From: Bacteroidota bacterium | GTDB lineage: Bacteria > Bacteroidota > Bacteroidia > Chitinophagales > Saprospiraceae | Direction: 5' to 3' | NCBI GenBank assembly: GCA_037130425.1 | Contig: JBAXTB010000001.1 | Location: forward strand, 2,527-66,526 | Length of the DNA: 64,000 nucleotides | Shown: positions 1 to 64,000 of the stretch, in pieces | Layout: each line of letters opens with the position of its first letter | How positions within the stretch are numbered: position 1 is the first letter of the stretch | Translations under genes and position numbers: made by a program | Notes under the pieces: generated by a model | Database searches by the model: none | What the model was told of the DNA's origin: nothing | The model's input: only the letters and a program-made list of their open reading frames with translations

Positions 1-105
1 ACGCAGGAAATCGTTGCCCTTAAAATAAGATGCAATACAAAGGAAGGATATTGGTCTGCTCATGCTTACCCGTTGTTTGATGATTATGTTTATCGCTACA
101 TCTGA
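1..105 (+). CDS. possible 3' end of a CDS entering from the left window edge (34 codons, not identifiable)
   Basis: Frame +1 is open from base 1 to TGA at 103-105. It is too short to assign a family. Confidence 0.2.
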   Translation, partial: TQEIVALKIRCNTKEGYWSAHAYPLFDDYVYRYI

Positions 106-421
106 TTGTAAAACACTTTTTACGGTGTTGCTCAGATAAAAGGCAAAAAACGGAAAAAGTTTTCAAACAAAGGGCAGAAATTAATTTTTGAGGGAGAAAG
201 TTTGCAAAAGACTGCATTTTCAAAAACAATTGTCATCGCAACTTCTCAACCGCCGAGGTCTTATATTATCTGCTTTATGATTAGGGGTGTACTAAAGATT
301 TGTTTTGCTCTATACTTTCATTCCTACTTGTAATACGCAGCCCAGCGCTTGTCATGTCGTAACGCAGTGTAGACAACTACACAATCTGGATTACGACGTA
401 ATGTCTTGAAAAACATTCGAA

Positions 422-454
422 AAAGCCGCTACTCATTTGATGAATAGCGGCTTT
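422..454 (-). terminator. rho-independent-type hairpin downstream of CDS 521..1801
   Basis: AAAGCCGCTA (422-431) pairs with TAGCGGCTTT (445-454). On the minus strand the stem is followed by a T-run (complement of AAAAA at about 417-421). Confidence 0.6.
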
Positions 455-520
455 CTTAAAGTATAATTGCCTGCGCAGGATTAATAAACACCATTTACGC
501 CAATATTTTTACACAATTCC

Positions 521-1801
521 CTATGTCTTCTGGTGCTTCTTCTTGGCTGCCGGAAACAAAATATTGTTCAAAATAAGCCGGTATCCCGGCGAGTTGGGGT
601 GCAGCGCCAAATCCGTGGGCGGATCGCCTACGAAGTGCCGGTAATCTTCCGGGTCGTGGCCACCGTAAAATGTCCAGAAGCCGTAGCCAAAAGTGCCGTG
701 GATATAGCGCGCCTCGGCGGCTGGTTTGTTATCGCCCATGATGAGCACATTGGACTTGATGTATTTTTTCAGAAACGCGGTCGTTTGACCCATAAAACCC
801 TTCACGGTGCGGGTGTGGTTTTGGGTCAACATCGTCGGTACCGGGTCCCATTTGGCCGAAAAATCGAACAAGGTGAAATAATCCTGCTCCGGTACCACGT
901 TGCGCTGTAGGTTGTTGTCGATGGAGGAGTGTTCGTAAATGCCAGGATCGGTAATGACGCTGTAATCCTTGAAGGCAAAGGTTTTGGAATAATCCAGTTT
1001 ACTTTGGCAGTTTGGATCCACACCGTCGCCGTCGAACACCGAGGCACAGATGTCGGTGCCTTCGGCAGAAAGCGCGATGTCGTAGGTATCCGTAGCCGAG
1101 CACATGGCAAACATAAAACCGCCGCCGGCCACGTATTCGGATATTTTTTTGGCCACCGCCAGTTTCAGTTGACTTACTTTATCGAAGCCGTTTTGGCGGG
1201 CCAAAGTTTCCATCAGGTGTACGTGTTCGCGGTACCAGGGCTGGCCGCTGTAACTGGCATAAAACTTACCGAACATGCCGGTAAAATCTTCGTGGTGCAG
1301 GTGCAACCAGTCATATTCGTTTAATTTGCCTTGCAACACCTCGGTATCGTACAGCACATCGTAGGGAATTTCCGCGTAGGTGAGCACCATCGTCACGGCA
1401 TCATCCCAGGGTTGCACGATTTCCCCTTTTTCGTTTTTCTCCGGCGTGTACACCGCAATTTTGGGCGCTTTTTCCAACTTAATTACGTCCATATTTACTT
1501 CCGGATTCAGGATTTCGTTCTGAATGGCGGCAAACTGCGCATCAGCAATGATTTCATAACTGACATTGCGGGTTTTACATTCTTTCTCGAACGTGGGCGT
1601 GTACGCGAAGGCAAAACTGCCGCCCCGGTAATTGAGCAACCACCAGGCTTCCACGCCTTGCGCAATCACCCAATAGGTAATGCCATAAGCCTTGAGGTGG
1701 TTTTTCTGCGACACCTCATCCATGGGAATCAAAATAATCGTTGCGCGTGCCTGCGAGAGGCAGGCGGCTAAAAGGGCAAAAATGATCAATAAACGACGCA
1801 T
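521..1801 (-). CDS. exported conserved hypothetical protein (426 aa). From memory this family is often auto-annotated 'asparagine synthetase B' in Bacteroidota; true function unknown.
   Basis: Long ORF with an N-terminal signal peptide (MRRLLIIFALLAACLSQARA) and GC-rich codon usage. Antisense ORFs in the same span are Arg/Gly-rich noise. Confidence 0.8.
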   Translation of the reverse strand: MRRLLIIFALLAACLSQARATIILIPMDEVSQKNHLKAYGITYWVIAQGVEAWWLLNYRGGSFAFAYTPTFEKECKTRNVSYEIIADAQFAAIQNEILNPEVNMDVIKLEKAPKIAVYTPEKNEKGEIVQPWDDAVTMVLTYAEIPYDVLYDTEVLQGKLNEYDWLHLHHEDFTGMFGKFYASYSGQPWYREHVHLMETLARQNGFDKVSQLKLAVAKKISEYVAGGGFMFAMCSATDTYDIALSAEGTDICASVFDGDGVDPNCQSKLDYSKTFAFKDYSVITDPGIYEHSSIDNNLQRNVVPEQDYFTLFDFSAKWDPVPTMLTQNHTRTVKGFMGQTTAFLKKYIKSNVLIMGDNKPAAEARYIHGTFGYGFWTFYGGHDPEDYRHFVGDPPTDLALHPNSPGYRLILNNILFPAAKKKHQKT

Positions 1802-1814
1802 GTGGTTTGAATTT

Positions 1815-1884
1815 TATGGTGGACGGGAGACGGGAGACGGGAGACGGTGGACGGTGGACGGTGGACGGTGGACAGTTGATGGTG
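1815..1884. repeat. heptanucleotide tandem array, about 10 units of GAYGGKR
   Basis: GACGGGA x3 (1822-1842) is followed by GACGGTG x4 (1843-1870), with degenerate units on both sides. The array starts 14 nt upstream of the ATG of CDS 521..1801 and reads (CACCGTC)4(TCCCGTC)3 on the coding strand. Confidence 0.9.
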
Positions 1885-2022
1885 ATGGAACGTGGGATTG
1901 GGGGAAAAGATTTTCAGATTTCGACAAATTAGGCCCAAAAATACGGGAAAAACCAATTGCACCAATGCGTTACCCGGGTTCTTGTCTTGAAATTAGACAT
2001 TTGACGCCATATAGCGCCTCTT

Positions 2023-2916
2023 CTACTGAACCGTCACTACCAATTTTCCATCTTTGTACACCGCCAAACGCGTGATATTGCGCACGCCGTACTTGCTCAA
2101 ATCCGATATTTCATGCCAATCGGGCGTGCGGCCGGGTTTGTAGATGTATAGTTTGCTTTTGCTGCCCGCGATATAGGCGCCGTCGGGTAATACGGCAAAA
2201 TCCTCCACGCCGAGGGGCATTTTTACGATTTGTTCGGAACTTTGTTTGCGCGGATCCCAGGTTTTTAAAAACCAGGTTTGTTCGGTCGCTTTGATAATGT
2301 ATGCCAATTTACCATTGGGCAATGCTTGTAATCCGCGCCCGACATTGGCGGCGATGCGCATCAGTTTTTGCCCCTTGGTCCCGCAAGCATACAAGGTGTG
2401 CGGTTGGCCGTTTTCTCCCACAATAAACAAAGCCGCCAGGGTGTCGCGCAGCCAGCAATGGTAGCCCACGCCGCGTATTTGCGGAAACTCTGGACGACCG
2501 TTATCGGAACGATCCAAGGGAAAAGACCAGAGCCGCTGCGTACCGTCTTCCTCCACGCGCACGGCGGAAAAACGTCGGCCGCCGGGCATGGGCTGTGCCG
2601 AATATTCTGCTGTTTTTGGGGTATTTGTTATGGATGTGCGTTGTTTGGAGGCAATATTAAGGGAAACGATGTCGGTTTGGGTCGTGTCATTAGGCATTTG
2701 AACGGTCAGATACAGTTCGTCGGCGCTGAAAAATGCCGGTTGGTTGTTGTAGCCGCCGGGGTTAAATTTGCTTAAAAAACGCGGGTTGCCCACATGCCAG
2801 CTGCTGTCGGCCGATTGGTTGGCGGAAAGCAGGATTAGGTCGAAATGTTCAAGTTTTTGCGCTGCGAGTGAGGCGCTTAACAGGAGAATAAGGGGAAAAA
2901 TAAGTTTTACTGACAT
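2023..2916 (-). CDS. exported hypothetical protein (297 aa), possibly a beta-propeller (TolB/WD40-like)
   Basis: Signal peptide MSVKLIFPLILLLSASLAAQ. The sequence shows repeated strand-turn patterns, but no catalytic motif was recognised. Confidence 0.75.
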   Translation of the reverse strand: MSVKLIFPLILLLSASLAAQKLEHFDLILLSANQSADSSWHVGNPRFLSKFNPGGYNNQPAFFSADELYLTVQMPNDTTQTDIVSLNIASKQRTSITNTPKTAEYSAQPMPGGRRFSAVRVEEDGTQRLWSFPLDRSDNGRPEFPQIRGVGYHCWLRDTLAALFIVGENGQPHTLYACGTKGQKLMRIAANVGRGLQALPNGKLAYIIKATEQTWFLKTWDPRKQSSEQIVKMPLGVEDFAVLPDGAYIAGSKSKLYIYKPGRTPDWHEISDLSKYGVRNITRLAVYKDGKLVVTVQ

Positions 2917-2989
2917 CGTGTTTTGTTTGTTTGCCCAAATGGCTGATCCTGATCTTCGAGCACAAAGGTATGTTATGCAAGCATAAAAA

Positions 2990-3032
2990 AGAGGGATGAC
3001 AAAACCGCTGTATTCGGTTCTATCATCCCTCT
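2990..3032 (-). terminator. long imperfect hairpin downstream of CDS 3056..5884
   Basis: AGAGGGATGA (2990-2999) pairs with TCATCCCTCT (3023-3032), with further inner pairs. A6 on the left gives a T6 tail on the minus strand; a T6 tail is also present on the plus strand. Confidence 0.6.
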
Positions 3033-3055
3033 GATTTTTTGGTGGCGGTACTATG

Positions 3056-5884
3056 TTAAGCGTAAAGCCAGTATAAATACCCGTTATCGCTATTCAGGTC
3101 GCACCGTACCATGTGTATTAAGCCTTTGTTACCTACCATCGCCGGAGCATGTTGCGTTTGCATCACGCCGCCATTGGCATCAACTTCCAAATTGCCATAC
3201 CAGGTTTCTGTGTCCATAAGCAAAATAGAGCATTTTAGATTGCTGTTTTCATCAATACGAGCCATGATCATACCGTTGTTGCAATTGGTCAACGCAAGGC
3301 CGTATGTGGTATCGGGATTCATTGTGTGCCCCCCCGACAAGGTGTTGATATTTCCTTTACTGGTCCAGGAAAACGGCAGTGTGTTTTGATAAGGTGTCGC
3401 ACTTGCCGGTTGGCTGTACTCTGCCCAAGCGATTTTGTTATCGTTATTGTTATCGTTATTGTTATCGTTATTGTTATCGTTATTAACGGTCTCAAAAACC
3501 ATAATCATTTTACCTGCCGTAGCAGCAAGCGCAGGTCTTAAATCCGATTCGAACTGATTGAGATTCGAATCTTTCATGCCTCCTAAGTCTGTCCATGTAT
3601 TACCTGCTATATCGTAGGTCATCCAATTCAGGTTATTGCTGGAACTGGTTGGGCGATACACGATATAGATCAATCCCTGGAAAAAACAAGCCGCTACCGG
3701 TTGCGTGGATGCTACGCCGTTCGTGGTCGGCACAATCGGGCTGCTCCAGGTATTGCCGGCAATGTTGTAGGTCATATAGGTAATGTAGTTATGGTTATTC
3801 TTGTCGATAAAGAAAACATACCATATACCATTGACGATGACCGATGCCAACGAGTGCGATGTATTCGCGTGATTGGTACTGCCATTAACCTGATAGGAGA
3901 GTTCAGACATGATCGTCCATGTGATTTTGTCTGTCTTATGGCTGGGGCTGAAACCGGAAATATCAGATTTGGCCCAGCGGATCCTGGAACTATTGCTGCT
4001 TTCCTCTTGATAGGCCATGTACAGCACATCATTCCAACAATCGAGGGTAGGTGAATTGGGCGACTGAGGCGTGGTAGCGCTGTCTTTCACTTTTACATTG
4101 CCCATCCAGGTGGGGTTTAAGTTGGCAAAACCACTGTCATAAATCGTTTCATACGTAATTGAGTTCAGCGGTAGACTGTTTGGCGTACCTTGGTTTTGCC
4201 CCCATGCCGGGAATTGCAGGTATCGCACTGTAATCTGATCCGCATTATATGTAGTGCCATCAGTCCCGATGTATAAAATTGCCCCTGCATGGTTGTACAG
4301 CCCCGTTGTTGTGTCTTTTTGGACGGTCCCCATGTTACTGTTTTTCGGAACAGCCGGGTAGTTCACTGCGTAAGGCGTATCACCCTCATCCGTTGCTTCA
4401 TACGCACTGCTGCCGAGCAGCCTGCCTTTGTTAAGTCCCTGTAAACCATCTAAATACATGGCATAAGTATGTTCATGTCCCCAGAACCAGGCTGCAACTT
4501 TATTGAAGCGCGATTCAAATGTTTTTCGGAGCGACTTATTGATGTATTGCGGGGATTCATGGTCAATCTCGGCTTCACTGGAAAATAACTGGTGGTGGGA
4601 TAGTAAAATGGTTTTTCCCTCGAAACTATCAATCCTGCTCGTTAACCAAGCCACTTCATCATCGCGGAGCTGGGGTTCAAAGGGGCCTACCACATTTTGA
4701 TACGCATTCATGGCCAAATCGGCTGTCCAATCGAGCCAGGATGGAATTTCATCTTCTATCCATGTTTTGACCAAGCCTCCAATGGCCTGAAGTAATGACT
4801 CCAGTGCATTGTAATCATCCTGGCCGGTATCCATTCCCATGAATTGCCATTTGCCGTTCTCCGTTTGCAAATTAAAGAAGCTACAGGTTTGTTGCATGGA
4901 TCCGCTGATGGAGCCGTTAGAGGTGGGGTAAATTACATTCTGGTTTAGTCGATCCAGCAGTTGGAAGTAGCCGTAACCGCCGGCGTAATATTCGTGGTTG
5001 CCTGGAATGGTAAATATCGGTGGTCTGCTATGGAAAGCATTTCCGTTTAGCCCTGTGGAGTATTTTTGGGCAAGGTTAGCGCCGACCGTTTGGAATACAT
5101 TGAAAAAATAATCCTCACATTCCACAGGCAAACCGCTGTAATAAATATCTCCAAGGTGTATAAAAACGATATACTTTTCAGGGTGTGTACTAAAGGCATG
5201 ATCCCAAATGGATTGCAGGAAAGTAACCGCATCATCCATGCCGGTGCCCCAGTCGCCCAACATAATGATTTGGGTATCATTGGGCATTTTCCATGGCAAA
5301 GTTCCATAATTCGGATAAGCCGTTGACGACCGATACTGGCAGGAAGCATGAGGCATAACAGTTCGTACCGTATGAATGATATGCTGATATTCCGTATATT
5401 GCTCCTGTGTAAGGAAATCGGAGGAATGGTCTTTTAATAATTTCAGTAGTTTATCCAGTACTGTATTGTCCAGGTGGTTCCCAAACAAACCAAGAAACAT
5501 AGCCAATGTAAGCGCAAAACCAAAAGTATCTGCGGTACTGAAGCTTACAATATTATTTGCGTTGTTGTAATCTGTGAGCCGAGATTCAAAAATGTCATAA
5601 TCAATCCCGAATGTTGTCACAAATGGAATCGCTGTGGTGGCCAGCATTAAATACTGTTGGGAACTGTAGGCCAGCCTGTCGAGTAAGGGAGCGTCATCGG
5701 CAGGTCTGTCGAGCAGTTTACCTGCCTCCAGCGACCGGAGTTGGTGGTAGGTTGCCAGCATCATCGGGTTATTCCGAATCTGATTGATTGTCTGGTCTGG
5801 GTATTTTTGTCTGAGATACTGCTCCACTGAACTTGCCCATCGCGCGGCCAGTGGATTACTTGGGTTATAAAACCTCGTTGTCAT
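3056..5884 (-). CDS. calcineurin-like metallophosphoesterase fused to C-terminal propeller/lectin-like repeats (942 aa)
   Basis: Motifs in canonical order: GDWGTG, GDIYYSG, GNHEY, GHEHT. The C-terminal half has repeated hydrophobic-strand / W-Y motifs (YITYMTYNIAGNTWSSP, LNWMTYDIAGNTWTDLG, KIAWAEYSQ). No signal peptide is visible. Confidence 0.85.
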   Translation of the reverse strand: MTTRFYNPSNPLAARWASSVEQYLRQKYPDQTINQIRNNPMMLATYHQLRSLEAGKLLDRPADDAPLLDRLAYSSQQYLMLATTAIPFVTTFGIDYDIFESRLTDYNNANNIVSFSTADTFGFALTLAMFLGLFGNHLDNTVLDKLLKLLKDHSSDFLTQEQYTEYQHIIHTVRTVMPHASCQYRSSTAYPNYGTLPWKMPNDTQIIMLGDWGTGMDDAVTFLQSIWDHAFSTHPEKYIVFIHLGDIYYSGLPVECEDYFFNVFQTVGANLAQKYSTGLNGNAFHSRPPIFTIPGNHEYYAGGYGYFQLLDRLNQNVIYPTSNGSISGSMQQTCSFFNLQTENGKWQFMGMDTGQDDYNALESLLQAIGGLVKTWIEDEIPSWLDWTADLAMNAYQNVVGPFEPQLRDDEVAWLTSRIDSFEGKTILLSHHQLFSSEAEIDHESPQYINKSLRKTFESRFNKVAAWFWGHEHTYAMYLDGLQGLNKGRLLGSSAYEATDEGDTPYAVNYPAVPKNSNMGTVQKDTTTGLYNHAGAILYIGTDGTTYNADQITVRYLQFPAWGQNQGTPNSLPLNSITYETIYDSGFANLNPTWMGNVKVKDSATTPQSPNSPTLDCWNDVLYMAYQEESSNSSRIRWAKSDISGFSPSHKTDKITWTIMSELSYQVNGSTNHANTSHSLASVIVNGIWYVFFIDKNNHNYITYMTYNIAGNTWSSPIVPTTNGVASTQPVAACFFQGLIYIVYRPTSSSNNLNWMTYDIAGNTWTDLGGMKDSNLNQFESDLRPALAATAGKMIMVFETVNNDNNNDNNNDNNNDNKIAWAEYSQPASATPYQNTLPFSWTSKGNINTLSGGHTMNPDTTYGLALTNCNNGMIMARIDENSNLKCSILLMDTETWYGNLEVDANGGVMQTQHAPAMVGNKGLIHMVRCDLNSDNGYLYWLYA
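3437..3484. repeat. perfect 4 x 12-bp in-frame tandem repeat (GTTATCGTTATT) encoding an (NNDN)n tract
   Basis: Four identical 12-mers were read directly. They lie inside CDS 3056..5884 and translate to NNDNNNDNNNDNNNDN. Confidence 0.95.
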
Positions 5885-5949
5885 AAATTAGGATAAAATT
5901 TAATGGTTAAAAAATGAAGAAATACACCAGATTGACTTGTAAACAAAAA

Positions 5950-5982
5950 TGTCGTTTCGCGAATGGCTTCACCGAAACGACA
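5950..5982 (-). terminator. hairpin downstream of CDS 6068..6625
   Basis: TGTCGTTTCG (5950-5959) pairs with CGAAACGACA (5973-5982). On the minus strand the stem is followed by ATTTTTG. Confidence 0.6.
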
Positions 5983-6067
5983 GTGCAAAACTGCATTTAT
6001 TTAACCGTCTTACATATAAGTATAAAAACGTATTTATAGAAACAGGTATTTATACCTGATCGTCTCA

Positions 6068-6625
6068 TTAGCCTTCCGCCAACGCCTTTAATTTTTCATT
6101 CATGGCGTCAAATCCCTGAATCGTATCCACATCCAGCATTTTTTTGAAAAGCGGGACTAAAATGCCGCGAAAACGTTCGTACTGCTTGAACAACACCGTG
6201 CCGTTGCCTTGGTCTTCGAGTATAAAAGTATGTTCTCCATCGAAGAGGCGCGACAAACCCAACTTGCCGATCCAGCGAAATTCCCGGTTGGGTGTAAATT
6301 GCAACACGCGTGGTACAAAGTGCATCCCTTTTTGTCCCGGCGGCTGAATAAATGCTTTGATGTTACCGCCCACTTCGGGTTTTCCTTCAATGGTTTTGAT
6401 AAACGGATTCCAGTCAGGATAGGCGTTGAAATTGGTGAGTATGGCCCAGATTTTTTCCGGTGTGGCACGGATCAGGATTTCGGTATAAATTAATTTTCCA
6501 TGTTTAATTACTTGTCCGGTAGCCTGTTGGTTGTGATTCGTTTGCATGACCTTGTTTGTTTGTGCCGGCATTCCAGACAAACTGATTTGGAAGGCGATGG
6601 CGGTGAAGATGAATTTTGTGAACAT
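6068..6625 (-). CDS. SRPBCC (polyketide cyclase/START-like) domain protein with signal peptide (185 aa)
   Basis: The segment EKIWAILTNFNAYPDWNPFI...FRWIGKLG...FDGEHTFILE is typical of SRPBCC family proteins. The N-terminus is hydrophobic. Confidence 0.8.
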   Translation of the reverse strand: MFTKFIFTAIAFQISLSGMPAQTNKVMQTNHNQQATGQVIKHGKLIYTEILIRATPEKIWAILTNFNAYPDWNPFIKTIEGKPEVGGNIKAFIQPPGQKGMHFVPRVLQFTPNREFRWIGKLGLSRLFDGEHTFILEDQGNGTVLFKQYERFRGILVPLFKKMLDVDTIQGFDAMNEKLKALAEG

Positions 6626-6704
6626 GATTTGTTGTTTTTGATGTCACAAAATTGCGGCGACCGCCAGGCCCGAAACGATAACAAAAGATAATAAAACGAA
6701 CCAA

Positions 6705-9584
6705 CTACAACTCCCCAACCAAAAACTGCCCGGTCCAGCTGCCTTTCACCTTGGCCACTTCCTCAGGCGTACCTGCGCACACGATGTTGCCGCCGCGTTT
6801 ACCGCCGTCGGGGCCTACATCCACCAAATAATCGGCCTGTTTGATTACATCGAGGTTGTGCTCAATGACGATGATGGTGTTGCCTTTTTCCACGAGTTTG
6901 TTCAACACGGAAAGCAATTGACGGATGTCTTCAAAATGCAGGCCGGTGGTAGGTTCGTCTAAGATATAAATGGTGCGGCCAGTGTCTTTTTTAGACAGTT
7001 CTTCGGCGAGTTTTACGCGTTGGGCTTCGCCGCCGGAGAGGGTCGTGGCCTGTTGTCCGAGCGTAATATAACCAAGGCCCACGTCTTGTAAGGTCTTGAT
7101 TTTGCGGTAAATCGTAGGAATCGGTTCAAAAAACTCAACCGCCTCCGCAATGGTCATGTCTAATACTTCGGAAATACTTTTCCCTTTGTACAGCACTTCC
7201 AGCGTTTCGCGGTTGTAGCGCCGGCCCATACAACGTTCGCAAGGCACGCTCACATCGGGCAGGAAATTCATTTCAATCACCCGCATACCGCCCCCTTCGC
7301 ACACCTCGCAGCGACCGCCTTTTACATTAAAGGAAAAACGTCCCGGCGCGTAGCCGCGAATACGGGCTTCCGGGGTATCGGAAAATAGTTTGCGAATATC
7401 GCCGAACACGCCGGTGTAAGTGGCCGGATTGGAACGCGGCGTGCGACCAATGGCGCTTTGGTCGATTTCAATGACTTTATCTAACAAATCAAGCCCTTCC
7501 ACCGATTTATACGGCAGCGGGCGTTTGAGGCTGTTGTAAAAATGCTGCTGCAAAATGGGGTACAGCGTTTCATTGATCAAACTCGATTTACCCGAACCGC
7601 TCACGCCTGTCACACAAATAAAGGTGCCGAGCGGCAGTTTAATACCTACATTTTTCAAGTTATGACCCGTTGCGCCTTGTAAACTCAGCCATTTCCCGCT
7701 TCCACTGCGGCGCACCGCCGGGATTTCAATTTTACTGCGGTTGGCTAAATAGTCGCTCGTGATGGTTTTGTTGCGCATGAACTCGGTCGGCGTACCGATG
7801 TCGACGATGCTGCCGCCGTGTTTGCCCGCGCCGGGGCCCATGTCGATCAGGTAATCCGATTCGAGCATGATGTCTTTATCATGTTCCACCACCAACACCG
7901 TATTGCCGATGTCGCGCAGGGCTTTGAGGGCCGAAATGAGGCGCATGTTGTCGCGCTGGTGCAAACCGATGGACGGTTCGTCGAGGATGTACGTGATGCC
8001 CGTGAGTTGGGAGCCGATTTGCGTGGCCAAGCGAATCCGCTGACTTTCGCCGCCCGACAAGGTGCGCGAGGGGCGGTTCAGCGCCAGATAATCAAGGCCC
8101 ACCTGCAATAGAAACTTGAGGCGGAATCGAATTTCCTTCAGCACGTCTTTGGCGATCATGCGCTGGCGTTCGCTCATGCCGTCTTCGATGCCTTCGAGGG
8201 CGCGCTGCAGTTCGGTGAGGTCCTGATCGGCCAGTTCCGAGATGTTTTTGTCGCCGATTTTAAACCAAAGGCTTTCTTTTTTGAGCCGGGTGCCGTTGCA
8301 TTCCGGGCAGGTGGCGACCACCATAAAATCTTCGGCCCATTGGCGGATTTTTTCGGAGCCAGTGTCTGAGTACCAGCGTTTGAGCATGTTGATAATGCCC
8401 TCGGCCGCTAAGTTGTAGGTCCATTCGTCGCCGCCGTAGGTCGTGGTCACTTCAAGGGGTTCGCCGCCGTTCAGGATAATGTCCATCGCTTTTTCCGGGA
8501 TGTCTTTCACCGGTGTGTCGAAGGTAAATTTGTGCTTTTTGGCCAGCGCGCGCAACTGTTTGAAATTTACATTATCCCGCACTTCGCCTAAGGGGGCAAT
8601 GCCTATTTCATTGATACTCTTCGTGTTATCAGGAATAATCCGATTCATGTCAGCCTCGTACACTTCGCCTAAGCCCTTGCAATGCGGGCACATGCCGTAG
8701 GGGCTGTTAAACGAAAACGTGTTCGGAGAAGGTTCTTCATACGAAATGCCCGACTCGTGGCACATCAGCCGTTTGGAATAATTAATGGCCGGACTTTGGC
8801 CTTCGTAATCCTGCACCTGCACCATGCCGTCGCCCAAACGCAGGGCCGTTTTTACACTTTCGGCAATGCGTTCGCCGCGATCGTCGCCCACTTTCAGGCG
8901 ATCCACCACAATTTCGATATCGTGTATTTTGTAACGGTCGATTTGCATGCCTGGCGTAATGTCTAAGATCTCACCATCGACGCGCACTTTTGTATAACCC
9001 TGTTTGCGGATTTGTTCGAACAACTCACGGTAATGGCCCTTGCGCGAGCGTACCACCGGCGCAAGCAGCACGATTTTTTGGCCCTCATAACGCTCCTGCA
9101 CGTTGCTGATGATCTGCTCTTCAGTGAATTTCACCATTTTTTTGCCCGTCACGTAGGAATAAGCCTCCCCCGCGCGGGCGTACAACAGGCGCAGGAAATC
9201 GTACACCTCCGTCACCGTGCCCACCGTGGAGCGCGGGTTGCGGCCGGTCGTTTTTTGCTCGATGCTGATAACCGGACTCAGGCCCGTGATCTGTTCCACA
9301 TCCGGGCGTTCCATTTCACCGATAAACTGCCGGGCGTAACTCGACAGGGTTTCCATAAAACGTCGCTGCCCTTCGGCATAAATCGTATCAAAGGCTAAGG
9401 AACTTTTGCCCGAACCGCTAACGCCTGTGATGACCACTAATTGATTGCGGGGAATGCGCACATCCACGTTTTTGAGGTTGTTTACGCGGGCGCCTGTGAC
9501 CTCAATAAAATCCTGCTGCGCGCCGGGTTGCGCGGGCGAATCAGTAACCGGAACCGGTTTTTCTTTCGTTTTTGACTTTGCCAT
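6705..9584 (-). CDS. uvrA: excinuclease ABC subunit A
   Basis: 959 aa with two ABC ATPase modules (GVSGSGKSS twice; LSGGE signatures), zinc-finger Cys clusters (CPHCKGLG, CPECNG, CEVCEGGG) and full-length UvrA architecture. Confidence 0.97.
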   Translation of the reverse strand: MAKSKTKEKPVPVTDSPAQPGAQQDFIEVTGARVNNLKNVDVRIPRNQLVVITGVSGSGKSSLAFDTIYAEGQRRFMETLSSYARQFIGEMERPDVEQITGLSPVISIEQKTTGRNPRSTVGTVTEVYDFLRLLYARAGEAYSYVTGKKMVKFTEEQIISNVQERYEGQKIVLLAPVVRSRKGHYRELFEQIRKQGYTKVRVDGEILDITPGMQIDRYKIHDIEIVVDRLKVGDDRGERIAESVKTALRLGDGMVQVQDYEGQSPAINYSKRLMCHESGISYEEPSPNTFSFNSPYGMCPHCKGLGEVYEADMNRIIPDNTKSINEIGIAPLGEVRDNVNFKQLRALAKKHKFTFDTPVKDIPEKAMDIILNGGEPLEVTTTYGGDEWTYNLAAEGIINMLKRWYSDTGSEKIRQWAEDFMVVATCPECNGTRLKKESLWFKIGDKNISELADQDLTELQRALEGIEDGMSERQRMIAKDVLKEIRFRLKFLLQVGLDYLALNRPSRTLSGGESQRIRLATQIGSQLTGITYILDEPSIGLHQRDNMRLISALKALRDIGNTVLVVEHDKDIMLESDYLIDMGPGAGKHGGSIVDIGTPTEFMRNKTITSDYLANRSKIEIPAVRRSGSGKWLSLQGATGHNLKNVGIKLPLGTFICVTGVSGSGKSSLINETLYPILQQHFYNSLKRPLPYKSVEGLDLLDKVIEIDQSAIGRTPRSNPATYTGVFGDIRKLFSDTPEARIRGYAPGRFSFNVKGGRCEVCEGGGMRVIEMNFLPDVSVPCERCMGRRYNRETLEVLYKGKSISEVLDMTIAEAVEFFEPIPTIYRKIKTLQDVGLGYITLGQQATTLSGGEAQRVKLAEELSKKDTGRTIYILDEPTTGLHFEDIRQLLSVLNKLVEKGNTIIVIEHNLDVIKQADYLVDVGPDGGKRGGNIVCAGTPEEVAKVKGSWTGQFLVGEL

Positions 9585-9771
9585 GCCGTGAAAACAAGTA
9601 AGGAGGCATAAGGTTGGTGAAGCGGCAAAGTTATTAAAATTGTTTGGAAATAAACGGGTGTTTAAAACAAAGAGTTTTGCGGGAGCGTTTGAATTTGTGG
9701 GCTGAATTGTGGCCTCGCAGGTGGAAAGGGTTTAACGCTGGCAGCGTTGTTATAATCATAAAATCCTGTGC

Positions 9772-9812
9772 ATCCTGATTCAGACAACTTGCGAGGCCGT
9801 CTGAATCAGGAT
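9772..9812 (-). terminator. strong hairpin downstream of the giant adhesin gene
   Basis: ATCCTGATTCAGAC (9772-9785) pairs perfectly with GTCTGAATCAGGAT (9799-9812), giving a 14-bp stem and a 13-nt loop. It lies 10 nt after the stop at 9822. Confidence 0.7.
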
Positions 9813-9821
9813 TTGCAAAAC

Positions 9822-12800
9822 CTATCGTAAAACAGTCACATCGCCCTTGTAAATCTTGGTTGTGCCGTCTTTAAACTCCACCTCTGCCCAATACACAAAT
9901 ACACCTGTCGCGACTTCCTTGCCGTTCCAACGTCCGTCCCAGCCCAGTTTCGGGTCGTTTGGTACGATATTTTGCACACGCGTAATCAGGCTGCCCCAAC
10001 GATCAAAAATTTGCAAGTCCCGAATTTTCACCAACTGTTCGTCGCCAAAAATCGTAAAGCCGTCGTTGTTGGCTGAGCCGGGTTTGATCACGTTCGGCAC
10101 GAACACGTTGTTCACGCTTTTCACTTGAATGAGGAAACGCGCTTCGGCGGCGCAACCCGTGTAACCCTTTACCGTCAGCGTTACTTCTGTCGAACTCAGC
10201 GGCGCAACAAACGGCGCCAGGCAATTGGTACACGACAATGGGTTCAACGATTGCCAGTTTATTTGTAATGGCTGAATGGTAATCCCCGCCGCCGCATTGA
10301 GTTGTATCGTGTCGCCTTTGTTGATGTTGAAGGTATCGGTCACAAATTCAGACACGGCGGGCGCGGGCGGCAATACAACCGATTCTGTTGTGGTACAGCC
10401 GTTTGCGTCCGTGATTTCTACGTTGTAAGGTCCAGAAACAAGTTCATCGAACAGCACTGGAACCGTGCCATTTGTGTTGATTGTGTTCAGCGCGAGTTTT
10501 ATATTATAGGGCCCTTTGCCGCCTGAAATGGTTTGTATGTTAATCTCGCCCGTAGCTTCGCAAGTCGGGTTAGTGGCGTCAATTTGCGGCGCAATCGGCG
10601 GCGGTTGATTGAGCGAAACGGTGGCCGTTCCAGAGCAGCCCGCCGCGTCTGTAAAGGTGACAACGTAGTTACCGGCGCTCAGGTTTTGCACCGTAGCGGT
10701 CGTTGCGCCGTTGCTCCAGTTGTAACTAAACGGCGCGCTGCCTGCGTTCGGCGTTACTTGCGCCTTCCCGTTGGACGAACCCGCGCAGGCCACGGAAAAT
10801 CCGTTGTAATCGCTTGTTACTGTGGCAGTTGCCGTGGCAGGCGCGGCCGCGAGCGTACGCGTGATGACGACGCTGTCACAACCGTTTGCTTTGTTAAAAC
10901 TGTTCACGGTGGTGCCCAATTGAGCCGGGTTGCAACTTGTTTTTTCAACCCTAACCGTATCTGAAACCGCCAGCGCAACCAAGGCCGTGGCGGTGCCGGT
11001 ACAAGTGAGCGTATTGGTAATAGTAACGGTATATGCGCCAGCCTGTGTAACCGTAATGCCGGATGTTGTCGGGCCGCTGTTCCATTTGTACGCGCTGAAT
11101 CCGGTACCGGCGTTGAGCGTCATAGAGCCTTTACAATCAACAGGTTGCACTACAATGGACGTGCTCGGCGCGGGGTTTAAGTTTATGTCAAATGAAGCGA
11201 CGCCCGTGCAGCCGGCCGCATCGCTCACCGAAAGGGTGTAGTTTCCGGCTTGCGTGAGGGTAACGGTCGGTGTTGTCGGGCCGTTCGACCAATTATAGGT
11301 CGCAAAAGGCTGCGTGGCCCCGACGACCGTGCTCGCGCCAGGACAAATATTGCCGTTGCCTGTAAATTGTGGCGTGAGCGGCGGCGCAAGGTTTACCGTA
11401 AACAAGGCAGTCGCCGTACAGTTATTGGCATCCGTTACCGTCACGGTGTACGGAATTGTTTGGTTTGTTGTAATGGACGCGGTGGTTTGTCCGTTCGACC
11501 ATTTATAAGCCTGGAAACCGGCCGTTGCGCTTAAGGTCGTGCTTTTACCGGCACAAATAACCGCGTTGCCGTTGATTGTAACTTGCGGCGGCGTCGGAAT
11601 CGTAACCGCTTTTTCAGCAGTGCCGGTGCAACCGTTTGCGTTGGTAACGGTAACGGTGTAATTGCCTGCTTGAGAAACAGTCAGGCTTGCGTTTCCGGAT
11701 GCGTTGTTCCAATTATAGGTCGCAAAACCGGCATCGGCTTGGAGCGTAATTTGCCCGTTGCATTGATACGGTTGAATTGAAATAGCGGGCTGTAAGGGCG
11801 CACCCACGTTCAGGGTGGTGGAGGCCGTGCCAATGCAACCGGACGCGTTTGTCACGGTCACGGTATATGTGCCCGGCTGGGAGACAGAAAGAATAGCGCC
11901 CGTAGTGCCGCCGGCCCAGTTAATGCTTGAAAATGAACCGGTTACGTTTAGTTGAACCGGGTTGTTGCCACAAATCGTCATTGGGCCGGTAATTGCCGGT
12001 ACCGGGTTCGGCACGCTCTGCACCGCTTGTGTGGCCGTGCTGGTACAACCCAAATTATCCGTAGCGGTAACGGTGTAATTGCCCGCTGCATTTACCGTCA
12101 AAGTCGGGCCGTTGTTGCCGCCGGTCCAGACGTAATTTACGAACCCTGCGTTTGCCGTCAAAGTTGAAACTTCAGCGGGACACAAAATCGCATCGCCGCT
12201 CACAGACACGCTTGCCTGCGCTGGAACGGTCACTTGAATGCTTGCGGTACCCGAACAGCCGTTGCCGTCGCTCACCGTTACGGTATAACTTCCCGATTGC
12301 GAAACGCTGATGGTTTGGGCACTGCTGCCGCCGGTGTTCCAGGTATAAATTGGGAAACCAGAGCCGGCGTCCAAGGTGATTTTTCCGTTGCAATTGTATG
12401 GCTGTTGCACCACGTTCGGATTCAATTGATTGGACACGATGACCGTGGTCGTTGCACTGGCGCTGCATCCGTTGTTGTCGGTGACGGTGACGGTTGCGCT
12501 GAGCGGCGGCGTTACCGAAATGCCTGATGTGGCGCTGCCGTTGCTCCAAATATAACTTGCAAAAGTACCCGACACGCCGAGGTTGGCGGTATTGCCCGGA
12601 CAAACAGAAGTCGGTCCGGAAATCGTTGCGACCGGTGCAGGGAACAAACCTACATTTACGGTTTGCGAAACGGAGCAACCTAAGGCGTCAGTGGCGGTGA
12701 CGGTAAAGTTGCCCGCTGTGCCGGTGTTAATGGCATTTGTGGTTTCATTCGTACTCCAATTGTACGACACAAAACCGCTGGTGGCGCTCAAAGTAGCATT

Positions 12801-15800
12801 CCCGCCCGGACAGAAATTCTGCGGCGCTGCAATACTGACGCTTGAAAGCGTGGGTACGGTAACAGTTTGTGCCGCTGTGCCGGTGCAACCGTTGGAATCG
12901 GTAACTGTTACGGTATAAGTGCCTGATTGATTGACATTTAGCGTTTGTGCGTTGCTGCTGCCGGTCCAGGTATATGCGTTGTAACCAAGGCTTGCGCTCA
13001 AGGTAATTTGCCCGTCACAATTGTATGGCAAAGCGCTTGCAGCCGGCGTCGGGTTAGCATTTACCTGTAAAACAAGGTCATCCGTCGCAGTGCAACCGTT
13101 GGCGTCGGTAACGGTAACGCTGTATGTTCCGGCTGCTGAAACATTCAGGCTGGCGCCGGTACTTGAGTCAGACCAGTTGTAGCCCGTGAAACTTTGGCTC
13201 AAGCCCAAGGTTCCGCTCGCGCCTGCGCACAAGGCTGCCGGGCCGCTGATTTGCGCCTGCGGCAAAGGCAAAGCCGTCACCGTCTGCGTGGCCGTTACTG
13301 TGCAGCCGTTGGCGTCGGTGGCCGTTACGGTATAAATATCCGGCACGGAAACCTGTACGCTCGCTTGGTTTCCACCGTTGCTCCAAAGGTAATTGCTAAG
13401 ACCAGCGGAAGCGTTCAATGTGGTGCTGAGACCTGTGCAAAAACTGTTGTTGCCGCTGATGGATACGCTGGAAAGCGTCGGCACGGTGACGGACAAGGTA
13501 TTGGCGCCCGTACAGCCGGTAACATCGGTAACAGTAACCGTGTAATTACCTGATACAGAAACCGTTTGAGATTGGTTGCTGCCGCCGCCACTCCAAGCAT
13601 AAGCATTAAAACCAGCGCCGGCGTCTAATGTGATTTGGCCATTACAATTGTAAGGTAAGGCCAGCACCGTGGGCGACAAACTGGTTGCCGTGCTGACCGT
13701 GGTAGAAGTTGTGGCGCTGCAACCCGCGCTGTTGGTTACAGTTACCGTGTAGGTTCCGCCGTTGGAAACCGTAATATTCGGCGTGCTTTCAGTGGTACTC
13801 CAACTATAACTTGCCAAACCAGCCGTGGCCGATAACGTACCGCTGCTGTTGGTACAAATAATGGCGGGTCCGCTGATTTGGGGCGTGGGGGCGGCGTTGG
13901 TATTTAGCGTAAACTGTGCCGTGGTCGTACATCCGAATGCGTCGGTGGCAGTAACGGTGTAATTGCCTGCTAATCCGACGTTTATGGTTGGGCCTACCTG
14001 GCTGTTCGACCAAATATATGCGGTTAAACCGGCTGTTGCATTCAAATTGGTACTTGCGCCCTGGCAAATCAAACTTTGCCCGCTAATACTGACCGCAGGC
14101 GGCGCCGGAATATACACCGTCGTCACCGCCGAACCCGTGCAACCACTTCCATCCGCTACGGTTACGCTGTAATCGCCGGGTGCGTTTACAGTGATCGTTT
14201 GGCTTGCTTGTCCGCCCGACCAGGTATAGTTTGTAAACCCGGCGCCTGCGTCCAGCGTGAATTGTCCGTTGCAGGCGTAAGGTTGTTCAACAACCTGCGG
14301 ACTTAAAGTATTTGAAATAATCAAGGATTGCACGTCGGTGCCGGTGCAGCCGTTGGCGGCCGTGACCGTGACGGTGTAATCATCCGGTGTATTTACCACA
14401 ATCGAAGGCGTGTTTTCTCCGGTCGACCAGGCGTAGGCGCTGAAACTTCCGTTTAGAGAGAACGTTGCGCTGCTGCCGCCGCAAATCGAACTTGGTCCGG
14501 TAATAATCGCCACCGGGTTTGTAATCCCCACAATGGAGAATTCATCCGTAGCCGTACAGCCGAATGCGTCGGTGGCGGTGACGGTAAAATTGCCGGATGC
14601 GTTTACGGTGATGTTTTGGGTAAACTGGCTGTTCGACCAAACATAACTGCTCAAACCTGCCGTGGCCGATAAAGTAGTGCTTGCGCCGCTGCAAAGCTGG
14701 CTGGCCCCGGAAATCGTCACAGCAGGCTGGGCCGGAATAGACGCCGTTTGGATATCTGTGCCGGTACAACCTTGGGCGTTGGTGACGGTAACGGTATAAT
14801 CGCCTGATGTTGTGACGGTTATCGTTGCGGTGTTTCCGCCGCCGCTCCAATTGTAAGAGTTAAATCCTGTGCCGGCGTTCAGCACCAATTGGTCGTTGCA
14901 CTGGTAGGGCGCCTGCGTAATGTTGGGCGCGGGCGCGGGAATCAGCCCCAGTGCCTGGGTATCAGTGCCGGTACAACCGTTGGCCGCCGTGACGGTTACG
15001 GTGTACGTGCCGGCGCTTCCCACGGAAATACTTGGCGTCGTTTCGGTGGTCGACCATGCATAACTTGTAAACGGCGCGCTCACCGAAAACGTGGTGTTTG
15101 TACCCGAACAAATGCTGGCCAAACCGTTGATCGTCGGGCTTGGGGCGGGCAACACGCTCAGGTTGAAAATATCCGTATCCGTACAGCCGAACCCATCGGT
15201 GGCGGTGACGGTAAAATTACCGGCAGTACCGACATTTATGGACTGTCCGTTTTGCCCGTTCGACCAACTATAACTCACCAAGCCGCTCGACGCCGTCAAG
15301 GTTGAGAGGCTGCCGAGGCAAACACTGTTATTGCCACTGATGGTAACAAGCGGCGGATTGGGGATGGATGCTGCATACGAATCGGTTCCCGTACAACCTT
15401 GGGTATTTGTCACAGTTACGGTATAGTTGCCGGACGTAGTGACGGTGATGCCGGGTGTATTCGCATTGGTGTTCCACAAATAAGAACTAAACCCAGCCCC
15501 GGCATCCATCGAAATCTGGCCATTACAGGCATAAGTTAACTGATTAATTGCCACATTTGGCGCAGGCAACGGTGAAACGACCGCTGTTACAGAACCTGTA
15601 CAACCGTTTGCGGCTGTTACGGTTACAGTAAATTGTCCTGGCCCGGAGGCGGTCGTACTCGAATTGGTCGTCCCGTCGCTCCAGTTATATGCATTAAACG
15701 GCGCATTTGAAACCGTTAAACTAACGGAGGCGCCCGGACAAAGGCTGGCACCCGGCACAATCGGCGTCGGATTGGGCAAAGAAGACACTGTTTTGGTGTC

Positions 15801-17150
15801 TGTATCGGTACAACCAAAGGCGTCCGTCGCTGTAACGGTGTACGTGCCCGCAGTGCTTACGGTCAAACTTGGGCCGGAGCTGCCGCCGGTCCAGGCATAA
15901 CTGGTAAAGCCCGGTGTGGCGTTCAGGCTCAAGGACGCGCTGGCGCAAAAAGTAGCGTTGCCGCTGATATTCACGTTTGGCGGCGTCGGGATACTGACCT
16001 GAAAATCATCCGTTCCGGTACAGCCTTGGACATTTGTCACCGTAACGGTGTAGTTTCCTGCGGTATTCACCGTAATTCCCGGTGTGCCGGCGCTTGTGCT
16101 CCATGAATAGGAACTAAAACCTGAACCTGCATCCAAGGAAATTTGTCCGTTGCAGGTGTATGTTAATTGGCTGATGTTGACGCTTGGCGCAGGCAATGGC
16201 GTTACATTGACTGTTGTGGAGCCGGTACAACCGTTGGGCGCCGTAACCGTGACGGTATATGGTCCGGGAATGGAAACGGTCGTGCTGATACCGTTGCTGC
16301 CGGTGTTCCAGTTATAAATATCGAAGGGTGGGTTTGAAATCGTAAGTGTTACGGTGCTGTTTGGGCATACACTCGCGACGGGTACCAGTGGCGCAGGCGC
16401 GGGCAGGGACGTGACTGTTTTAGTATCCGTATCCGTACAACCGAACGCATCGGTGGCCGTGACGGTGTATGTGCCGGCCGTTGTGACGTTCAGGCTTGGG
16501 CCGGTACCGCCGCCGGTCCAGGAATAGCTTGTAAAACCGCTTGTTGCATTTAAACTCAGCGATTGATCGGAACAAAAAGTGGCCGCGCTGTTGATTACAA
16601 CATTTGGCGGCGGCGGTATGCTCACTGTAAAATCGTCGGTACCAGTGCAGCCTTGCGTGTTGGTAACCGTGACGAAATAGGTGCCAGCCGTGGTGAAATT
16701 GGCCGTTTGAGTGCTGCCGCCTCCGTTGCTCCAGGAATAGGTATTAAAACCACTGCCTGCATTCAGCGTAACTGTTCCGTTGCAGGCGTAGGTGTTTTGC
16801 GTAATATTTGGCGCGGGCGTGGGCGCATTCGCTACGGTGGCTGAAACAGTGCCCGTACAACCGACTGCATTTGAGACCGTTACCGTGTAAGTACCGGGTG
16901 CATTTACCGAAATGCTCTGGCCGTTTGCGCCTGTATTCCATGAATAACTTGCAAACGTAGCGGTCACGGCAATGTTTGTACTGCTGCCGGTACATATAAG
17001 GGCACTATAATTAAGTGCTGGTTGCGGGGCGGGCGACACGTTTAGGGTAAGGGTTGCCAAGCCGGGGCAAGTTTGGGCAATGATGCCGCTGGCGCCAAAG
17101 AATAATATACCTGTGATAGATAATAACGCGGCGTAAAATTTTGATTTCAT
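9822..17150 (-). CDS. giant cell-surface repeat protein, T9SS type-B cargo (gliding motility-associated C-terminal domain), 2442 aa
   Basis: Signal peptide, then more than two dozen ~75-aa modules (C...Y.W...G.Y.VTVT..NGCTGT), then SprB-like repeats (PFSYNWSNG). The C-terminus (NVFVPNVIKPGSANNDGFTIFG...IFDRWGSLI...GVFVYWAEVEFKDGTTKIYKGDVTVLR) matches the type-B T9SS sorting domain. Confidence 0.92.
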   Translation of the reverse strand: MKSKFYAALLSITGILFFGASGIIAQTCPGLATLTLNVSPAPQPALNYSALICTGSSTNIAVTATFASYSWNTGANGQSISVNAPGTYTVTVSNAVGCTGTVSATVANAPTPAPNITQNTYACNGTVTLNAGSGFNTYSWSNGGGSTQTANFTTAGTYFVTVTNTQGCTGTDDFTVSIPPPPNVVINSAATFCSDQSLSLNATSGFTSYSWTGGGTGPSLNVTTAGTYTVTATDAFGCTDTDTKTVTSLPAPAPLVPVASVCPNSTVTLTISNPPFDIYNWNTGSNGISTTVSIPGPYTVTVTAPNGCTGSTTVNVTPLPAPSVNISQLTYTCNGQISLDAGSGFSSYSWSTSAGTPGITVNTAGNYTVTVTNVQGCTGTDDFQVSIPTPPNVNISGNATFCASASLSLNATPGFTSYAWTGGSSGPSLTVSTAGTYTVTATDAFGCTDTDTKTVSSLPNPTPIVPGASLCPGASVSLTVSNAPFNAYNWSDGTTNSSTTASGPGQFTVTVTAANGCTGSVTAVVSPLPAPNVAINQLTYACNGQISMDAGAGFSSYLWNTNANTPGITVTTSGNYTVTVTNTQGCTGTDSYAASIPNPPLVTISGNNSVCLGSLSTLTASSGLVSYSWSNGQNGQSINVGTAGNFTVTATDGFGCTDTDIFNLSVLPAPSPTINGLASICSGTNTTFSVSAPFTSYAWSTTETTPSISVGSAGTYTVTVTAANGCTGTDTQALGLIPAPAPNITQAPYQCNDQLVLNAGTGFNSYNWSGGGNTATITVTTSGDYTVTVTNAQGCTGTDIQTASIPAQPAVTISGASQLCSGASTTLSATAGLSSYVWSNSQFTQNITVNASGNFTVTATDAFGCTATDEFSIVGITNPVAIITGPSSICGGSSATFSLNGSFSAYAWSTGENTPSIVVNTPDDYTVTVTAANGCTGTDVQSLIISNTLSPQVVEQPYACNGQFTLDAGAGFTNYTWSGGQASQTITVNAPGDYSVTVADGSGCTGSAVTTVYIPAPPAVSISGQSLICQGASTNLNATAGLTAYIWSNSQVGPTINVGLAGNYTVTATDAFGCTTTAQFTLNTNAAPTPQISGPAIICTNSSGTLSATAGLASYSWSTTESTPNITVSNGGTYTVTVTNSAGCSATTSTTVSTATSLSPTVLALPYNCNGQITLDAGAGFNAYAWSGGGSNQSQTVSVSGNYTVTVTDVTGCTGANTLSVTVPTLSSVSISGNNSFCTGLSTTLNASAGLSNYLWSNGGNQASVQVSVPDIYTVTATDANGCTVTATQTVTALPLPQAQISGPAALCAGASGTLGLSQSFTGYNWSDSSTGASLNVSAAGTYSVTVTDANGCTATDDLVLQVNANPTPAASALPYNCDGQITLSASLGYNAYTWTGSSNAQTLNVNQSGTYTVTVTDSNGCTGTAAQTVTVPTLSSVSIAAPQNFCPGGNATLSATSGFVSYNWSTNETTNAINTGTAGNFTVTATDALGCSVSQTVNVGLFPAPVATISGPTSVCPGNTANLGVSGTFASYIWSNGSATSGISVTPPLSATVTVTDNNGCSASATTTVIVSNQLNPNVVQQPYNCNGKITLDAGSGFPIYTWNTGGSSAQTISVSQSGSYTVTVSDGNGCSGTASIQVTVPAQASVSVSGDAILCPAEVSTLTANAGFVNYVWTGGNNGPTLTVNAAGNYTVTATDNLGCTSTATQAVQSVPNPVPAITGPMTICGNNPVQLNVTGSFSSINWAGGTTGAILSVSQPGTYTVTVTNASGCIGTASTTLNVGAPLQPAISIQPYQCNGQITLQADAGFATYNWNNASGNASLTVSQAGNYTVTVTNANGCTGTAEKAVTIPTPPQVTINGNAVICAGKSTTLSATAGFQAYKWSNGQTTASITTNQTIPYTVTVTDANNCTATALFTVNLAPPLTPQFTGNGNICPGASTVVGATQPFATYNWSNGPTTPTVTLTQAGNYTLSVSDAAGCTGVASFDINLNPAPSTSIVVQPVDCKGSMTLNAGTGFSAYKWNSGPTTSGITVTQAGAYTVTITNTLTCTGTATALVALAVSDTVRVEKTSCNPAQLGTTVNSFNKANGCDSVVITRTLAAAPATATATVTSDYNGFSVACAGSSNGKAQVTPNAGSAPFSYNWSNGATTATVQNLSAGNYVVTFTDAAGCSGTATVSLNQPPPIAPQIDATNPTCEATGEINIQTISGGKGPYNIKLALNTINTNGTVPVLFDELVSGPYNVEITDANGCTTTESVVLPPAPAVSEFVTDTFNINKGDTIQLNAAAGITIQPLQINWQSLNPLSCTNCLAPFVAPLSSTEVTLTVKGYTGCAAEARFLIQVKSVNNVFVPNVIKPGSANNDGFTIFGDEQLVKIRDLQIFDRWGSLITRVQNIVPNDPKLGWDGRWNGKEVATGVFVYWAEVEFKDGTTKIYKGDVTVLR
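10965..17075. repeat. intragenic array of ~225-nt coding modules, organised in triplets (coordinates approximate)
   Basis: Protein modules recur with conserved Cys/Tyr/Trp/Gly positions. Corresponding DNA segments (for example about 16425-16540 versus 15795-15910) differ at many synonymous sites. Confidence 0.8.
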
Positions 17151-17273
17151 ATAACAGAGGTTGGTTTGTTTTATATAAACATGTCAATTTGTTTTGTGTT
17201 TTAACAAAATATTTATTTGCTAAAAATAGGCAAATAAACATTTTGTCCATTCTAATGAACATTTTTCACACAG

Positions 17274-17324
17274 ATGTTACAAAAATTTTTCTATGTAACA
17301 TTTGCGATTGTTTTTGTGTAACAT
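17274..17324. promoter_or_regulatory. operator-like triplet of the 8-mer TGTAACAT upstream of the giant adhesin gene
   Basis: ATGTTACA at 17274-17281 (inverted), and TGTAACAT at 17294-17301 and 17317-17324. Spacings are 20 and 23 bp. The sites lie 125-175 bp upstream of the ATG at 17150. Confidence 0.35.
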
Positions 17325-17555
17325 CTACGCCAAATGAAAATGTCCAGTAGCATGCATCATTCCTTCCTCAAATTTCGATATATTAAGGAAACTTATCTGC
17401 GCAAAAAGTTTAATAAAATTTATTATGCGTTAATGTTTTACAAATTAAAAAGTTAACACATAACATGTATTTTTAAATATTATGCGAACCAAAAATAAAG
17501 CAATTAAAAGTATTACTCAAATCTTTTTTATGAAAATCTTGTGCCTGTAAAAAAA

Positions 17556-17591
17556 CGCTGCCAATCATTGGTTTCCCAACAATTGGCAGCG
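17556..17591 (-). terminator. hairpin downstream of CDS 17672..23056
   Basis: CGCTGCCAAT (17556-17565) pairs with ATTGGCAGCG (17582-17591). A6 on the plus side gives a T6 tail on the minus strand. Confidence 0.65.
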
Positions 17592-17640
17592 GCCGAAAAT
17601 AATTTAAATGATCTTTTACCTGCGTCGGTATGATAACGCG

Positions 17641-17667
17641 TTAATTTACTGATAATCAGTAAATTAA
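17641..17667. other. perfect 12-bp palindrome with a 3-nt loop, immediately 3' of the stop of CDS 17672..23056
   Basis: TTAATTTACTGA-TAA-TCAGTAAATTAA was read directly. It is entirely A/T-rich apart from 2 G:C pairs. Confidence 0.6.
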
Positions 17668-17671
17668 TTTA

Positions 17672-20600
17672 CTATTTTACAACACTCAAACGCAGGGCGC
17701 CCCATTGGCGACCATCTGTAATTTGCAGGAAATACATGCCCTGCGGCAATGCTTCCAGGTCAAGTGTGGTCGTAAAATTGTTTCCTACAGGGTTGTATTG
17801 TAAGGTATGCAACAAACGTCCTGCCGCATCCAGCACCTGAACCTGCAATTCATTCGGCGCACGATTCAGTGACAAACGGAACTGACCAGGGCCAGGATTC
17901 GGCGATACAGAAAGCCCCCAGGCCGCACCCGGTTCAACGGTGCCGCTCAGGATAATGAGGTTTTCAACTAAGGTACTGCAGCCGTTTGCATCCACCACGT
18001 GTACGCTGTACACACCTGGGCCGAGGCCCTGGAATACTGCGTCGGGATTATAGACTATACCATCTAAACTAAAGAAATAAGGCCCTGTTCCGCCGCTTGC
18101 GCTCACCACAATCGAATCAGAAGATGCGGTGGCCGTAGCCGTTAATTCAGGAACATCATTAATGGTAAATGAAAGGGTTTGTGTAAACCCGGCATTATCC
18201 GTCACCACCAATTGGTACGTTCCTGCTGTTAACTGTGTGATTTCGAAATTGTTACCGCAGTTACCGCTCGTGCTTGCAATGGTTCCCCCGGCAGGCGTAA
18301 GTTGACCAGCCGTGATGGGTGAGTAGCCGCCGTTTACACAAATTTCTGCCCGTCCGTCGCTGCCGCCGTGGCAGTTAATGCCGGTTGTAGACGTGAGGGA
18401 AACTGCGATCGTATTGCCCAATACTTCAAAACCGCCGGATGTTGTGCAGCCGTTGGCGTCTGTGCTGATTACGGTGTACACATTCGGCGCCAAATCCGTT
18501 AATGGCAATTGAGGAATGCCGTTCACCGTGTATGTATAAGGCGCTGTGCCGCCATTGAAAACCAATGTTGCATTGTTGTCAACCAAGTTAATGTCCATCG
18601 TAAACAATGCAGGCGATGTAATCGTCACATTCACAGTCATTTCCGTGCCCACAGCGTCTTTTGTTGAAACCGCGTAATTGCCGGCAGCAAGGTTTGTAAA
18701 GAGGTTGCTGCCCTGGTAAGGATTGGCATTTAAACGATATTCATAAGGGGGGATGCCGCCCGTAGCCAAGGCCATAATGCCGCCTGTTTGGTCGCCAAAG
18801 CACAAAATTGCCTGGGTCGCGCCGGCAGTGAGTGTTAAGGCTGGCACGTTTACAGATACAGCCTTTGTTGCCGTACAGCCATTTACGTCCTTCGCCGTTA
18901 CGGTATAATCGCCGTTCTGCACATTATTAAACGTGTTGCCGGTTTGGAAATTCAGCCCGTCAATGCTGTATGTCCATGCGCCTGTACCGCCGGCAGCCTG
19001 GGCTGAAATGACATTCAGGTTTGAACTTGCAGTCACCGAAAGTACGGGCGGATCAGTGAGTGTTATCGTGTTTGTTACGGCGCTAAAACCGGCGTTATCT
19101 TTTACCGTAATCGTGTAAGTACCGGCACTCAAGCCTGTAAATACGTTTTGATCCTGAAATAAAACACCGTCGAGGCTATAAGTAATCGGCGCTTGCCCGC
19201 CACCCACGGATACCGAAATGCTGCCGCTGTTGCTGCCTGCACACAATACATTGCCTGTTAATTCAGCCGTCACAATCAGCGTATTCACTGCCACAATGCC
19301 TTGCGCTGTGGCCGTACAACCGTTTGCGTCCTTTGCCGTTACAACATATACGCCGTTTGACAAACCTGTAAACGTGTTGCTTGCTTGGAAATTCACACCG
19401 TTTATGCTGTATGTGTACGGCCCGCTGCCGCCCGCTGCCGTAGCGCTGAGGTCGGCATTATTCACGTTGGCGCTGACAGAAACCGGCGTTGGGTTGGAAA
19501 TCACCACCACATTCGACGTTTTGGTAAATCCAAATTGACCGGTTACGGTAATTGTGTATGATCCCGCTGCCAGATTTGTAAATACATTGGACGATTGTTG
19601 CACGCCGTTGTTGATGCTGTACTGGTATTGGCCGTTCAGCCCTGTTGCAGTCACCGTGATTTTAGCATCGGCGCCGCCCACGCACAAAACCGGCGCCGTT
19701 TGGGTAGCCGTTGCGCTCAGGTTGTTTTGAATGACAGACACATTAAATACCGCGTGGTGCAGCCAGGCTTGGTTGTTCTGGTCAAGCGCATCGAAGTAGA
19801 AATTATCAGCCAGCGAATTATCGCCGTTGTGGGTATAGGTCAACAAGCCGGCATTAATATTGGCTTGGGTAAACGTAGCGCCGACGCTCAAGGCCACGCC
19901 ATTAAGGTACAAAGTTCCGTGTTGCGGCAGGCTGAGTACCGTAAATACGCCTTGCGCGGTTGTGCCCGTGGTGGTCATTACCAAATACCCGTTTCCGATG
20001 GTGTTGGAACCGCCTTGCGGAACAATCAGCGTTTGGCTGGTATTCAAACTGCCCGCAGGTAAAGCCGCCGGGAAACAGAAATTCAGGCTCCAGGCCGTCA
20101 GCGAACCGCCGTCTTGAGCAAAGTTATCTATTACAGACAAAATCCAGTCGCCTTGTGCAGCGTGACCGTTTACACCGGCAAGTGCGTCAATAGACTGGAA
20201 GTTTCCAAGTAGCGCTGTGCCGGTAGCGGAACAGGTGTTTTCAAGCGCTACTGCATCTTGTGCAGCGGCATCGTCAAATACCAAATCAACATTCGGATTG
20301 GCGCAACCGTAAGCCGTTGCAGGCACGCCGGGCTGGTCGAATAACTGAATATTTTGCCCCCAAGGCGTTGTCAATTTTGCTGAAAGGTCGCCCACATACG
20401 AGTGGGTAATTTTCAGGGTCATGTTGACGTCGTTGATAAGGGAAGTTGCGGGGATCGTCAGTTTTGAGGTGACAGTAGTAGCGGCCGTCGTGCTGATTAC
20501 TTTTGGCACATCCGTAGCCGGGAATAATTGGTTGCAGGAACTTCCGCCGGTTTGGAAAGATGACGCCGCTGAAGCTACACCCGAACCGCATTGGTTGGCC

Positions 20601-23056
20601 GGTGTGACGCGCCAGTAATAAACCGTGCTGCCTTGGAGCGCCACGGTTTGGCTTGTGCTTACAGTTGTTCCAGTATAGACCACGGAACCGGCCGTAAAGG
20701 TCGGGTTGGTAGCCACTTCAAGCAAATAAGCATCGGCATACGTTACGGCTGCCCAACTTATGGTCGGGGTAGAAGTTTGCGCCAAGGCGCCATCCGTTGG
20801 CGCAACTACTGTGGCCGTTGCCGTAGGAGCGCCAGGTAAAACCGTAAGCGCTACGGTAGTATTGCGTGTAAGACTTCCGCCTATGCCGCTGATATTCAAG
20901 GTGTAAGAACCGGCCATTGCCGGCGTAAGGCCGCTGATATGCAGGGTTGAAGTTCCAGTCGGGGTCAACTGAGTGGGCGTGAATTGTACGATCGCGCCTG
21001 CGGGTGCGCCCGTGAGCGAGAGATTAACCGGACTGTTAAATCCTAAAATGGAAGTGAGGCTAAGATTGATGTCTAAATTCTCACCGGCACAAACCTGCTT
21101 GAGCTGCGGATTTGCATCCAACAAGAACAATGGGGTAGTTGAATATAAAATGGTGAAATTCTGGTTTGAAATATCAAAGAAAACATTCCCGATCGCTTCA
21201 ACCTTCACACGGCAGGTATTCGACAATTGATTCGGTACCACAATATTGGCCGTGCCGTTGTTTGGCACGCTTGCCGCTAAAACGGTTGGGAACGTCAATC
21301 CGCCGTCGGTTGATAATAAGATGCGCACATTGGCGCAGCTTACCGGCGCTGCATTGGTGCCGTTTACGCTCCAGGTAATGGTTTTGGTTTCGCCCACATA
21401 CCAGGTAACGGCGGTGTTCGGCGCTGTCACGACAAAAGGCCCTGCGGTACCGGCAACTGTTACCACTACATTGTCCTCACTCGTGCAGCCACCGCCAGCT
21501 TTGTTGTCCCGCACCGTAACGCGGAATTTCATGGTGCGCGCCACCGATGGCAGTACTTCCCAGGTTGGGTTTGTATTACTCAGAATATCCGTCAAATTCG
21601 GAAAATAGCGCGTTGGCGAGGAGGTTCCTTTAAACGAACGGAACAAAGGCCCTGTAGCGCTGGTTGCAACCGGCGGCATGGTAGCAAATTCCGGATCCAT
21701 TTGTTCCCAGCAATACGTCAATGCATCGCCATCGGCATCGCTGCCGCTTGCTGTGAGGGCAAAGTTTGTTGATTTTGGAATCACATAATCCGCGCCGCCG
21801 TTTACCGTCGGGCTGTTGTTGCCGGTGTTGATTTTAACGGCGCAGGTATTACCCGAACCGATCAAAAATGCACCAATTTGTTGCAGGCTTAGTCCGTGGA
21901 AATAATCATCGCTATGCGGCTGCACATCCGGCGCACAAATCCCGGCGTAACCCATAATCGTAGAGGCGCTGCCAGGCTCAACCGCTGAGCCGTCAACCCG
22001 GTTGCAGTCATTGTTTTGCGTGTGCTCGGCGCCGAACTGGTGTCCCATTTCATGCACTACATAATCAATATCAAACGGGTCGCCGATGGGCATATCGCTG
22101 CCGGTTACGCCCTGGGCTTTTGAAGCAGAACACACAACGCCCAAGCCTGCAATGCCGCCGCCGCCGGTACTGAACACGTGGCCGATGTCGTAATTGGCCG
22201 TTCCGATGCGGTTGTTGCAAGTGGTCACATTCTGCCCAAGCATGGTACTACCATTATTATTGGTGTACGGGTCGTTTGTAGCATTTAAAAAAATGAGGGT
22301 ATCATTTTTCGGTACCAATTGCATGGTAACTGAATTTTCCTTTTCATACACGCCGTTTACCCGATTCATCGAAGTATTCATAGCCGCCATGACAAGCGGC
22401 TTGGTGCCTCCGTGAAACGCAGCGTATTCGCCGGTACAGGCCAAGGCCAGGCGATATTTACGCAATTTGCAGTCGCCGGCTTCTGCATTGAAGCCTTCTT
22501 TTATTTCAACCATCCCGTTATCGGGTGTTTCACAAGGAAGGAAATGGTCGTTTTTGCCCGCTACGTAATCTTTTTTGTAATAAACGACGTAATAATCGCG
22601 GTTGCCGTGTTGGTACGGATCAATGTAGACAGGGCTTTGACCCGGAATCGTTACCATGCCGTGGAACCCCCAGGGCGTCAGGTCGCATTTCAGGCTTGCC
22701 GCCGGATTGTCGACGCCATATCCCGTATAACAACGGATTTCAGGGTAGCGGCTTTGCAATTCGGGCGCCATGACCGGCGATTCCAGCAAGCGAAAGTTTT
22801 GCGTACTTCCATCAGGCATCGGCACACTCAAATAGGTGTCTGCTTCGGCCGCATTGGATGAAAAGCGTTCCGGCGCTGCGCTGAGCACAGGCGCCAACTC
22901 ATCCAAATTGAGTTTAACGGTAAGATAATGTTGCGGTTTGATGCGCCGTTCGCCGTAAGCCGGAATATTGCTTTCCGGCGTGGTCGTCCACAGAGACTGG
23001 GCATGAAGCGCACAGCTGCTAAGCAGCAATAAGAGTATAGGTAAAGATCTGAACAT
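17672..23056 (-). CDS. secreted reprolysin-like (M12B-type) zinc metalloprotease with proprotein-convertase P-domain, SprB-type repeats and a T9SS type-A C-terminal domain (1794 aa)
   Basis: Signal peptide; zinc site HEMGHQFGAEH; P-domain-like THSYVGDLSAKLTTPWGQNIQLF; about 9 repeats of the GG..PY.YS..G type. The C-terminus is LSVSPNPGPGQFRLSL...GMYFLQITDGRQWGALRLSVVK. Confidence 0.9.
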   Translation of the reverse strand: MFRSLPILLLLLSSCALHAQSLWTTTPESNIPAYGERRIKPQHYLTVKLNLDELAPVLSAAPERFSSNAAEADTYLSVPMPDGSTQNFRLLESPVMAPELQSRYPEIRCYTGYGVDNPAASLKCDLTPWGFHGMVTIPGQSPVYIDPYQHGNRDYYVVYYKKDYVAGKNDHFLPCETPDNGMVEIKEGFNAEAGDCKLRKYRLALACTGEYAAFHGGTKPLVMAAMNTSMNRVNGVYEKENSVTMQLVPKNDTLIFLNATNDPYTNNNGSTMLGQNVTTCNNRIGTANYDIGHVFSTGGGGIAGLGVVCSASKAQGVTGSDMPIGDPFDIDYVVHEMGHQFGAEHTQNNDCNRVDGSAVEPGSASTIMGYAGICAPDVQPHSDDYFHGLSLQQIGAFLIGSGNTCAVKINTGNNSPTVNGGADYVIPKSTNFALTASGSDADGDALTYCWEQMDPEFATMPPVATSATGPLFRSFKGTSSPTRYFPNLTDILSNTNPTWEVLPSVARTMKFRVTVRDNKAGGGCTSEDNVVVTVAGTAGPFVVTAPNTAVTWYVGETKTITWSVNGTNAAPVSCANVRILLSTDGGLTFPTVLAASVPNNGTANIVVPNQLSNTCRVKVEAIGNVFFDISNQNFTILYSTTPLFLLDANPQLKQVCAGENLDINLSLTSILGFNSPVNLSLTGAPAGAIVQFTPTQLTPTGTSTLHISGLTPAMAGSYTLNISGIGGSLTRNTTVALTVLPGAPTATATVVAPTDGALAQTSTPTISWAAVTYADAYLLEVATNPTFTAGSVVYTGTTVSTSQTVALQGSTVYYWRVTPANQCGSGVASAASSFQTGGSSCNQLFPATDVPKVISTTAATTVTSKLTIPATSLINDVNMTLKITHSYVGDLSAKLTTPWGQNIQLFDQPGVPATAYGCANPNVDLVFDDAAAQDAVALENTCSATGTALLGNFQSIDALAGVNGHAAQGDWILSVIDNFAQDGGSLTAWSLNFCFPAALPAGSLNTSQTLIVPQGGSNTIGNGYLVMTTTGTTAQGVFTVLSLPQHGTLYLNGVALSVGATFTQANINAGLLTYTHNGDNSLADNFYFDALDQNNQAWLHHAVFNVSVIQNNLSATATQTAPVLCVGGADAKITVTATGLNGQYQYSINNGVQQSSNVFTNLAAGSYTITVTGQFGFTKTSNVVVISNPTPVSVSANVNNADLSATAAGGSGPYTYSINGVNFQASNTFTGLSNGVYVVTAKDANGCTATAQGIVAVNTLIVTAELTGNVLCAGSNSGSISVSVGGGQAPITYSLDGVLFQDQNVFTGLSAGTYTITVKDNAGFSAVTNTITLTDPPVLSVTASSNLNVISAQAAGGTGAWTYSIDGLNFQTGNTFNNVQNGDYTVTAKDVNGCTATKAVSVNVPALTLTAGATQAILCFGDQTGGIMALATGGIPPYEYRLNANPYQGSNLFTNLAAGNYAVSTKDAVGTEMTVNVTITSPALFTMDINLVDNNATLVFNGGTAPYTYTVNGIPQLPLTDLAPNVYTVISTDANGCTTSGGFEVLGNTIAVSLTSTTGINCHGGSDGRAEICVNGGYSPITAGQLTPAGGTIASTSGNCGNNFEITQLTAGTYQLVVTDNAGFTQTLSFTINDVPELTATATASSDSIVVSASGGTGPYFFSLDGIVYNPDAVFQGLGPGVYSVHVVDANGCSTLVENLIILSGTVEPGAAWGLSVSPNPGPGQFRLSLNRAPNELQVQVLDAAGRLLHTLQYNPVGNNFTTTLDLEALPQGMYFLQITDGRQWGALRLSVVK

Positions 23057-23166
23057 CAGGATTATCCTTTTGTAAAACAGTGAACAGGAGAAAATGAGTA
23101 AACACAGATTGTAACTGCGAATGTATGAGAATTCGTTTTTAAATAACGTTTTTCGTCGGCGTTTCG

Positions 23167-24702
23167 TTACTCACGCACGATTGAGAACACCCGACTTACT
23201 TGTTGTTTTTCGACTTGCAAATGTAGCATATACAAGCCTGGGGCATAATGATTAAGGGGAATATCAAATTGCACTTCTCCGGCTTCGGCTTCAAAAGGAG
23301 CCGGATTATACACCACTTTTCCCAGTAAATCGGTAACGACCACGCGGGTTTGCGCAGCCCTTGGAAGGTCAAAATAAAGCCGAATCTGGTCGGTAGCCGG
23401 GTTCGGATATAATTGAAGATCGAAACTGGAAGCAGTTGGTGTCTTGGCTGCTGATGCTGCCCCCGGAATGCCGATGCTGCGGTCGTCATAAGCCTCGAAT
23501 TCGCCGCCGGAAATAATCGGAACCACCGGATTATCAATGTTATATAATTTGTAATAGCCATTGCCGAAGCCACAGCAAAAACCGTCGCCGTAAAAATCTA
23601 CAAAATGCAGGGAATAGCAGCCGTTTGAAGGCAATTCAAGGGTGTCTTTGATGAGTACATTGTTGCCATACGCCGTTGGACTGGCGGGCGGATCGCCAAG
23701 TTGCCCGCCGCCATTAGGGCCGATTAGTTCATTGCCGCCATGATCCAGTACATTGCCATCGTTGTCGCGCAGTTCCCAGTATGTTTCGTTTCCATAACCG
23801 TCTGTCCTGATTTTTAAAATCACTTTTTGACTGTTAAAGTCCTTGGCGACGACAAACGTGTTGTTGCGCACATTGTTAGAGAAATCTTCGTCCTGTACGC
23901 CGGCATTGATGGCAACAACGGTGGTTTTTAAACTTCCTGCGCCGCTAAACGGGTGCGGATTGAAATGGATGGGCGCTTCGCCGTAGGTGTTCAGGTTGCC
24001 GGTCCATTGCAGGGTTTCAATGGTGGAGTTTTCCCATTCCAATTGGATGGTTGCCGAAGACAAAGCCTGTGCGCCCAGGTTAATCAGGGTAAATTGGGGC
24101 GCCAACATCATGGTGTCGCAAATTTCATACAAAGGCGTTCCAGGGGTGTATTCAAAAATACCCGCGTTGTTGTTCCCTTGTTTTACAGGGCATCCCATCG
24201 CCTTTTCCCACAAACCGATAGCGTCCAGCTGCCCTACATTGTACACTTTTTTATTTGGGCAAATCGCGTATATCGTAGGAAAATATGCCACCTGATAGGC
24301 TTCAGCTACCGTGCTGTTGTCAATGTACGGGTAAGTGGTGCCGCTTATCCAGTCGCCGGCCGTGGTATTGTTGCAACCTGCTGGCCCATACAAACAGGCC
24401 GTATTCGTTGCAGGATCGCCTTCAATAAAAAGCACGCGGGCGCGGTCGTCGCCGATGGGGCCGTGCAGGTTGTAAAAATTTTGAAGCGCGTGGCCGTTGT
24501 GGTAAGCCCAGCAAGGCGGGCACCAGGTAGCGCTTACTTCCAACATCACAATTTTGCCCTCGCCCAATATTTCATACAGGTGGCGCGGTTGCCCGTTGAT
24601 GTCCGGAACATTAAAGTCCGGCGCAATAGAGCCATTTGGCAATTGACCGAACAAGGGCATTGCAAAGGCCATTAAAAACAGGAACGCGCTGTATTTTATC
24701 AT
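23167..24702 (-). CDS. thioredoxin-fold (TlpA/redoxin-like) protein with T9SS type-A C-terminal domain (511 aa)
   Basis: Signal peptide; APDFNVPDINGQ...LEVSATWCPPCW redox motif. The C-terminus is LYPNPATDQIRLYF...GLYMLHLQVEKQQVSRVFSIVRE. Confidence 0.85.
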   Translation of the reverse strand: MIKYSAFLFLMAFAMPLFGQLPNGSIAPDFNVPDINGQPRHLYEILGEGKIVMLEVSATWCPPCWAYHNGHALQNFYNLHGPIGDDRARVLFIEGDPATNTACLYGPAGCNNTTAGDWISGTTYPYIDNSTVAEAYQVAYFPTIYAICPNKKVYNVGQLDAIGLWEKAMGCPVKQGNNNAGIFEYTPGTPLYEICDTMMLAPQFTLINLGAQALSSATIQLEWENSTIETLQWTGNLNTYGEAPIHFNPHPFSGAGSLKTTVVAINAGVQDEDFSNNVRNNTFVVAKDFNSQKVILKIRTDGYGNETYWELRDNDGNVLDHGGNELIGPNGGGQLGDPPASPTAYGNNVLIKDTLELPSNGCYSLHFVDFYGDGFCCGFGNGYYKLYNIDNPVVPIISGGEFEAYDDRSIGIPGAASAAKTPTASSFDLQLYPNPATDQIRLYFDLPRAAQTRVVVTDLLGKVVYNPAPFEAEAGEVQFDIPLNHYAPGLYMLHLQVEKQQVSRVFSIVRE

Positions 24703-24784
24703 TGTTTTTTTGCTAAAATTGTCCGGAGCCGGTAAAAGTCTCCAAACCGCAACAAAAATAGAGCGGTGTTCCCTTGGCAGCGCT

Positions 24785-24792
24785 TATCTTTG
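24785..24792 (+). promoter_or_regulatory. Bacteroidota-type -7 box (TAnnTTTG) upstream of CDS 24834
   Basis: TATCTTTG lies 42 nt upstream of the ATG at 24834. This is a consensus match only. Confidence 0.35.
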
Positions 24793-24833
24793 TTTAAAAT
24801 TCAGTCAACCTGCTAATTCAAGACAATTTGCTT

Positions 24834-25511
24834 ATGAAATCTTTGTTCTACACCGTCCTTTCGATCCTGTTTTGCGCAAATACCCTGCTTGCACAAGGAA
24901 CTTTCACCGTTGTGCCAAACCCGGCCTCTGTTACCGCTGATCCGAGCCAATCCGACGCCCCGGCAGAAGCCGTCATCACGAACCTGACCAATTTTCCTAA
25001 AAATATCCGTTGGGAACGCATCATCATTGAGCTTCCTGCCACCATGTCAACCCAGGTTTGCGACCCAAACCTTTGCTGGTTGTCTACGGTCAGCACCAAA
25101 ACCTTTACCCTTGCAGGCAACGCTTCCGGTCAGCTCATCGTACACTTCCTGAACCCGCAACACGTAACCGGTTCGGCCATTGTACACATCAAACTGACCA
25201 ACATCGACGATCCGACCGAAGTGCTTACCGCAGTGTTCAACTACAACCCGCCTGCTGCCGGCGTACATGACCTGCCAGCCGCTACTGTTAAAATGTTCCC
25301 GAACCCGACGGTAGATCAATTCAAGTTAGAAAATGCAGATGCCGTATCTGCCGTGCGCGTTTTCTCCTTGGATGGTCGTCAGGTAGCGTTTTTGAATGCC
25401 ACACCGGATCAGCAATATTCGATTGCCAACCAGCCTGTCGGTACGTATGTGCTGAGCCTGTTAGATAAAAACGGCCGTTCGTTTCAGGCGCTGGAAATCA
25501 GTAAAAACTAA
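24834..25511 (+). CDS. small T9SS cargo protein, paralog 1 (about 225 aa)
   Basis: Signal peptide; shared core QVCDPNLCWLSTVSTKTF. The C-terminus is MFPNPTVDQFKLEN...GTYVLSLLDKNGRSFQALEISKN. The first ATG is at 24834; the ORF track begins at TTG 24828. Confidence 0.8.
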   Translation: MKSLFYTVLSILFCANTLLAQGTFTVVPNPASVTADPSQSDAPAEAVITNLTNFPKNIRWERIIIELPATMSTQVCDPNLCWLSTVSTKTFTLAGNASGQLIVHFLNPQHVTGSAIVHIKLTNIDDPTEVLTAVFNYNPPAAGVHDLPAATVKMFPNPTVDQFKLENADAVSAVRVFSLDGRQVAFLNATPDQQYSIANQPVGTYVLSLLDKNGRSFQALEISKN

Positions 25512-25526
25512 GACCCATATTTTACC

Positions 25527-26207
25527 ATGAACAAAAAAGCCTTACTCGCCTCTTTCTTTTTTCTTGCCTTTGCTGGTTTGATTTCGGCGCAAGCCACGTT
25601 TAGCATGGTTTCAAACCCGGCTATTGTACCATCAGAAAGCGCAGTGCAGGATATTCCCGCTGAAATGACCATTACCAACCTGGAAAATGTGACAAAGACG
25701 ATCCGCTGGACCAGAAATGTCGTATCACTTACCGGGGATTGTCAAACGCAAGTGTGCGATCCGAACCTCTGCTGGCTCCCAACCGTTAGTACCAAAACAT
25801 TCCAACTGGCGCCCAATCAGGTAAGCACATTCATCATTCACCTAAACAATCCTTCGCAAGTTCAATGTTGTGCAATCGTAGACTTGCACCTTGCAAATGT
25901 GAATGTTCCAACCGATTCCCTGACGGCCAGGTTCGTTTATGATTGCGCCACTGGAACCAAAGATTTGATTCAGGTAAGCAACATCGTGTTGTTCCCGAAC
26001 CCGACTGCTACGGATTTCACCCTGACCAATGCTGAAAACGCAACGGCCCTGCGCATTTATGCCGCCGACGGTCGTGAAGTGGCCTATTTCCAGGCTACGC
26101 CGGATCAGCACTACCGCTTGCCGGAGCAACCAAACGGCGTTTATTATATTGTTTTGGAAAACAAAGACGGGCAAAAATTCCGCGCTATTCAATTGCAAAA
26201 AGAATAG
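25527..26207 (+). CDS. small T9SS cargo protein, paralog 2 (226 aa)
   Basis: It aligns end-to-end with the preceding gene (QVCDPNLCWLPTVSTKTF; LFPNPTATDFTLTN...GVYYIVLENKDGQKFRAIQLQKE). Confidence 0.85.
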   Translation: MNKKALLASFFFLAFAGLISAQATFSMVSNPAIVPSESAVQDIPAEMTITNLENVTKTIRWTRNVVSLTGDCQTQVCDPNLCWLPTVSTKTFQLAPNQVSTFIIHLNNPSQVQCCAIVDLHLANVNVPTDSLTARFVYDCATGTKDLIQVSNIVLFPNPTATDFTLTNAENATALRIYAADGREVAYFQATPDQHYRLPEQPNGVYYIVLENKDGQKFRAIQLQKE

Positions 26208-26277
26208 ACAGTCATTATTCGATTTTTAGGATCATTTTATTTGGATGTTTTACATTTACCGCTGTAACAAAACATAC

Positions 26278-27582
26278 ATGCGAAACGATCCTTCTAAAAG
26301 AACGGCTGAATTTAGAAAAAACGACCCCTGGGTAACAACCGGGTGGGCGTTTTTTGATTGGGCCAACAGTGCTTACGCGCTGGTGATTACGGTTGCCATA
26401 TTCCCCGGCTATTTTCTTGAAATGACCAGCGACACGGTTGATATTCTTGGGTACAAGATGTCGGATAGCACCTTGTATGCCTGGAGTATTTCCTTAGCGT
26501 ATTTGATTATTGCTGCTGTATCGCCGCTGCTTTCGGGTATTGCTGATTACGGCGGACATAAAAAGGCGTTTTTGCGCTTTTTCACCATGTTGGGCGCTTT
26601 GGCCTGCATGTCGCTGGTGTTTTTTACCAGCATGAATACCTTATGGGTCGGGGTAACGGGATTTATCATGGCAACCATCGGTTTTGCTGGCGGGATTGTA
26701 TTTTACAACGCATTTTTGCCCATCATTGCCACTGAAGATCAGTATGATTCGCTGAGCGCCAAGGGTTACAGCTACGGATTTGTCGGTAGCGTGATTTTGC
26801 TGCTGGCCAATTTGGTGGTCATTATGAATTTCGGCTGGTTCGGATTTCCGGACGGATTGCGGGCGGTACCAACGGCTTTTGTGATGGTCGGACTGTGGTG
26901 GTTTGGGTTTTCTCAAATTCCATTGCGTCGCTTGCCGGAAGACAAACCGGTAAAATCGGAAGAAAACCTGATGCGCAAAGGGTATCAGGAACTTTTAAAA
27001 GCCATGCGTAACGTCCGCAATGACTACAATACCAAGGCGTACCTGATTTCATTTTTCTTCTTTAATGCCGGCATCCAAACCGTACTGTTTCTGGCCTCTA
27101 CGTTTGCAGAAAAGGAACTTGGGTTTTCCACTTCCGGCCTGATCGGGCTGATTTTGATCCTGCAAATCGTGGCCATCGGCGGCGCTTGGTCGGCCTCGAA
27201 GTTGTCGCAGATAAAAGGAAATAAGTTCTCCCTGATGATTATGCTCATCATCTGGACCGTCGTTTGCGTAGTCGGCTATTTTGTAAAATCCAAGCTTGAT
27301 TTTTACCTGCTGGCCTCAGCCGTGGGCGTTGTAATGGGCGGCAGTCAGTCGCTGGCAAGGGCCACTTACGCCAAGTTTTTGCCGGAAGACACACCCGATA
27401 CTGCTTCATTCTTTAGTTTTTATGATGTTACCGACAAGGTTTCTACGGTTGTCGGCACCTTTATGTTTGGGGTTGTGGAGCATTTGTCGGGCGGAATGCG
27501 CAACAGCCTGATCGCGTTGTCCATATTTTTCATCATCGGCATTATTGCGCTGACCCGCGTACGCGTACAAAGAATGGCATGA
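26278..27582 (+). CDS. MFS transporter (UMF1 / Atg22-like type)
   Basis: About 12 predicted hydrophobic spans with a WAFFDWANSAY N-terminal motif. The start is ambiguous: ATG at 26245 or 26278. Confidence 0.8.
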   Translation: MRNDPSKRTAEFRKNDPWVTTGWAFFDWANSAYALVITVAIFPGYFLEMTSDTVDILGYKMSDSTLYAWSISLAYLIIAAVSPLLSGIADYGGHKKAFLRFFTMLGALACMSLVFFTSMNTLWVGVTGFIMATIGFAGGIVFYNAFLPIIATEDQYDSLSAKGYSYGFVGSVILLLANLVVIMNFGWFGFPDGLRAVPTAFVMVGLWWFGFSQIPLRRLPEDKPVKSEENLMRKGYQELLKAMRNVRNDYNTKAYLISFFFFNAGIQTVLFLASTFAEKELGFSTSGLIGLILILQIVAIGGAWSASKLSQIKGNKFSLMIMLIIWTVVCVVGYFVKSKLDFYLLASAVGVVMGGSQSLARATYAKFLPEDTPDTASFFSFYDVTDKVSTVVGTFMFGVVEHLSGGMRNSLIALSIFFIIGIIALTRVRVQRMA

Positions 27583-29357
27583 ACTTCACCCGGCTTTTCG
27601 ACCTGTTGGAATATCAGCAATTCCGCTTTCCACAAGCAGCCGCCATGTCGGCACGGGATGCAAATGGCTGGCGTAGTTGGCGTACAGCAGATTTGATTGC
27701 TGAGCGAGATCGCCTGAGTGCGGGACTGCTCGGTTTCGGATGGCATACGGGCGACCGGGTTGGTATTATGACGCACTGTGGAAGTCCGAGATGGATGATT
27801 GCCGATGCGGCCTTGATGCAAATAGGATTGGTGCCCGTGCCCATACACGCCACTGCCCGGCCTGACGAGATTGCGCACATCGCGCGCGACGCGGGATTGC
27901 GCGCCTGCTTCGTGAGCAACGGGGAAATGCTGGAAAAATTCAAGCAAGCCGTGGAAATACCGCCGTTGCTCATTGGGTTTGAAAAACTTGAGGGTACTCG
28001 ACACTGGGACGACATTGCCTGCGACCCGGATGAAAAGGACTTTGAGCGGATCAAATACTTTAAAGACGGCGTGCAGGAACAAGACCTTGCCACCATTTTA
28101 TACACTTCTGGTTCCACCGGGATGCCGAAAGGGGTGATGCTCAGCCATTTCAATATTGTTAGTAATGTAAAATCCGTGCTGGCCATCGTGCCGGTGGGGC
28201 CACATACCTCGGCGGTTAGTTTTTTACCGTTGAGCCACGTATTCGAGCGCATGGTGGTGTACGTGTACCAATCGGCGGGTGTGCCGATATGGTTTGCCGA
28301 TGCGGTGGAAAACCTGCCGCAAATTTTTAAAGAAGTTCGTCCGCATTTTTTCACGGCCGTGCCGCGCATTTTGGAACGCAGTTACGATACGCTGGTACAA
28401 GAAGGCATAAAATCGGGGCCGCTCAAACGCCGCATTCTAAACTGGGCCATTGCCCTTGGCGAGCGCTACCCCTATTCCGGCGAACCCGCCATGCCGCCCC
28501 TTTATCGGCTTAAAAGGATGCTGGCCGACCTCCTTGTGTACCGGCATTGGCGCAAGCGCATGGGCGGGCGCGTACAAGCCATTGCGGTAGGCGCGGCAGC
28601 TTTGCGGCCAAGCCTGGGTCGACTGTTTTCGGCTGCGGGCATAGATGTGCGCGAAGGTTACGGATTGACCGAGACCAGTCCGGTCGTGGCTTTTAACCGC
28701 TTTGAGCCTGGCGGCGTGCGTTTTGGCACCGTTGGCATTCCCGCGCCCGGTGTGGAAGTGCGCATCGGTGAACCTGACGAAAACGGCGATGGTGAAATAC
28801 AGGTGCGCGGCCCGAATGTGATGCTTGGATACTGGCAATTGCCGGAGGAAACTGCCGCGCGTTTTACCCCTGACGGCTGGCTGCAAACCGGCGACAGCGG
28901 CCGCTTCGAACACAAGCGTTTTTTGCGGATTACCGGCCGAAAAAGCGAGATTTTCAAGACCAGTTCGGGTAAATTCGTAGCGCCCGCCTTTGTGGAGGCA
29001 CAATTGAACCAGCATTTGCTTATTAGTCAAAGTATGGCGGTTGGGCTGAATAAACCCTATGTGGCCGCCTTGATTATCCCTGATTTTAATCAATTAGAAG
29101 CCTGGTGCCGCGCCAACAACGTACACTGGACGGCGCCGCAGTACATGGTGCTCAATCCGAAAGTGGAAAAACTGTTTCAGAAAGAAATTGAGCAAATAAA
29201 TCAAACCCTGCTCGGCAGCGTGGAGGCTGTGCGCGCGTTCAAACTGCTGCATGAGCCTTGGACGGCGGAAAACGGGCTGTTGACGCCCACGTTGAAATTG
29301 CGGCGTGAGATCATTGGGGATAAGTTTCGGGAGGAGATTGAGGGGATGTTTAAATGA
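27579..29357 (+). CDS. long-chain acyl-CoA synthetase (AMP-forming, FadD-like)
   Basis: AMP-binding signature YTSGSTGMPKGV, plus GYGLTET and TGD...G..ITGRKSEIFK motifs. ATGA start/stop overlap with the MFS gene. Confidence 0.9.
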   Translation: MNFTRLFDLLEYQQFRFPQAAAMSARDANGWRSWRTADLIAERDRLSAGLLGFGWHTGDRVGIMTHCGSPRWMIADAALMQIGLVPVPIHATARPDEIAHIARDAGLRACFVSNGEMLEKFKQAVEIPPLLIGFEKLEGTRHWDDIACDPDEKDFERIKYFKDGVQEQDLATILYTSGSTGMPKGVMLSHFNIVSNVKSVLAIVPVGPHTSAVSFLPLSHVFERMVVYVYQSAGVPIWFADAVENLPQIFKEVRPHFFTAVPRILERSYDTLVQEGIKSGPLKRRILNWAIALGERYPYSGEPAMPPLYRLKRMLADLLVYRHWRKRMGGRVQAIAVGAAALRPSLGRLFSAAGIDVREGYGLTETSPVVAFNRFEPGGVRFGTVGIPAPGVEVRIGEPDENGDGEIQVRGPNVMLGYWQLPEETAARFTPDGWLQTGDSGRFEHKRFLRITGRKSEIFKTSSGKFVAPAFVEAQLNQHLLISQSMAVGLNKPYVAALIIPDFNQLEAWCRANNVHWTAPQYMVLNPKVEKLFQKEIEQINQTLLGSVEAVRAFKLLHEPWTAENGLLTPTLKLRREIIGDKFREEIEGMFK

Positions 29358-29648
29358 TTCCGAGTGTGAGGGGATGGGACGCGGATGACGCGGATCCTTC
29401 CAGGGCGCAGATTTAAAAGGATTTTCCGAGTGCGAGGGGGGACACAGATGACACGGATGCAAGCAACACAGATGACTTGATCTTAAGAAAGGATAAATCT
29501 GTGTCCGTAGGCCGTGTCATCTGTGTTTCCCCTCGCATTCGGCAAACTATATTAAATATCCATGCCCTATCCCCTCGCACGCGGCAAATCCTTTTAAATC
29601 TGTGTCCTGACAGGATCCGTGTCATCTGTGTCCCCTCCTCGCACTCGG
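29358..29648. repeat. composite intergenic element: four ~60-70-bp units in -> -> <- <- orientation (nested inverted repeats)
   Basis: Unit core is CCGAGTG[T/C]GAGGGG..GAC[A/G]C[A/G]GATGAC[A/G]CGGATCC..CAGATTTAAAAGGAT. Forward copies start at about 29360 and 29426; reverse copies end at about 29542 and 29648. Example: GACACAGATGACACGGAT (29441-29458) versus ATCCGTGTCATCTGTGTC (29614-29631). Confidence 0.9.
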
Positions 29649-29658
29649 CCATCCCAAC

Positions 29659-30171
29659 CTAAAGATACCGTTCCTTAAAAATCTCTACATGATGCAACTG
29701 ATGCCCCACAATCACCCAAAACATCGTGCGGGTAGATACATTCCAATTGCTCGCGGTGCCCATAAATGTTGATTGCTCCTCACTGCATTGTTTGGCCAAG
29801 AAAATAGAATTCTCGCGCACGACTTTCCATTCTTTCAACAAATCTTTGACGGTTCGGCTTGATACATCGGCCTGTTCCATCCACATATCCTGATTGAAGC
29901 CGGGCATGGGCGCACGGTCGCCGCGCATAAACCACAAGGCCCGGAACGCAAACACCCGCTCTGTGTCGATGATGTGGATAAGCAGTTCCTTGACGGTCCA
30001 TTTTCCTTCGGCGTAGGCATAGTCGCCCTTGTCCTCCGGGAGCGCGCCGAAAAGATCCTGCGCTTCTTTAAACGTTTTTTTTAACAGGGAATTTAAGGAG
30101 CCGCGTGCCGGTAATTTGCTGAGGTAACCTTCGTGAAAGGGCGCGAATTCGCCTGCTATTGGACGTTTCAT
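29659..30171 (-). CDS. DinB-family (DinB_2/YfiT-like) metal-dependent protein
   Basis: 170 aa with KWTVKELLIHIIDTERVF and GHQLHH, the His-triad pattern typical of the DinB superfamily. Confidence 0.88.
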   Translation of the reverse strand: MKRPIAGEFAPFHEGYLSKLPARGSLNSLLKKTFKEAQDLFGALPEDKGDYAYAEGKWTVKELLIHIIDTERVFAFRALWFMRGDRAPMPGFNQDMWMEQADVSSRTVKDLLKEWKVVRENSIFLAKQCSEEQSTFMGTASNWNVSTRTMFWVIVGHQLHHVEIFKERYL

Positions 30172-30473
30172 AAAAAGATAGGTAGATTCTGTTTAAAGGC
30201 AAAAATAAGTAAGAAATTATTGGCAATTCATTTTTAAAGAACAAAAAATACCCTTAGTATTGTCATGCAATTTTTTGCACTTTACAATTTGGAATAGAAG
30301 CAATATCAAGCCTCTTGTGTGTTGAACTGCCGTAAGTCAAATCTTTAGAATCACCTCGGCAGCTTTATAATATATTTCAAGCCATAATAGACAGTCTGTT
30401 ATCTCATCAGAGATACGGTCTTTTATTAGCATTAAAAACCTATATATTAACACACAAAACCTAACGTGTCCCA

Positions 30474-33335
30474 ATGAAATTCACTTTTACTTTTCTGTCA
30501 TGCATTATTTGCATTCATTCCGTTTTGGGCCTGAACAGCGTGGTTGGTCAGTCAGCAACGTTGGCGGATTTTACTTTGGAAGAACTTGGCGTTTTTCCCA
30601 AATATTTATTCGATATCGGCCCTGAACCAATCAGTTTTAAAGTCATTTACCCGGGAAATCAACCCGTCGCCTGCGAAGGTTGTGGAACCGAAAGTTTTAT
30701 TCGAATATCCAGGACAAACGCCGATACGAGTCAAGCCTTAACCGTACTTGTAACGTGGAGCGGAACCGCCGTCGCCAATGTTGATTATCTTTTACCACCT
30801 TCCAGTTTTGTCATTCCGGCTGGAAAGTTTTTTATTGACAAGCCGATATTTGTCTTTTCTGACGGCATCGTGGAACCGCTTGAAACTGTGGTGATTACAT
30901 TAAACGACTCTTGCGCCTGCGTTACGGATACCTTGCGTATACAGGATTTGCCGGCATTGACGGTCGATCTTCAAAATGCAACGATCCATCCCGGTGAAAC
31001 AACGACTTTGACGCCTTTAGTTGCCGGCGGCATTTCGCCTTACAGTTACCTCTGGAACAACGATAGCACCACTTTGTCGATCACCACTGGAATGACGGGC
31101 GTTTATTTTGTATCCGTAACGGATCAATGTGGGCAAACGGCAGAGGATGGCGCCACCGTAACCTATCCGGATACCAGTTGCAGTTACGTAGACCCGATTT
31201 TTATCCCGGATGGCGCTTCTGCGGAATTGCCCTTGGTCATCCACGGCGCTACCAACCCGATCCTCGGCGCGAACGGCCAGGGTTTATGCGGCGTGCGATT
31301 GAATTTTGACCATGAATACATCGGCGATCTTATCATTACCTTGACATCGCCAAGCGGGCAGTCGGTTATGTTGGTTGGTTCGCCGGGACTGTATGGACCT
31401 ACTGATTATACGACTTGGGCAATTTCCTTTGTTCCGTGCAGTGTGCCCGCCGAGCCGGACCCCGGTTTTCCGGCGTATTGGAGCAGCAATCAACCCTGGG
31501 GTCTTTTTGGTAATTATACCGGTTCTTATTACCCCGCCGGCAGCTGTCTGGAGAGCTATTCAGGCCCGGTGAACGGCACCTGGACGCTCAAGGTACAGGA
31601 TGTTCAAGCGATTGACGTGGGCAATTTCTACAGTTATGAACTCCTTTTTTGCGATCCGACTGGTATCAACTGCACCTTTTGCAGCACGAGCGCGCCGATT
31701 ACACATATAAAACCGCCTAAAGTATTATGTATTGATGATCTGCCGTATACCTGGGATGAGTTGCCGCACACGGTTTTAACGGGATCGGGCACGTATGAAC
31801 TGAGTTCTTCCGGATACACAACTGTAAACGGATGCGACAGCATTGTGAAACAAACCATTACGATACTTAATCCATACACCTCCATTATCTCGGCTGCTAC
31901 GCAACTCAATTGTTCGCGGGATTCCATCACGCTGTTTTCCGAGCCTTTCTTCGGAAGTCCGGGCGTAAGTGTGAAAACCTGGACCAACCTGAACACGGGC
32001 GAAACGACGGTTGCGGATACCTGCACCGTCAGAACCCCCGGCGCTTATGTACTGACCAACACCATCAGCTACGATAGCACCAGTTGTTCGTATTCAGACA
32101 CAATTACCATTACGTCACAGTCCACGCTGCTTGAAATGTTTGCCATCGGCGGCGATCAGGGTTGTGCGGGCAATATTGTTCTGTTGGATTATTACCCGGG
32201 CGATGCGTTCTGGACCTTTACCTGGACCGGCCCCAATGGATTTACCTCGAACAGTCCCAAGCCGTATACGGATATTCCCGGCGATTACACCCTGATGGTC
32301 AGTAATGGTCAGGGTTGTTCGGCCAGTTCTGTTGCGACGGTCTCGCCAGGCGCTCCGCCCTCGAATGTTACGGCCCAGGGCGGCGTGCTGGGTTGCCAGA
32401 CTGGTAGTGTACAAATATTCGGCAATTCATCCGATCCGAATGTTTATTACACCTGGAGCGGTCCGAATGGTTTTCTGTCCTACAATCAGAACCCGTTTGT
32501 GTCGGTTTCCGGTGTTTACAAAGTGACGGTGACATCGCCCAACGGTTGCACGAACATGGCTGAAGCGCTGGTAACAGATCCCCCGCCGTCGCCATCTGTC
32601 GGTTTTGTTATGCCGATTGTGGTAAGTTGTGCGGAGCCAGCACAGTTGGTTTGTCTGACGAATGCGACAATGCCGTCATTCGAATGGTCTGGCCCGGAAA
32701 ATTTCAGTTCCATTGAAGCGAAACCATTCGTGTATGTACCGGGTCTGTATGCCGTGACCGTTACCGACGGGGTCACGCATTGCAAGGCGAACGCGACGCT
32801 CAGCGTGCAAGCAGACTCTGCCGCGCCGATTTTCCAAATCATACAAGTGGTACAACCGAGCAACGGACAAAACAACGGCAGCATCAATATTTCCACCAGC
32901 GGCGCGCCGGGGCCTGTTACATATCTTTGGTATTACAACGGAAACACCTTCCCTTATGCTTTTACGGAGGATATTGAAAACCTGGCGGCAGGCTTTTATA
33001 GTTGCATTGCCATGGCGGCCAACGGCTGCTCCAATGTTGAATATTTTACCTTGCAAAACACCATCGCTACCCACGCGGCTTCTGTTATTTCGCCCTGGCG
33101 CATTCGTCCCAACCCAAGCCCCGGCCGTTTTGTGCTGTGTTGCAACAAGGACGCCGGCCCGATCCGCCAATTGCGCGTGTACGAAAGCGGCGGCCGTTTG
33201 ATCCGGGAGCAGACGCCGGGTAAAGTGCAGGATGAATATTTGATTGATTTGGCGGATGAGGCAGAAGGGGTTTACTTTTTGGAAGTTAGGGGGGAAGAAG
33301 GAAGTGTGTGGATGAAATTGGTGGTGGCGCGGTAG
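30474..33335 (+). CDS. T9SS type-A cargo with Calx-beta-like domain, proprotein-convertase P-domain and Ig-like repeats (953 aa)
   Basis: Signal peptide; Calx-beta-like WSGTAVANVDYLL...EPLETVVITLND; P-domain FDHEYIGDLIITLTSPSGQSVMLV. The C-terminus is IRPNPSPGRFVL...GVYFLEVRGEEGSVWMKLVVAR. Confidence 0.88.
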   Translation: MKFTFTFLSCIICIHSVLGLNSVVGQSATLADFTLEELGVFPKYLFDIGPEPISFKVIYPGNQPVACEGCGTESFIRISRTNADTSQALTVLVTWSGTAVANVDYLLPPSSFVIPAGKFFIDKPIFVFSDGIVEPLETVVITLNDSCACVTDTLRIQDLPALTVDLQNATIHPGETTTLTPLVAGGISPYSYLWNNDSTTLSITTGMTGVYFVSVTDQCGQTAEDGATVTYPDTSCSYVDPIFIPDGASAELPLVIHGATNPILGANGQGLCGVRLNFDHEYIGDLIITLTSPSGQSVMLVGSPGLYGPTDYTTWAISFVPCSVPAEPDPGFPAYWSSNQPWGLFGNYTGSYYPAGSCLESYSGPVNGTWTLKVQDVQAIDVGNFYSYELLFCDPTGINCTFCSTSAPITHIKPPKVLCIDDLPYTWDELPHTVLTGSGTYELSSSGYTTVNGCDSIVKQTITILNPYTSIISAATQLNCSRDSITLFSEPFFGSPGVSVKTWTNLNTGETTVADTCTVRTPGAYVLTNTISYDSTSCSYSDTITITSQSTLLEMFAIGGDQGCAGNIVLLDYYPGDAFWTFTWTGPNGFTSNSPKPYTDIPGDYTLMVSNGQGCSASSVATVSPGAPPSNVTAQGGVLGCQTGSVQIFGNSSDPNVYYTWSGPNGFLSYNQNPFVSVSGVYKVTVTSPNGCTNMAEALVTDPPPSPSVGFVMPIVVSCAEPAQLVCLTNATMPSFEWSGPENFSSIEAKPFVYVPGLYAVTVTDGVTHCKANATLSVQADSAAPIFQIIQVVQPSNGQNNGSINISTSGAPGPVTYLWYYNGNTFPYAFTEDIENLAAGFYSCIAMAANGCSNVEYFTLQNTIATHAASVISPWRIRPNPSPGRFVLCCNKDAGPIRQLRVYESGGRLIREQTPGKVQDEYLIDLADEAEGVYFLEVRGEEGSVWMKLVVAR

Positions 33336-33347
33336 GGGTGGGAATAA

Positions 33348-33471
33348 CGAATATCGAACAAGGGGAATATCGAATATCGAATGGGGGCGTTGCGGCTGGG
33401 TATTTTGGGAGGCTGGGCGCAGCGCCCCCCGTTCGATATTCGGTGTTCGATATTCATCTGTTCGATATTTT
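33348..33471. repeat. about 124-bp palindromic element: 3 forward and 3 reverse copies of GAATATCGAA flanking a GC-rich stem
   Basis: Forward copies at 33348-33359, 33365-33374 and 33372-33381. Reverse TTCGATATT[C/T] at 33432-33441, 33446-33455 and 33461-33470. Core GGGGGCG (33383-33389) pairs with CGCCCCC (33423-33429). It starts 13 nt after the stop of CDS 30474..33335 and probably also acts as its terminator. Confidence 0.9.
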
Positions 33472-33574
33472 ATGATGGGTTGAAGATTGTTAATAGCGGC
33501 ACGAATTAAATGATTCCAAATAATGGGTTTATTATACATTTGCCCATACGCAAGTATTAACAAACTGTACTGAT

Positions 33575-36328
33575 ATGCCCCTAAGTTGGAATGAAATAAA
33601 ATCCCGCGCCCTTGCTTTCTCGAAAGAATGGGAAAACGAAAGCAGCGAGCACGCTGAATCTAAGCCATTTTGGGAAAAGTTTTTTAAGGTCTTCGCAATT
33701 GAGCGAAAGAGTATTGCCCGATACGAGGCTTCAGTAAAAAAATTAGGCAACAAACAAGGCTATATTGACCTGTTTTGGCCGGGAAACTTAATTATCGAGC
33801 ATAAATCAAAAGGAAAGGATCTTGATAAAGCCTTTCATCAAGCCATAGACTATTTTTCAGGGCTAAAGGAATATGAGATACCTAAATTTATTCTTGTATC
33901 CGATTTCCAACGGTTTCGACTGTACGACTTAGAAGCTTCTACACAGCACGATTTCCCGCTGAATGAATTGGCCGCCAACGTGCATTTATTCGGGTTTATA
34001 GCCGGGTATCAAAAACGGGTGTACAAAGACGAAGACCCCGTAAATATTGAAGCAGCCGAACGCATGGGACGGCTACACGACCGCTTAGAGGAAGCGGGCT
34101 ACACCGGTCACGCGCTGGAAGTGTATTTGGTGCGGATGCTCTTTTGTTTATTTTCCGAAGACACCGGCATATTTGAGCGCACACAGTTTCAGGACTTAAT
34201 AGATACCCATACCAAAGAAGACGGCAGCGACTTAGCCTTGCAATTAGCCCAACTGTTTCAGGTGTTGAACACACCGCCCGACAAGCGCCTGAAAGTCCTG
34301 GATGAAACCTTGGCAGCCTTCCCGTATGTGAACGGGAAACTATTTGAGGAAAACTTGCCCTTAGCCGCCTTTGATAGCAAGATGCGGGAAATGTTGCTGA
34401 ATTGTTGTGCCTTGGATTGGAGCCAAATTTCACCCGCCATTTTCGGTTCCATGTTTCAGGCTGTTATGAACCCGAAAGAGCGCCGCAATTTGGGGGCGCA
34501 CTACACGTCGGAAAAGAATATTCAGAAAGTAATAAAGCCGCTGTTTCTGGATGAACTGTACACCGAATTTGAAAAGGCCAAAGGCAACCGAAACCGCCTG
34601 AACGAACTACATCGCAAAATTGCCGCCTTGCATTTCCTTGACCCCGCGTGCGGATGCGGTAACTTCCTGATTATTTCATACCGGGAATTGCGCAACCTGG
34701 AATTGTTGATTTTGCGCGAACTAAACAAAACCGGGCAAATGTTCCTTGATGTTAAGGAAATTATCCGGGTAGATGTTGACCAATTTGCCGGAATTGAATA
34801 CGATGAATTTCCGGCACGGGTAGCCGAAGTGGCTATGTGGTTGATGGACCACCAAATGAACATGAAAGTGTCAGATGAGTTTGGGCAATATTTTGTGCGT
34901 TTGCCGCTGAACAAGGCCGCTAAAATCGTGCATGGTAACGCGTTGCGGGTAGATTGGGCCGAAGTCGTGCCGAAAGAGCAGTTGAGTTATATTTTGGGAA
35001 ATCCGCCGTTTATTGGGGCCAAAATGATGAATGAAACCCAAAGGGCTGATATAATTGCTATCACCCCAAATTTGGACGGGGTTGGGCTACTTGATTATGT
35101 TTCAGCGTGGTATTTGAAGGCAGCACAATTTATCCGTGATACTCTTATTCAGGTTGCCTTTGTGTCCACCAATTCCATAACCCAAGGTGAACAAGTAGGT
35201 GTACTTTGGGGTAATATGCTTTCTAAGGGTGTTAAAATCAATTTCGCCCACCGTACATTCAAATGGAACAACGAAGCAAGAGGAGTGGCCGCCGTCCATT
35301 GTGTAATTGTTGGTTTTGCAAGTTTTGATGCAAAGCAAAAACTCATTTTCGATTACCAAGATGCGAAAGGAGAGCCAAGTCAAATCAGCGCACAAAATAT
35401 AAATCCTTATTTGGTAGATGCCGCGACAGTCGTTTTAGTACGACGTTCAAAACCACTTGGTAACGTGCCTGAAATTGGAATTGGAAATAAACCGATTGAC
35501 GGCGGCCATTATTTATTTACCACAGAGGGAAAGGTGAATTTTTTGGAAAAAGAGCCTCAATCTGCACGTTACTTCAGACGTTGGATTGGTTCGGATGAGT
35601 TTATTAATGGTTGGGAACGTTGGTGCCTTTGGTTAGGAGAATGTCCACCAGATGTTCTGCGCAAGATGCCCGAAGCTATGAAACGAGTGCAAGCAGTTCG
35701 CGAATTTAGACTTGCCAGCAAAAGCGCACCGACCCAAAAACTTGCCGAAACCCCAACACGGTTTCATGTCGAAAATATGCCTGATACTAATTTCTTGATA
35801 ATTCCAGAGGTATCTTCAGAAAGGCGAGCTTACATACCAATTGGGTTTGTTTCGCCTGAAACGTTGGCAAGTAACCTGGTAAAAATTATACCCAAAGCCT
35901 CTCTTTATTTATTCGGGGTATTAACATCTTTAATGCACATGTCATGGGTGCGTAGTGTGTGCGGGCGATTGGAAAGCCGTTACCGCTACTCAAAAGACAT
36001 AGTTTACAATAATTTCCCTTTCCCTATCAACCCAACCGACGCGCAAAAGCAAAAGGTCGAAGCTGCCGCGCAAGCGGTACTCGATACACGCGCCAAATAT
36101 CCGAATAGCAGCCTTGCCGATCTGTACGACCCTTTAACCATGCCGCCCGACCTGATTAAAGCGCACCAAGCCTTAGACAAAGCGGTTGATCTGTGTTACC
36201 GCTCGCAGGCGTTTACAAGCGAGTTGAACCGGATAGAATTTTTGTTTGGGTTGTATGAGCAGTACACCGCGCCGATGTTTAAAGATGAAGTCAAGAAGAA
36301 CAAGCCCCTTAAAAAAGCCAAAGATTAA
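33575..36328 (+). CDS. MmeI-family Type IIL (IIG) restriction-modification enzyme: single-chain endonuclease, N6-adenine methyltransferase and target recognition domain (917 aa)
   Basis: The N-terminus MPLSWNEIKSRALAFSKEWE...YIDLFWPGNLIIEHKSKGKDL gives the D65-X9-E75-X-K77 nuclease motif. SAM motif I is FLDPACGCGNFL and motif IV is ILGNPPFIG. Length and collinearity match MmeI (919 aa) as I recall it. Confidence 0.9.
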   Translation: MPLSWNEIKSRALAFSKEWENESSEHAESKPFWEKFFKVFAIERKSIARYEASVKKLGNKQGYIDLFWPGNLIIEHKSKGKDLDKAFHQAIDYFSGLKEYEIPKFILVSDFQRFRLYDLEASTQHDFPLNELAANVHLFGFIAGYQKRVYKDEDPVNIEAAERMGRLHDRLEEAGYTGHALEVYLVRMLFCLFSEDTGIFERTQFQDLIDTHTKEDGSDLALQLAQLFQVLNTPPDKRLKVLDETLAAFPYVNGKLFEENLPLAAFDSKMREMLLNCCALDWSQISPAIFGSMFQAVMNPKERRNLGAHYTSEKNIQKVIKPLFLDELYTEFEKAKGNRNRLNELHRKIAALHFLDPACGCGNFLIISYRELRNLELLILRELNKTGQMFLDVKEIIRVDVDQFAGIEYDEFPARVAEVAMWLMDHQMNMKVSDEFGQYFVRLPLNKAAKIVHGNALRVDWAEVVPKEQLSYILGNPPFIGAKMMNETQRADIIAITPNLDGVGLLDYVSAWYLKAAQFIRDTLIQVAFVSTNSITQGEQVGVLWGNMLSKGVKINFAHRTFKWNNEARGVAAVHCVIVGFASFDAKQKLIFDYQDAKGEPSQISAQNINPYLVDAATVVLVRRSKPLGNVPEIGIGNKPIDGGHYLFTTEGKVNFLEKEPQSARYFRRWIGSDEFINGWERWCLWLGECPPDVLRKMPEAMKRVQAVREFRLASKSAPTQKLAETPTRFHVENMPDTNFLIIPEVSSERRAYIPIGFVSPETLASNLVKIIPKASLYLFGVLTSLMHMSWVRSVCGRLESRYRYSKDIVYNNFPFPINPTDAQKQKVEAAAQAVLDTRAKYPNSSLADLYDPLTMPPDLIKAHQALDKAVDLCYRSQAFTSELNRIEFLFGLYEQYTAPMFKDEVKKNKPLKKAKD

Positions 36329-36329
36329 C

Positions 36330-36342
36330 AAGGCTAAGCCTT
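36330..36342 (+). terminator. mini-hairpin directly after the R-M gene stop
   Basis: AAGGC-TAA-GCCTT is followed by TATCTTTC. The stem is only 5 bp, so it is weak. Confidence 0.35.
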
Positions 36343-36394
36343 TATCTTTCACCATATTAAGATAAAAAATATTAATTCGATTTAAAAACACCGT

Positions 36395-36402
36395 TATATT
36401 TG
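36395..36402 (+). promoter_or_regulatory. Bacteroidota-type -7 box (TAnnTTTG) upstream of the three-gene operon
   Basis: TATATTTG ends 10 nt upstream of the ATG at 36412. This implies a very short leader, as is common in Bacteroidota. Confidence 0.4.
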
Positions 36403-36411
36403 TGACCCCTT

Positions 36412-36984
36412 ATGGAGCATGATGTCAAAATAGTACACTTTATTGGCTGGCATGGCGCTGATGAAAATGATTTGGATAGCATCCAAAAAAATAATTTTCG
36501 GGAAAGCACGGGCGACCACCATTGGATTGGTGATGGTGTTTACTTTTTCACTGAAAGGATTGGTGATCCGATTGCCCACGCAGAAAATTGGGCTAAAAGT
36601 GAAGCTTATAAAAAGAAATACCGCCGTTTTGTTGTGATAAAGGCGTCTATCTCGGTCAATGATGATGCCATTTTAGATTTAAATGACACTGTTGGGCTTG
36701 AACTATTCAATCAACATAGGAGTTATGTGCTTAGCGCTTTAAGCAGTAAGGGTAAATCTTTTCGCACTGTTGATGTGAAATATTCTGACAGTAAAGTGAT
36801 AGAGCATTTGAAACAAAGAGCCGGTATTGAGGTTGTAATACGTGATTTCTACGTTCAATTTGGAGAAGATCGTAAAAAAAATATATCGTCACGAGTTCCT
36901 AATTGTACGTTTCTTTGTGTTTCTAATCCTGATGAAAACATTGACCCTGATACAATAAAGGTTGCTCGCAGGGGAAATACTTGA
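36412..36984 (+). CDS. hypothetical 190-aa protein with a PARP-like H-Y-E motif pattern (candidate ADP-ribosyltransferase-fold toxin)
   Basis: WHG (H14), GDGVYFF (Y44) and IEVVIRD (E140). The order and spacing resemble the PARP/diphtheria-toxin-type ART triad. It is the first gene of a tight operon that ends in a SecB-like gene. The fold assignment is inference only. Confidence 0.75.
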   Translation: MEHDVKIVHFIGWHGADENDLDSIQKNNFRESTGDHHWIGDGVYFFTERIGDPIAHAENWAKSEAYKKKYRRFVVIKASISVNDDAILDLNDTVGLELFNQHRSYVLSALSSKGKSFRTVDVKYSDSKVIEHLKQRAGIEVVIRDFYVQFGEDRKKNISSRVPNCTFLCVSNPDENIDPDTIKVARRGNT

Positions 36985-37003
36985 AAGCCAAAATACATCA
37001 ACA

Positions 37004-37318
37004 ATGAACGCTGACGCTATCAAAAAACGATTAGAAGAATACTACCGAACGGCTACACCTGAAAAAATGATTGCTGAATTCGAGGCAATGGGTGTAGAGT
37101 TTGTGGATATTCAGGAGCCTTTTGAGGTCAAATATGATTTCGAATCTACGGCTAACGTTATGTTTAATAACGAGTCGCGCTCTTGGTTTGATAACTTATC
37201 CATTAAGCAAACAGAAGAAGCTTATTCGATGACTACACAGACAAAAGTTGCAGGTCACACCAATCAATCTTCAGGTCAACAGGTCCAAGAAGATTTTCAA
37301 TGCGCAATGGCCGCCTAA
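37004..37318 (+). CDS. small acidic hypothetical protein (104 aa), candidate antitoxin/adaptor
   Basis: The ATG is 19 nt after the upstream stop. The protein is Glu/Asp-rich with a polar Q/S/T-rich C-terminal tail and no recognisable DNA-binding motif. An alternative TTG start at 36962 would overlap the upstream gene. Confidence 0.65.
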   Translation: MNADAIKKRLEEYYRTATPEKMIAEFEAMGVEFVDIQEPFEVKYDFESTANVMFNNESRSWFDNLSIKQTEEAYSMTTQTKVAGHTNQSSGQQVQEDFQCAMAA

Positions 37319-37325
37319 CCTATAT

Positions 37326-37740
37326 GCAATTTAAATTAGCACACACAGAAGTCCTTTACCTCCAATTTGAAAAAATAAATCATAGTGAGGTAGAGGCCGA
37401 TAAGGGAGGCGGTTTGGATGATCCATACAAACTGAAGTTAAGTGTTTTCCCTGACTCGAAGCATCCTGATATGTTTGGAGTGCTTTTTGATATAGAACTG
37501 ACACACCAGGATAGTTTTAAGATTAAATTGCACTATTTAGCATGGTTTGATGGTCCTAAGCCATTCCTCCAAGAAGATATTGAATCTCCTTTTGCGCTAA
37601 TTAATGCCCCTGCTATTGCCTTTCCATACTTACGCAGCTTTATATCGCTGCTTACCCTTAATGCTGGCTGCCCACCTGCATTTCTTCCCCCTATTAATTT
37701 TTTAAAAATGTATGAAGAGGCTAAAAGTGAAAAGCAATAG
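37326..37740 (+). CDS. SecB-like chaperone (138 aa)
   Basis: It aligns with SecB along its whole length. FKLAHTEVLYLQFEKIN corresponds to E. coli FQIQRIYTKDISFEAPN. NAPAIAFPYLRSFISLLTLNAGCPPAFLPPINF corresponds to [32 protein letters not shown]. The start is taken at ATG 37326; the ORF-track start 37300 overlaps the upstream gene. Confidence 0.8.
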
Positions 37741-37797
37741 CCAAATGCTTGGGTAGAAGCTTTATAAATAATGGCATACCCCACCTTGACGAAAAAC

Positions 37798-37836
37798 AAA
37801 AGGCTAAATGTCTGATTTGAGGACGTTTAGCCTTTT
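37798..37836 (+). terminator. strong rho-independent-type terminator of the three-gene operon
   Basis: AAAAGGCTAAATGTC pairs with GACGTTTAGCCTTTT: a 15-bp stem with one G:U and a 9-nt loop (37813-37821), followed by GTTTT. Confidence 0.7.
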
Positions 37837-38064
37837 GTTTTAGAAAATCCCCGACCTATTAAATGTGTATGTGTTTCCAAGGTGTACTCAAAGGCAGTGC
37901 AGGGCATTCACATTTTGCAGGAAACCAAAGCAGAACTTAAAAATCTTGAAAGGCAATTTAGGCCACCTCAAAGCCTGTCCGCCTGGGAACTATACCCAAA
38001 TCTGTACCTAAAAACAAAAAAGGCCAACATTCTGTCCTCCAGAATTTTGACCTTTAATTTTTTG

Positions 38065-38138
38065 CGGACTGGACGGGACTCGAACCCGCGACCTCCGCCG
38101 TGACAGGGCGGCATTCTAACCAGCTGAACTACCGATCC
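38065..38138 (-). tRNA. tRNA-Asp (anticodon GTC)
   Basis: The reverse complement reads GGATCGGTAGTTCAGCTGGTTAGAATGCCGCCCTGTCACGGCGGAGGTCGCGGGTTCGAGTCCCGTCCAGTCCG. It folds as a cloverleaf with anticodon loop CTGTCAC and is near-identical in the D and T arms to E. coli tRNA-Asp. There is one C:A mismatch in the acceptor stem. CCA is not encoded. Confidence 0.93.
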
Positions 38139-38335
38139 ATTGGTAATCTTTGTTCAGGGATGGCAAAAGTATCTATTTTTTTATTCACTCCAACTTCTTA
38201 AGCTAAAAAAAAGTTTACTTAACCCTTTCTGCTTCATAAACAGATAGATTCATTTTTCCAGTGTTCTAAACAATCACCGTTGATAAATAAGAAACGAATC
38301 CCAAAATCTCTAAAAACAAAAGCCTAAATGAAGTT

Positions 38336-38343
38336 TACCTTTG
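38336..38343 (+). promoter_or_regulatory. Bacteroidota-type -7 box (TAnnTTTG) upstream of thyA
   Basis: TACCTTTG lies 20 nt upstream of the thyA ATG. Confidence 0.35.
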
Positions 38344-38362
38344 CTCTGCCAAACATAATTCT

Positions 38363-39157
38363 ATGCAGCAGTATCAATCCTTATTAGCTCATATTTTGAA
38401 AAATGGAGCCCAAAAGCACGATCGCACCGGGACTGGAACAATCAGTTGCTTCGGGTATCAAATGCGTTTCGATTTAAATGATGGATTTCCTTTAATAACT
38501 ACCAAAAAGGTTCACCTTCGATCAATTATTCATGAATTACTTTGGTTTTTAAAAGGGGATACTAACATAGAGTATCTCAAACAAAATGGAGTTAGTATTT
38601 GGGATGAATGGGCCGATGAAAACGGAAATTTAGGTCCTGTTTACGGACATCAATGGCGATCATGGCCAGGAAAAAATGGAGAAACTATCGACCAGATAAG
38701 CAAGCTCATTCATATGATTCGGACGAATCCAGATTCTCGCCGACTCATTGTGAGCGCTTGGAATGTAGCCGATGTTGATCAAATGGCACTTCCTCCTTGT
38801 CATTGCTTTTTTCAATTTTATGTGGCTGAAGGGAAATTGAGTTGCCAACTTTATCAGCGAAGCGCAGATACTTTTCTTGGTGTTCCTTTCAATATTGCCT
38901 CTTATGCCTTGTTAACATTGATGGTAGCTCAAGTTTGCGGTTTAAAACCCGGTGAGTTTGTTCATTCTTTTGGTGATGTTCACTTATATAACAATCACGT
39001 TGATCAAGCTCGATTACAACTTAGTAGAGAACCTCGCCCTCTACCTGTTATGAAACTAAATCCTGAAGTAAAAGAATTGTTCGATTTTACTTTTGAAGAT
39101 TTTACATTAGAAGGCTACGATCCTCATCCTGCCATTAAAGCTGCTGTTGCCATATGA
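38363..39157 (+). CDS. thyA: thymidylate synthase
   Basis: 264 aa with [27 protein letters not shown] and YQRSAD motifs; full-length ThyA. Confidence 0.97.
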
Positions 39158-39642
39158 TAATTTCCATCGTAGTTGCAACAGGAAAAAATGGGGAAATTGG
39201 AAAAGACAATAGACTACTTTGGCATTTGCCAGCCGATTTAAAATATTTTAAAAATCTCACCACTGGGCATCCTATAATCATGGGGCGTCATACATTCGAA
39301 AGCATTGGGAAAGCGCTGCCTAATCGACGAAACATTATCATCACCCGTCAAAACGATTATCAAGCTAATGGTGTTGATGTAGTTCATTCTCTCGAAGATG
39401 CTATCAATCTCGTAAAAGATCAACCCGAAATTATGGTGATTGGTGGAGCTGATGTGTATAATCAGGCACTTCCCATAGCAAATCGGATTTATATCACTCG
39501 CGTAGATATTGAACCAGAAGCTGATCGCTATTTCCCAGAGTTAGATCCTGACGATTGGAATATTCATGTCGACATTGCTTATCCTGCAGATGATTTGAAT
39601 GTGTACTCACTTACTTTCCAAATGCTGGAAAGGAAACAATAA
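39154..39642 (+). CDS. folA: dihydrofolate reductase
   Basis: 162 aa with IVA....IG..N.LPW and GRHTFESIG motifs. ATGA overlap with thyA. Confidence 0.95.
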
Positions 39643-41602
39643 AATCTTGCTAAACGAAAAACAAAAGTCGCTGTTAATCGATGTTGTCGAAACGTTTGTT
39701 GAAGTTTCGTCAGAGAAACCAATTTTTAATCTCCCGGAAATAGCGAATCGGATTGCTTTGGTGCTTAATGAAAAATCACCCGAAGAACAAGCCGATTTCA
39801 AACAACTTTTAACACTTCTTGATTCATCGTTCCTTGGATTCACCTGGAATGGACCAATTCGTTCATTTTCACAATTAAACAAATCACAACGAGAGGAATT
39901 ATTTCAATCTTGGTCAAATTCAAAATTTACCTTAATCCGAAAAGGGTATCAAGCTTTAAAAAAACTCTGTTCATTTATCGCATTTTCACAAACGGATGAA
40001 TTAGGAAATAGCTTCTCAAAATCAATCACTCAGTATAAAGGATCACCTATATCAGAAAAAGGAATTCCTCCAATTCAATCATTACAATTTCTCAATCCAA
40101 GTTCAAACATACGCTGTGAAGTTTTAATTATAGGATCTGGAGCTGGTGGTGGTGTTGCAGCTTCACGTTTCGCTAAAGCTGGAAATGAGGTTGTAATTGT
40201 TGAAAAAGGTCCTTGGATTCCCGAATCTGCTATGAGCAATCTTGAAGCGGAAATGGTGAGTCAACTGTATGAAGAACGAGGAGCTCTGAGTTCGGCAGAT
40301 GGCGCCATGACTGTTTTTGCAGGTGCCTGTTTAGGTGGTGGGACAACCATAAATTGGCAAGCTTGTATCAAAACACCCGAGTATGTTTTGGAAGAATGGG
40401 CGGAAGAAAGTGGAATTGAAGATTTTGTAAAACCGATTTATCAGAAACATCTACAACGTGTTTGGGATCGTATTGGTGCTGGATCAGAAAAAATCATTCA
40501 TAATAGAAATAACCAACATTTAATTTCGGGCAGTATCGCGCTTGGGCAAGAAGTCAATGAAATTGCCAAGAATAGCTCTCATTGCAATCATGATGATGCA
40601 TATCGCTGTGGTTGGTGCGGTTTCGGATGCAAACAAGGTAACAAACAAAGTAGTTTAAAAACATTCATCCAAGACGCAACTGATCATGGTGCTAAAATTC
40701 TTGATCGAACATCTATTGATCGATTGATTTTCAATGGAAATAACATTCAAGGTGCAATTGGCATCCATACGGATATAAATGGAAAACAAACCCATGTCCG
40801 AATTGAAGCAAAACGAGTTATTGTATCAGCCGGAAGTATTCATTCACCCGCACTTTTGCTCCGTAGTGGAATTCGTCACCCTCAACTCGGAAAAAATCTC
40901 TATTTGCATCCCGTTGTTCCTGTTTCTGCTATTTATAAGGAAACGATTGAAGCCTGGACTGGAGCTATGATGACAAGTACAAATGACGAATACATTCGAC
41001 TAAATGGTCGCTATGGCTACAAAATAGAAACACCGCCTCCTCATCCCGGTTTATTGGCTTTAGGGATGCCTTGGAAAAGTGCCAAGTCGTTTCAAGAACG
41101 TATGTCACAAATTCAAAATTTAGGCGTTTTTATTGTGTTGAGTCGCGATCAGTTTGGTGGTGAAATCAAACTAAGCAGAGATGGAAGACCAATCATACAT
41201 TATGATCTGCATCCCAATGATCAAATAACATTGATGCATGGAATGATGAATGCAGCTCGAATTCATGCAGCAGCAGGTGCAATAGAAATCGCTTTACCTC
41301 ATAATAATCCAACCTATCTTCCATCGGATATAGTTAAGAATGATGATAAATTTAATGCAATCGTTCAAGATATGCGCTGGAAAAAAGGAGACTTTACACT
41401 ATTCAGTGCACATCAAATGGGGACTTGTCGTATGGGGAATTCGTATGTAAACGATGTCGTAAACCCCGATGGAAAAGTATGGGGATTAAATGGATTGTAT
41501 GTGATGGATGCAAGTGTTTTCCCCAGATGCAGCGGAGTAAACCCAATGATTAGTATTCTCGCACTGAGCGATTACATGTGTAGTCGACTATTAGGAGATT
41601 AG
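39599..41602 (+). CDS. GMC-family FAD oxidoreductase with an N-terminal extension of about 170 aa
   Basis: FAD fold IIGSGAGGGVAA, GMC body and C-terminal HQMGTCRMG signature. The start is uncertain: ATG 39599 overlaps folA by 44 nt, and an in-frame TTG at 39647 is the alternative. Confidence 0.85.
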   Translation: MCTHLLSKCWKGNNKILLNEKQKSLLIDVVETFVEVSSEKPIFNLPEIANRIALVLNEKSPEEQADFKQLLTLLDSSFLGFTWNGPIRSFSQLNKSQREELFQSWSNSKFTLIRKGYQALKKLCSFIAFSQTDELGNSFSKSITQYKGSPISEKGIPPIQSLQFLNPSSNIRCEVLIIGSGAGGGVAASRFAKAGNEVVIVEKGPWIPESAMSNLEAEMVSQLYEERGALSSADGAMTVFAGACLGGGTTINWQACIKTPEYVLEEWAEESGIEDFVKPIYQKHLQRVWDRIGAGSEKIIHNRNNQHLISGSIALGQEVNEIAKNSSHCNHDDAYRCGWCGFGCKQGNKQSSLKTFIQDATDHGAKILDRTSIDRLIFNGNNIQGAIGIHTDINGKQTHVRIEAKRVIVSAGSIHSPALLLRSGIRHPQLGKNLYLHPVVPVSAIYKETIEAWTGAMMTSTNDEYIRLNGRYGYKIETPPPHPGLLALGMPWKSAKSFQERMSQIQNLGVFIVLSRDQFGGEIKLSRDGRPIIHYDLHPNDQITLMHGMMNAARIHAAAGAIEIALPHNNPTYLPSDIVKNDDKFNAIVQDMRWKKGDFTLFSAHQMGTCRMGNSYVNDVVNPDGKVWGLNGLYVMDASVFPRCSGVNPMISILALSDYMCSRLLGD

Positions 41603-42333
41603 AAAATATCGAATTTGTTTCCCTTTTCCTTTAATTGAAGATAATGTTCATTATCGAAACGATATAACATAGGTGCTTTCCCACTTTCTTCCCATGGACT
41701 ATACGTTTCACCCGTTTCTATAATGACATCTTGACCCAATATTTTACGACGAAAATTGCGCTTATCTAACTCGTGACCAAGAACTGCTTCATACATTTCC
41801 TGAACATGTTTAATGGTGAATTTTTCAGGCAATAAGTCGAATCCTGCTAATTGTGTACTCATTTTAGCAAGCAAACGTCGATGAGCAGCGTCAACAATGT
41901 CATTATGATCGAATGCCAAGCTTGGAATAGATTTCAGTTCAAACCAATCGGCCGATTTATGTTCTTCGCTTGGCTCAAACTTTCTACATTGTTGAACATC
42001 AACAAAGCAATAATATCCAATGCTCACTACTCGACCTAATGGATGGCGAGAAGTATCAGTAAACGCTCTGATTTGTTTTTTATAAAAACGACCCGTTCCA
42101 GTAATTTGATGCACAATCTGATCGACCTTCTCTTGCATCGAATCGTTTGGATAAACTAATTCGGCTGGTAATGAATAAGTATTTTTAAATGGATCGCGAG
42201 TTCTTTTAACAAGCAATACATGGATCTTCTTATTCATTAATCCAAAGATGACACACGAAACTGAAAATGCCGAACGAAAATAATGATTCAACTCATCTGT
42301 TGGAGCAAATCGATACGATGTCATTTTGTCCAT
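41599..42333 (-). CDS. NrtR-like regulator (Nudix-fold domain plus C-terminal winged-helix)
   Basis: Nudix-like core without an intact catalytic box. The C-terminal LLPEKFTIKHVQEMYEAVLGHELDKRNFRRKIL is typical of the NrtR/AraR (Bacteroides) family. The first ATG is at 42333. Confidence 0.75.
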   Translation of the reverse strand: MDKMTSYRFAPTDELNHYFRSAFSVSCVIFGLMNKKIHVLLVKRTRDPFKNTYSLPAELVYPNDSMQEKVDQIVHQITGTGRFYKKQIRAFTDTSRHPLGRVVSIGYYCFVDVQQCRKFEPSEEHKSADWFELKSIPSLAFDHNDIVDAAHRRLLAKMSTQLAGFDLLPEKFTIKHVQEMYEAVLGHELDKRNFRRKILGQDVIIETGETYSPWEESGKAPMLYRFDNEHYLQLKEKGNKFDIF

Positions 42334-42524
42334 AAAACCTATATTTAAGTGTCGACATTGCAAATATACGCCAACATTTTTAGCTACTCTACATCAATAC
42401 TCGATATTATATTATCATATTAATAATAATCAATTTCATTCTTCCGATTTAACTTTTTATGAAAATGCAAAAGAAATTAAATGAAGTCTATTCAGGGCTT
42501 AACCAAAAATGATTAAACTAAATT

Positions 42525-43091
42525 TTATACAGAAATATTGGCCTTAAAAATTTTAATCGCAATGGCTAAGAGGATGACTCCAAAAAACTTACGGATCACA
42601 AAGAGTCCACTTTTCCCGAGTTTTCGTTCAAGGAAATTGATGGATTTAAGGACAATATATACTGCAATTAAATTGATTAATATTCCAATGAGAATATTGT
42701 ATACACTAAAATTAGCTCTTAATGACATAACGGTTGTTAATGTTCCGGAGCCAGCAATGATTGGAAATGCAATAGGTATAATACTTCCAGATTTTACTTC
42801 AGGATCTTGGCGAAATAACTCAATTCCCAAGACCATTTCCAAACCCATAATAAAGATAACAATCGAGCCAGCTACGGCAAAAGAATTAATATCAACCCCT
42901 AGAATTTCGAGAAGTTTTGTCCCAAAAATGAGAAACAATATCATCAATATTCCAGATGCTAACGTGGCCTTACCTGAATCGATTTCCCCCAAACGACTTT
43001 TCATAGAAATGAGAACGGGGACAGCGCCTACAACATCAATAATGGCAAAAAGAGTAACTGTAATGGTTATTATTTCTTCCAAATTAAACAT
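42525..43091 (-). CDS. MarC-family (UPF0056) integral membrane protein
   Basis: 188 aa with six hydrophobic spans and FAIIDVVGAVPV and IAFPIIAGSG motifs. Confidence 0.85.
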   Translation of the reverse strand: MFNLEEIITITVTLFAIIDVVGAVPVLISMKSRLGEIDSGKATLASGILMILFLIFGTKLLEILGVDINSFAVAGSIVIFIMGLEMVLGIELFRQDPEVKSGSIIPIAFPIIAGSGTLTTVMSLRANFSVYNILIGILINLIAVYIVLKSINFLERKLGKSGLFVIRKFFGVILLAIAIKIFKANISV

Positions 43092-43137
43092 AGTCGATAC
43101 GGATTGAGAATTACAAAAGTACCCAAATGAACAATGC

Positions 43138-44154
43138 TTAATGGATATCTAAATCAGTAAACGTCTTTTTCCCTTTGATAAAATAATCGGCTACAATCGA
43201 ACCCATATAAACTCCGGTACTATTTCGGTTGCGTTCTAGTGCTTTTAATTTTCTCCTTTTTTGACTTATAGATGGTAACTTTCTGTAAAAATGTAAGTGT
43301 GCTCGAATGATTGCATAGAAATGACTAAAACCATTAGTAAATAAAAATTTAAAGGCAGCGATACCATCCAAAGTCATTCGCATAAATAGACTTCGGAACA
43401 GGTATTTATCTTCAATATTTTTATAAATTAATTCAAGGTTATTTCTAAAATTGAGATAGGTCTTTCGCCAATTCGATTTTGAAAGTGTACCACCTCCTAT
43501 ATGGAAAACAACAGAAGAAGGTTCGACCATAATTTTATACCCTCTATTCTTCATCCGCCAGCACAAATCAATTTCTTCCATGTGAGCAAAAAACAACTCA
43601 TCAAAACCTTCACACTCATGGAAAATTGAAGCCCTCACAAACATACAAGCTCCTGATGCCCAAAAAACTTCTCGTGCATCATCATATTGCCCTTGATCAA
43701 TTTCGCATTCTTCGAAAATTCGTCCTCGACAAAATGGAAAACCCAAACGATCTAAATAACCTCCTGCTGCTCCTGCATATTCAAACTGATCTCGGTGTTT
43801 GAAAGCTCTAATTTTAGGTTGAATAGCAGCTATGAGTTGATCACGCTCAAAGCAATTTATAACTGGTTCTATCCATTGAGGTGTAACTTCGATATCGGAA
43901 TTTAACAATACATAATAATCAGCATCAACTTGAGATAATGCCTCATTATATCCACCCGCATATCCATTATTACTTGAATTTTCAATTATTGTAACACTTG
44001 GGAAAGCATTTCTTACAAATGAAACAGAATGATCAGTTGATGCATTATCGGCTACAACAATTTCTGCATTGGGAGAACATGCAATTACTTTAGGTAGAAA
44101 CTGTTCCAACAGGTGCTTTCCATTCCAATTAAGAATAACAACTGCCGTTTTCAT
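43138..44154 (-). CDS. family 2 glycosyltransferase
   Basis: The N-terminus is VVILNWNG...VVADNASTDHS, with a later DxD-type motif (NSDIEV). Confidence 0.88.
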   Translation of the reverse strand: MKTAVVILNWNGKHLLEQFLPKVIACSPNAEIVVADNASTDHSVSFVRNAFPSVTIIENSSNNGYAGGYNEALSQVDADYYVLLNSDIEVTPQWIEPVINCFERDQLIAAIQPKIRAFKHRDQFEYAGAAGGYLDRLGFPFCRGRIFEECEIDQGQYDDAREVFWASGACMFVRASIFHECEGFDELFFAHMEEIDLCWRMKNRGYKIMVEPSSVVFHIGGGTLSKSNWRKTYLNFRNNLELIYKNIEDKYLFRSLFMRMTLDGIAAFKFLFTNGFSHFYAIIRAHLHFYRKLPSISQKRRKLKALERNRNSTGVYMGSIVADYFIKGKKTFTDLDIH

Positions 44155-45014
44155 TCGGGACGTTTATGTTTCCAGCGTTTATGAGACCAAAGCCAATTGC
44201 CCGGTTGTTCAATAATAAGTCTTTCTAATGCACGAAGATGCATTTCGGTTATTTTATATTCAGCTTCTGCTTTTGGATTCTCTGTCAATTCTTGTATCTC
44301 CAAAGTATAATACCCCCTTTTTACTCGTCGCATTGCTAAAAACACAACAACATGTCCAGTCGATTTAGCAATACGTTCTGCTCCCATAAAAACGGGTGTG
44401 TCCTGATGAAGAAAAGTTGTCCAATAAGCATTTTCGGGATGAGGAGCCTGATCAGCAACGAGTAAAGAAATGACAGGTACTTTTGAAGATGCAATTGAGC
44501 GAAAGGTGTGTTGCATTGATATTAATTCAGAACCATTGAGTTGACGAATTTCTTTCATCAATCGATCCATCAATTCACTTGAAAGAGGTTTATAGGTAAC
44601 AAGTGATCGCATGTCCATCACAGCTTTCAACCCCACACCCATCCATTCCCAATTACCATAATGTCCTGATACAGCTAAAATACTTCTTCCTTCTTTCTTA
44701 TATTTATTCAAGAGTTCTGGGTTAATAAGCTTCACTCTAGAAGGAATAAGTTCCGGATTCAAACTGAGCATTTTAAACGATTCAACCATGATATCGGTAA
44801 AATTCAGATAAAAATCTTTAGCTATTTCATTTAATTCTTTTTCACTCTTTTCGGGGAATGATGTTTTGAGGTTTAACATTACAACCTCTTTACGATATCC
44901 TACTATTACACGAGTAAACCAAGCAAGAAAACTGGAAAGCGGATACAGCAAAAAGAGCGGTATTTGAGCGATTAAAAAGCCGCCACCTCGGAGCAAATAG
45001 TATGAAAATTTCAC
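44151..45014 (-). CDS. LpxL/HtrB-type lipid A (lysophospholipid) acyltransferase
   Basis: N-terminal transmembrane span; SGHYGNWEW catalytic His motif. 4-bp overlaps with both neighbouring genes. Confidence 0.82.
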   Translation of the reverse strand: MKFSYYLLRGGGFLIAQIPLFLLYPLSSFLAWFTRVIVGYRKEVVMLNLKTSFPEKSEKELNEIAKDFYLNFTDIMVESFKMLSLNPELIPSRVKLINPELLNKYKKEGRSILAVSGHYGNWEWMGVGLKAVMDMRSLVTYKPLSSELMDRLMKEIRQLNGSELISMQHTFRSIASSKVPVISLLVADQAPHPENAYWTTFLHQDTPVFMGAERIAKSTGHVVVFLAMRRVKRGYYTLEIQELTENPKAEAEYKITEMHLRALERLIIEQPGNWLWSHKRWKHKRPE

Positions 45015-46483
45015 CTCGGTGCTTGATAGTTTTGTTGAATCTGTGATCCAAACCGACTTGATGGAGATGTTTGATCTATATCATTTGTTTGAGTATCACG
45101 CTTATAAATTAAGAGCTGCCATTGATCGTTCATAATTTCCCCCAAGGCATCTGAATGAATTAATTTATAATCATTGGTTACAAGATCTGGATTGTAAAAA
45201 ATAAAGCGTCTGTTCGATTGGTTTTTTACTTTATAATATTGCCAAATCTCGTAGGGATAAGCACTTGGTTCATGAGGCATCATCGTGCGATTATCGGGAG
45301 GACCGTATTGCAAATAAACTCGCCCTCTATCTGTGTTGTATCCTTTACGAATAGATGTTGAAAACTCCTTTACAACCTTACGTACTTCGAGAAAATACTT
45401 CTCCCATGCTTCTTGTGGATGTTGATTATCACGATTCAGCCAAAAAGAAAGCATGTATTGTTGCATCTGCTGAAGATCTTTTCCTTTGATAACATTGCTA
45501 GCAATGTTCTTCTCAAGCTCATACGATATTGGATATAAACATCGAATATGTTCGGCTAAACTATCTGGGTTTTTATAGAATGAAACAAAACTTCCTAAAA
45601 CATTTATTTGAGTATATTGATTAGGATCGATCGTTTCATTTGGATTTGATCGTGCAAAATTAAGTTGCTTGGTGGCTCTTACTAAATTGTCTTTATCACG
45701 AATTTCAATTAACAATGAATAATTTCCACTAGGTAAATTTTTAATGTCAAACTCTTTCATCATAACATTGACTTCTGATGCCGTGAAACGAGTAAAGCCA
45801 GAGTAATTGGTTAACTGTTGACCATTACTTAAATCACGAATAAAAAAATTGCATAAATATTTTTGACCTTCTCCAAGAAATGCAAGTGTTTGATAAATCT
45901 CCGTGTAAAAAATCAACTTACTTTCATCTTTAATAAATACATCACCAACGTGCGGTATTAAATCATATCCTCCTTTAGATAGATTTCCTGGCTTTTCAGT
46001 TTTTGTATAAGATTCAACAAATTGAATATCAGAAACTGCAATGGAATCTCTTGGAAAATTGATTGAAAGTGGAAGTGACGTTTCAACAGGTTCGTTACTA
46101 CTATTTAAATCACGAATACGAAGCCCAAGCTCATATACTCCAGCTCCAAGCGGAATACGTTGTTGATCTATGAAATTAAAACTCACATGAAGAGAATCGT
46201 CTGTTTCCGGACTCAGTAAATTATATTTATCGGCATATTTTATTTGATCACCTTGATTAACAGTGAGAATTACTTCAATGGTTCCTTGAAATTTACCAGA
46301 AGATGTTTTCTTAAAAACAACACTAGAACCATTTACCATGATGTAAGTTTCTACATAAGGCTTATGTCCATTCATCTGAAATACAGCATGGGAAAAAATA
46401 GCCTGAATTGAATTTCCTCCATTTTCAGCTAATGAAAGAAATGGAATTAGAAAAGAAAGAAGTAAAATATAAAAGCTTCTCAT
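45011..46483 (-). CDS. GWxTD domain-containing protein
   Basis: Signal peptide; GYNTDRGRVYLQYGPPD matches the GWxTD signature region. Confidence 0.8.
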   Translation of the reverse strand: MRSFYILLLSFLIPFLSLAENGGNSIQAIFSHAVFQMNGHKPYVETYIMVNGSSVVFKKTSSGKFQGTIEVILTVNQGDQIKYADKYNLLSPETDDSLHVSFNFIDQQRIPLGAGVYELGLRIRDLNSSNEPVETSLPLSINFPRDSIAVSDIQFVESYTKTEKPGNLSKGGYDLIPHVGDVFIKDESKLIFYTEIYQTLAFLGEGQKYLCNFFIRDLSNGQQLTNYSGFTRFTASEVNVMMKEFDIKNLPSGNYSLLIEIRDKDNLVRATKQLNFARSNPNETIDPNQYTQINVLGSFVSFYKNPDSLAEHIRCLYPISYELEKNIASNVIKGKDLQQMQQYMLSFWLNRDNQHPQEAWEKYFLEVRKVVKEFSTSIRKGYNTDRGRVYLQYGPPDNRTMMPHEPSAYPYEIWQYYKVKNQSNRRFIFYNPDLVTNDYKLIHSDALGEIMNDQWQLLIYKRDTQTNDIDQTSPSSRFGSQIQQNYQAPR

Positions 46484-46551
46484 GATTAGTATTTATACAA
46501 AAGTACCTGATTCAGTTCATGTATTCAACAACAATTTCAAAGGATAATCGC

Positions 46552-48039
46552 TTAAGACTTATAGTTAATTGTTGCTTCAACAGCTTTTTTCCAACCATGA
46601 TATAAAACGTCAGTGATAATCCTATCGTTTTCAGGGATGAATGATTTTCCTTTTTTCCCAACTTCAGAACAAGCTTGAATTGAACTCCAAACACCAGCTG
46701 AAAGTCCTGCAAGTAAAGCCGCCCCTAATGCCGTTGTTTCAGTATATCTTGCACGAATTACTTCAACTTGAAGCAAATCACATTGAAATTGCATTAGTAA
46801 ATTATTAGAAGAAGCTCCTCCATCAACAAATAAAATAGAAATGTCCATATTGGCATCTTCTTGCATCACTTTGAAGATATCAGTTGTTTGATAAGCAATA
46901 GATTCTAGGGCTGCACGTACAATATGAGCTCTATTAGTTCCTCGAGTTAAACCGAAAAAGGCCCCTCGTGCTTCTGAATTCCAATGTGGCGCTCCTAAGC
47001 CAACAAATGCTGGCACAAAATATACTCCGTTGGAATTTATAACTTGTGAAGCAATTCCTTCAGTTTCTGAAACATGAGAAATTAAACCCAATCCGTCACG
47101 TAACCATTGTATTGCAGAGCCAGCAACAAAAACACTTCCTTCAAGAGCATAACAAACTTTTCCACCGATCTTCCATGCAATAGTTGTGATTAATCCATTA
47201 TTCGAATTAACTGGAATTCCTCCAGTATTCATTAACATAAAGCAACCTGTACCATACGTATTTTTTGCCATTGTAGAATGAATACATCCTTGACCAAACA
47301 ACGCAGCTTGCTGATCACCTGCAATTCCATTTATTGAAATTCCTTCATCTAAAAAACCGGAAACAGTTGTCCCAAAATAGGTAGAACTTTCTTTTACTTC
47401 AGGTAAAATTGAAGATGGAATATTGAACCAGTTTAATAATTCAGTATCCCAACACAAATCATATATATTAAATAATAATGTTCTCGAAGCATTACTGTAA
47501 TCAGTTGCATGAACTTTACCTCCTGTTAAATTCCAAAGCAACCATGTATCGATCGTTCCAAAAGCCAATTCACCTGATTCTGCTTTAGTTCGAATTCCTT
47601 CAATATTTTCTAAAATCCATGCAATTTTACTCGCAGAAAAATAAGCATCCAATTCCAATCCGGTTTTACTACGAATTGATTCTTTTAATCCAAGATTTTG
47701 CAAACGATCACAAATAGATAAAGATTGGCGACTTTGCCATACAATAGCTGGATAAACAGCCTTTCCAGAATTCCTATCCCACAAAATAGTTGTTTCTCGT
47801 TGATTGGTTATTCCTAAAGTGAAAATATCATTTCCTTTTAATCCCAATTGATTTAAAACCAAATTATATGTTTCCTTAACACCTTCAAGTATTTCATCTG
47901 GATCATGTTCCACCCAACCAGGGTGAGGAAAATACTGAGTAAATTCCTTTTGAGCTGAAGCTAATACATTTCCAATTTCATCAAAGAGAATGCAACGTGT
48001 CGAAGTAGTCCCTTGGTCGATTGATAATATTTTTTTCAT
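46552..48039 (-). CDS. glpK: glycerol kinase
   Basis: 495 aa with LSIDQGTTSTRCILFD and GITNQRETT motifs; full FGGY-family collinearity. Confidence 0.96.
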   Translation of the reverse strand: MKKILSIDQGTTSTRCILFDEIGNVLASAQKEFTQYFPHPGWVEHDPDEILEGVKETYNLVLNQLGLKGNDIFTLGITNQRETTILWDRNSGKAVYPAIVWQSRQSLSICDRLQNLGLKESIRSKTGLELDAYFSASKIAWILENIEGIRTKAESGELAFGTIDTWLLWNLTGGKVHATDYSNASRTLLFNIYDLCWDTELLNWFNIPSSILPEVKESSTYFGTTVSGFLDEGISINGIAGDQQAALFGQGCIHSTMAKNTYGTGCFMLMNTGGIPVNSNNGLITTIAWKIGGKVCYALEGSVFVAGSAIQWLRDGLGLISHVSETEGIASQVINSNGVYFVPAFVGLGAPHWNSEARGAFFGLTRGTNRAHIVRAALESIAYQTTDIFKVMQEDANMDISILFVDGGASSNNLLMQFQCDLLQVEVIRARYTETTALGAALLAGLSAGVWSSIQACSEVGKKGKSFIPENDRIITDVLYHGWKKAVEATINYKS

Positions 48040-48208
48040 TTACCGATTTTCAATTAACCTGTTCAAAACATACTTATAAATGAGAATTCATTTGCTATTA
48101 AATTAAATGAGTTCCATGTATGAATAAATAATAGTAAAGTTACTATTTGAGAAGCTAACTATTCAATGACACATATTAATTAAGCTAATTTTTAAAATGT
48201 AAAACTAA

Positions 48209-48239
48209 CTAAGTAAAATTATAAATCAATTTTACTTAG
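48209..48239 (-). terminator. AT-rich hairpin downstream of CDS 48453..49856
   Basis: CTAAGTAAAATT pairs with AATTTTACTTAG: a 12-bp perfect stem with a 7-nt loop. Confidence 0.45.
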
Positions 48240-48452
48240 AATTGATAACATCCTTAATGGTGAAATAAATAATGCATTATTTAACATTCCAAAAAATAAT
48301 TTAATGAATTATTAAACAACAAATTTTAAGACGAAAATATCTTCAACAAAATTTCCATTCAAGCATTCTTTTTTCTGCATAAATAAAATTCAGTTGAATA
48401 TAAATTAGATCATTGAGTATAAAATATAACGACCATTCTAAATATTGATTTT

Positions 48453-49856
48453 CTATTTGTTAAACTTTTCATAATTCTTCAAAAAATCTTCAATCTTTTC
48501 AACGTCAATTCTTTTTGCTATAATTTTCTTATTTCTATCCAACACATATAAAACTGGAGTTGAATAAATATCATAGTATTTTCGAAACTGAGCAGTTCCT
48601 AAAAGATCAGCAGCATTAATCCAATTTAGCTCTTTCTCCTTGATATATTTAAACCATTCCGATGTATCAGCTTCAATATAAACACCTAATACTTCTAAGT
48701 CAAATTCCTTTTTATATGTAATATAAAAATCTCTCAGTTTAGGAGTAACTTTTTGACAATGTCCGCAACTTGGGTCCCAAAAATAAACAAGAGTATATTT
48801 CTTTTTTATATCATTTAAAGCAATTGGATGAAAGTCACTTTTTAAAAGATGCATATTATTAGCAGTTACACCAATTAAACAAGGCTCTAACGCAGATACT
48901 CTTTCTTTAATTTTACCTAATTGTTCATCTTCAACCCAATAAGCCTTACCATTCATATAGTAGTTTTTTGCCATATAGACAAAAACAGCATCCATTCCCA
49001 TAATTTCGGATTTCTCATAAGTATTTGTAATCCAATATACAAGGAACTTAAATGTTTCACTTTTCTCGTCAGTTAGATTAATCACTCGTTTCGCTGCTTG
49101 ATTAATAGAATCTGGAATTTGAGGGGTTAATTTTTCAAAATACTGTTTAATTTTATTACCAAATACAGGAGATCTTAATAATCTATCATCCTTTAGATCA
49201 AACTTATCAAAATAATGAGCTTTGTAATATCTATAAGCAAATGTTGAATCTTTTCGTCCATTACTTAAGATTGGTGTTTCTGGAATTTCCGGCTCCCAAC
49301 TTGCATTAAATATTTTAGAAAGCAACATTTCGGGATGATTCGAGATAAATATATTCTTGTAGTCTTTAACTGATCTATCTATACTATTTTGTTCATCTCG
49401 AATCAATTTTAATTTACCCTCATCCCCCTTAGACATATCAAATTCTTTTTTCAATCGTTCCATTTCTTTACCTCGAACTGATATCCAATTTAAATATTCA
49501 TAAAAAGCTTCATTATCCTTCGAGCCTTTTACTTTCATATTTGAAATCAAATCCAAAGTATCAGTATCCATACTAAATCTTTGCTCTTTATCAACAATTA
49601 TTTCAAAATATTTGCGGCTTGGCAGTACCGCCAAGTATACACCTCCAGGTAGGTTCTCATCCCCTTTGAAAGTCAATTTTCCATTTTCATCAGCTAATGA
49701 AGAATCTCTTATATATTGTTTATCCCCAAAATAATAAGCTAATTGAATGTTTTGATTCTTAATCCCTTTAATAGTTAATTTGATTTCATAATTTCCAGCA
49801 ATCAGAAAAGTTCTAGAAATAAATATAAGGACAAGAAGGAGCAAACTCTTTTTCAT
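48453..49856 (-). CDS. TlpA-like thioredoxin-fold protein with a long N-terminal domain (467 aa)
   Basis: Signal peptide; C-terminal VYFWDPSCGHCQK CxxC motif. Confidence 0.8.
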   Translation of the reverse strand: MKKSLLLLVLIFISRTFLIAGNYEIKLTIKGIKNQNIQLAYYFGDKQYIRDSSLADENGKLTFKGDENLPGGVYLAVLPSRKYFEIIVDKEQRFSMDTDTLDLISNMKVKGSKDNEAFYEYLNWISVRGKEMERLKKEFDMSKGDEGKLKLIRDEQNSIDRSVKDYKNIFISNHPEMLLSKIFNASWEPEIPETPILSNGRKDSTFAYRYYKAHYFDKFDLKDDRLLRSPVFGNKIKQYFEKLTPQIPDSINQAAKRVINLTDEKSETFKFLVYWITNTYEKSEIMGMDAVFVYMAKNYYMNGKAYWVEDEQLGKIKERVSALEPCLIGVTANNMHLLKSDFHPIALNDIKKKYTLVYFWDPSCGHCQKVTPKLRDFYITYKKEFDLEVLGVYIEADTSEWFKYIKEKELNWINAADLLGTAQFRKYYDIYSTPVLYVLDRNKKIIAKRIDVEKIEDFLKNYEKFNK

Positions 49857-50048
49857 ATTTTAATTATTGTACAAAAAACACAACAAATATTATGCATTTT
49901 TTTAATACATTTACATTGATATCTATATTTAAAATGCAAATCTCTAATAATCAAGAATAAAACATATTATTTTTCTTTCAAAAAGATTTATCCATCTATA
50001 AATTAAAACTTCTGATAAAATATATAATCAAACTAAGTAATTTGCAGA

Positions 50049-52895
50049 ATGAATCAAAGTTTTGTAAAAGATGTCGCAACTTTATATTTGAAACTTTCTA
50101 AACAAGGAAAAACAACTTGTTTAGTTTTCCCCAATAAACGATCAAAAATTTTCTTTCGAAAAGAACTGTCAATCTTAAATCCAGAAGTTCAATGGTTTCC
50201 TCAACATTATTCTAGTGAAGAATTTGTTAAATTACTTACAGGGCTAAAGTTTATCGACTCCATTTCAATAATTTTTGAATTTTATATAGTATACCGACAA
50301 TGTGAAGGTGAAAATGCAGAATCTTTTGAATCATTTAGCGTTTGGGCCCCACAATTAATACATGATTTCCAAGAAATTGATTTGTATTGTGTTGACTCCA
50401 AACAATTATTTAGTACAATTGACGATGCATATGCTTTGAAAAATTGGTCTCCGGATGGAATTATAATAACTGAAAATCAAAAACAATACTTAAAATTTTG
50501 GTCGCGAATTGGAGTTTGGTATAATTTATTTAATAACCATTTATATGACAAAGGAATAGCTACTACTGCTATGGCTTATCGCAATCTTTCTGAAGAAATT
50601 GCAACTCAAATTAAACAGTTTAATTACGATAAAATAATATTTGCTGGATTTAATGCATTGAATAAATCAGAACAAAATATTATTTCTTATCTAAACAAAA
50701 TTGGTATTGCTGAGATTATTTGGGACGCTGATTCACACTATATAAATAATGAAATAAATGAAGCTGGACATTTTATTCGACAATACTTAAACTATTGGCC
50801 AGTAGAACAAATATATGGTAGCAAACCATTTATTGAAAATTCAATAAAAAATATCCATATCTTAGGAGTTGCTAAAAACATTGGTCAATCATTAGTAGCA
50901 GGTAGTATATTAGATAATTTGGGTAAAGAAGATAAAGAATTAACAAATACTTCTTTGGTGTTATGTGACGAGCAATTATTATTGCCGATGCTAGATTTCC
51001 TACCAGAAAATATTGAAAATGTAAATATTACAATGGGTTTTCCAATGCATCTTCTACCTGTAAGTAATTTATTCTTACTGATTTTCGAAATGCATAATAA
51101 AGCTCGAATAAACTCATATGATAGCTCTAAAGAACCTTCATTTTATTATAGGGATTTATTACGTATTCTCCGAAATCCCATAATTGCTGCAACAATTGAT
51201 AATAATAAATTACAACCGTTAATTGACTATATTGTTAAAGGTAAAAATATATTTATTAAACATTCAACTTTACTAAATAATACATTTAATAATATAGAAA
51301 TTCTAAGCAAATTAGATTTCTTATTTCAATCATGGGATAATGAAATAAATAATTCATTATCAACTTTAAAAAAATTAGTGGAATACTTATATAATAGTAT
51401 AAATTCAAGACAGATGGCTGATGTTGGATTAGATATGGAGGCTCTATTTACCATTAATTCCATTATTAAACAAATAGAGAATCTTAAAGATACTTTTAGT
51501 GGCTTTAATAAAGTAAGGACTTTACAAAAAATATTTACACAGCTGATTAAGAGTCAAACATTTCCATTTTATGGAGAACAATTAAATGGATTACAAATAA
51601 TGGGACTTCTAGAAACAAGAAATCTGGATTTCAAAAATTTAATACTCTTATCAGTAAATGAAGGTGTTATACCAGCATCAAAAATGCATCGTTCATTTAT
51701 TCCAAATGATATTGCTAAATATTTTGGATTACCAACATATAAAGAAAGAGATGCAATCTATGCATACCATTTTTATCGTATGATACAACGTGCTGAAAAT
51801 ATATGGTTTGTATATAATACAGAAACTGATGAATTCGGAAAAGGAGAACAATCTAGATTTTTAACTCAATTAGAAAAAGAAATAAAAAGCGATAAAATAA
51901 AAATATCGAAAGAAATTTTTGTTCCTGAATTAGTATTTAATGAAGTGAATTCAATTGAGATAATAAAAACGAATGAAATACTAGACAAAATTATTAATAA
52001 AATTAATGGAGAAAATGCCAACAACAACTTATCTCCAACAGCATTATCCATGTATCTAAATTGTACTTTATCTTATTACTTTAAATATATAGGTAAAATA
52101 AAAATAGATGAATTAACGACCGATGAAATAGAATCTAATATTATGGGGACTATTATTCATAATGTATTACAATTTTTCTATCAACCTTTTGAAAATAAAA
52201 TTATTACTTCTGAAGATATTATTAAAATGAAAAATAAAACAAAAAAAGAAGTTATAAATGCATTTAAAAATGAAGGTATTGATTTAAAAGATATTAAAAA
52301 TGGAAATAATAATTTGATTTTTAATGGGGTAATAAAATTATTAAATAATTTCTTAGATTCTGAAATTTCTTATATAAAGAAACTAAATGAACATAATAGC
52401 TATTTAAAAATTGAAAAAATTGAAAGTGTTCTAACGTACAAACTGAAATTTAAAACAAATGGAATTGAAAGAGAAGTGGGGTTTAGAGGAAGAGTTGATA
52501 GAATCGATAAAATTGATAATACTATTAGAATTATCGATTACAAAACAGGTTTTATTACAAAATCTGATGTAAAGATAGATGATCAAAAAGAAATCCTTAC
52601 AAATCCCAATAAATCTAAGGCACTTCAACTTTTACAATATACTTTGATGGCTCCAATTGAATATGATAATTTTAAAATTATCCCTGGAATTATTAGTCTT
52701 AGAAAACCCCAAGCAGGTATGATGGCATTAAACTTAAACAACAAAGAAGGATTAAATAATGAAGATAGATTAGAAACAAAAAATATATTTACTCAAATTA
52801 TAAAGGAATTGTTAGATTCAAATATAAATTTCAAACAAGTTGAAGACTATACAAGGTGTATTTTCTGTGACTTCAAATCAATATGCAAAAGGTAG
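50049..52895 (+). CDS. PD-(D/E)XK nuclease family protein, AddB-like (948 aa)
   Basis: C-terminal RecB-type nuclease motif GRVDRIDKIDNTIRIIDYKTG...LQLLQY and a terminal Cys cluster (CIFCDFKSICK). Confidence 0.78.
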   Translation: MNQSFVKDVATLYLKLSKQGKTTCLVFPNKRSKIFFRKELSILNPEVQWFPQHYSSEEFVKLLTGLKFIDSISIIFEFYIVYRQCEGENAESFESFSVWAPQLIHDFQEIDLYCVDSKQLFSTIDDAYALKNWSPDGIIITENQKQYLKFWSRIGVWYNLFNNHLYDKGIATTAMAYRNLSEEIATQIKQFNYDKIIFAGFNALNKSEQNIISYLNKIGIAEIIWDADSHYINNEINEAGHFIRQYLNYWPVEQIYGSKPFIENSIKNIHILGVAKNIGQSLVAGSILDNLGKEDKELTNTSLVLCDEQLLLPMLDFLPENIENVNITMGFPMHLLPVSNLFLLIFEMHNKARINSYDSSKEPSFYYRDLLRILRNPIIAATIDNNKLQPLIDYIVKGKNIFIKHSTLLNNTFNNIEILSKLDFLFQSWDNEINNSLSTLKKLVEYLYNSINSRQMADVGLDMEALFTINSIIKQIENLKDTFSGFNKVRTLQKIFTQLIKSQTFPFYGEQLNGLQIMGLLETRNLDFKNLILLSVNEGVIPASKMHRSFIPNDIAKYFGLPTYKERDAIYAYHFYRMIQRAENIWFVYNTETDEFGKGEQSRFLTQLEKEIKSDKIKISKEIFVPELVFNEVNSIEIIKTNEILDKIINKINGENANNNLSPTALSMYLNCTLSYYFKYIGKIKIDELTTDEIESNIMGTIIHNVLQFFYQPFENKIITSEDIIKMKNKTKKEVINAFKNEGIDLKDIKNGNNNLIFNGVIKLLNNFLDSEISYIKKLNEHNSYLKIEKIESVLTYKLKFKTNGIEREVGFRGRVDRIDKIDNTIRIIDYKTGFITKSDVKIDDQKEILTNPNKSKALQLLQYTLMAPIEYDNFKIIPGIISLRKPQAGMMALNLNNKEGLNNEDRLETKNIFTQIIKELLDSNINFKQVEDYTRCIFCDFKSICKR

Positions 52896-52943
52896 CTTTT
52901 ACTTCTTTTACTTTTCCCTAAATTTATCATATAATTCCAAGTA

Positions 52944-55900
52944 ATGAGACAATCCATTTTCAAATTCATAATCATAGTTTTTAGTATTCTCCATGGAAAT
53001 ACTTTATTAAGTCAACAATATTATTTTGCGAATTATTCAATTAATGATGGTCTATCTCATTCATGTATTAACTCAATAATACAAGGTAAAGATGGTTATT
53101 TATGGATTGGAACTAATATGGGAGTTTCTCGTTTTGATGGTCATGTATTCAAAAACTTTACAGTAAAAAATGGATTATCAGATAATAAAGTGACTACTGT
53201 TTTAGAAATAAATAATGGAGAATTCTTATTTGGACATGAGAATGGACATTTAAGTTATTTTAAAGAAAATAAATTTGAAAAAATTGTACTAGGAAAAGAT
53301 ACTCGTAGAATATTTTGTCTGAGTAAGGACAAAAACGGTTGTTTATGGATTGGGACTCAATCAAGTGGCGTTTTTAAAGTTAAACTAATCAATCTTATTG
53401 AAAATCTAAAAAATGCGAATTATGAACATTACGATGCAAAAAAAGGGCTATCAAGAGATGTAACTAGTGTTTTGTATGATTCTCAAGGAGAACTTTGGTT
53501 TGTAACAGATCTAGGCATAAAAAAATATAATTCAACAACATCAAGCTTTGACTTTTATGTTCCTAATGGAATTGACTTTGTTCAATTCTCAGCTATAGCT
53601 GAAGATGAAAATAAAGATTTATGGTTCGGTACACCTTCTTCAGGAGCTTTTAAGTATTCTAGGAACATAAATCAATTTACAAAATATAATTTAGAGAATG
53701 GAAAATTGGGATCTAATTTCGTTTCTGTATTGCAAAAAACTAAGAATGGTGGGATGTATATAGGTACATGGGGCGGAGGTGTTTCAGTAATTAAAAATGA
53801 TAAAGTTGAGATTCTTCAAGAAAATAATGGATTAAGTGAAAACAAAATCCGTAGTATTTCTGAAGATCGGGAGGGAAATCTTTGGATAGGAACAAATCAA
53901 AATGGGCTTTCATGTTTTAGAGGACAAAATTTCAAAATATATAATCATGCTAATGATAAAACCAATAACCAAATAGGAGCAATTTGCTCAGATGCTAATG
54001 GGAATATGTGGTTTGGTTCAACAAACTGCATTTATGTTCTTAATAAGAAAGATAATGAATTCAATAAATTTGAAATACCCTCAGAAGAGGATGTAGAAGT
54101 AACAACACTATTGGAAGATAAGAGAGGATTAATTTGGGTTGGAACATGGGGAGCAGGTATTTTTATTATCCATCCCCAAAATATGTCAATAGAACATTTT
54201 CAAGGGAAAATTCCTAACAACGATCCGATAACTTTTAACGAATTATATGTTCATACGATATATCAAGCAAAAAATGGAAATATTTGGATATCAATGTTAA
54301 GAGGATTGGCAGTATATGATTCAAAGAAAAACCAAATTCATACATATACTGTCAAAGATGGTTTAGCTGATAATAGCACTACTGATATTCAAGAAGATAA
54401 AGATGGCTCAATTTGGATAGGTTCATCATCATCAGGATTGACACTATTTAAAAACAATAGATTTACTATTTTAAACCCCAATGATATAAATATATATCCA
54501 TCCATTTCAGCTTTAACATTAGATGAGAATAAAGATATCTGGATTGCAACGGAAGGAGGTGGGATTTATAAATACTTCCAAAATAAATTTATAAATTTTA
54601 ATGTAAATAACGGATTTATCTCAAATTATATAGGATCAATAGAAAGCGATTTATTTGGTAAAATCTGGTTTAGTACCAATAAAGGTATTTGTTCATGGGA
54701 TAAGGAAAATAAAACATTTTCGATAACAGATAAATATGATAAAATTGCTCGAATAGAAACAAAATCAAATTCATCCTTTAGGGATTCCCAAAATCATTTA
54801 TGGTTTGGGACTATAAATGGAGCAATAGAATTTACTCCAAATGATCTAAAAACAAATTCAATTGAATCTGTTACTCAAATAACAACAGTTAAGTCTTTTC
54901 AAGATACTTTATTAAAAGATGGATTATCATTGAATTATAAAAAAAACTATTTAACATTCATGTTTAATGGAATTTGTTTTTCAGATCCAGAAAAGGTGAG
55001 ATATAAATATCAATTAGAGGGTTTCGATCAAACTTGGCAAGAGAGTGAATTAAATTTTGCAACATACAATAATTTAGAACCAGGAAAATATATATTCCAT
55101 GTAAAGTCATGTAACAATGATGGATTATGGAATTCTAAATCAGTTGATTTCTCATTTTATATTACTCCTCCTTTTTGGATGACTTGGTGGTTTTATACAT
55201 CAATTTTAATGATTGTAATATTTTTAATAATATTTACAATTAAATACAGAGAAAAAAATTTGATACTTGAAAAAAAGAGACTAGAACTAATAGTTCATGA
55301 AAGGACCTCGGAAATATTTCTTCAAAAAAATGAAATAGAAAAACAAAGAGATGAATTAAGAATTAATAGCAATATTATAGAACACAAGAACTTATCAATT
55401 ACTGATAGTATAAGATATGCTAGAAGAATTCAACTAGCTACTTTGCCATATAATGATGTAATATTTAATGAATTACCAGAGTCATTTATATTATACAAGC
55501 CTAAAGACATCGTAAGCGGTGATTTTTATGCATTTGCTAAAAAAGAAAACACAATATTAATTGCTGTTGCAGATTGCACAGGACATGGAGTACCTGGTGC
55601 ATTTATGAGTATGATCGGGACAAATTTGTTCAATCAAGTAATTAATGAAAAAAACATTTATCGTCCTTCTGAAATTTTAAACCATTTAGATAAAGGTATT
55701 GAAAGAGCATTAAAACAAGAGGAAACAGATAATCATGATGGTATGGATATAATTATTTGTTCACTAAATTTTGATACTAAATGTTTTGAAATGGCTGGAG
55801 CAAATAGACCTTTGTGGCTAATTCGAAAAAATAAATCAGAAAAGATAGTTAATGATGAAGATTATCTGCAAATAATTCGACCAGATAAAAATCCAATTGG

Positions 55901-56189
55901 GGGATTTCATCAAAAAACAAAAGAAAATTTCACGAATCATTCCTTTAATTTTGAACCTGGTGATACAATCTATTTATTTACAGATGGATATGCTGATCAA
56001 TTTGGAGGACCTAAAGGAAAAAAACTTTTATCTAAACGTTTAAGAGACTATTTGCTTGAAATAAAAAATCTACCTATAAAAGAGCAAGAAGTTTTGTTAG
56101 AAAACTATTTTGAGAAATGGAGAGGAGATCATGAACAAGTTGATGATGTTTTAATTATTGGAATTCGTTATCCTGAGAAATATCTATAA
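52944..56189 (+). CDS. two-component-regulator propeller (Y_Y_Y) sensor fused to a PP2C/SpoIIE-type phosphatase (1081 aa)
   Basis: Repeated GLS.N.V..I..D..G.LWIGT propeller blades, one transmembrane span (WWFYTSILMIVIFLIIF), and C-terminal SGDFY...ADCTGHGVPGA...DG..D PP2C motifs. Confidence 0.88.
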   Translation: MRQSIFKFIIIVFSILHGNTLLSQQYYFANYSINDGLSHSCINSIIQGKDGYLWIGTNMGVSRFDGHVFKNFTVKNGLSDNKVTTVLEINNGEFLFGHENGHLSYFKENKFEKIVLGKDTRRIFCLSKDKNGCLWIGTQSSGVFKVKLINLIENLKNANYEHYDAKKGLSRDVTSVLYDSQGELWFVTDLGIKKYNSTTSSFDFYVPNGIDFVQFSAIAEDENKDLWFGTPSSGAFKYSRNINQFTKYNLENGKLGSNFVSVLQKTKNGGMYIGTWGGGVSVIKNDKVEILQENNGLSENKIRSISEDREGNLWIGTNQNGLSCFRGQNFKIYNHANDKTNNQIGAICSDANGNMWFGSTNCIYVLNKKDNEFNKFEIPSEEDVEVTTLLEDKRGLIWVGTWGAGIFIIHPQNMSIEHFQGKIPNNDPITFNELYVHTIYQAKNGNIWISMLRGLAVYDSKKNQIHTYTVKDGLADNSTTDIQEDKDGSIWIGSSSSGLTLFKNNRFTILNPNDINIYPSISALTLDENKDIWIATEGGGIYKYFQNKFINFNVNNGFISNYIGSIESDLFGKIWFSTNKGICSWDKENKTFSITDKYDKIARIETKSNSSFRDSQNHLWFGTINGAIEFTPNDLKTNSIESVTQITTVKSFQDTLLKDGLSLNYKKNYLTFMFNGICFSDPEKVRYKYQLEGFDQTWQESELNFATYNNLEPGKYIFHVKSCNNDGLWNSKSVDFSFYITPPFWMTWWFYTSILMIVIFLIIFTIKYREKNLILEKKRLELIVHERTSEIFLQKNEIEKQRDELRINSNIIEHKNLSITDSIRYARRIQLATLPYNDVIFNELPESFILYKPKDIVSGDFYAFAKKENTILIAVADCTGHGVPGAFMSMIGTNLFNQVINEKNIYRPSEILNHLDKGIERALKQEETDNHDGMDIIICSLNFDTKCFEMAGANRPLWLIRKNKSEKIVNDEDYLQIIRPDKNPIGGFHQKTKENFTNHSFNFEPGDTIYLFTDGYADQFGGPKGKKLLSKRLRDYLLEIKNLPIKEQEVLLENYFEKWRGDHEQVDDVLIIGIRYPEKYL

Positions 56190-57887
56190 AACAGTTCTTT
56201 TATCCATTTCCTCCTTAGAAAAATTTGGTGGTTGAATTAAATTAGGTAAAATTCTATTTTCCCTATTTTCACATAACTTCAATGCCATTTGTTTATAAAC
56301 AGTTTGAAATGCGGCTAATGTGTGTTGTCCAAATAATGTAAAACTACCTTCATAATGCTGAAACTGATATTCTTCATAAGTAGTTGTATAACCACAAAAT
56401 TCATTAGAATTTGAAGTTATTATAACATCAATTACTCCCCTTTTCTCTAAAACATTTAATAGTGTTTTTTTCAGTCGTTTACCAGCAATTGTTGAAATCT
56501 CTCCTGGGAAGCCCACAATTGCAATTTCACCAATAATGAAAATTTGAATAGGTAATATAATGGGAGCCCAAGTATTATTTTTTAAAGCACCAGAATTATA
56601 TTGTTTTTTTATTTCATACCCTAAGTCCTTTAAACTATTGGGCAATGGGATTTTATTTAAATTAGAATACCCTAAAATTTTCTTGTCCTGTAACTCAATA
56701 AAAATCTTTTTAGTTCCATGAGCTAATTTTAAATGTTGATAACGTATACGGTTCTTTTTAGAGGTTATTAGTGGTATTCGCCTTAAAGTTTCTTTATATT
56801 TATTAATACTATTAAATAATGTAATAGAAACTGAATCTAAAAAGGGTTTATCAATCCCGTCACCCTCTAAAAAAGAAAGGCCAAGCACAGGTGAGCCCGT
56901 TTCATGATTTTTTTTATCATTTGTAAATTCACTATCACAAACGATTTTTGACATATCAACAAAATAATGAATAAAATCAATTGAATCCTTTAAAGGAATT
57001 TGATGATCTTTAGAATCAAAAATGTTTCGTGCATTTTCAAATTGAATAAATCCACTAAAAAAAGCTGATTTAAATTCATCATCATATCGACCTCTTGGCC
57101 ACCACTTAGATCTGCCATAATAATTTGGAGATACGTCACCTTGAGATTCACTGCAAAATGCCGCTACAAAATTTCGAACTTCCGATTTATCATTTTCAAA
57201 TAATGAAGCCGCATATCCTTTATTATCAGGATGAATTCGAGAATTTTTTTCAGATATTGAAGTTCCTTTTACACCAAACCAATTAATAAGACCCTTATTT
57301 ACCGACTTATTAGAACAAATTCGAAATTGTTTAATCATTCTATCAATAGCAAATTGAGTACGAGTATCATCAAAGTATTCAATATCGTTATTGCTATTAT
57401 AAGCTTCAATTGAGCGATTAAATGCAACATCTGATTCTGAATCAATAAGATCTACATTTAGAAAAACATCACTCGGTTCAATATCCAAATATGCTATGGA
57501 AAGTGCTTCAATGCATGCATTTTTATACGAAGCAAAAATTGAAGGTCTAAATCCTCGAGTACTAAAATTGAAAAAAGGATAATGAGAATATCCCCCTGGA
57601 GCACTGTGTGTGTTTTGAGAACAAAACATTACATTATCAATTGAAAGCATAGAACTAGAATGCTTTAAATTAAAACCATCAATTATTGCTTTTTTCAAAT
57701 GATGTGTTGTAAAGCAACATTCCAAATTTATTATTGCCAACCAAACATTCTCTTTTTTAAAAACAAATGCACGGGAAAACAAATCATTTTCAATACCATC
57801 AGCAAAATGGTCAATATTTCCATATCCTTGCATAGGGACATGCATTTTATTGAAGATAACTTTAGATTTTCCGACACCAACAAGCAT
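56184..57887 (-). CDS. neutral/alkaline ceramidase-family protein (567 aa)
   Basis: The N-terminal GVGKSKV...MQGYG...LFSRAFVF and NTHSAPGGY (zinc-ligand region) resemble bacterial neutral ceramidases. No signal peptide was seen. Confidence 0.65.
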   Translation of the reverse strand: MLVGVGKSKVIFNKMHVPMQGYGNIDHFADGIENDLFSRAFVFKKENVWLAIINLECCFTTHHLKKAIIDGFNLKHSSSMLSIDNVMFCSQNTHSAPGGYSHYPFFNFSTRGFRPSIFASYKNACIEALSIAYLDIEPSDVFLNVDLIDSESDVAFNRSIEAYNSNNDIEYFDDTRTQFAIDRMIKQFRICSNKSVNKGLINWFGVKGTSISEKNSRIHPDNKGYAASLFENDKSEVRNFVAAFCSESQGDVSPNYYGRSKWWPRGRYDDEFKSAFFSGFIQFENARNIFDSKDHQIPLKDSIDFIHYFVDMSKIVCDSEFTNDKKNHETGSPVLGLSFLEGDGIDKPFLDSVSITLFNSINKYKETLRRIPLITSKKNRIRYQHLKLAHGTKKIFIELQDKKILGYSNLNKIPLPNSLKDLGYEIKKQYNSGALKNNTWAPIILPIQIFIIGEIAIVGFPGEISTIAGKRLKKTLLNVLEKRGVIDVIITSNSNEFCGYTTTYEEYQFQHYEGSFTLFGQHTLAAFQTVYKQMALKLCENRENRILPNLIQPPNFSKEEMDKRTVL

Positions 57888-59029
57888 AATGATATAAAAT
57901 TCAAAATTAAGTTATTTCAGCAAATAGAAATCAAAATAATTATGCCTCATCAGTCCAAAACGTTTAAAATTAGGGGTAAAAATAGGAGTTGGTCGGGATT
58001 AAACCGATATGTTTAATTCAAAAACAAACCAACTCACGGATAAAAGATCACATTATTCACTCAGAGATTTCGAAAAATTTAAGTGCGGTTCTTTCAATTT
58101 ATAAGCAGATGTTTTTGAATACTATAAACACAGTAATATTAATGATGCCGGGTCACGCTTTGAGGCACTAATCTTCTGTTATTTCTCCAAGTCTAATAGA
58201 TAAAATGATGTTTTAATCGAATGCGCTCTGAACCCAGCGATATAAATCATTTGAGAGTAATTTTGATTGGGTAATTTTTTGGAAAAAGAAAGTGGCAATA
58301 AATCTACAATAGTGATTGATTTTGATGGTTGCATGCATGTTTCCGCAGATTTGATCGATGTAAAAAACACGATGTATCTAGTCCAAATGGCTTTGAATTC
58401 CTGGTAGGAAGCAGTGTCGCATCTGATCGGGCTTTTGTAAATTTTAACTGGTTAAGACAGTACGATGTCCAAAGTGTTTTATTTGTGATACGTGGAAAAG
58501 AAAATATTAAACTTTATTTATACGAATATTTTAAAACTCCATTTGATCAAGCAAATTCGAATGTCTACTATGACTGAAAAAGCTATCTAAGTTCAACACA
58601 ATCAAAAGAAATGTATCCCCAAAAGCTTATAATGGTTCAATTCTTTGACGAATAGCAGCAAATCTACCTGAAACTGCTAAAAACAATGTACATTGACAAC
58701 ATCGACCAAATTGGAGCTATAAAAACGTCTATGGAGGGATGGATTGTTCTTTAAGAAATCAAAACATAAAGGGATTAATTTTAAAAAAAAACTTCTTTTA
58801 TGAGGAATTACGAATCAAAGCAGGATTCTATTTTCATTATTCTGATATTTGGAAAGGGTTTGATTTTGACTTTATAAAAAATCAATTCCTCTATTTTTAA
58901 AATAAATAAATATGATAAATTGGGTATTATTGTATACAAAAACAATCAAGATGAATGTACTAAAAAAGTTATTTCGTGATTTATCTAAATCTAAAATTAC
59001 CTTATTTGAGATCGAATAAAATCAAACGA

Positions 59030-60664
59030 ATGAAATACAACACAATGTATAGACTATCCTTTATCCTAGGATTTTTTTTTCTACAAATTATTCCTCTTAA
59101 TGGCTTTTCTCAAGAAGTAAATAAGTATTGGGTATTTTTCAAAAATAAACCTGATACTGTTTTTGACCCTTTTCACTACTTTGATAAAAATACAATTGCC
59201 CGTCGAGTTAGGAACCATCTTCCTCTCTATGATTGGTATGATTTACCTGTCAGCAATGAGTATTTATCTATTGTTCAAAAGAATTGCAGTAAACTTAAAA
59301 CTCATTCTCGTTGGTTTAATGCAGCAGTAATTTTAGCAACGGATAGTCAAATATCAATAATTAATCAATTTGCTTTTATAGATACTATTGAGCAAGCAAA
59401 TCCCTTAACTCTTCAAATTGCAGATTTTACTGAATTTGAGAATAAATTAGAGTTAAACAAAATATCTGATGATTTGATTTTAGATTCTCAAACAAAAAGG
59501 ATGGGTGCCGATTTATTAATCGAAAAAGGTCTTACTGGTAAGGGAATACGCATAGCAATATTTGATGTTGGCTTTTCTGGTGCTGATAAACACACCGCAT
59601 TTCAGCACATCCGAAGTAGAAATGGAATTCTTAAAACTTGGGATTTCGTTAAAAATGAAGAAAATGTATGGAAAGGAGGATGGCATGGAACTGCTGTTTG
59701 GTCTTGTATAGCCGGTAAACTGAATGGTCGTTGGTCGGGATTAGCAACTGATGCTGAATTCCTTCTAGCGCGAACAGAAATTGGTAACAAAGAACCATTT
59801 GCTGAAGAAGAATATTGGGTCTCAGCTGCCGAATGGGCAGATAAGAATGGTGCTGACATCATCAACAGCTCCTTAGGTTATACCGATTCTCGCTATTTCC
59901 CTCGTCAAATGGATGGTAAAACTACCTTCATTACACGAGGTGCTAATCTAGCAGCTAAGAAAGGTATGCTTGTGGTAAACGCTGCCGGAAACGAAGGCGA
60001 TAGCAATTGGCGTATAGTTGCTGCTCCTGCTGATGCCGATTCAGTTTTAACTATTGGTGGTGTAGAACCCTGTTGCGATTATCATATCTCATTTAGCTCA
60101 TATGGTCCAACACGTGACATGCGTATTAAACCCAATGTATGCGCTCAAGGTAGAGCATTTTGTGCCAAAGAAAATGGGGAAAGTAATGCCGATGGTACCT
60201 CATTCGCAAGTCCGCTTGCTGCCGGTTTTGCTGCATGTGCATGGCAAGCAAAACGTTCACTAAGTAACATGCAGCTTTTCGACGAACTGCAAAAATGTGC
60301 CAGCCTCTTCCCCTATTTTGATTATGCTCATGGTTATGGTGTGCTTTCGGCTGATAGATTCCTAAACAACATAGTTGCAACGCCATCTTTTGTTGCTAAA
60401 AAAGCTTCTACAACAAGTGAAACAGGTGATTCAACTGAGTATATCCAAATTGAAGTGGATGATAAATTCACAACAACAAATCCCGAAGGAATGGACTATC
60501 TCATGTATTATTGCATTGTAAATACTTCAGGGGGATTGGATTCATATACAGTCATTAAAGTACACGAAAAAATCCCTGTTCAGTTCAAGACGAATGCCTA
60601 TTCCACTGGAACAAAACTTCGTATTTCATTACAAGGCTATATGTCTGAAATCCAATTTAAATAA
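59030..60664 (+). CDS. S8-family (subtilisin-like) serine peptidase
   Basis: Catalytic triad contexts IAIFDVGF (D), WHGTAVWS (H) and DGTSFASPLAAG (S), with a signal peptide after ATG 59030. The ORF track starts earlier, at 58976. Confidence 0.88.
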   Translation: MKYNTMYRLSFILGFFFLQIIPLNGFSQEVNKYWVFFKNKPDTVFDPFHYFDKNTIARRVRNHLPLYDWYDLPVSNEYLSIVQKNCSKLKTHSRWFNAAVILATDSQISIINQFAFIDTIEQANPLTLQIADFTEFENKLELNKISDDLILDSQTKRMGADLLIEKGLTGKGIRIAIFDVGFSGADKHTAFQHIRSRNGILKTWDFVKNEENVWKGGWHGTAVWSCIAGKLNGRWSGLATDAEFLLARTEIGNKEPFAEEEYWVSAAEWADKNGADIINSSLGYTDSRYFPRQMDGKTTFITRGANLAAKKGMLVVNAAGNEGDSNWRIVAAPADADSVLTIGGVEPCCDYHISFSSYGPTRDMRIKPNVCAQGRAFCAKENGESNADGTSFASPLAAGFAACAWQAKRSLSNMQLFDELQKCASLFPYFDYAHGYGVLSADRFLNNIVATPSFVAKKASTTSETGDSTEYIQIEVDDKFTTTNPEGMDYLMYYCIVNTSGGLDSYTVIKVHEKIPVQFKTNAYSTGTKLRISLQGYMSEIQFK

Positions 60665-61362
60665 TGAAAAAACTCTTTTATTCTATTACTCTTCTTATTG
60701 GCAGCTTGAATCAATTATCTGCTCAGGATGTTGTATTTAAAATGGATCCAGCAGTAGATACAACTGAAGACAAATCTGGACCTAACCTTAAAAACTATTG
60801 GCATCCGTATATAAGTTTTGGAATGTGCATCGATCCGGGAAGTGCTGGTGCAACAGTTAAACAGCCGCATCTTGATCAGTTTAGCTTCGGTTTTCGATAT
60901 AAAAATCGTTTAGCTGAACACTTAGCTGTTGGATTAGATATTTCATATAATGTGAACGACTATTCACTCAAACAAAATGCTTCAAAAACACTTCCTGATA
61001 CTGTTCAATACAAAAAGCAGGGGATGATATTTTACAATGCCCAAGTTGGAGCATATATACGTTTTAACTTTGGAAAAAGAGGAAATACCTTAGGAAACTA
61101 CCTCGATTTAGGTGCTTATGGAGATTACGTAGTGTCGCATGTTCAGTTTACAAAATTCAATCTACCCGATGGTTCTATCGTTCGAGCTCGTAGAACTCAA
61201 TTGGATTATTATCAAAAAATCAATTACGGATTACTGGCACGAATTGGATTTAAGAAACTAGTCATTTACGGTCAATATCGTTTATCCGATATGTTTTATC
61301 CATCTTTAAAAATGGCTGAATTGCCTCGAATTCAAGCAGGTATACAATTTATCCTCCGTTAA
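60664..61362 (+). CDS. putative outer-membrane beta-barrel protein (232 aa)
   Basis: Signal peptide, an alternating hydrophobic strand pattern and an aromatic C-terminal region. The start overlaps the S8 gene stop (TAATG). Confidence 0.65.
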   Translation: MKKLFYSITLLIGSLNQLSAQDVVFKMDPAVDTTEDKSGPNLKNYWHPYISFGMCIDPGSAGATVKQPHLDQFSFGFRYKNRLAEHLAVGLDISYNVNDYSLKQNASKTLPDTVQYKKQGMIFYNAQVGAYIRFNFGKRGNTLGNYLDLGAYGDYVVSHVQFTKFNLPDGSIVRARRTQLDYYQKINYGLLARIGFKKLVIYGQYRLSDMFYPSLKMAELPRIQAGIQFILR

Positions 61363-61368
61363 TTTAAG

Positions 61369-62508
61369 GTGCGTATAGCTGTTAATACTCGTTTGTTGCA
61401 GTCGGGAAAACTCGAGGGCATCGGCTGGTTTTCATTCGAAACACTCCGTCGCATCACTCTGGCTCATCCCGAACATGAGTTTCTATTTATTTTCGATCGA
61501 CCATTTAGTGAGGAGTTTGTCTTTGCACCCAATGTTCGAGCAGTTTATGTTGGACCACCTACTCGCCACATTTTCCTTTTCTTCCCTTGGTTTGAATGGC
61601 AGATTCCTCGCCTACTGAAAAAACATCAAGTTGATTTGTTTTTAAGTCCTGATGGTACATTATCGCTGCGAACCAAAGTCCCACAGATTGCTGTCATACA
61701 CGATTTGAATTTTCATCATCATCCCGAACAGCTTCCCCGCATAGTTCGTTGGTATTACAATACTTTTTTTCCTCGTTATGCTGCAAAAGCGGCTCGTATT
61801 GCCACAGTTTCGGAATACACAAAAAATGACATCATAAATAGTTATGGCATTGCTCCAAATAAAATTGATGTGACTTGGAATGGCTACAATACACGATATC
61901 AGCCATTAGAAAAGGAAATAAACGAACAAACTCGATCACGTTACACAAATGGAAAATCCTATTTTCTTTTTGTAGGATTAATAATTCCCAGAAAAAATCT
62001 GATTCGTTTAATGCAGGCATTTGATCGATTTAAAGAAATATCTAAATCAGATATTCAATTGCTAGTTGTTGGAGAAAAAAAATGGTGGGATCAGGATCAT
62101 GAAAATGCTTTTCAAAATCTCCAGTTTAAAAACGAAATTCATTTTGCTGGACGACTTCAACCCGAAGAATTACATAAAGTACTTTCTGCTGCTCAAGCAT
62201 TAACGTTTGTCCCCACTTTTGAAGGTTTCGGGATACCCATTCTAGAAGCATTCTCGGCCGGAATCCCCGTGATAACATCCAATGTTACTTCAATGCCTGA
62301 AGTTGCTGGAGACGCGGCATTATTGGTAAATCCATTTAATATAGATGCCATTTCTGAGAAAATGATTGAATTAAATCAATCTCCCGAATTACAAAAAGAA
62401 TTAATCGAAAAAGGAATTAAAAGAAAAGAAGAATTCTCTTGGGATAAATCAGCACAACTTCTTTGGAATTGTATTCAAAAGGAAATCGATTATCTCAATC
62501 GTTCTTAA
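61369..62508 (+). CDS. family 1 (GT4) glycosyltransferase
   Basis: GTG start; MRIAVNTRLL N-terminus; C-terminal EGFGIPILEA (E-x7-E region). Confidence 0.88.
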   Translation: MRIAVNTRLLQSGKLEGIGWFSFETLRRITLAHPEHEFLFIFDRPFSEEFVFAPNVRAVYVGPPTRHIFLFFPWFEWQIPRLLKKHQVDLFLSPDGTLSLRTKVPQIAVIHDLNFHHHPEQLPRIVRWYYNTFFPRYAAKAARIATVSEYTKNDIINSYGIAPNKIDVTWNGYNTRYQPLEKEINEQTRSRYTNGKSYFLFVGLIIPRKNLIRLMQAFDRFKEISKSDIQLLVVGEKKWWDQDHENAFQNLQFKNEIHFAGRLQPEELHKVLSAAQALTFVPTFEGFGIPILEAFSAGIPVITSNVTSMPEVAGDAALLVNPFNIDAISEKMIELNQSPELQKELIEKGIKRKEEFSWDKSAQLLWNCIQKEIDYLNRS

Positions 62509-62531
62509 TTTAAGTAATGGGTAAAAAAAAT

Positions 62532-62553
62532 CCGGTCCCGCAAGCGAGACCGG
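62532..62553 (-). terminator. GC hairpin flanked by A8/T8, between convergent genes
   Basis: CCGGTC...GACCGG with an inner CG/CG and a CAAG loop. The A8 tract at 62523-62530 gives a T8 tail on the minus strand. Confidence 0.5.
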
Positions 62554-62797
62554 CAAAACAAAAAAATTAACCTAACCTTAACTTTTTTTTGTTTTCAATC
62601 ATCTTTCGATGACTAGGATTAACCTGAGCAACGTTAATCACTCTAATCCTTCTTGCAAAATTAAAATATTCAACTTACTTACATGGACTCAATTGATTAT
62701 CAACTCGGAAATGTTGATATTAATTTATAAAGTCTTAATGAGCAAACACTTGAAATGATTAAAAGTTTGGTTCTGGATTTTTCATTATTACTTGAAT

Positions 62798-64000
62798 TTA
62801 AAAACAATATGAATTTTCCTCGATGAGCTTCAATGCAATTTGTTGACGTAATTCTTTGGTATTCAAAGGTGTTACTTTAGTAAATCGTCTTAATCCCATT
62901 AACATCATCCGTTGTTCATCACCTTCTGCAAAAGCATTCAACGCGTTCTTGCCAGCGATGTGAATTCGGTCAGCAGCATCATTTATATATACTTTCATCA
63001 TTGCGGTCTTTAACGCTCCTTCTGCTTCACCGTAATTCAATGTTACTTTTTCGGCACGCAACAAAGTCGATTCGGCCACATATACTTCAATCATCATATC
63101 GGCAATGTTCATGAGTATTTCTTGCTCTTTTGCCAAAGTCATCATGAGCTTTTGAACCGCAGAACCTGCAACCATTAAAACTGCTTTTTTAAAGTTTGAA
63201 ATGACACGTTTCTCTGCTGCGAATGGAGCATCATCTTGCACACCAAAATCAGGAATAGCCATCAATTCCTGAGCTACTGATGTAGCGGGCCCAATTAAAT
63301 CTAACTCTCCTTTCATGGCACGTTTCAGCATCATATCTACTGTCAACATGCGGTTAATCTCGTTAGTACCTTCAAAGATTCGATTAATCCGAGCATCGCG
63401 ATATGCACGATCCATTGGCGCTTCGGCCGAATAACCCATTCCACCATAAATCTGTACACCTTCATCAACCACATAATCTAAGGTTTCTGATCCGTGTACT
63501 TTCATGATAGCGCATTCTACTGCAAATTGCTCCACACTTTTCAATTTTGCTTTACCGGGCTCCATTCCTCCTGCAACTAAGGCATCAAAGGCATCATCGA
63601 TATTTTGACCTAAACGATACGCTGCCGATTCACTCGCAAAAGTTCGAATAGTCATTTCAGCCATCTTATGACGAATAGCTCCATATTTAGAAATTGGACG
63701 ACCAAACTGCTCTCGCTCGTTTGCATATTTAATAGCTGTCGATATACATTGCTTACATCCCCCAATGGCAGCAGCTGCCAACTTAATTCGGCCAATGTTT
63801 AATATGTTCACGGCTATCTTAAATCCATTCTGACGATCTGATAACATATTCTCAACCGGAACCAGACAATCGTTAAAGAAAACTTGAACGGTAGATGAGC
63901 CTTTTATTCCCATCTTTTTCTCTTCTTCATTCAGGGATAAACCCGGAAAATCCCTCTCTACAATAAATGCAGTCAAATTTTCATCATCATCGATCTTAGC
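62798..64000 (-). CDS. acyl-CoA dehydrogenase family protein, partial (N-terminus lies beyond the window)
   Basis: The frame stays open to the right edge. ACAD middle and C-terminal domain motifs are present (GIKGSSTVQVFF, QIYGGMGY, RINRIFEGTNEI) plus a C-terminal extension of about 200 aa. Confidence 0.9.
   Translation of the reverse strand, partial: AKIDDDENLTAFIVERDFPGLSLNEEEKKMGIKGSSTVQVFFNDCLVPVENMLSDRQNGFKIAVNILNIGRIKLAAAAIGGCKQCISTAIKYANEREQFGRPISKYGAIRHKMAEMTIRTFASESAAYRLGQNIDDAFDALVAGGMEPGKAKLKSVEQFAVECAIMKVHGSETLDYVVDEGVQIYGGMGYSAEAPMDRAYRDARINRIFEGTNEINRMLTVDMMLKRAMKGELDLIGPATSVAQELMAIPDFGVQDDAPFAAEKRVISNFKKAVLMVAGSAVQKLMMTLAKEQEILMNIADMMIEVYVAESTLLRAEKVTLNYGEAEGALKTAMMKVYINDAADRIHIAGKNALNAFAEGDEQRMMLMGLRRFTKVTPLNTKELRQQIALKLIEENSYCF

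Follow-up and report, generated by a model that had tools for sequence, protein, structure and literature searches.

Transfer RNA genes are known hotspots of recombination and integration, and elements that target the 3′ ends of tRNA genes typically swap that end for a copy of their own. Chimeric contigs that combine pieces of two genomes are known from metagenome-assembled genomes (MAGs), misassembly being relatively rare there compared with mis-binning (PMC8201837); the join of such a contig lies in sequence conserved between genomes, and its flanking genes differ in lineage affinity, the criterion of GUNC-type tools. Among the defence systems that bear on the present locus, CmdTAC (PD-T4-9) is a toxin-antitoxin-chaperone anti-phage system of Escherichia coli (PMC9519451, PMC11618068).

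The present study concerns an abrupt compositional break in a 64,000-nucleotide stretch (hereafter the window) of a 74.8-kb contig (JBAXTB010000001.1) from the Bacteroidota assembly GCA_037130425.1. The locus resembles tRNA 3′-end genomic islands in having a compositional step beside a tRNA whose 3′ end faces atypical DNA, defence genes (a restriction-modification gene and a toxin-antitoxin-chaperone system) adjoining the tRNA, and a tRNA gene composed of host 5′ and foreign 3′ parts; it differs from them in having neither an integrase nor a direct repeat of the tRNA end, and in being flanked on both sides by the ordinary chromosome of two lineages rather than by accessory cargo. It shares with GUNC-type chimeras the two sources, the conserved sequence at the join and the differing lineage affinities, although in the present contig it can be traced to within 52 nt of a tRNA gene, where its diagnostic footprint is a tRNA of hybrid make-up whose acceptor stem is mispaired. 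We consider it probable that the contig is an in-silico chimera of two unrelated lake bacteria joined via tRNA-Asp, and the compositional break is most likely an assembly artefact rather than a feature of one genome.

A preliminary description, made from hand counts on the sequence, had reported a GC-rich block joined to an AT-rich block, and the sliding-window computation that it proposed confirmed a step change in 2-kb G+C, per-gene GC3 and tetranucleotide usage alike. In 2-kb windows, G+C was 44–55% up to about 34 kb, 38–42% over 36–42 kb, 34–36% over 42–48 kb, 24–30% over 48–58 kb, and 33–38% over 58–64 kb, such that the step is sharp, as claimed, but the right side is uneven, with a trough at 48–58 kb. 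Genes left of 36.33 kb had a G+C content of 45.2–54.9% and GC3 values of 0.476–0.649, and genes from 36412 on had values of 25.8–40.6% and 0.162–0.370, respectively; GC3 drops from 0.476 in the MmeI-like gene (33575–36328) to 0.309 in its neighbour across an 83-nt spacer. The MmeI-like gene itself, at 45% G+C overall and 37–51% in 200-nt windows, is as intermediate and heterogeneous as had been described. For mononucleotide-normalised tetranucleotide usage, the correlation was r = 0.96 when one half of the left block was compared with the other, but only r = 0.02–0.49 when left segments were compared with right ones. The reported difference in style also held: T9SS C-terminal sorting domains occur in the left block only, and motif/inverse-motif hairpins occupy left-block spacers (1802–2022, 29358–29658, and 33336–33574), no comparable hairpins being found in the right block.

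The window contains two boundaries, a small step at 36.33–36.41 kb and the main seam at tRNA-Asp (38064–38138). The first is internal to the left organism, where it marks the onset of a lower-GC defence island, and is covered as well by an independent MAG contig (L001) and by the metagenome of a second study (X2). The interval 33336–36411, previously proposed as the block junction, is a small defence island within the left organism, and the seam falls outside it; the GC3 step at 36329–36411 does coincide with the right edge of that interval, but the lineage boundary lies 1.7 kb further right.

The left block (1–33425, about 50% G+C) comes from the chromosome of a Saprospiraceae/Lewinellaceae-type bacterium (organism A) and encodes UvrA, giant T9SS cargo proteins, an Atg22-like MFS transporter, a long-chain acyl-CoA ligase, and DinB. 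Its UvrA is 79–83% identical to those of Lewinellaceae/Saprospiraceae MAGs, the loci of which have a local G+C of 48–53%, and among the matches listed for its ligase many of 66–73% identity are named Saprospiraceae. The MFS-ligase-DinB genes lie within 10 kb of uvrA in another locus (L010), and the tetranucleotide signature of the block correlates with Saprospiraceae loci at r = 0.75–0.79. A relative (L109) is homologous to the window over 29343–33425 and its homology ends there. An exact look-up of the ligase yielded no further contigs, and no tRNA-Asp gene was present in 60 Saprospiraceae-type loci.

The right block (38139–64000) belongs to the chromosome of organism B, an AT-rich lineage labelled Flavobacteriales. 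It carries genes for thyA, folA, a GMC oxidoreductase, an NrtR-like protein, MarC, a GT2 glycosyltransferase, an LpxL-like protein, a GWxTD protein, glpK, a thioredoxin-family protein, an AddB-like nuclease, a Reg_prop/SpoIIE protein, a ceramidase, an S8 peptidase, a GT1 glycosyltransferase, and an acyl-CoA dehydrogenase. It is syntenic with a closed circular 4.2-Mb AT-rich contig (L004), with 85–88% nucleotide and 87–97% protein identity, and MarC, a 232-aa OMP-like protein, and GT1 share 90% clusters with proteins of MAGs named 'Flavobacteriales bacterium'. The naming of the right block comes from these cluster members, a combined UvrA and GMC oxidoreductase query of a genome collection having returned UvrA loci only; exact look-ups of ThyA and the GMC oxidoreductase likewise yielded no further contigs. 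Among the best 120 matches to the left-block ligase, all of at least 65% identity, there was no protein of L004. The placement of marker genes suggested in the preliminary description was therefore informative, with UvrA going to Saprospiraceae/Lewinellaceae and the thyA-glpK block to the closed AT-rich genome, and each block also has the k-mer signature of its own lineage. The genes on either side of the join thus differ in lineage affinity, as expected of a chimera, rather than sharing the identical best-hit taxa that the preliminary description had named as evidence against one.

The match to L004 begins at window position 38061, precisely where the tRNA has its 3′ end. To the left of its own tRNA-Asp, L004 carries sequence that is unrelated to that of the window and has 28–38% G+C, so that it is AT-rich on both sides of the tRNA and shows no step. 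The AT-rich trough inside the right block (48040–58000, 24–30% G+C, GC3 0.16–0.22) is matched by 27–30% G+C in the orthologous part of L004, and unitigs of the source run overlap through it without interruption; the trough is native to lineage B and represents no additional seam. This shared trough indicates that some heterogeneity is normal in lineage B, which is an argument for regarding the whole break as native heterogeneity of a single genome, with neither transfer nor misassembly. Such a reading is nevertheless wholly implausible, as L004 is AT-rich on both sides with a left flank unlike that of the window, and the two blocks differ in both nearest lineage and k-mer signature.

Between the blocks lies the one part of the window that resembles a variable island, 4.6 kb (33.43–38.06 kb) of defence genes missing from L109. 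Its first gene (33575–36328, plus strand, 45% G+C) encodes a predicted MmeI-family Type IIG restriction-modification enzyme of 917 aa, a single polypeptide in which the N-terminal, helicase-spacer, methyltransferase, TRD, and C-terminal Pfam domains of the family all match (E = 3e-26 to 5e-95) and which PADLOC matches at full length (REase_MTase_IIG, residues 3–899 of 917 aa). This MmeI gene, with which the variable defence island of organism A opens, is itself missing from L109. Three small plus-strand genes of 38–41% G+C follow (36412–37740) and constitute a putative CmdTAC/PD-T4-9-like toxin-antitoxin-chaperone system under the published definition (PMC9519451): a CmdT-like gene (36412–36984) with a weak match to PD-T4-9_A (E = 4e-8), a middle ORF (36962–37318) of no detectable family that is presumed to be the antitoxin, and a SecB-like chaperone gene (37300–37740; PADLOC PD-T4-9_C, E = 7e-26; Pfam SecB, E = 2.6e-10). 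Compared with the E. coli CmdTAC, the window's putative system comes from an uncultured member of the Bacteroidota, with a weak match at the first gene and a middle gene that falls into no detectable family.

The MmeI gene and its three small downstream neighbours go with the GC-rich left block, since contig L001 of another MAG (7 mismatches to the window) covers 32502–38121, a unitig of the source run is unbroken over 32886–36094 and keeps the MmeI gene continuous with the left block, and X2 contains exact pieces of both the left block and the small genes. On the evidence of this unitig and L001, a seam in either the MmeI gene or the 33.4-kb repeat was rejected. The preliminary description had offered three options, namely horizontal acquisition of a very large region, a replicon or strain junction, and a chimeric assembly; the last is favoured, with its join at the tRNA, not at the restriction-modification gene, and the first is disfavoured.

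The tRNA-Asp(GTC) gene (38064–38138, minus strand) was identified by ARAGORN, and an Rfam scan gave the tRNA as its sole match. It is a hybrid. Its 3′ acceptor strand (A68, corresponding to T at 38070) is of the type linked to the left flank, whereas its 5′ strand GGATCGG (38132–38138) and C16 (38123) are of the kind seen in the AT-rich lineage; the intervening 52 nt (38071–38122) form a core common to both types. Natural tRNA-Asp genes of the A68 type have the 5′ strand GGACTGG, which pairs fully, in 20 of 20 cases, and the AT-rich lineage pairs GGATCGG with G68, both L004 and contig L005 having GGATCGG together with C16. ARAGORN folds the window's tRNA with an acceptor-stem mismatch, C5·A68, where L004 has the pair C5-G68. 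We place the crossover within a bracket of 36065–38122, and most likely within 38071–38122.

Three independent contigs break within this tRNA (L001 ends at 38121, L002 ends at 38100, and L005 starts at 38105), and no assembly spanning the join came to light, that of L004 having a different left flank; as expected of a chimera, the join is not reproduced by independent assemblies. Reads of the source run (SRR12676975, hereafter X1) were used as 31-mer unitigs (Logan), which match the window at 100% identity and cannot phase over 52 nt. The X1 unitigs stop at 38100 and begin at 38093, and the depth of the tRNA core in X1 is 380–4000×, compared with 12–35× in the flanks, which makes the core a hub of the assembly graph. 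The join thus falls in sequence common to several genomes of the sample, an assembly-graph repeat, as expected of a chimera. It was the assembler that made the join, which counts against a chimera, and if its k was at least 55, the reads may hold a k-mer with both T38070 and G38123.

The two sides dissociate across samples in one direction. In X2, the left block and 36385–37925 are represented by exactly matching pieces at 2–4×, and no sequence of 38.17–64 kb occurs, despite the equal G+C of 38.2–42 kb and 36.4–37.9 kb; RNA runs of another sample contain words of the left block only; and the right block was found in X1 only. The left side thus occurs independently of the right, again as expected of a chimera, and the right without the left was not observed. 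Exact-pattern scans of JGI metagenomes gave no match either to the left flank together with the tRNA or to the conserved spacer between the tRNA and thyA. Within X1, neither the right flank proper to the left organism nor the left-of-tRNA flank proper to organism B was found, the 90% clusters used for the latter being insensitive (the positive controls were singletons); the best homologue (P0256, 79%) of a 643-aa protein in the L004 flank comes from a sample other than X1.

Depth differs between the blocks, long X1 unitigs giving 12.8 ± 1.2× on the left and 21.7 ± 2.5× on the right, a comparison fully confounded with G+C and with strain mixtures. A regression of X1 depth on G+C fits all unitigs (r = −0.90). 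GC bias was considered as the cause of the depth step and dropped: the 19.3× of the unitig at 36156–38100 is the sum of two converging paths, and the right side consists of two strain variants. At the tRNA, 19.3× flows in from the left, the spacer has 35.4×, and 22× plus about 13× flow out on the right, flows that balance under a real and a chimeric join alike. Given the converging paths on the left and the two strain variants on the right, depth is uninformative either way.

A real join would require one genome with both blocks, formed by very recent transfer or recombination at tRNA-Asp of at least 26–38 kb between two Bacteroidota orders. The contig was assembled in one piece, the flows at the tRNA and the fit of a GC-only model to the depths are compatible with it, and tRNA genes are the hotspots described above. 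We nonetheless regard a real join as very unlikely. Both blocks carry housekeeping and other ordinary chromosomal genes (non-accessory genes such as uvrA and a fadD-like gene on the left and thyA, folA, glpK, and an lpxL-like gene on the right) and are syntenic with their own lineages; the window lacks an integrase, an att repeat, and mobility genes, there being no integrase family among 35 genes scanned and no copy of 38064–38110 (at most 1 mismatch in 6) as a direct repeat of the tRNA 3′ end; in X2 the left block is present at 100% identity and the right block is not; the acceptor stem of the hybrid tRNA is mispaired; and three other assemblies break at this tRNA.

A less remote alternative retains a chimera of the same two organisms and makes the hybrid tRNA real, with the assembler switching genomes in an identical cassette of about 2 kb (36065–38070) rather than in the 52-nt core. 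The cassette, comprising the tail of the MmeI gene and the CmdTAC-like genes (36065–38100), has two genomic contexts in X1: unitigs of 11.8× (the allele of the window) and 5.8× converge past 36064 into the 19.3× unitig, and the 5.8× unitig, 436 nt long, has 8 mismatches over 35999–36094 and an unrelated, AT-rich sequence upstream. A strain of the AT-rich lineage in the sample would then carry the cassette at the 3′ end of its tRNA-Asp, together with the cassette's own A68-type tRNA end, an arrangement that we think improbable. The cassette is separable, given a relative of about 93% identity with a different upstream context in X3 and its absence from L109; an exact repeat of 2 kb accounts for a misjoin more easily than one of 52 nt; and replacement of the end is typical of tRNA-targeting elements. 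However, 33.4–38.06 kb contains no integrase, the tRNA end is not directly repeated anywhere in the window, the depth of 5.8× fits neither right-hand variant (about 22× and 13×), the second context was matched to no lineage, and an acceptor stem with a C·A mismatch would probably be costly in a tRNA-Asp. A physical hybrid tRNA would moreover demand a 100% identical cassette of about 2 kb at the tRNA-Asp 3′ end of two unrelated Bacteroidota in one lake sample, which we likewise doubt; were it so, the cassette would have moved between orders very recently with no recognisable integrase, replacing the tRNA end with one of its own. A whole recombinant chromosome is less likely still.

Under the favoured reading of a misjoin in the tRNA core, the left part of the window (1 to about 38.07 kb) would be a Saprospiraceae/Lewinellaceae-type chromosome of about 50% G+C that ends in a defence island beside tRNA-Asp, and the right part (from about 38.12 kb onwards) would be an unrelated AT-rich, Flavobacteriales-labelled chromosome in which tRNA-Asp leads into thyA-folA. 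Organisms A and B would co-occur in one lake sample and share an identical tRNA-Asp core of at least 52 nt, carried by many other genomes of the sample as well, and the assembler would have entered this core from one genome and left it into the other. What the data show are the affinities of the blocks to two lineages, the onset of L004 homology at the tRNA, the hybrid make-up of this tRNA, the contig ends and the dissociation across samples; we infer that the join exists on no DNA molecule.

As biology, the break is probably not real, and it should be read neither as horizontal transfer on a giant scale nor as genome mosaicism. Its importance is chiefly one of data quality. A public MAG contig of 74.8 kb apparently mixes two Bacteroidota orders, and analyses of gene content, taxonomy, or horizontal gene transfer that use this MAG would be contaminated. 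The case also offers a cheap diagnostic, in that a tRNA gene at a compositional step flags a join within its own sequence when its acceptor stem has ceased to pair. The sole part of modest biological interest is the defence island beside the tRNA, with its Type IIG restriction-modification and CmdTAC-like systems and its two contexts in one sample.

G+C content in 2-kb windows was 44–55% until ~34 kb, then 38–42%, 34–36%, 24–30% (48–58 kb), and finally 33–38%. Left of 36.33 kb, all 15 genes had G+C contents of 45–55% and GC3 values of 0.48–0.65, while the 20 genes from 36412 on (20/20) fell within 26–41% and 0.16–0.37. GC3 drops from 0.476 in the MmeI gene to 0.309 in the next gene, the two being separated by an 83-nt spacer. 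Base-composition-corrected tetranucleotide usage correlated at 0.96 between the halves of the left block (1–33425) and at only 0.02–0.49 between the left and right (38139–64000) blocks. The abrupt compositional break claimed in the preliminary description was thus borne out by G+C, per-gene GC3, and corrected tetranucleotide usage, as was the claimed contrast in style, with T9SS cargo genes in the left block and motif/inverse-motif hairpins in its spacers. In these spacers (1802–2022, 29358–29658, and 33336–33574), runs of short tandem motifs precede their inverse counterparts, giving long hairpins (e.g., GAATATCGAA...TTCGATATTC); relatives at ≥ 90% identity reached ~ 90–270× in the source-sample metagenome run (X1), compared with 12× in the flanks, and similar elements are therefore numerous in that sample.

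The left block encodes UvrA, two giant T9SS proteins, several small T9SS cargo proteins, an Atg22-like MFS transporter, an acyl-CoA ligase, DinB, and a T9SS protein with a proprotein-convertase domain, right after which lies an MmeI-family Type IIG enzyme (33575–36328). The nearest relatives of UvrA were from Lewinellaceae/Saprospiraceae MAGs (79–83% identity; local G+C 48–53%), and many ligase matches were named Saprospiraceae (66–73%), with no protein of a closed circular 4.2-Mb AT-rich genome related to the right block (L004) among the best 120. Among the Saprospiraceae matches was also a 67% identical UvrA on CAYRJA010000012.1, from a MAG labelled “uncultured Bifidobacteriaceae bacterium”; this bin has probably been mislabelled or is contaminated. 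Clustered single-base variants at reduced unitig depth (7.9–9.6×) in uvrA (7065–7734) indicate that the left organism is present in X1 as at least two strains.

The right block carries thyA, folA, a GMC oxidoreductase, an NrtR-like regulator, MarC, GT2, an LpxL-like acyltransferase, a GWxTD protein, glpK, a thioredoxin-family protein, an AddB-like nuclease, a Reg_prop/Y_Y_Y-SpoIIE protein, a ceramidase, an S8 peptidase, GT1, and an acyl-CoA dehydrogenase. L004 encodes an 87% relative of the GMC oxidoreductase, and its proteins are 87–97% identical to those of the right block; three right-block proteins share 90% clusters with “Flavobacteriales bacterium” MAG proteins, one of these clusters including the 4.2-Mb genome. 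Marker genes thus placed the two sides differently, and from these protein and nucleotide affinities each block looks native to a different order of Bacteroidota. Four large genes at 48453–57887 (thioredoxin-family, AddB-like PD-(D/E)XK nuclease, Reg_prop/Y_Y_Y-SpoIIE phosphatase, and neutral ceramidase) have GC3 values of 0.16–0.22, far under their neighbours’ 0.19–0.34; the orthologous stretch of L004 is just as AT-rich, so the 48–58 kb trough is native to this lineage. The adjacent 57888–58975 (1,088 nt, 30% G+C) contained no ORF of at least 100 aa and no Rfam match. The NrtR-like NUDIX regulator gene (41599–42363) is shared with a more distant AT-rich relative (L005) and is absent from L004, which has a DDE transposase (its 17921–19129) separating glpK from the thioredoxin-family gene; the corresponding window interval (48040–48452) is a 413-nt spacer with 21% G+C.

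The preliminary description placed the break at 33336–36411; a compositional step does lie there, but the boundary between lineages appears to be the tRNA-Asp(GTC) gene (38064–38138, minus strand). A contig of another NCBI MAG (L001, GCA_037139215.1) crosses that interval, matching window 32502–38121 with seven mismatches, all within 32954–33330, while nucleotide homology to L004 begins at 38061, where the tRNA has its 3′ end, and extends rightward at 85–88% with gene order kept. Left of its own tRNA-Asp, L004 has unrelated genes at 28–38% G+C, and so shows no compositional step. Contigs end inside the tRNA, L001 at 38121 and an X1 unitig (L002) at 38100, and L005 starts at 38105. Exact contigs from a run of another study (X2) extended to 37925 and none came from 38.17–64 kb, despite the equal G+C of 38.2–42 kb and 36.4–37.9 kb. 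Word searches with 38.2–48 kb and 48–58 kb recovered X1 as the sole run; those with the junction region recovered X1 and X2, as did those with the left block, which additionally recovered metatranscriptomes of another sample.

The tRNA itself is a hybrid. In the structure drawn by ARAGORN, C5 and A68 of the acceptor stem are mismatched, and the L004 tRNA, which differs solely at 38070, pairs C5–G68. T38070 (A68) goes with the left flank in L001 and L002, and the window shares the 5′ strand GGATCGG plus C16 with L004 and L005. On IMG/VR contigs, an A68-type 3′ strand was accompanied by the perfectly pairing 5′ strand GGACTGG in 20 of 20 complete tRNA-Asp genes, one of which (L090) equals the window tRNA apart from positions 4–5. 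In X1, the left unitig’s last 31-mer runs from 38070 and the right unitig’s first up to 38123, and the 52-nt core between them stands at 380–4000× vs 12–35× in the flanks; a join within this core would yield exactly the observed tRNA.

The data as a whole are explained most simply, and probably correctly, by an assembly chimera, the assembler having joined two co-occurring bacteria through the tRNA-Asp or the adjoining cassette (36065–38100); chimeric contigs in MAGs through misassembly have been described (PMC8201837). Of the explanations originally offered, a chimera near the restriction-modification gene or tRNA thus stood in this form, and a large transfer is disfavoured. A real recombinant genome carrying both blocks would need a very recent between-order exchange of at least 26–38 kb of housekeeping chromosome without mobility genes (no integrase or other mobility gene was found across the whole window) and would carry a mispaired tRNA, and the left half occurs elsewhere without the right; we regard it as very improbable, although unitig flows are balanced whether the join is real or artificial. 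Depth does not settle the matter: in X1, long unitigs had 12.8 ± 1.2× on the left and 21.7 ± 2.5× on the right, which G+C by itself fits too, and two thyA-region variants converge in a spacer unitig of 35.4×. The apparent jump at 36.1 kb reflects two joining paths (11.8× and 5.8×), the latter 92% identical over 35999–36094 and, before that, unrelated and AT-rich, which places the cassette in two contexts in X1. Because the cassette is shared, the crossover is strictly bracketed only to 36065–38122, and it is conceivable, if unlikely, that an AT-rich strain bears the same cassette and the hybrid tRNA is real, the contig being chimeric even so.

The compositional step at 36.35 kb exists in real DNA. 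X1 contains 96–99% of the window’s words (its unitigs are the Logan contigs of SRR12676975), one of its unitigs covers 32886–36094 without a break, and X2 yielded exact matches at low depth to pieces of the left block, the MmeI gene, and 36385–37925. A JGI contig related to the left organism by DinB (same 90% cluster) is homologous to 29343–33425, beyond which it carries 7 kb of ordinary sequence at 46–52% G+C, with MmeI, CmdTAC, and the tRNA all missing. The three genes at 36412–37740 (CmdT-like, an unassigned middle ORF, and SecB-like chaperone; A component E = 4e-8, C component E = 7e-26) match the PD-T4-9/CmdTAC toxin-antitoxin-chaperone anti-phage system (PMC9519451). A bioreactor-sludge run (X3) contains a cassette relative at ~ 93% identity in which the 30 nt preceding window position 36224 resemble 33620–33649 (four mismatches), which suggests that most of the MmeI gene (~ 2.6 kb) is deleted there. 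In the window, the CmdTAC-like operon lies directly 3′ of the MmeI-family enzyme, together a 4.6-kb defence island of an uncultured Saprospiraceae-type bacterium. Since L001 spans it, the X1 unitig and the X2 pieces cover parts of it, and the JGI contig is without it, 33.43–38.06 kb is a variable defence island of reduced G+C within an organism of 50% G+C, an ordinary finding.

Follow-up and report, generated by a model that had tools for sequence, protein, structure and literature searches.

The three co-directional genes at positions 36412–37740 lie on the chromosome of an uncultured bacterium of the Bacteroidota (a MAG) and very probably encode a toxin–antitoxin–chaperone (TAC) anti-phage module of the CmdTAC family (PADLOC PD-T4-9), with a function assigned by analogy with E. 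coli. The operon is a divergent copy of CmdTAC and not a new kind of system. All positions refer to the window, which is the whole stretch of 64,000 nucleotides that was analyzed (Table 1). All three ORFs are intact in the window sequence, and the deposited name of each product is "hypothetical protein". The main value of the analysis lies in annotation, as these proteins can now be named CmdT-, CmdA-, and CmdC-like. An ORF check bore out the close packing of the genes and the 19-nt gap between genes 1 and 2 that had been described from the sequence-only reading; the gap between genes 2 and 3, which that reading had put at 7 nt, is 5 nt (37319–37323), as it also is in the NCBI annotation of the contig.

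Table 1. Features of the operon and its surroundings, in window coordinates.
Feature	Position	Strand	Remarks
MmeI-family Type IIG restriction-modification gene, upstream neighbor	33575..36328	+	all five MmeI Pfam domains; PADLOC REase_MTase_IIG, 1265 bits
TATATTTG, possible Bacteroidota -7 promoter box	36395..36402	+	10 nt upstream of the gene 1 ATG
Gene 1, cmdT-like toxin gene, 190 aa	36412..36984	+	predicted H-Y-[E/D/Q] ADP-ribosyltransferase
Gene 2, cmdA-like antitoxin gene, 104 aa from ATG, pI 4.5	37004..37318	+	between toxin and chaperone genes
Gene 3, cmdC-like SecB-family chaperone gene, 138 aa	37324..37740	+	Pfam SecB; PADLOC PD-T4-9_C
Intrinsic-terminator-like hairpin at operon end	37793..37841	+	A-run / 21-pair stem / T-run
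tRNA-Asp (GTC), 3' end toward the cassette	38064..38138	-	ARAGORN

PD-T4-9, discovered in E. coli ECOR22, is CmdTAC (Vassallo et al. 2022, PMC9519451), and its mechanism has been worked out in two later studies (Vassallo, Doering & Laub 2024, PMC11618068; Mets et al. 2024, bioRxiv 10.1101/2024.02.24.581848). The toxin, an mRNA ADP-ribosyltransferase (ART), is restrained by two partners, an unstable antitoxin and a SecB-like chaperone by which phage capsid protein is sensed; E. coli CmdT modifies single-stranded mRNA at N6 of the adenine in GA, blocking translation (PMC11618068). Characterized members of the family act as abortive-infection defence systems (PMC9519451). The earlier statement that no SecB-dependent ART toxin module had been described is thus wrong, since CmdTAC was published in 2022–2024 and genes 1 and 3 match the PADLOC models. 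As a reference, E. coli CmdTAC was located in strain N2250 by means of the published Y41A primer, and the N2250 proteins match PD-T4-9_A, _B, and _C at 4.4e-97, 3e-38, and 7.2e-61, respectively. The sequence comparisons described below show homology between gene 1 and CmdT and between gene 3 and CmdC.

Gene 3 had been read as SecB-like, with a match to Pfam PF02556 expected, and this match was found above the gathering score (E 2.4e-10, 40.9 bits versus a cutoff of 26), covering residues 51–136. The PADLOC PD-T4-9_C model aligns with the full length of the protein (residues 1–136, E 5.9e-26), and E. coli CmdC is 29% identical to it (E 2e-16). Housekeeping SecB of E. coli belongs to the same fold family and aligns with the C-terminal half of gene 3 (residues 51–136), but gene 3 sits within a toxin–antitoxin operon. 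An assignment as housekeeping SecB was rejected because the scores lie far under the NCBIfam and TIGRFAM equivalog cutoffs (best NCBIfam score 47.6 bits versus 143; TIGR00809 25.4 versus 102.8). To our knowledge, Bacteroidota generally lack a housekeeping SecB.

Gene 1 matches PADLOC PD-T4-9_A with E-values of 4.3e-8 and 6.6e-6. When the profile of its family was compared with E. coli CmdT by hhalign, the two aligned with 93.7% probability (E 2e-7) over 112 columns at 25% identity, up to residue 137, while jackhmmer started from E. coli CmdT extends to gene 1 across residues 8–185. The relationship is remote, and pairwise BLAST against a PADLOC-typical Acinetobacter CmdT gave an E-value of only 5e-4. 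The AlphaFold2 model of gene 1 (pLDDT 85, pTM 0.81) points in the same direction: its top 33 Foldseek matches in the PDB all belong to the ART superfamily, with PARP1, MbcT, diphtheria toxin, NatT, exotoxin A (TM 0.44), and Tpt1 at the top, albeit with weak scores (best E 1.4e-3, TM 0.39–0.46). In a viral library, the model matches proteins that include ART-PolyVal, PARP-like, and DarT proteins, and the family profile matches the H..Y region of PARP10/14/15 (E 0.004). Gene 1 is therefore predicted to adopt an ART fold with a conserved His and Tyr, in agreement with the earlier view of it as an ART-fold toxin. Its proposed dissimilarity to the RNases HigB, MqsR, and HicA also holds, as no RNase family was matched in Pfam, PADLOC, or Foldseek searches. 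Pfam and NCBIfam gave no meaningful match for gene 1 or gene 2; a DDE_Tnp_1 match (E 0.015) and the other matches of these two genes were dismissed as noise.

The triad of CmdT, H-Y-[E,D,Q], is of the diphtheria-toxin/exotoxin A type, and a Y41A substitution abolishes defence. A corresponding triad of H14, Y44, and E140 had been proposed for gene 1, and its first two residues stand. In the iterative alignment, H14 lies opposite the CmdT His and Y44 opposite Y41, and they are conserved in 146 and all 147 of 147 family representatives, respectively. The third residue does not hold up as a family-wide feature: among the same representatives the E140 column contains D (51), E (34), K (24), S (8), Q (5), and H (5), so that E, D, or Q is present in 90 (61%). 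E140 itself falls in a region of poor alignment, where E. coli CmdT has an Ala, and it is placed at the start of a predicted strand in the AlphaFold2 model.

Two other readings of the toxin bear on these data. One is that gene 1 consumes NAD+ in the manner of the RES-domain toxins MbcT and NatT and kills by NAD+ depletion instead of transfer to RNA. Both toxins are found among the Foldseek matches (6fkg and 8qnl, E 6e-3 to 2e-2), but PARP, exotoxin A, and diphtheria toxin rank equally or better, the motif is H-Y-x and not R-E-S, the sequence homology is to CmdT, and the locus has no Xre-type antitoxin; we regard this reading as very improbable. The other retains the TAC architecture and assigns the toxin to a separate subfamily of CmdT-like ARTs that differ in substrate or sequence specificity, with DNA (as for DarT), tRNA/rRNA, or protein as a possible target instead of GA sites in mRNA. 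Only a remote homology, confined to the N-terminal part, links gene 1 to E. coli CmdT, and the family has near-invariant residues of its own, D126 (134/147), R154 (116/147), and N164 (145/147), which have no match in E. coli CmdT in the iterative alignment; moreover, the substrates of the structural neighbors include protein, DNA, RNA, and NAD+. Against this, the CmdTs of ECOR22 and O112ab:H26 both modify mRNA (PMC11618068; 10.1101/2024.02.24.581848), gene 1 matches none of the other PADLOC ART toxin models, including DarT, and the chaperone and antitoxin logic would be unchanged. A shift in substrate is hence unlikely, though it deserves more weight than NAD+ depletion, and an mRNA-directed CmdT remains our preferred assignment.

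Gene 2 occupies the antitoxin position, as had been suggested: it lies between the toxin and chaperone genes, and its product is small and acidic, with a disordered tail. Its AlphaFold2 model, which has low overall confidence (pLDDT 51), contains helices at residues 3–16 and 19–28, with the remainder below 50–60, and the disordered acidic tail ends in QCAMAA. Close homologues share the first 31 residues, W61, D63, and the AMAA end, and jackhmmer started from gene 2 recovers 40 more middle ORFs of related loci. Of the 66 middle ORFs compared across related loci, 56 end in -AA, versus 2.6% of background ORFs. In E. coli, CmdA ends in LAA and defence requires ClpP (PMC11618068), and exchange of the terminal AA for DD abolishes CmdTA toxicity (bioRxiv 10.1101/2024.02.24.581848). 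Gene 2 thus appears to have the architecture of CmdA, with predicted N-terminal helices, a disordered acidic tail, and a C-terminal Ala-Ala degron of the ClpX type. At the sequence level, no match was obtained to PADLOC PD-T4-9_B, which fits the high variability of CmdA in published work, whose authors do not require sequence conservation. Direct BLAST against E. coli CmdA and against the middle ORF of a related E. coli ECONIH4 cassette likewise returned nothing, and searches of antitoxin and HTH families in Pfam, PADLOC, and NCBIfam gave no match and no recognizable DNA-binding domain.

Compared with E. coli CmdTAC as a whole, the operon has the same T-A-C order and similar product sizes (190/104/138 aa here versus 190–192/77/129 aa), an ART toxin with aligned catalytic His and Tyr, a related SecB-like chaperone, and an antitoxin of the same predicted layout, and it too sits among defence genes. 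It differs in its phylum (Bacteroidota, probably Saprospiraceae-like), in a toxin that is only remotely similar and lacks a confident alignment in its C-terminal third, in an antitoxin that has no sequence relationship to CmdA, exceeds it by 27 aa, and terminates in AMAA instead of LAA, and in its location in a chromosomal islet by a tRNA gene and an MmeI gene, where the E. coli copy located in this analysis lies in a P2-like prophage. Classical TAC systems (HigBA-Rv1957 of M. tuberculosis, MqsRAC, and HigBAC of E. coli NT1F31) also have an antitoxin with a C-terminal chaperone-addiction tail, and in several of them the antitoxin is ClpXP-sensitive. Their toxins, however, are RNases (HigB, MqsR, HicA) and their antitoxins are canonical DNA-binding proteins; an RNase-type TAC (HigBAC, MqsRAC, or HicAB-SecB) was rejected because gene 1 has an ART fold in its model and gene 2 matches no antitoxin or HTH family. 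DarTG resembles the operon in that an ART-fold toxin acts on nucleic acid in an abortive-infection toxin–antitoxin system, but in DarTG the modification is reversed by the macrodomain enzyme DarG, and there is no chaperone. This candidate was rejected as well, as there is neither a DarT/DarG match in PADLOC nor a macrodomain gene at the locus.

The T-A-C architecture recurs among relatives of gene 1, as the sequence-only reading had expected. A SecB-like ORF follows downstream on the same strand, 143–711 nt away, in 64 of 80 genomic loci, and an ORF of 47–127 aa lies between toxin and chaperone in 62 of these 64. Together with the homology to CmdTAC, this recurrence indicates that the toxin–antitoxin–chaperone reading is correct. 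The biology proposed earlier was right; the claim of novelty was wrong. The gene 1 family comprises 1520 representative clusters at 50% identity (profile search, E <= 1e-3) from many phyla. Its size is visible only by exhaustive profile search; a word-indexed protein search returned 15 close homologues of gene 1 and only 4 of gene 2. CmdT-like toxins therefore form a large multi-phylum family; among 147 sampled top representatives, the PADLOC toxin models catch only 51, about one-third (E <= 1e-3). The present operon contributes a member from Bacteroidota whose antitoxin has a conserved, ssrA-like end, but no new mechanism. Searches of plasmids by tblastn found a few copies of the chaperone in Acinetobacter and Psychrobacter, and of the toxin in Klebsiella, Priestia, and Rhizobium; the Klebsiella toxin copy is annotated as fragments. 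This copy led to a prophage cassette of E. coli ECONIH4 with homology to gene 1 (31% identity). It was rejected as a PADLOC-type CmdTAC, and accession numbers did not link it to the O112ab:H26 system of Mets et al.

The substrate, trigger, protease dependence, and defence phenotype proposed for this operon are extrapolated from E. coli. In uninfected cells, toxin, antitoxin, and chaperone would form one complex, with a stoichiometry of 1 T : 1 A : 4 C according to the AlphaFold2 prediction in E. coli. The SecB-like tetramer would wrap the antitoxin tail and shield it from ClpXP, so that the toxin stays neutralized. Upon infection, freshly synthesized structural protein of the phage (for T4, its major capsid protein) would compete the chaperone away, after which ClpXP could degrade the antitoxin via its C-terminal degron. 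The freed ART would then use NAD+ to ADP-ribosylate single-stranded mRNA (in E. coli at N6 of adenine in GA dinucleotides), translation would halt, and the infection would be aborted.

The R-M gene and the tRNA gene that had been named as neighbors are an MmeI-type IIG enzyme gene upstream and tRNA-Asp downstream, and the CmdTAC cassette and the adjoining MmeI-type enzyme make up a two-system defence islet beside the tRNA gene. The MmeI + T-A-C module is also found in the Saprospiraceae MAG L004 (68% and 58% aa identity), with DNA homology from the MmeI ATG to inside cmdC; there, the module adjoins tRNA-Cys and not tRNA-Asp. Around the islet, neither att-like direct repeats nor a composition break was found. 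A 16-nt motif, TACCCAAATCTGTACC, is of interest alongside the MmeI + T-A-C unit for the question of whether that unit is mobile. A more far-reaching reading is that the gene 1 clade is a functionally distinct CmdT subfamily, in which the conserved C-terminal D126, R154, and N164 could set a nucleic-acid target or motif other than GA in mRNA, and that in Saprospiraceae-like bacteria the four genes form a conserved MmeI + CmdTAC unit by different tRNA genes, without a recognizable integrase. This combined reading is unlikely; if it were true, both the distinct subfamily and the conserved unit would be new.

Toxin–antitoxin modules can stabilize genomic islands, and the cassette might itself be an addiction or stabilization module, or a remnant in decay, which serves to retain the MmeI islet and plays no part in defence against phages. 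The physical coupling to the MmeI gene in two genomes and a host without known phage or phenotype speak for this possibility. We nevertheless consider it improbable, as the three ORFs are intact with catalytic and degron motifs retained, close relatives have T-A-C alone in unrelated housekeeping contexts, and the characterized family members are defence systems. A CmdTAC-type defence module thus remains the favored reading of the operon.

The TAnnTTTG box upstream of gene 1 is present, but the window shows no enrichment of this motif, with 59 copies found versus 72.7 expected, so that it is not by itself evidence for a promoter. A sigma-70 promoter scan at this site gave nothing, although such a scan is uninformative for a Bacteroidota genome. 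Further TAnnTTTG copies precede the starts of the MmeI gene and thyA by 20–36 nt. The terminator, which had been described as a 15-bp stem at 37798–37836, is real, but its stem is longer (21 pairs) and stronger than claimed. Its RNA fold has an energy of -28.6 kcal/mol (z = -8.2), which was equaled by none of 200 shuffled sequences, and the A-run / stem / T-run layout suggests that the terminator may be bidirectional.

Genes 1–3 belong, as a divergent representative from Bacteroidota, to the published CmdTAC family and encode a CmdT-like toxin, a CmdA-like antitoxin and a CmdC-like chaperone of the SecB family, respectively. A toxin–antitoxin–chaperone operon had been proposed in a sequence-only reading, and this proposal is upheld by the operon structure, homology, the predicted ADP-ribosyltransferase (ART) fold, the catalytic His and Tyr, a degron-like C-terminus and recurrent linkage of the three genes. 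The accompanying claim that a SecB-dependent ART toxin module was undescribed fails, because the operon belongs to an already published family (PMC11618068; bioRxiv 10.1101/2024.02.24.581848). Vassallo et al isolated the system as PD-T4-9 from E. coli ECOR22 (PMC9519451) and gave it its new name CmdTAC, which stands for "chaperone-mediated defence"; independent work by Mets et al described a second such system from E. coli (bioRxiv 10.1101/2024.02.24.581848).

Features of the CmdTAC-like operon and its surroundings (window positions)
Feature	Position	Strand	Remarks
MmeI-family Type IIG restriction-modification gene	33575-36328		complete; upstream of gene 1
TATATTTG	36395-36402		TAnnTTTG-type box
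Gene 1	36412-36984	+	190 aa
Gene 2	37004-37318	+	104 aa
Gene 3	37324-37740	+	138 aa
Hairpin, 21-pair stem	37793-37841		3' of operon; -28.6 kcal/mol, z = -8.2
tRNA-Asp	38064-38138	-	downstream of operon

The intergenic gaps measure 19 nt (genes 1 and 2) and 5 nt (genes 2 and 3), the latter correcting an earlier value of 7 nt, and NCBI gene calls on an identical 5.6-kb contig (Bacteroidota bacterium MAG GCA_037139215.1) give the same coordinates for all three genes. The terminator noted after the operon was recovered as the tabulated hairpin. The TAnnTTTG box also exists as described, but the motif is not enriched in the window (59 copies versus 72.7 expected), so that TATATTTG is a plausible but unproven candidate for a Bacteroidota -7 box. 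The restriction-modification and tRNA genes said to adjoin the operon were identified as MmeI-family Type IIG and tRNA-Asp. Downstream of the latter lie thyA, folA and a GMC oxidoreductase gene; genes for T9SS-sorted proteins, an MFS transporter, an AMP-binding enzyme and a DinB-like protein are located farther upstream of the MmeI gene. The locus is a two-system defence islet within an ordinary Bacteroidota chromosome. In the short spacer between the gene of a 953-aa T9SS-sorted protein and the MmeI gene, two tandem 19-nt copies, GGGAATAACGAATATCGAA and GGGAATATCGAATATCGAA, occupy positions 33340-33381.

For comparison with the prototype, E. coli genomes were screened for CmdTAC with a wild-type version of the primer published for Y41A mutagenesis. 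This identified a copy in a P2-like prophage of strain N2250, between a DinI-like and a portal gene, whose proteins match the PADLOC toxin, antitoxin and chaperone models PD-T4-9_A, _B and _C at 4.4e-97, 3e-38 and 7.2e-61; the window copy, in contrast, lies in a chromosomal islet beside the MmeI gene. Gene 3, previously recognized as SecB-like, exceeds the gathering score of Pfam SecB (E 2.4e-10, residues 51-136) and matches PD-T4-9_C over its full length (5.9e-26) and N2250 CmdC (29% identity, E 2e-16). As a housekeeping SecB, it scores far under the NCBIfam cutoffs. Gene 1 matches PD-T4-9_A (4.3e-8 and 6.6e-6). An hhalign comparison of N2250 CmdT with a profile of gene 1 and 146 family representatives gave 93.7% probability (E 2e-7, 112 columns), and jackhmmer started from E. 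coli CmdT extends, in a local set, to residues 8-185 of gene 1. Both alignments pair "GWHGAD" of gene 1 with "GFHNCL" of CmdT and "WIGDGVYFF" with "WLTQGYYFW", placing Y44 on the second Tyr of the latter, CmdT Y41 (authors' numbering, GTG start). E. coli CmdT is a diphtheria-toxin-type ART with an H-Y-[E,D,Q] triad, and defence is lost in Y41A (PMC11618068).

The AlphaFold2 model of gene 1 (15 homologues; pLDDT 85, pTM 0.81) places H14 in strand 1, Y44 in strand 2 and E140 just ahead of strand 141-146. All top 33 Foldseek matches in the PDB belong to the ART superfamily, including the PARP1 ART domain, MbcT, diphtheria toxin, NatT, PARP4, exotoxin A, PARP3 and Tpt1, at modest scores (best E 1.4e-3, TM 0.39-0.46); in a viral structure library, ART-PolyVal, PARP-like, DarT and 2'-phosphotransferase proteins were matched. 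Together with a weak match of the family profile to PARP10/14/15 in the H..Y segment (E 0.004), the model and its ART matches support a PARP-like reading of gene 1 at the fold level. The earlier H-Y-E assignment thus stands for the fold, but is less secure for its third residue: E, D or Q occupies position 140 in 90 of the 147 representatives and K in 24, and D126 (134/147), R154 (116/147) and N164 (145/147) are far better kept. A RES-like NADase is an unlikely reading of gene 1, given its H-Y-x motif, its homology to CmdT and the absence of an Xre partner.

Gene 2 showed neither sequence similarity to E. coli CmdA nor a match in the PADLOC defence library. Dissimilarity to CmdA is expected, since both E. 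coli papers left CmdA out of homologue calling owing to its variability (PMC11618068; bioRxiv 10.1101/2024.02.24.581848). In its architecture, gene 2 matches the published description of CmdA, in which a pair of N-terminal helices precedes a long unstructured tail whose last residues, LAA, are a ClpXP signal (PMC11618068): the AF2 model, of low overall confidence (pLDDT 51), contains helices 3-16 and 19-28 followed by a poorly ordered remainder, and the C-terminus reads QCAMAA (Q[YF]AMAA in three close homologues) instead of LAA, consistent with the antitoxin position assigned earlier. The first 31 residues, W61 and D63 are kept in these four proteins; by analogy to the ChAD motifs of Mets et al, which are aromatic, the conserved aromatic region around W61 is a candidate element for chaperone addiction. 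Jackhmmer from gene 2 united 40 more middle ORFs, located between toxin and chaperone genes, through a common N-terminal helical segment. Middle ORFs are mostly acidic (gene 2, pI 4.5), and 56 of 66 end in -AA (29 LAA, 7 MAA), versus 2.6% of background ORFs from the same loci. The E. coli ssrA tag is AANDENYALAA, and some betaproteobacterial CmdA-like proteins (L056 1164-1415, L060 4561-4827, L048 4542-4793) end in near-copies of it (...AAANDELYALAA, ...SANDNSYALAA, ...AAANDGSYMMAA), so that the degron there mimics the whole tmRNA tag, beyond the last two residues.

In E. coli, T4 major capsid protein displaces CmdC, defence needs ClpP, and free CmdT ADP-ribosylates single-stranded RNA at the N6 of adenine within GA dinucleotides, blocking translation (PMC11618068); CmdTA is no longer toxic when the terminal Ala-Ala of CmdA is replaced by Asp-Asp (Mets et al, bioRxiv 10.1101/2024.02.24.581848). 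By analogy, the products of genes 1–3 would assemble into a T:A:C4 complex, from which a phage structural protein would titrate the chaperone; the antitoxin would then be degraded by ClpXP, and the toxin would use NAD+ to ADP-ribosylate mRNA, arresting translation and aborting infection. Because gene 1 is remote from the tested CmdTs, this pathway is least secure in the exact substrate specificity of the toxin. We consider it rather improbable that gene 1 is a divergent ART acting on another target.

When 1.84 billion representative proteins were searched exhaustively with the profile of the gene 1 family, 1520 clusters matched at E <= 1e-3, of which 397 also passed E <= 1e-10. Nearly all of the 150 best matches listed are 180-200 aa long, and the PADLOC toxin model recognises only 51 of the top 147 representatives at 1e-3. 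Relatives are encoded on 217 stretches of GTDB genomes, the best 80 of which were surveyed for linkage; they derive from Bacteroidota, Alpha-, Beta- and Gammaproteobacteria, Firmicutes, Acidobacteriota, Spirochaetes, Verrucomicrobia, Fibrobacter and Armatimonadota. Although homologues never linked to SecB-like genes had been named as refuting the proposal, such linkage is the rule: a same-strand SecB-like ORF follows the toxin by 143-711 nt in 64 of these 80 loci (64 of the 77 that extend 500 nt or more beyond the toxin), and in 62 of the 64 the two are separated by an ORF of 47-127 aa. That the cassette serves only as an addiction module for the MmeI islet is unlikely, since close relatives carry it alone in unrelated contexts.

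A four-gene unit of MmeI and T-A-C recurs in a Saprospiraceae MAG (L004; window 33575-37740, L004 1192-5369), with 68% (MmeI) and 58% (toxin) amino acid identity. At the DNA level, homology begins precisely with the MmeI ATG and stops within cmdC. Each unit is located immediately 3' of a tRNA gene on the minus strand (Asp in the window, Cys in L004), and neither locus yielded an integrase or left-end repeat; the 16-mer TACCCAAATCTGTACC is identical in both (window 37993-38008, L004 5505-5520), 55-59 nt from the tRNA end.

Several relatives depart from this architecture. In loci from Capnocytophaga and a Prevotellaceae MAG (L038 3926-4749, L047 3983-4791, L052 3983-4791, L034 571-1412), the SecB-like gene is absent and CmdT-like and CmdA-like ORFs are kept, the latter with the same N-terminal helices but tails of VIA, LAS or QIA, not -AA; these may be chaperone-independent CmdTA pairs. 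A Pseudomonas/Pseudoalteromonas-type subgroup of the CmdT-like proteins, marked by an "RRDIRLDD" motif (L062, L063, L064, L068, L069, L072) has no recognisable same-strand antitoxin-like or SecB-like neighbour. The E. coli ECONIH4 chromosome (L085 4942-6101, NZ_CP026399.1) carries a T-A-C-like cassette inside an Enterobacteriaceae prophage baseplate cluster; its toxin shares 31% identity with gene 1 (E 2e-31), its middle ORF ends in VFQG, not AA, and the cassette lacks a PD-T4-9_A match and matches PD-T4-9_C weakly (1.4e-5). A plasmid copy of the ECONIH4-type toxin region, on Klebsiella pneumoniae pJYC01B (L083 3001-4129, NZ_CP022925.1), is annotated as several short "hypothetical" fragments, which suggests frameshifts or assembly errors.
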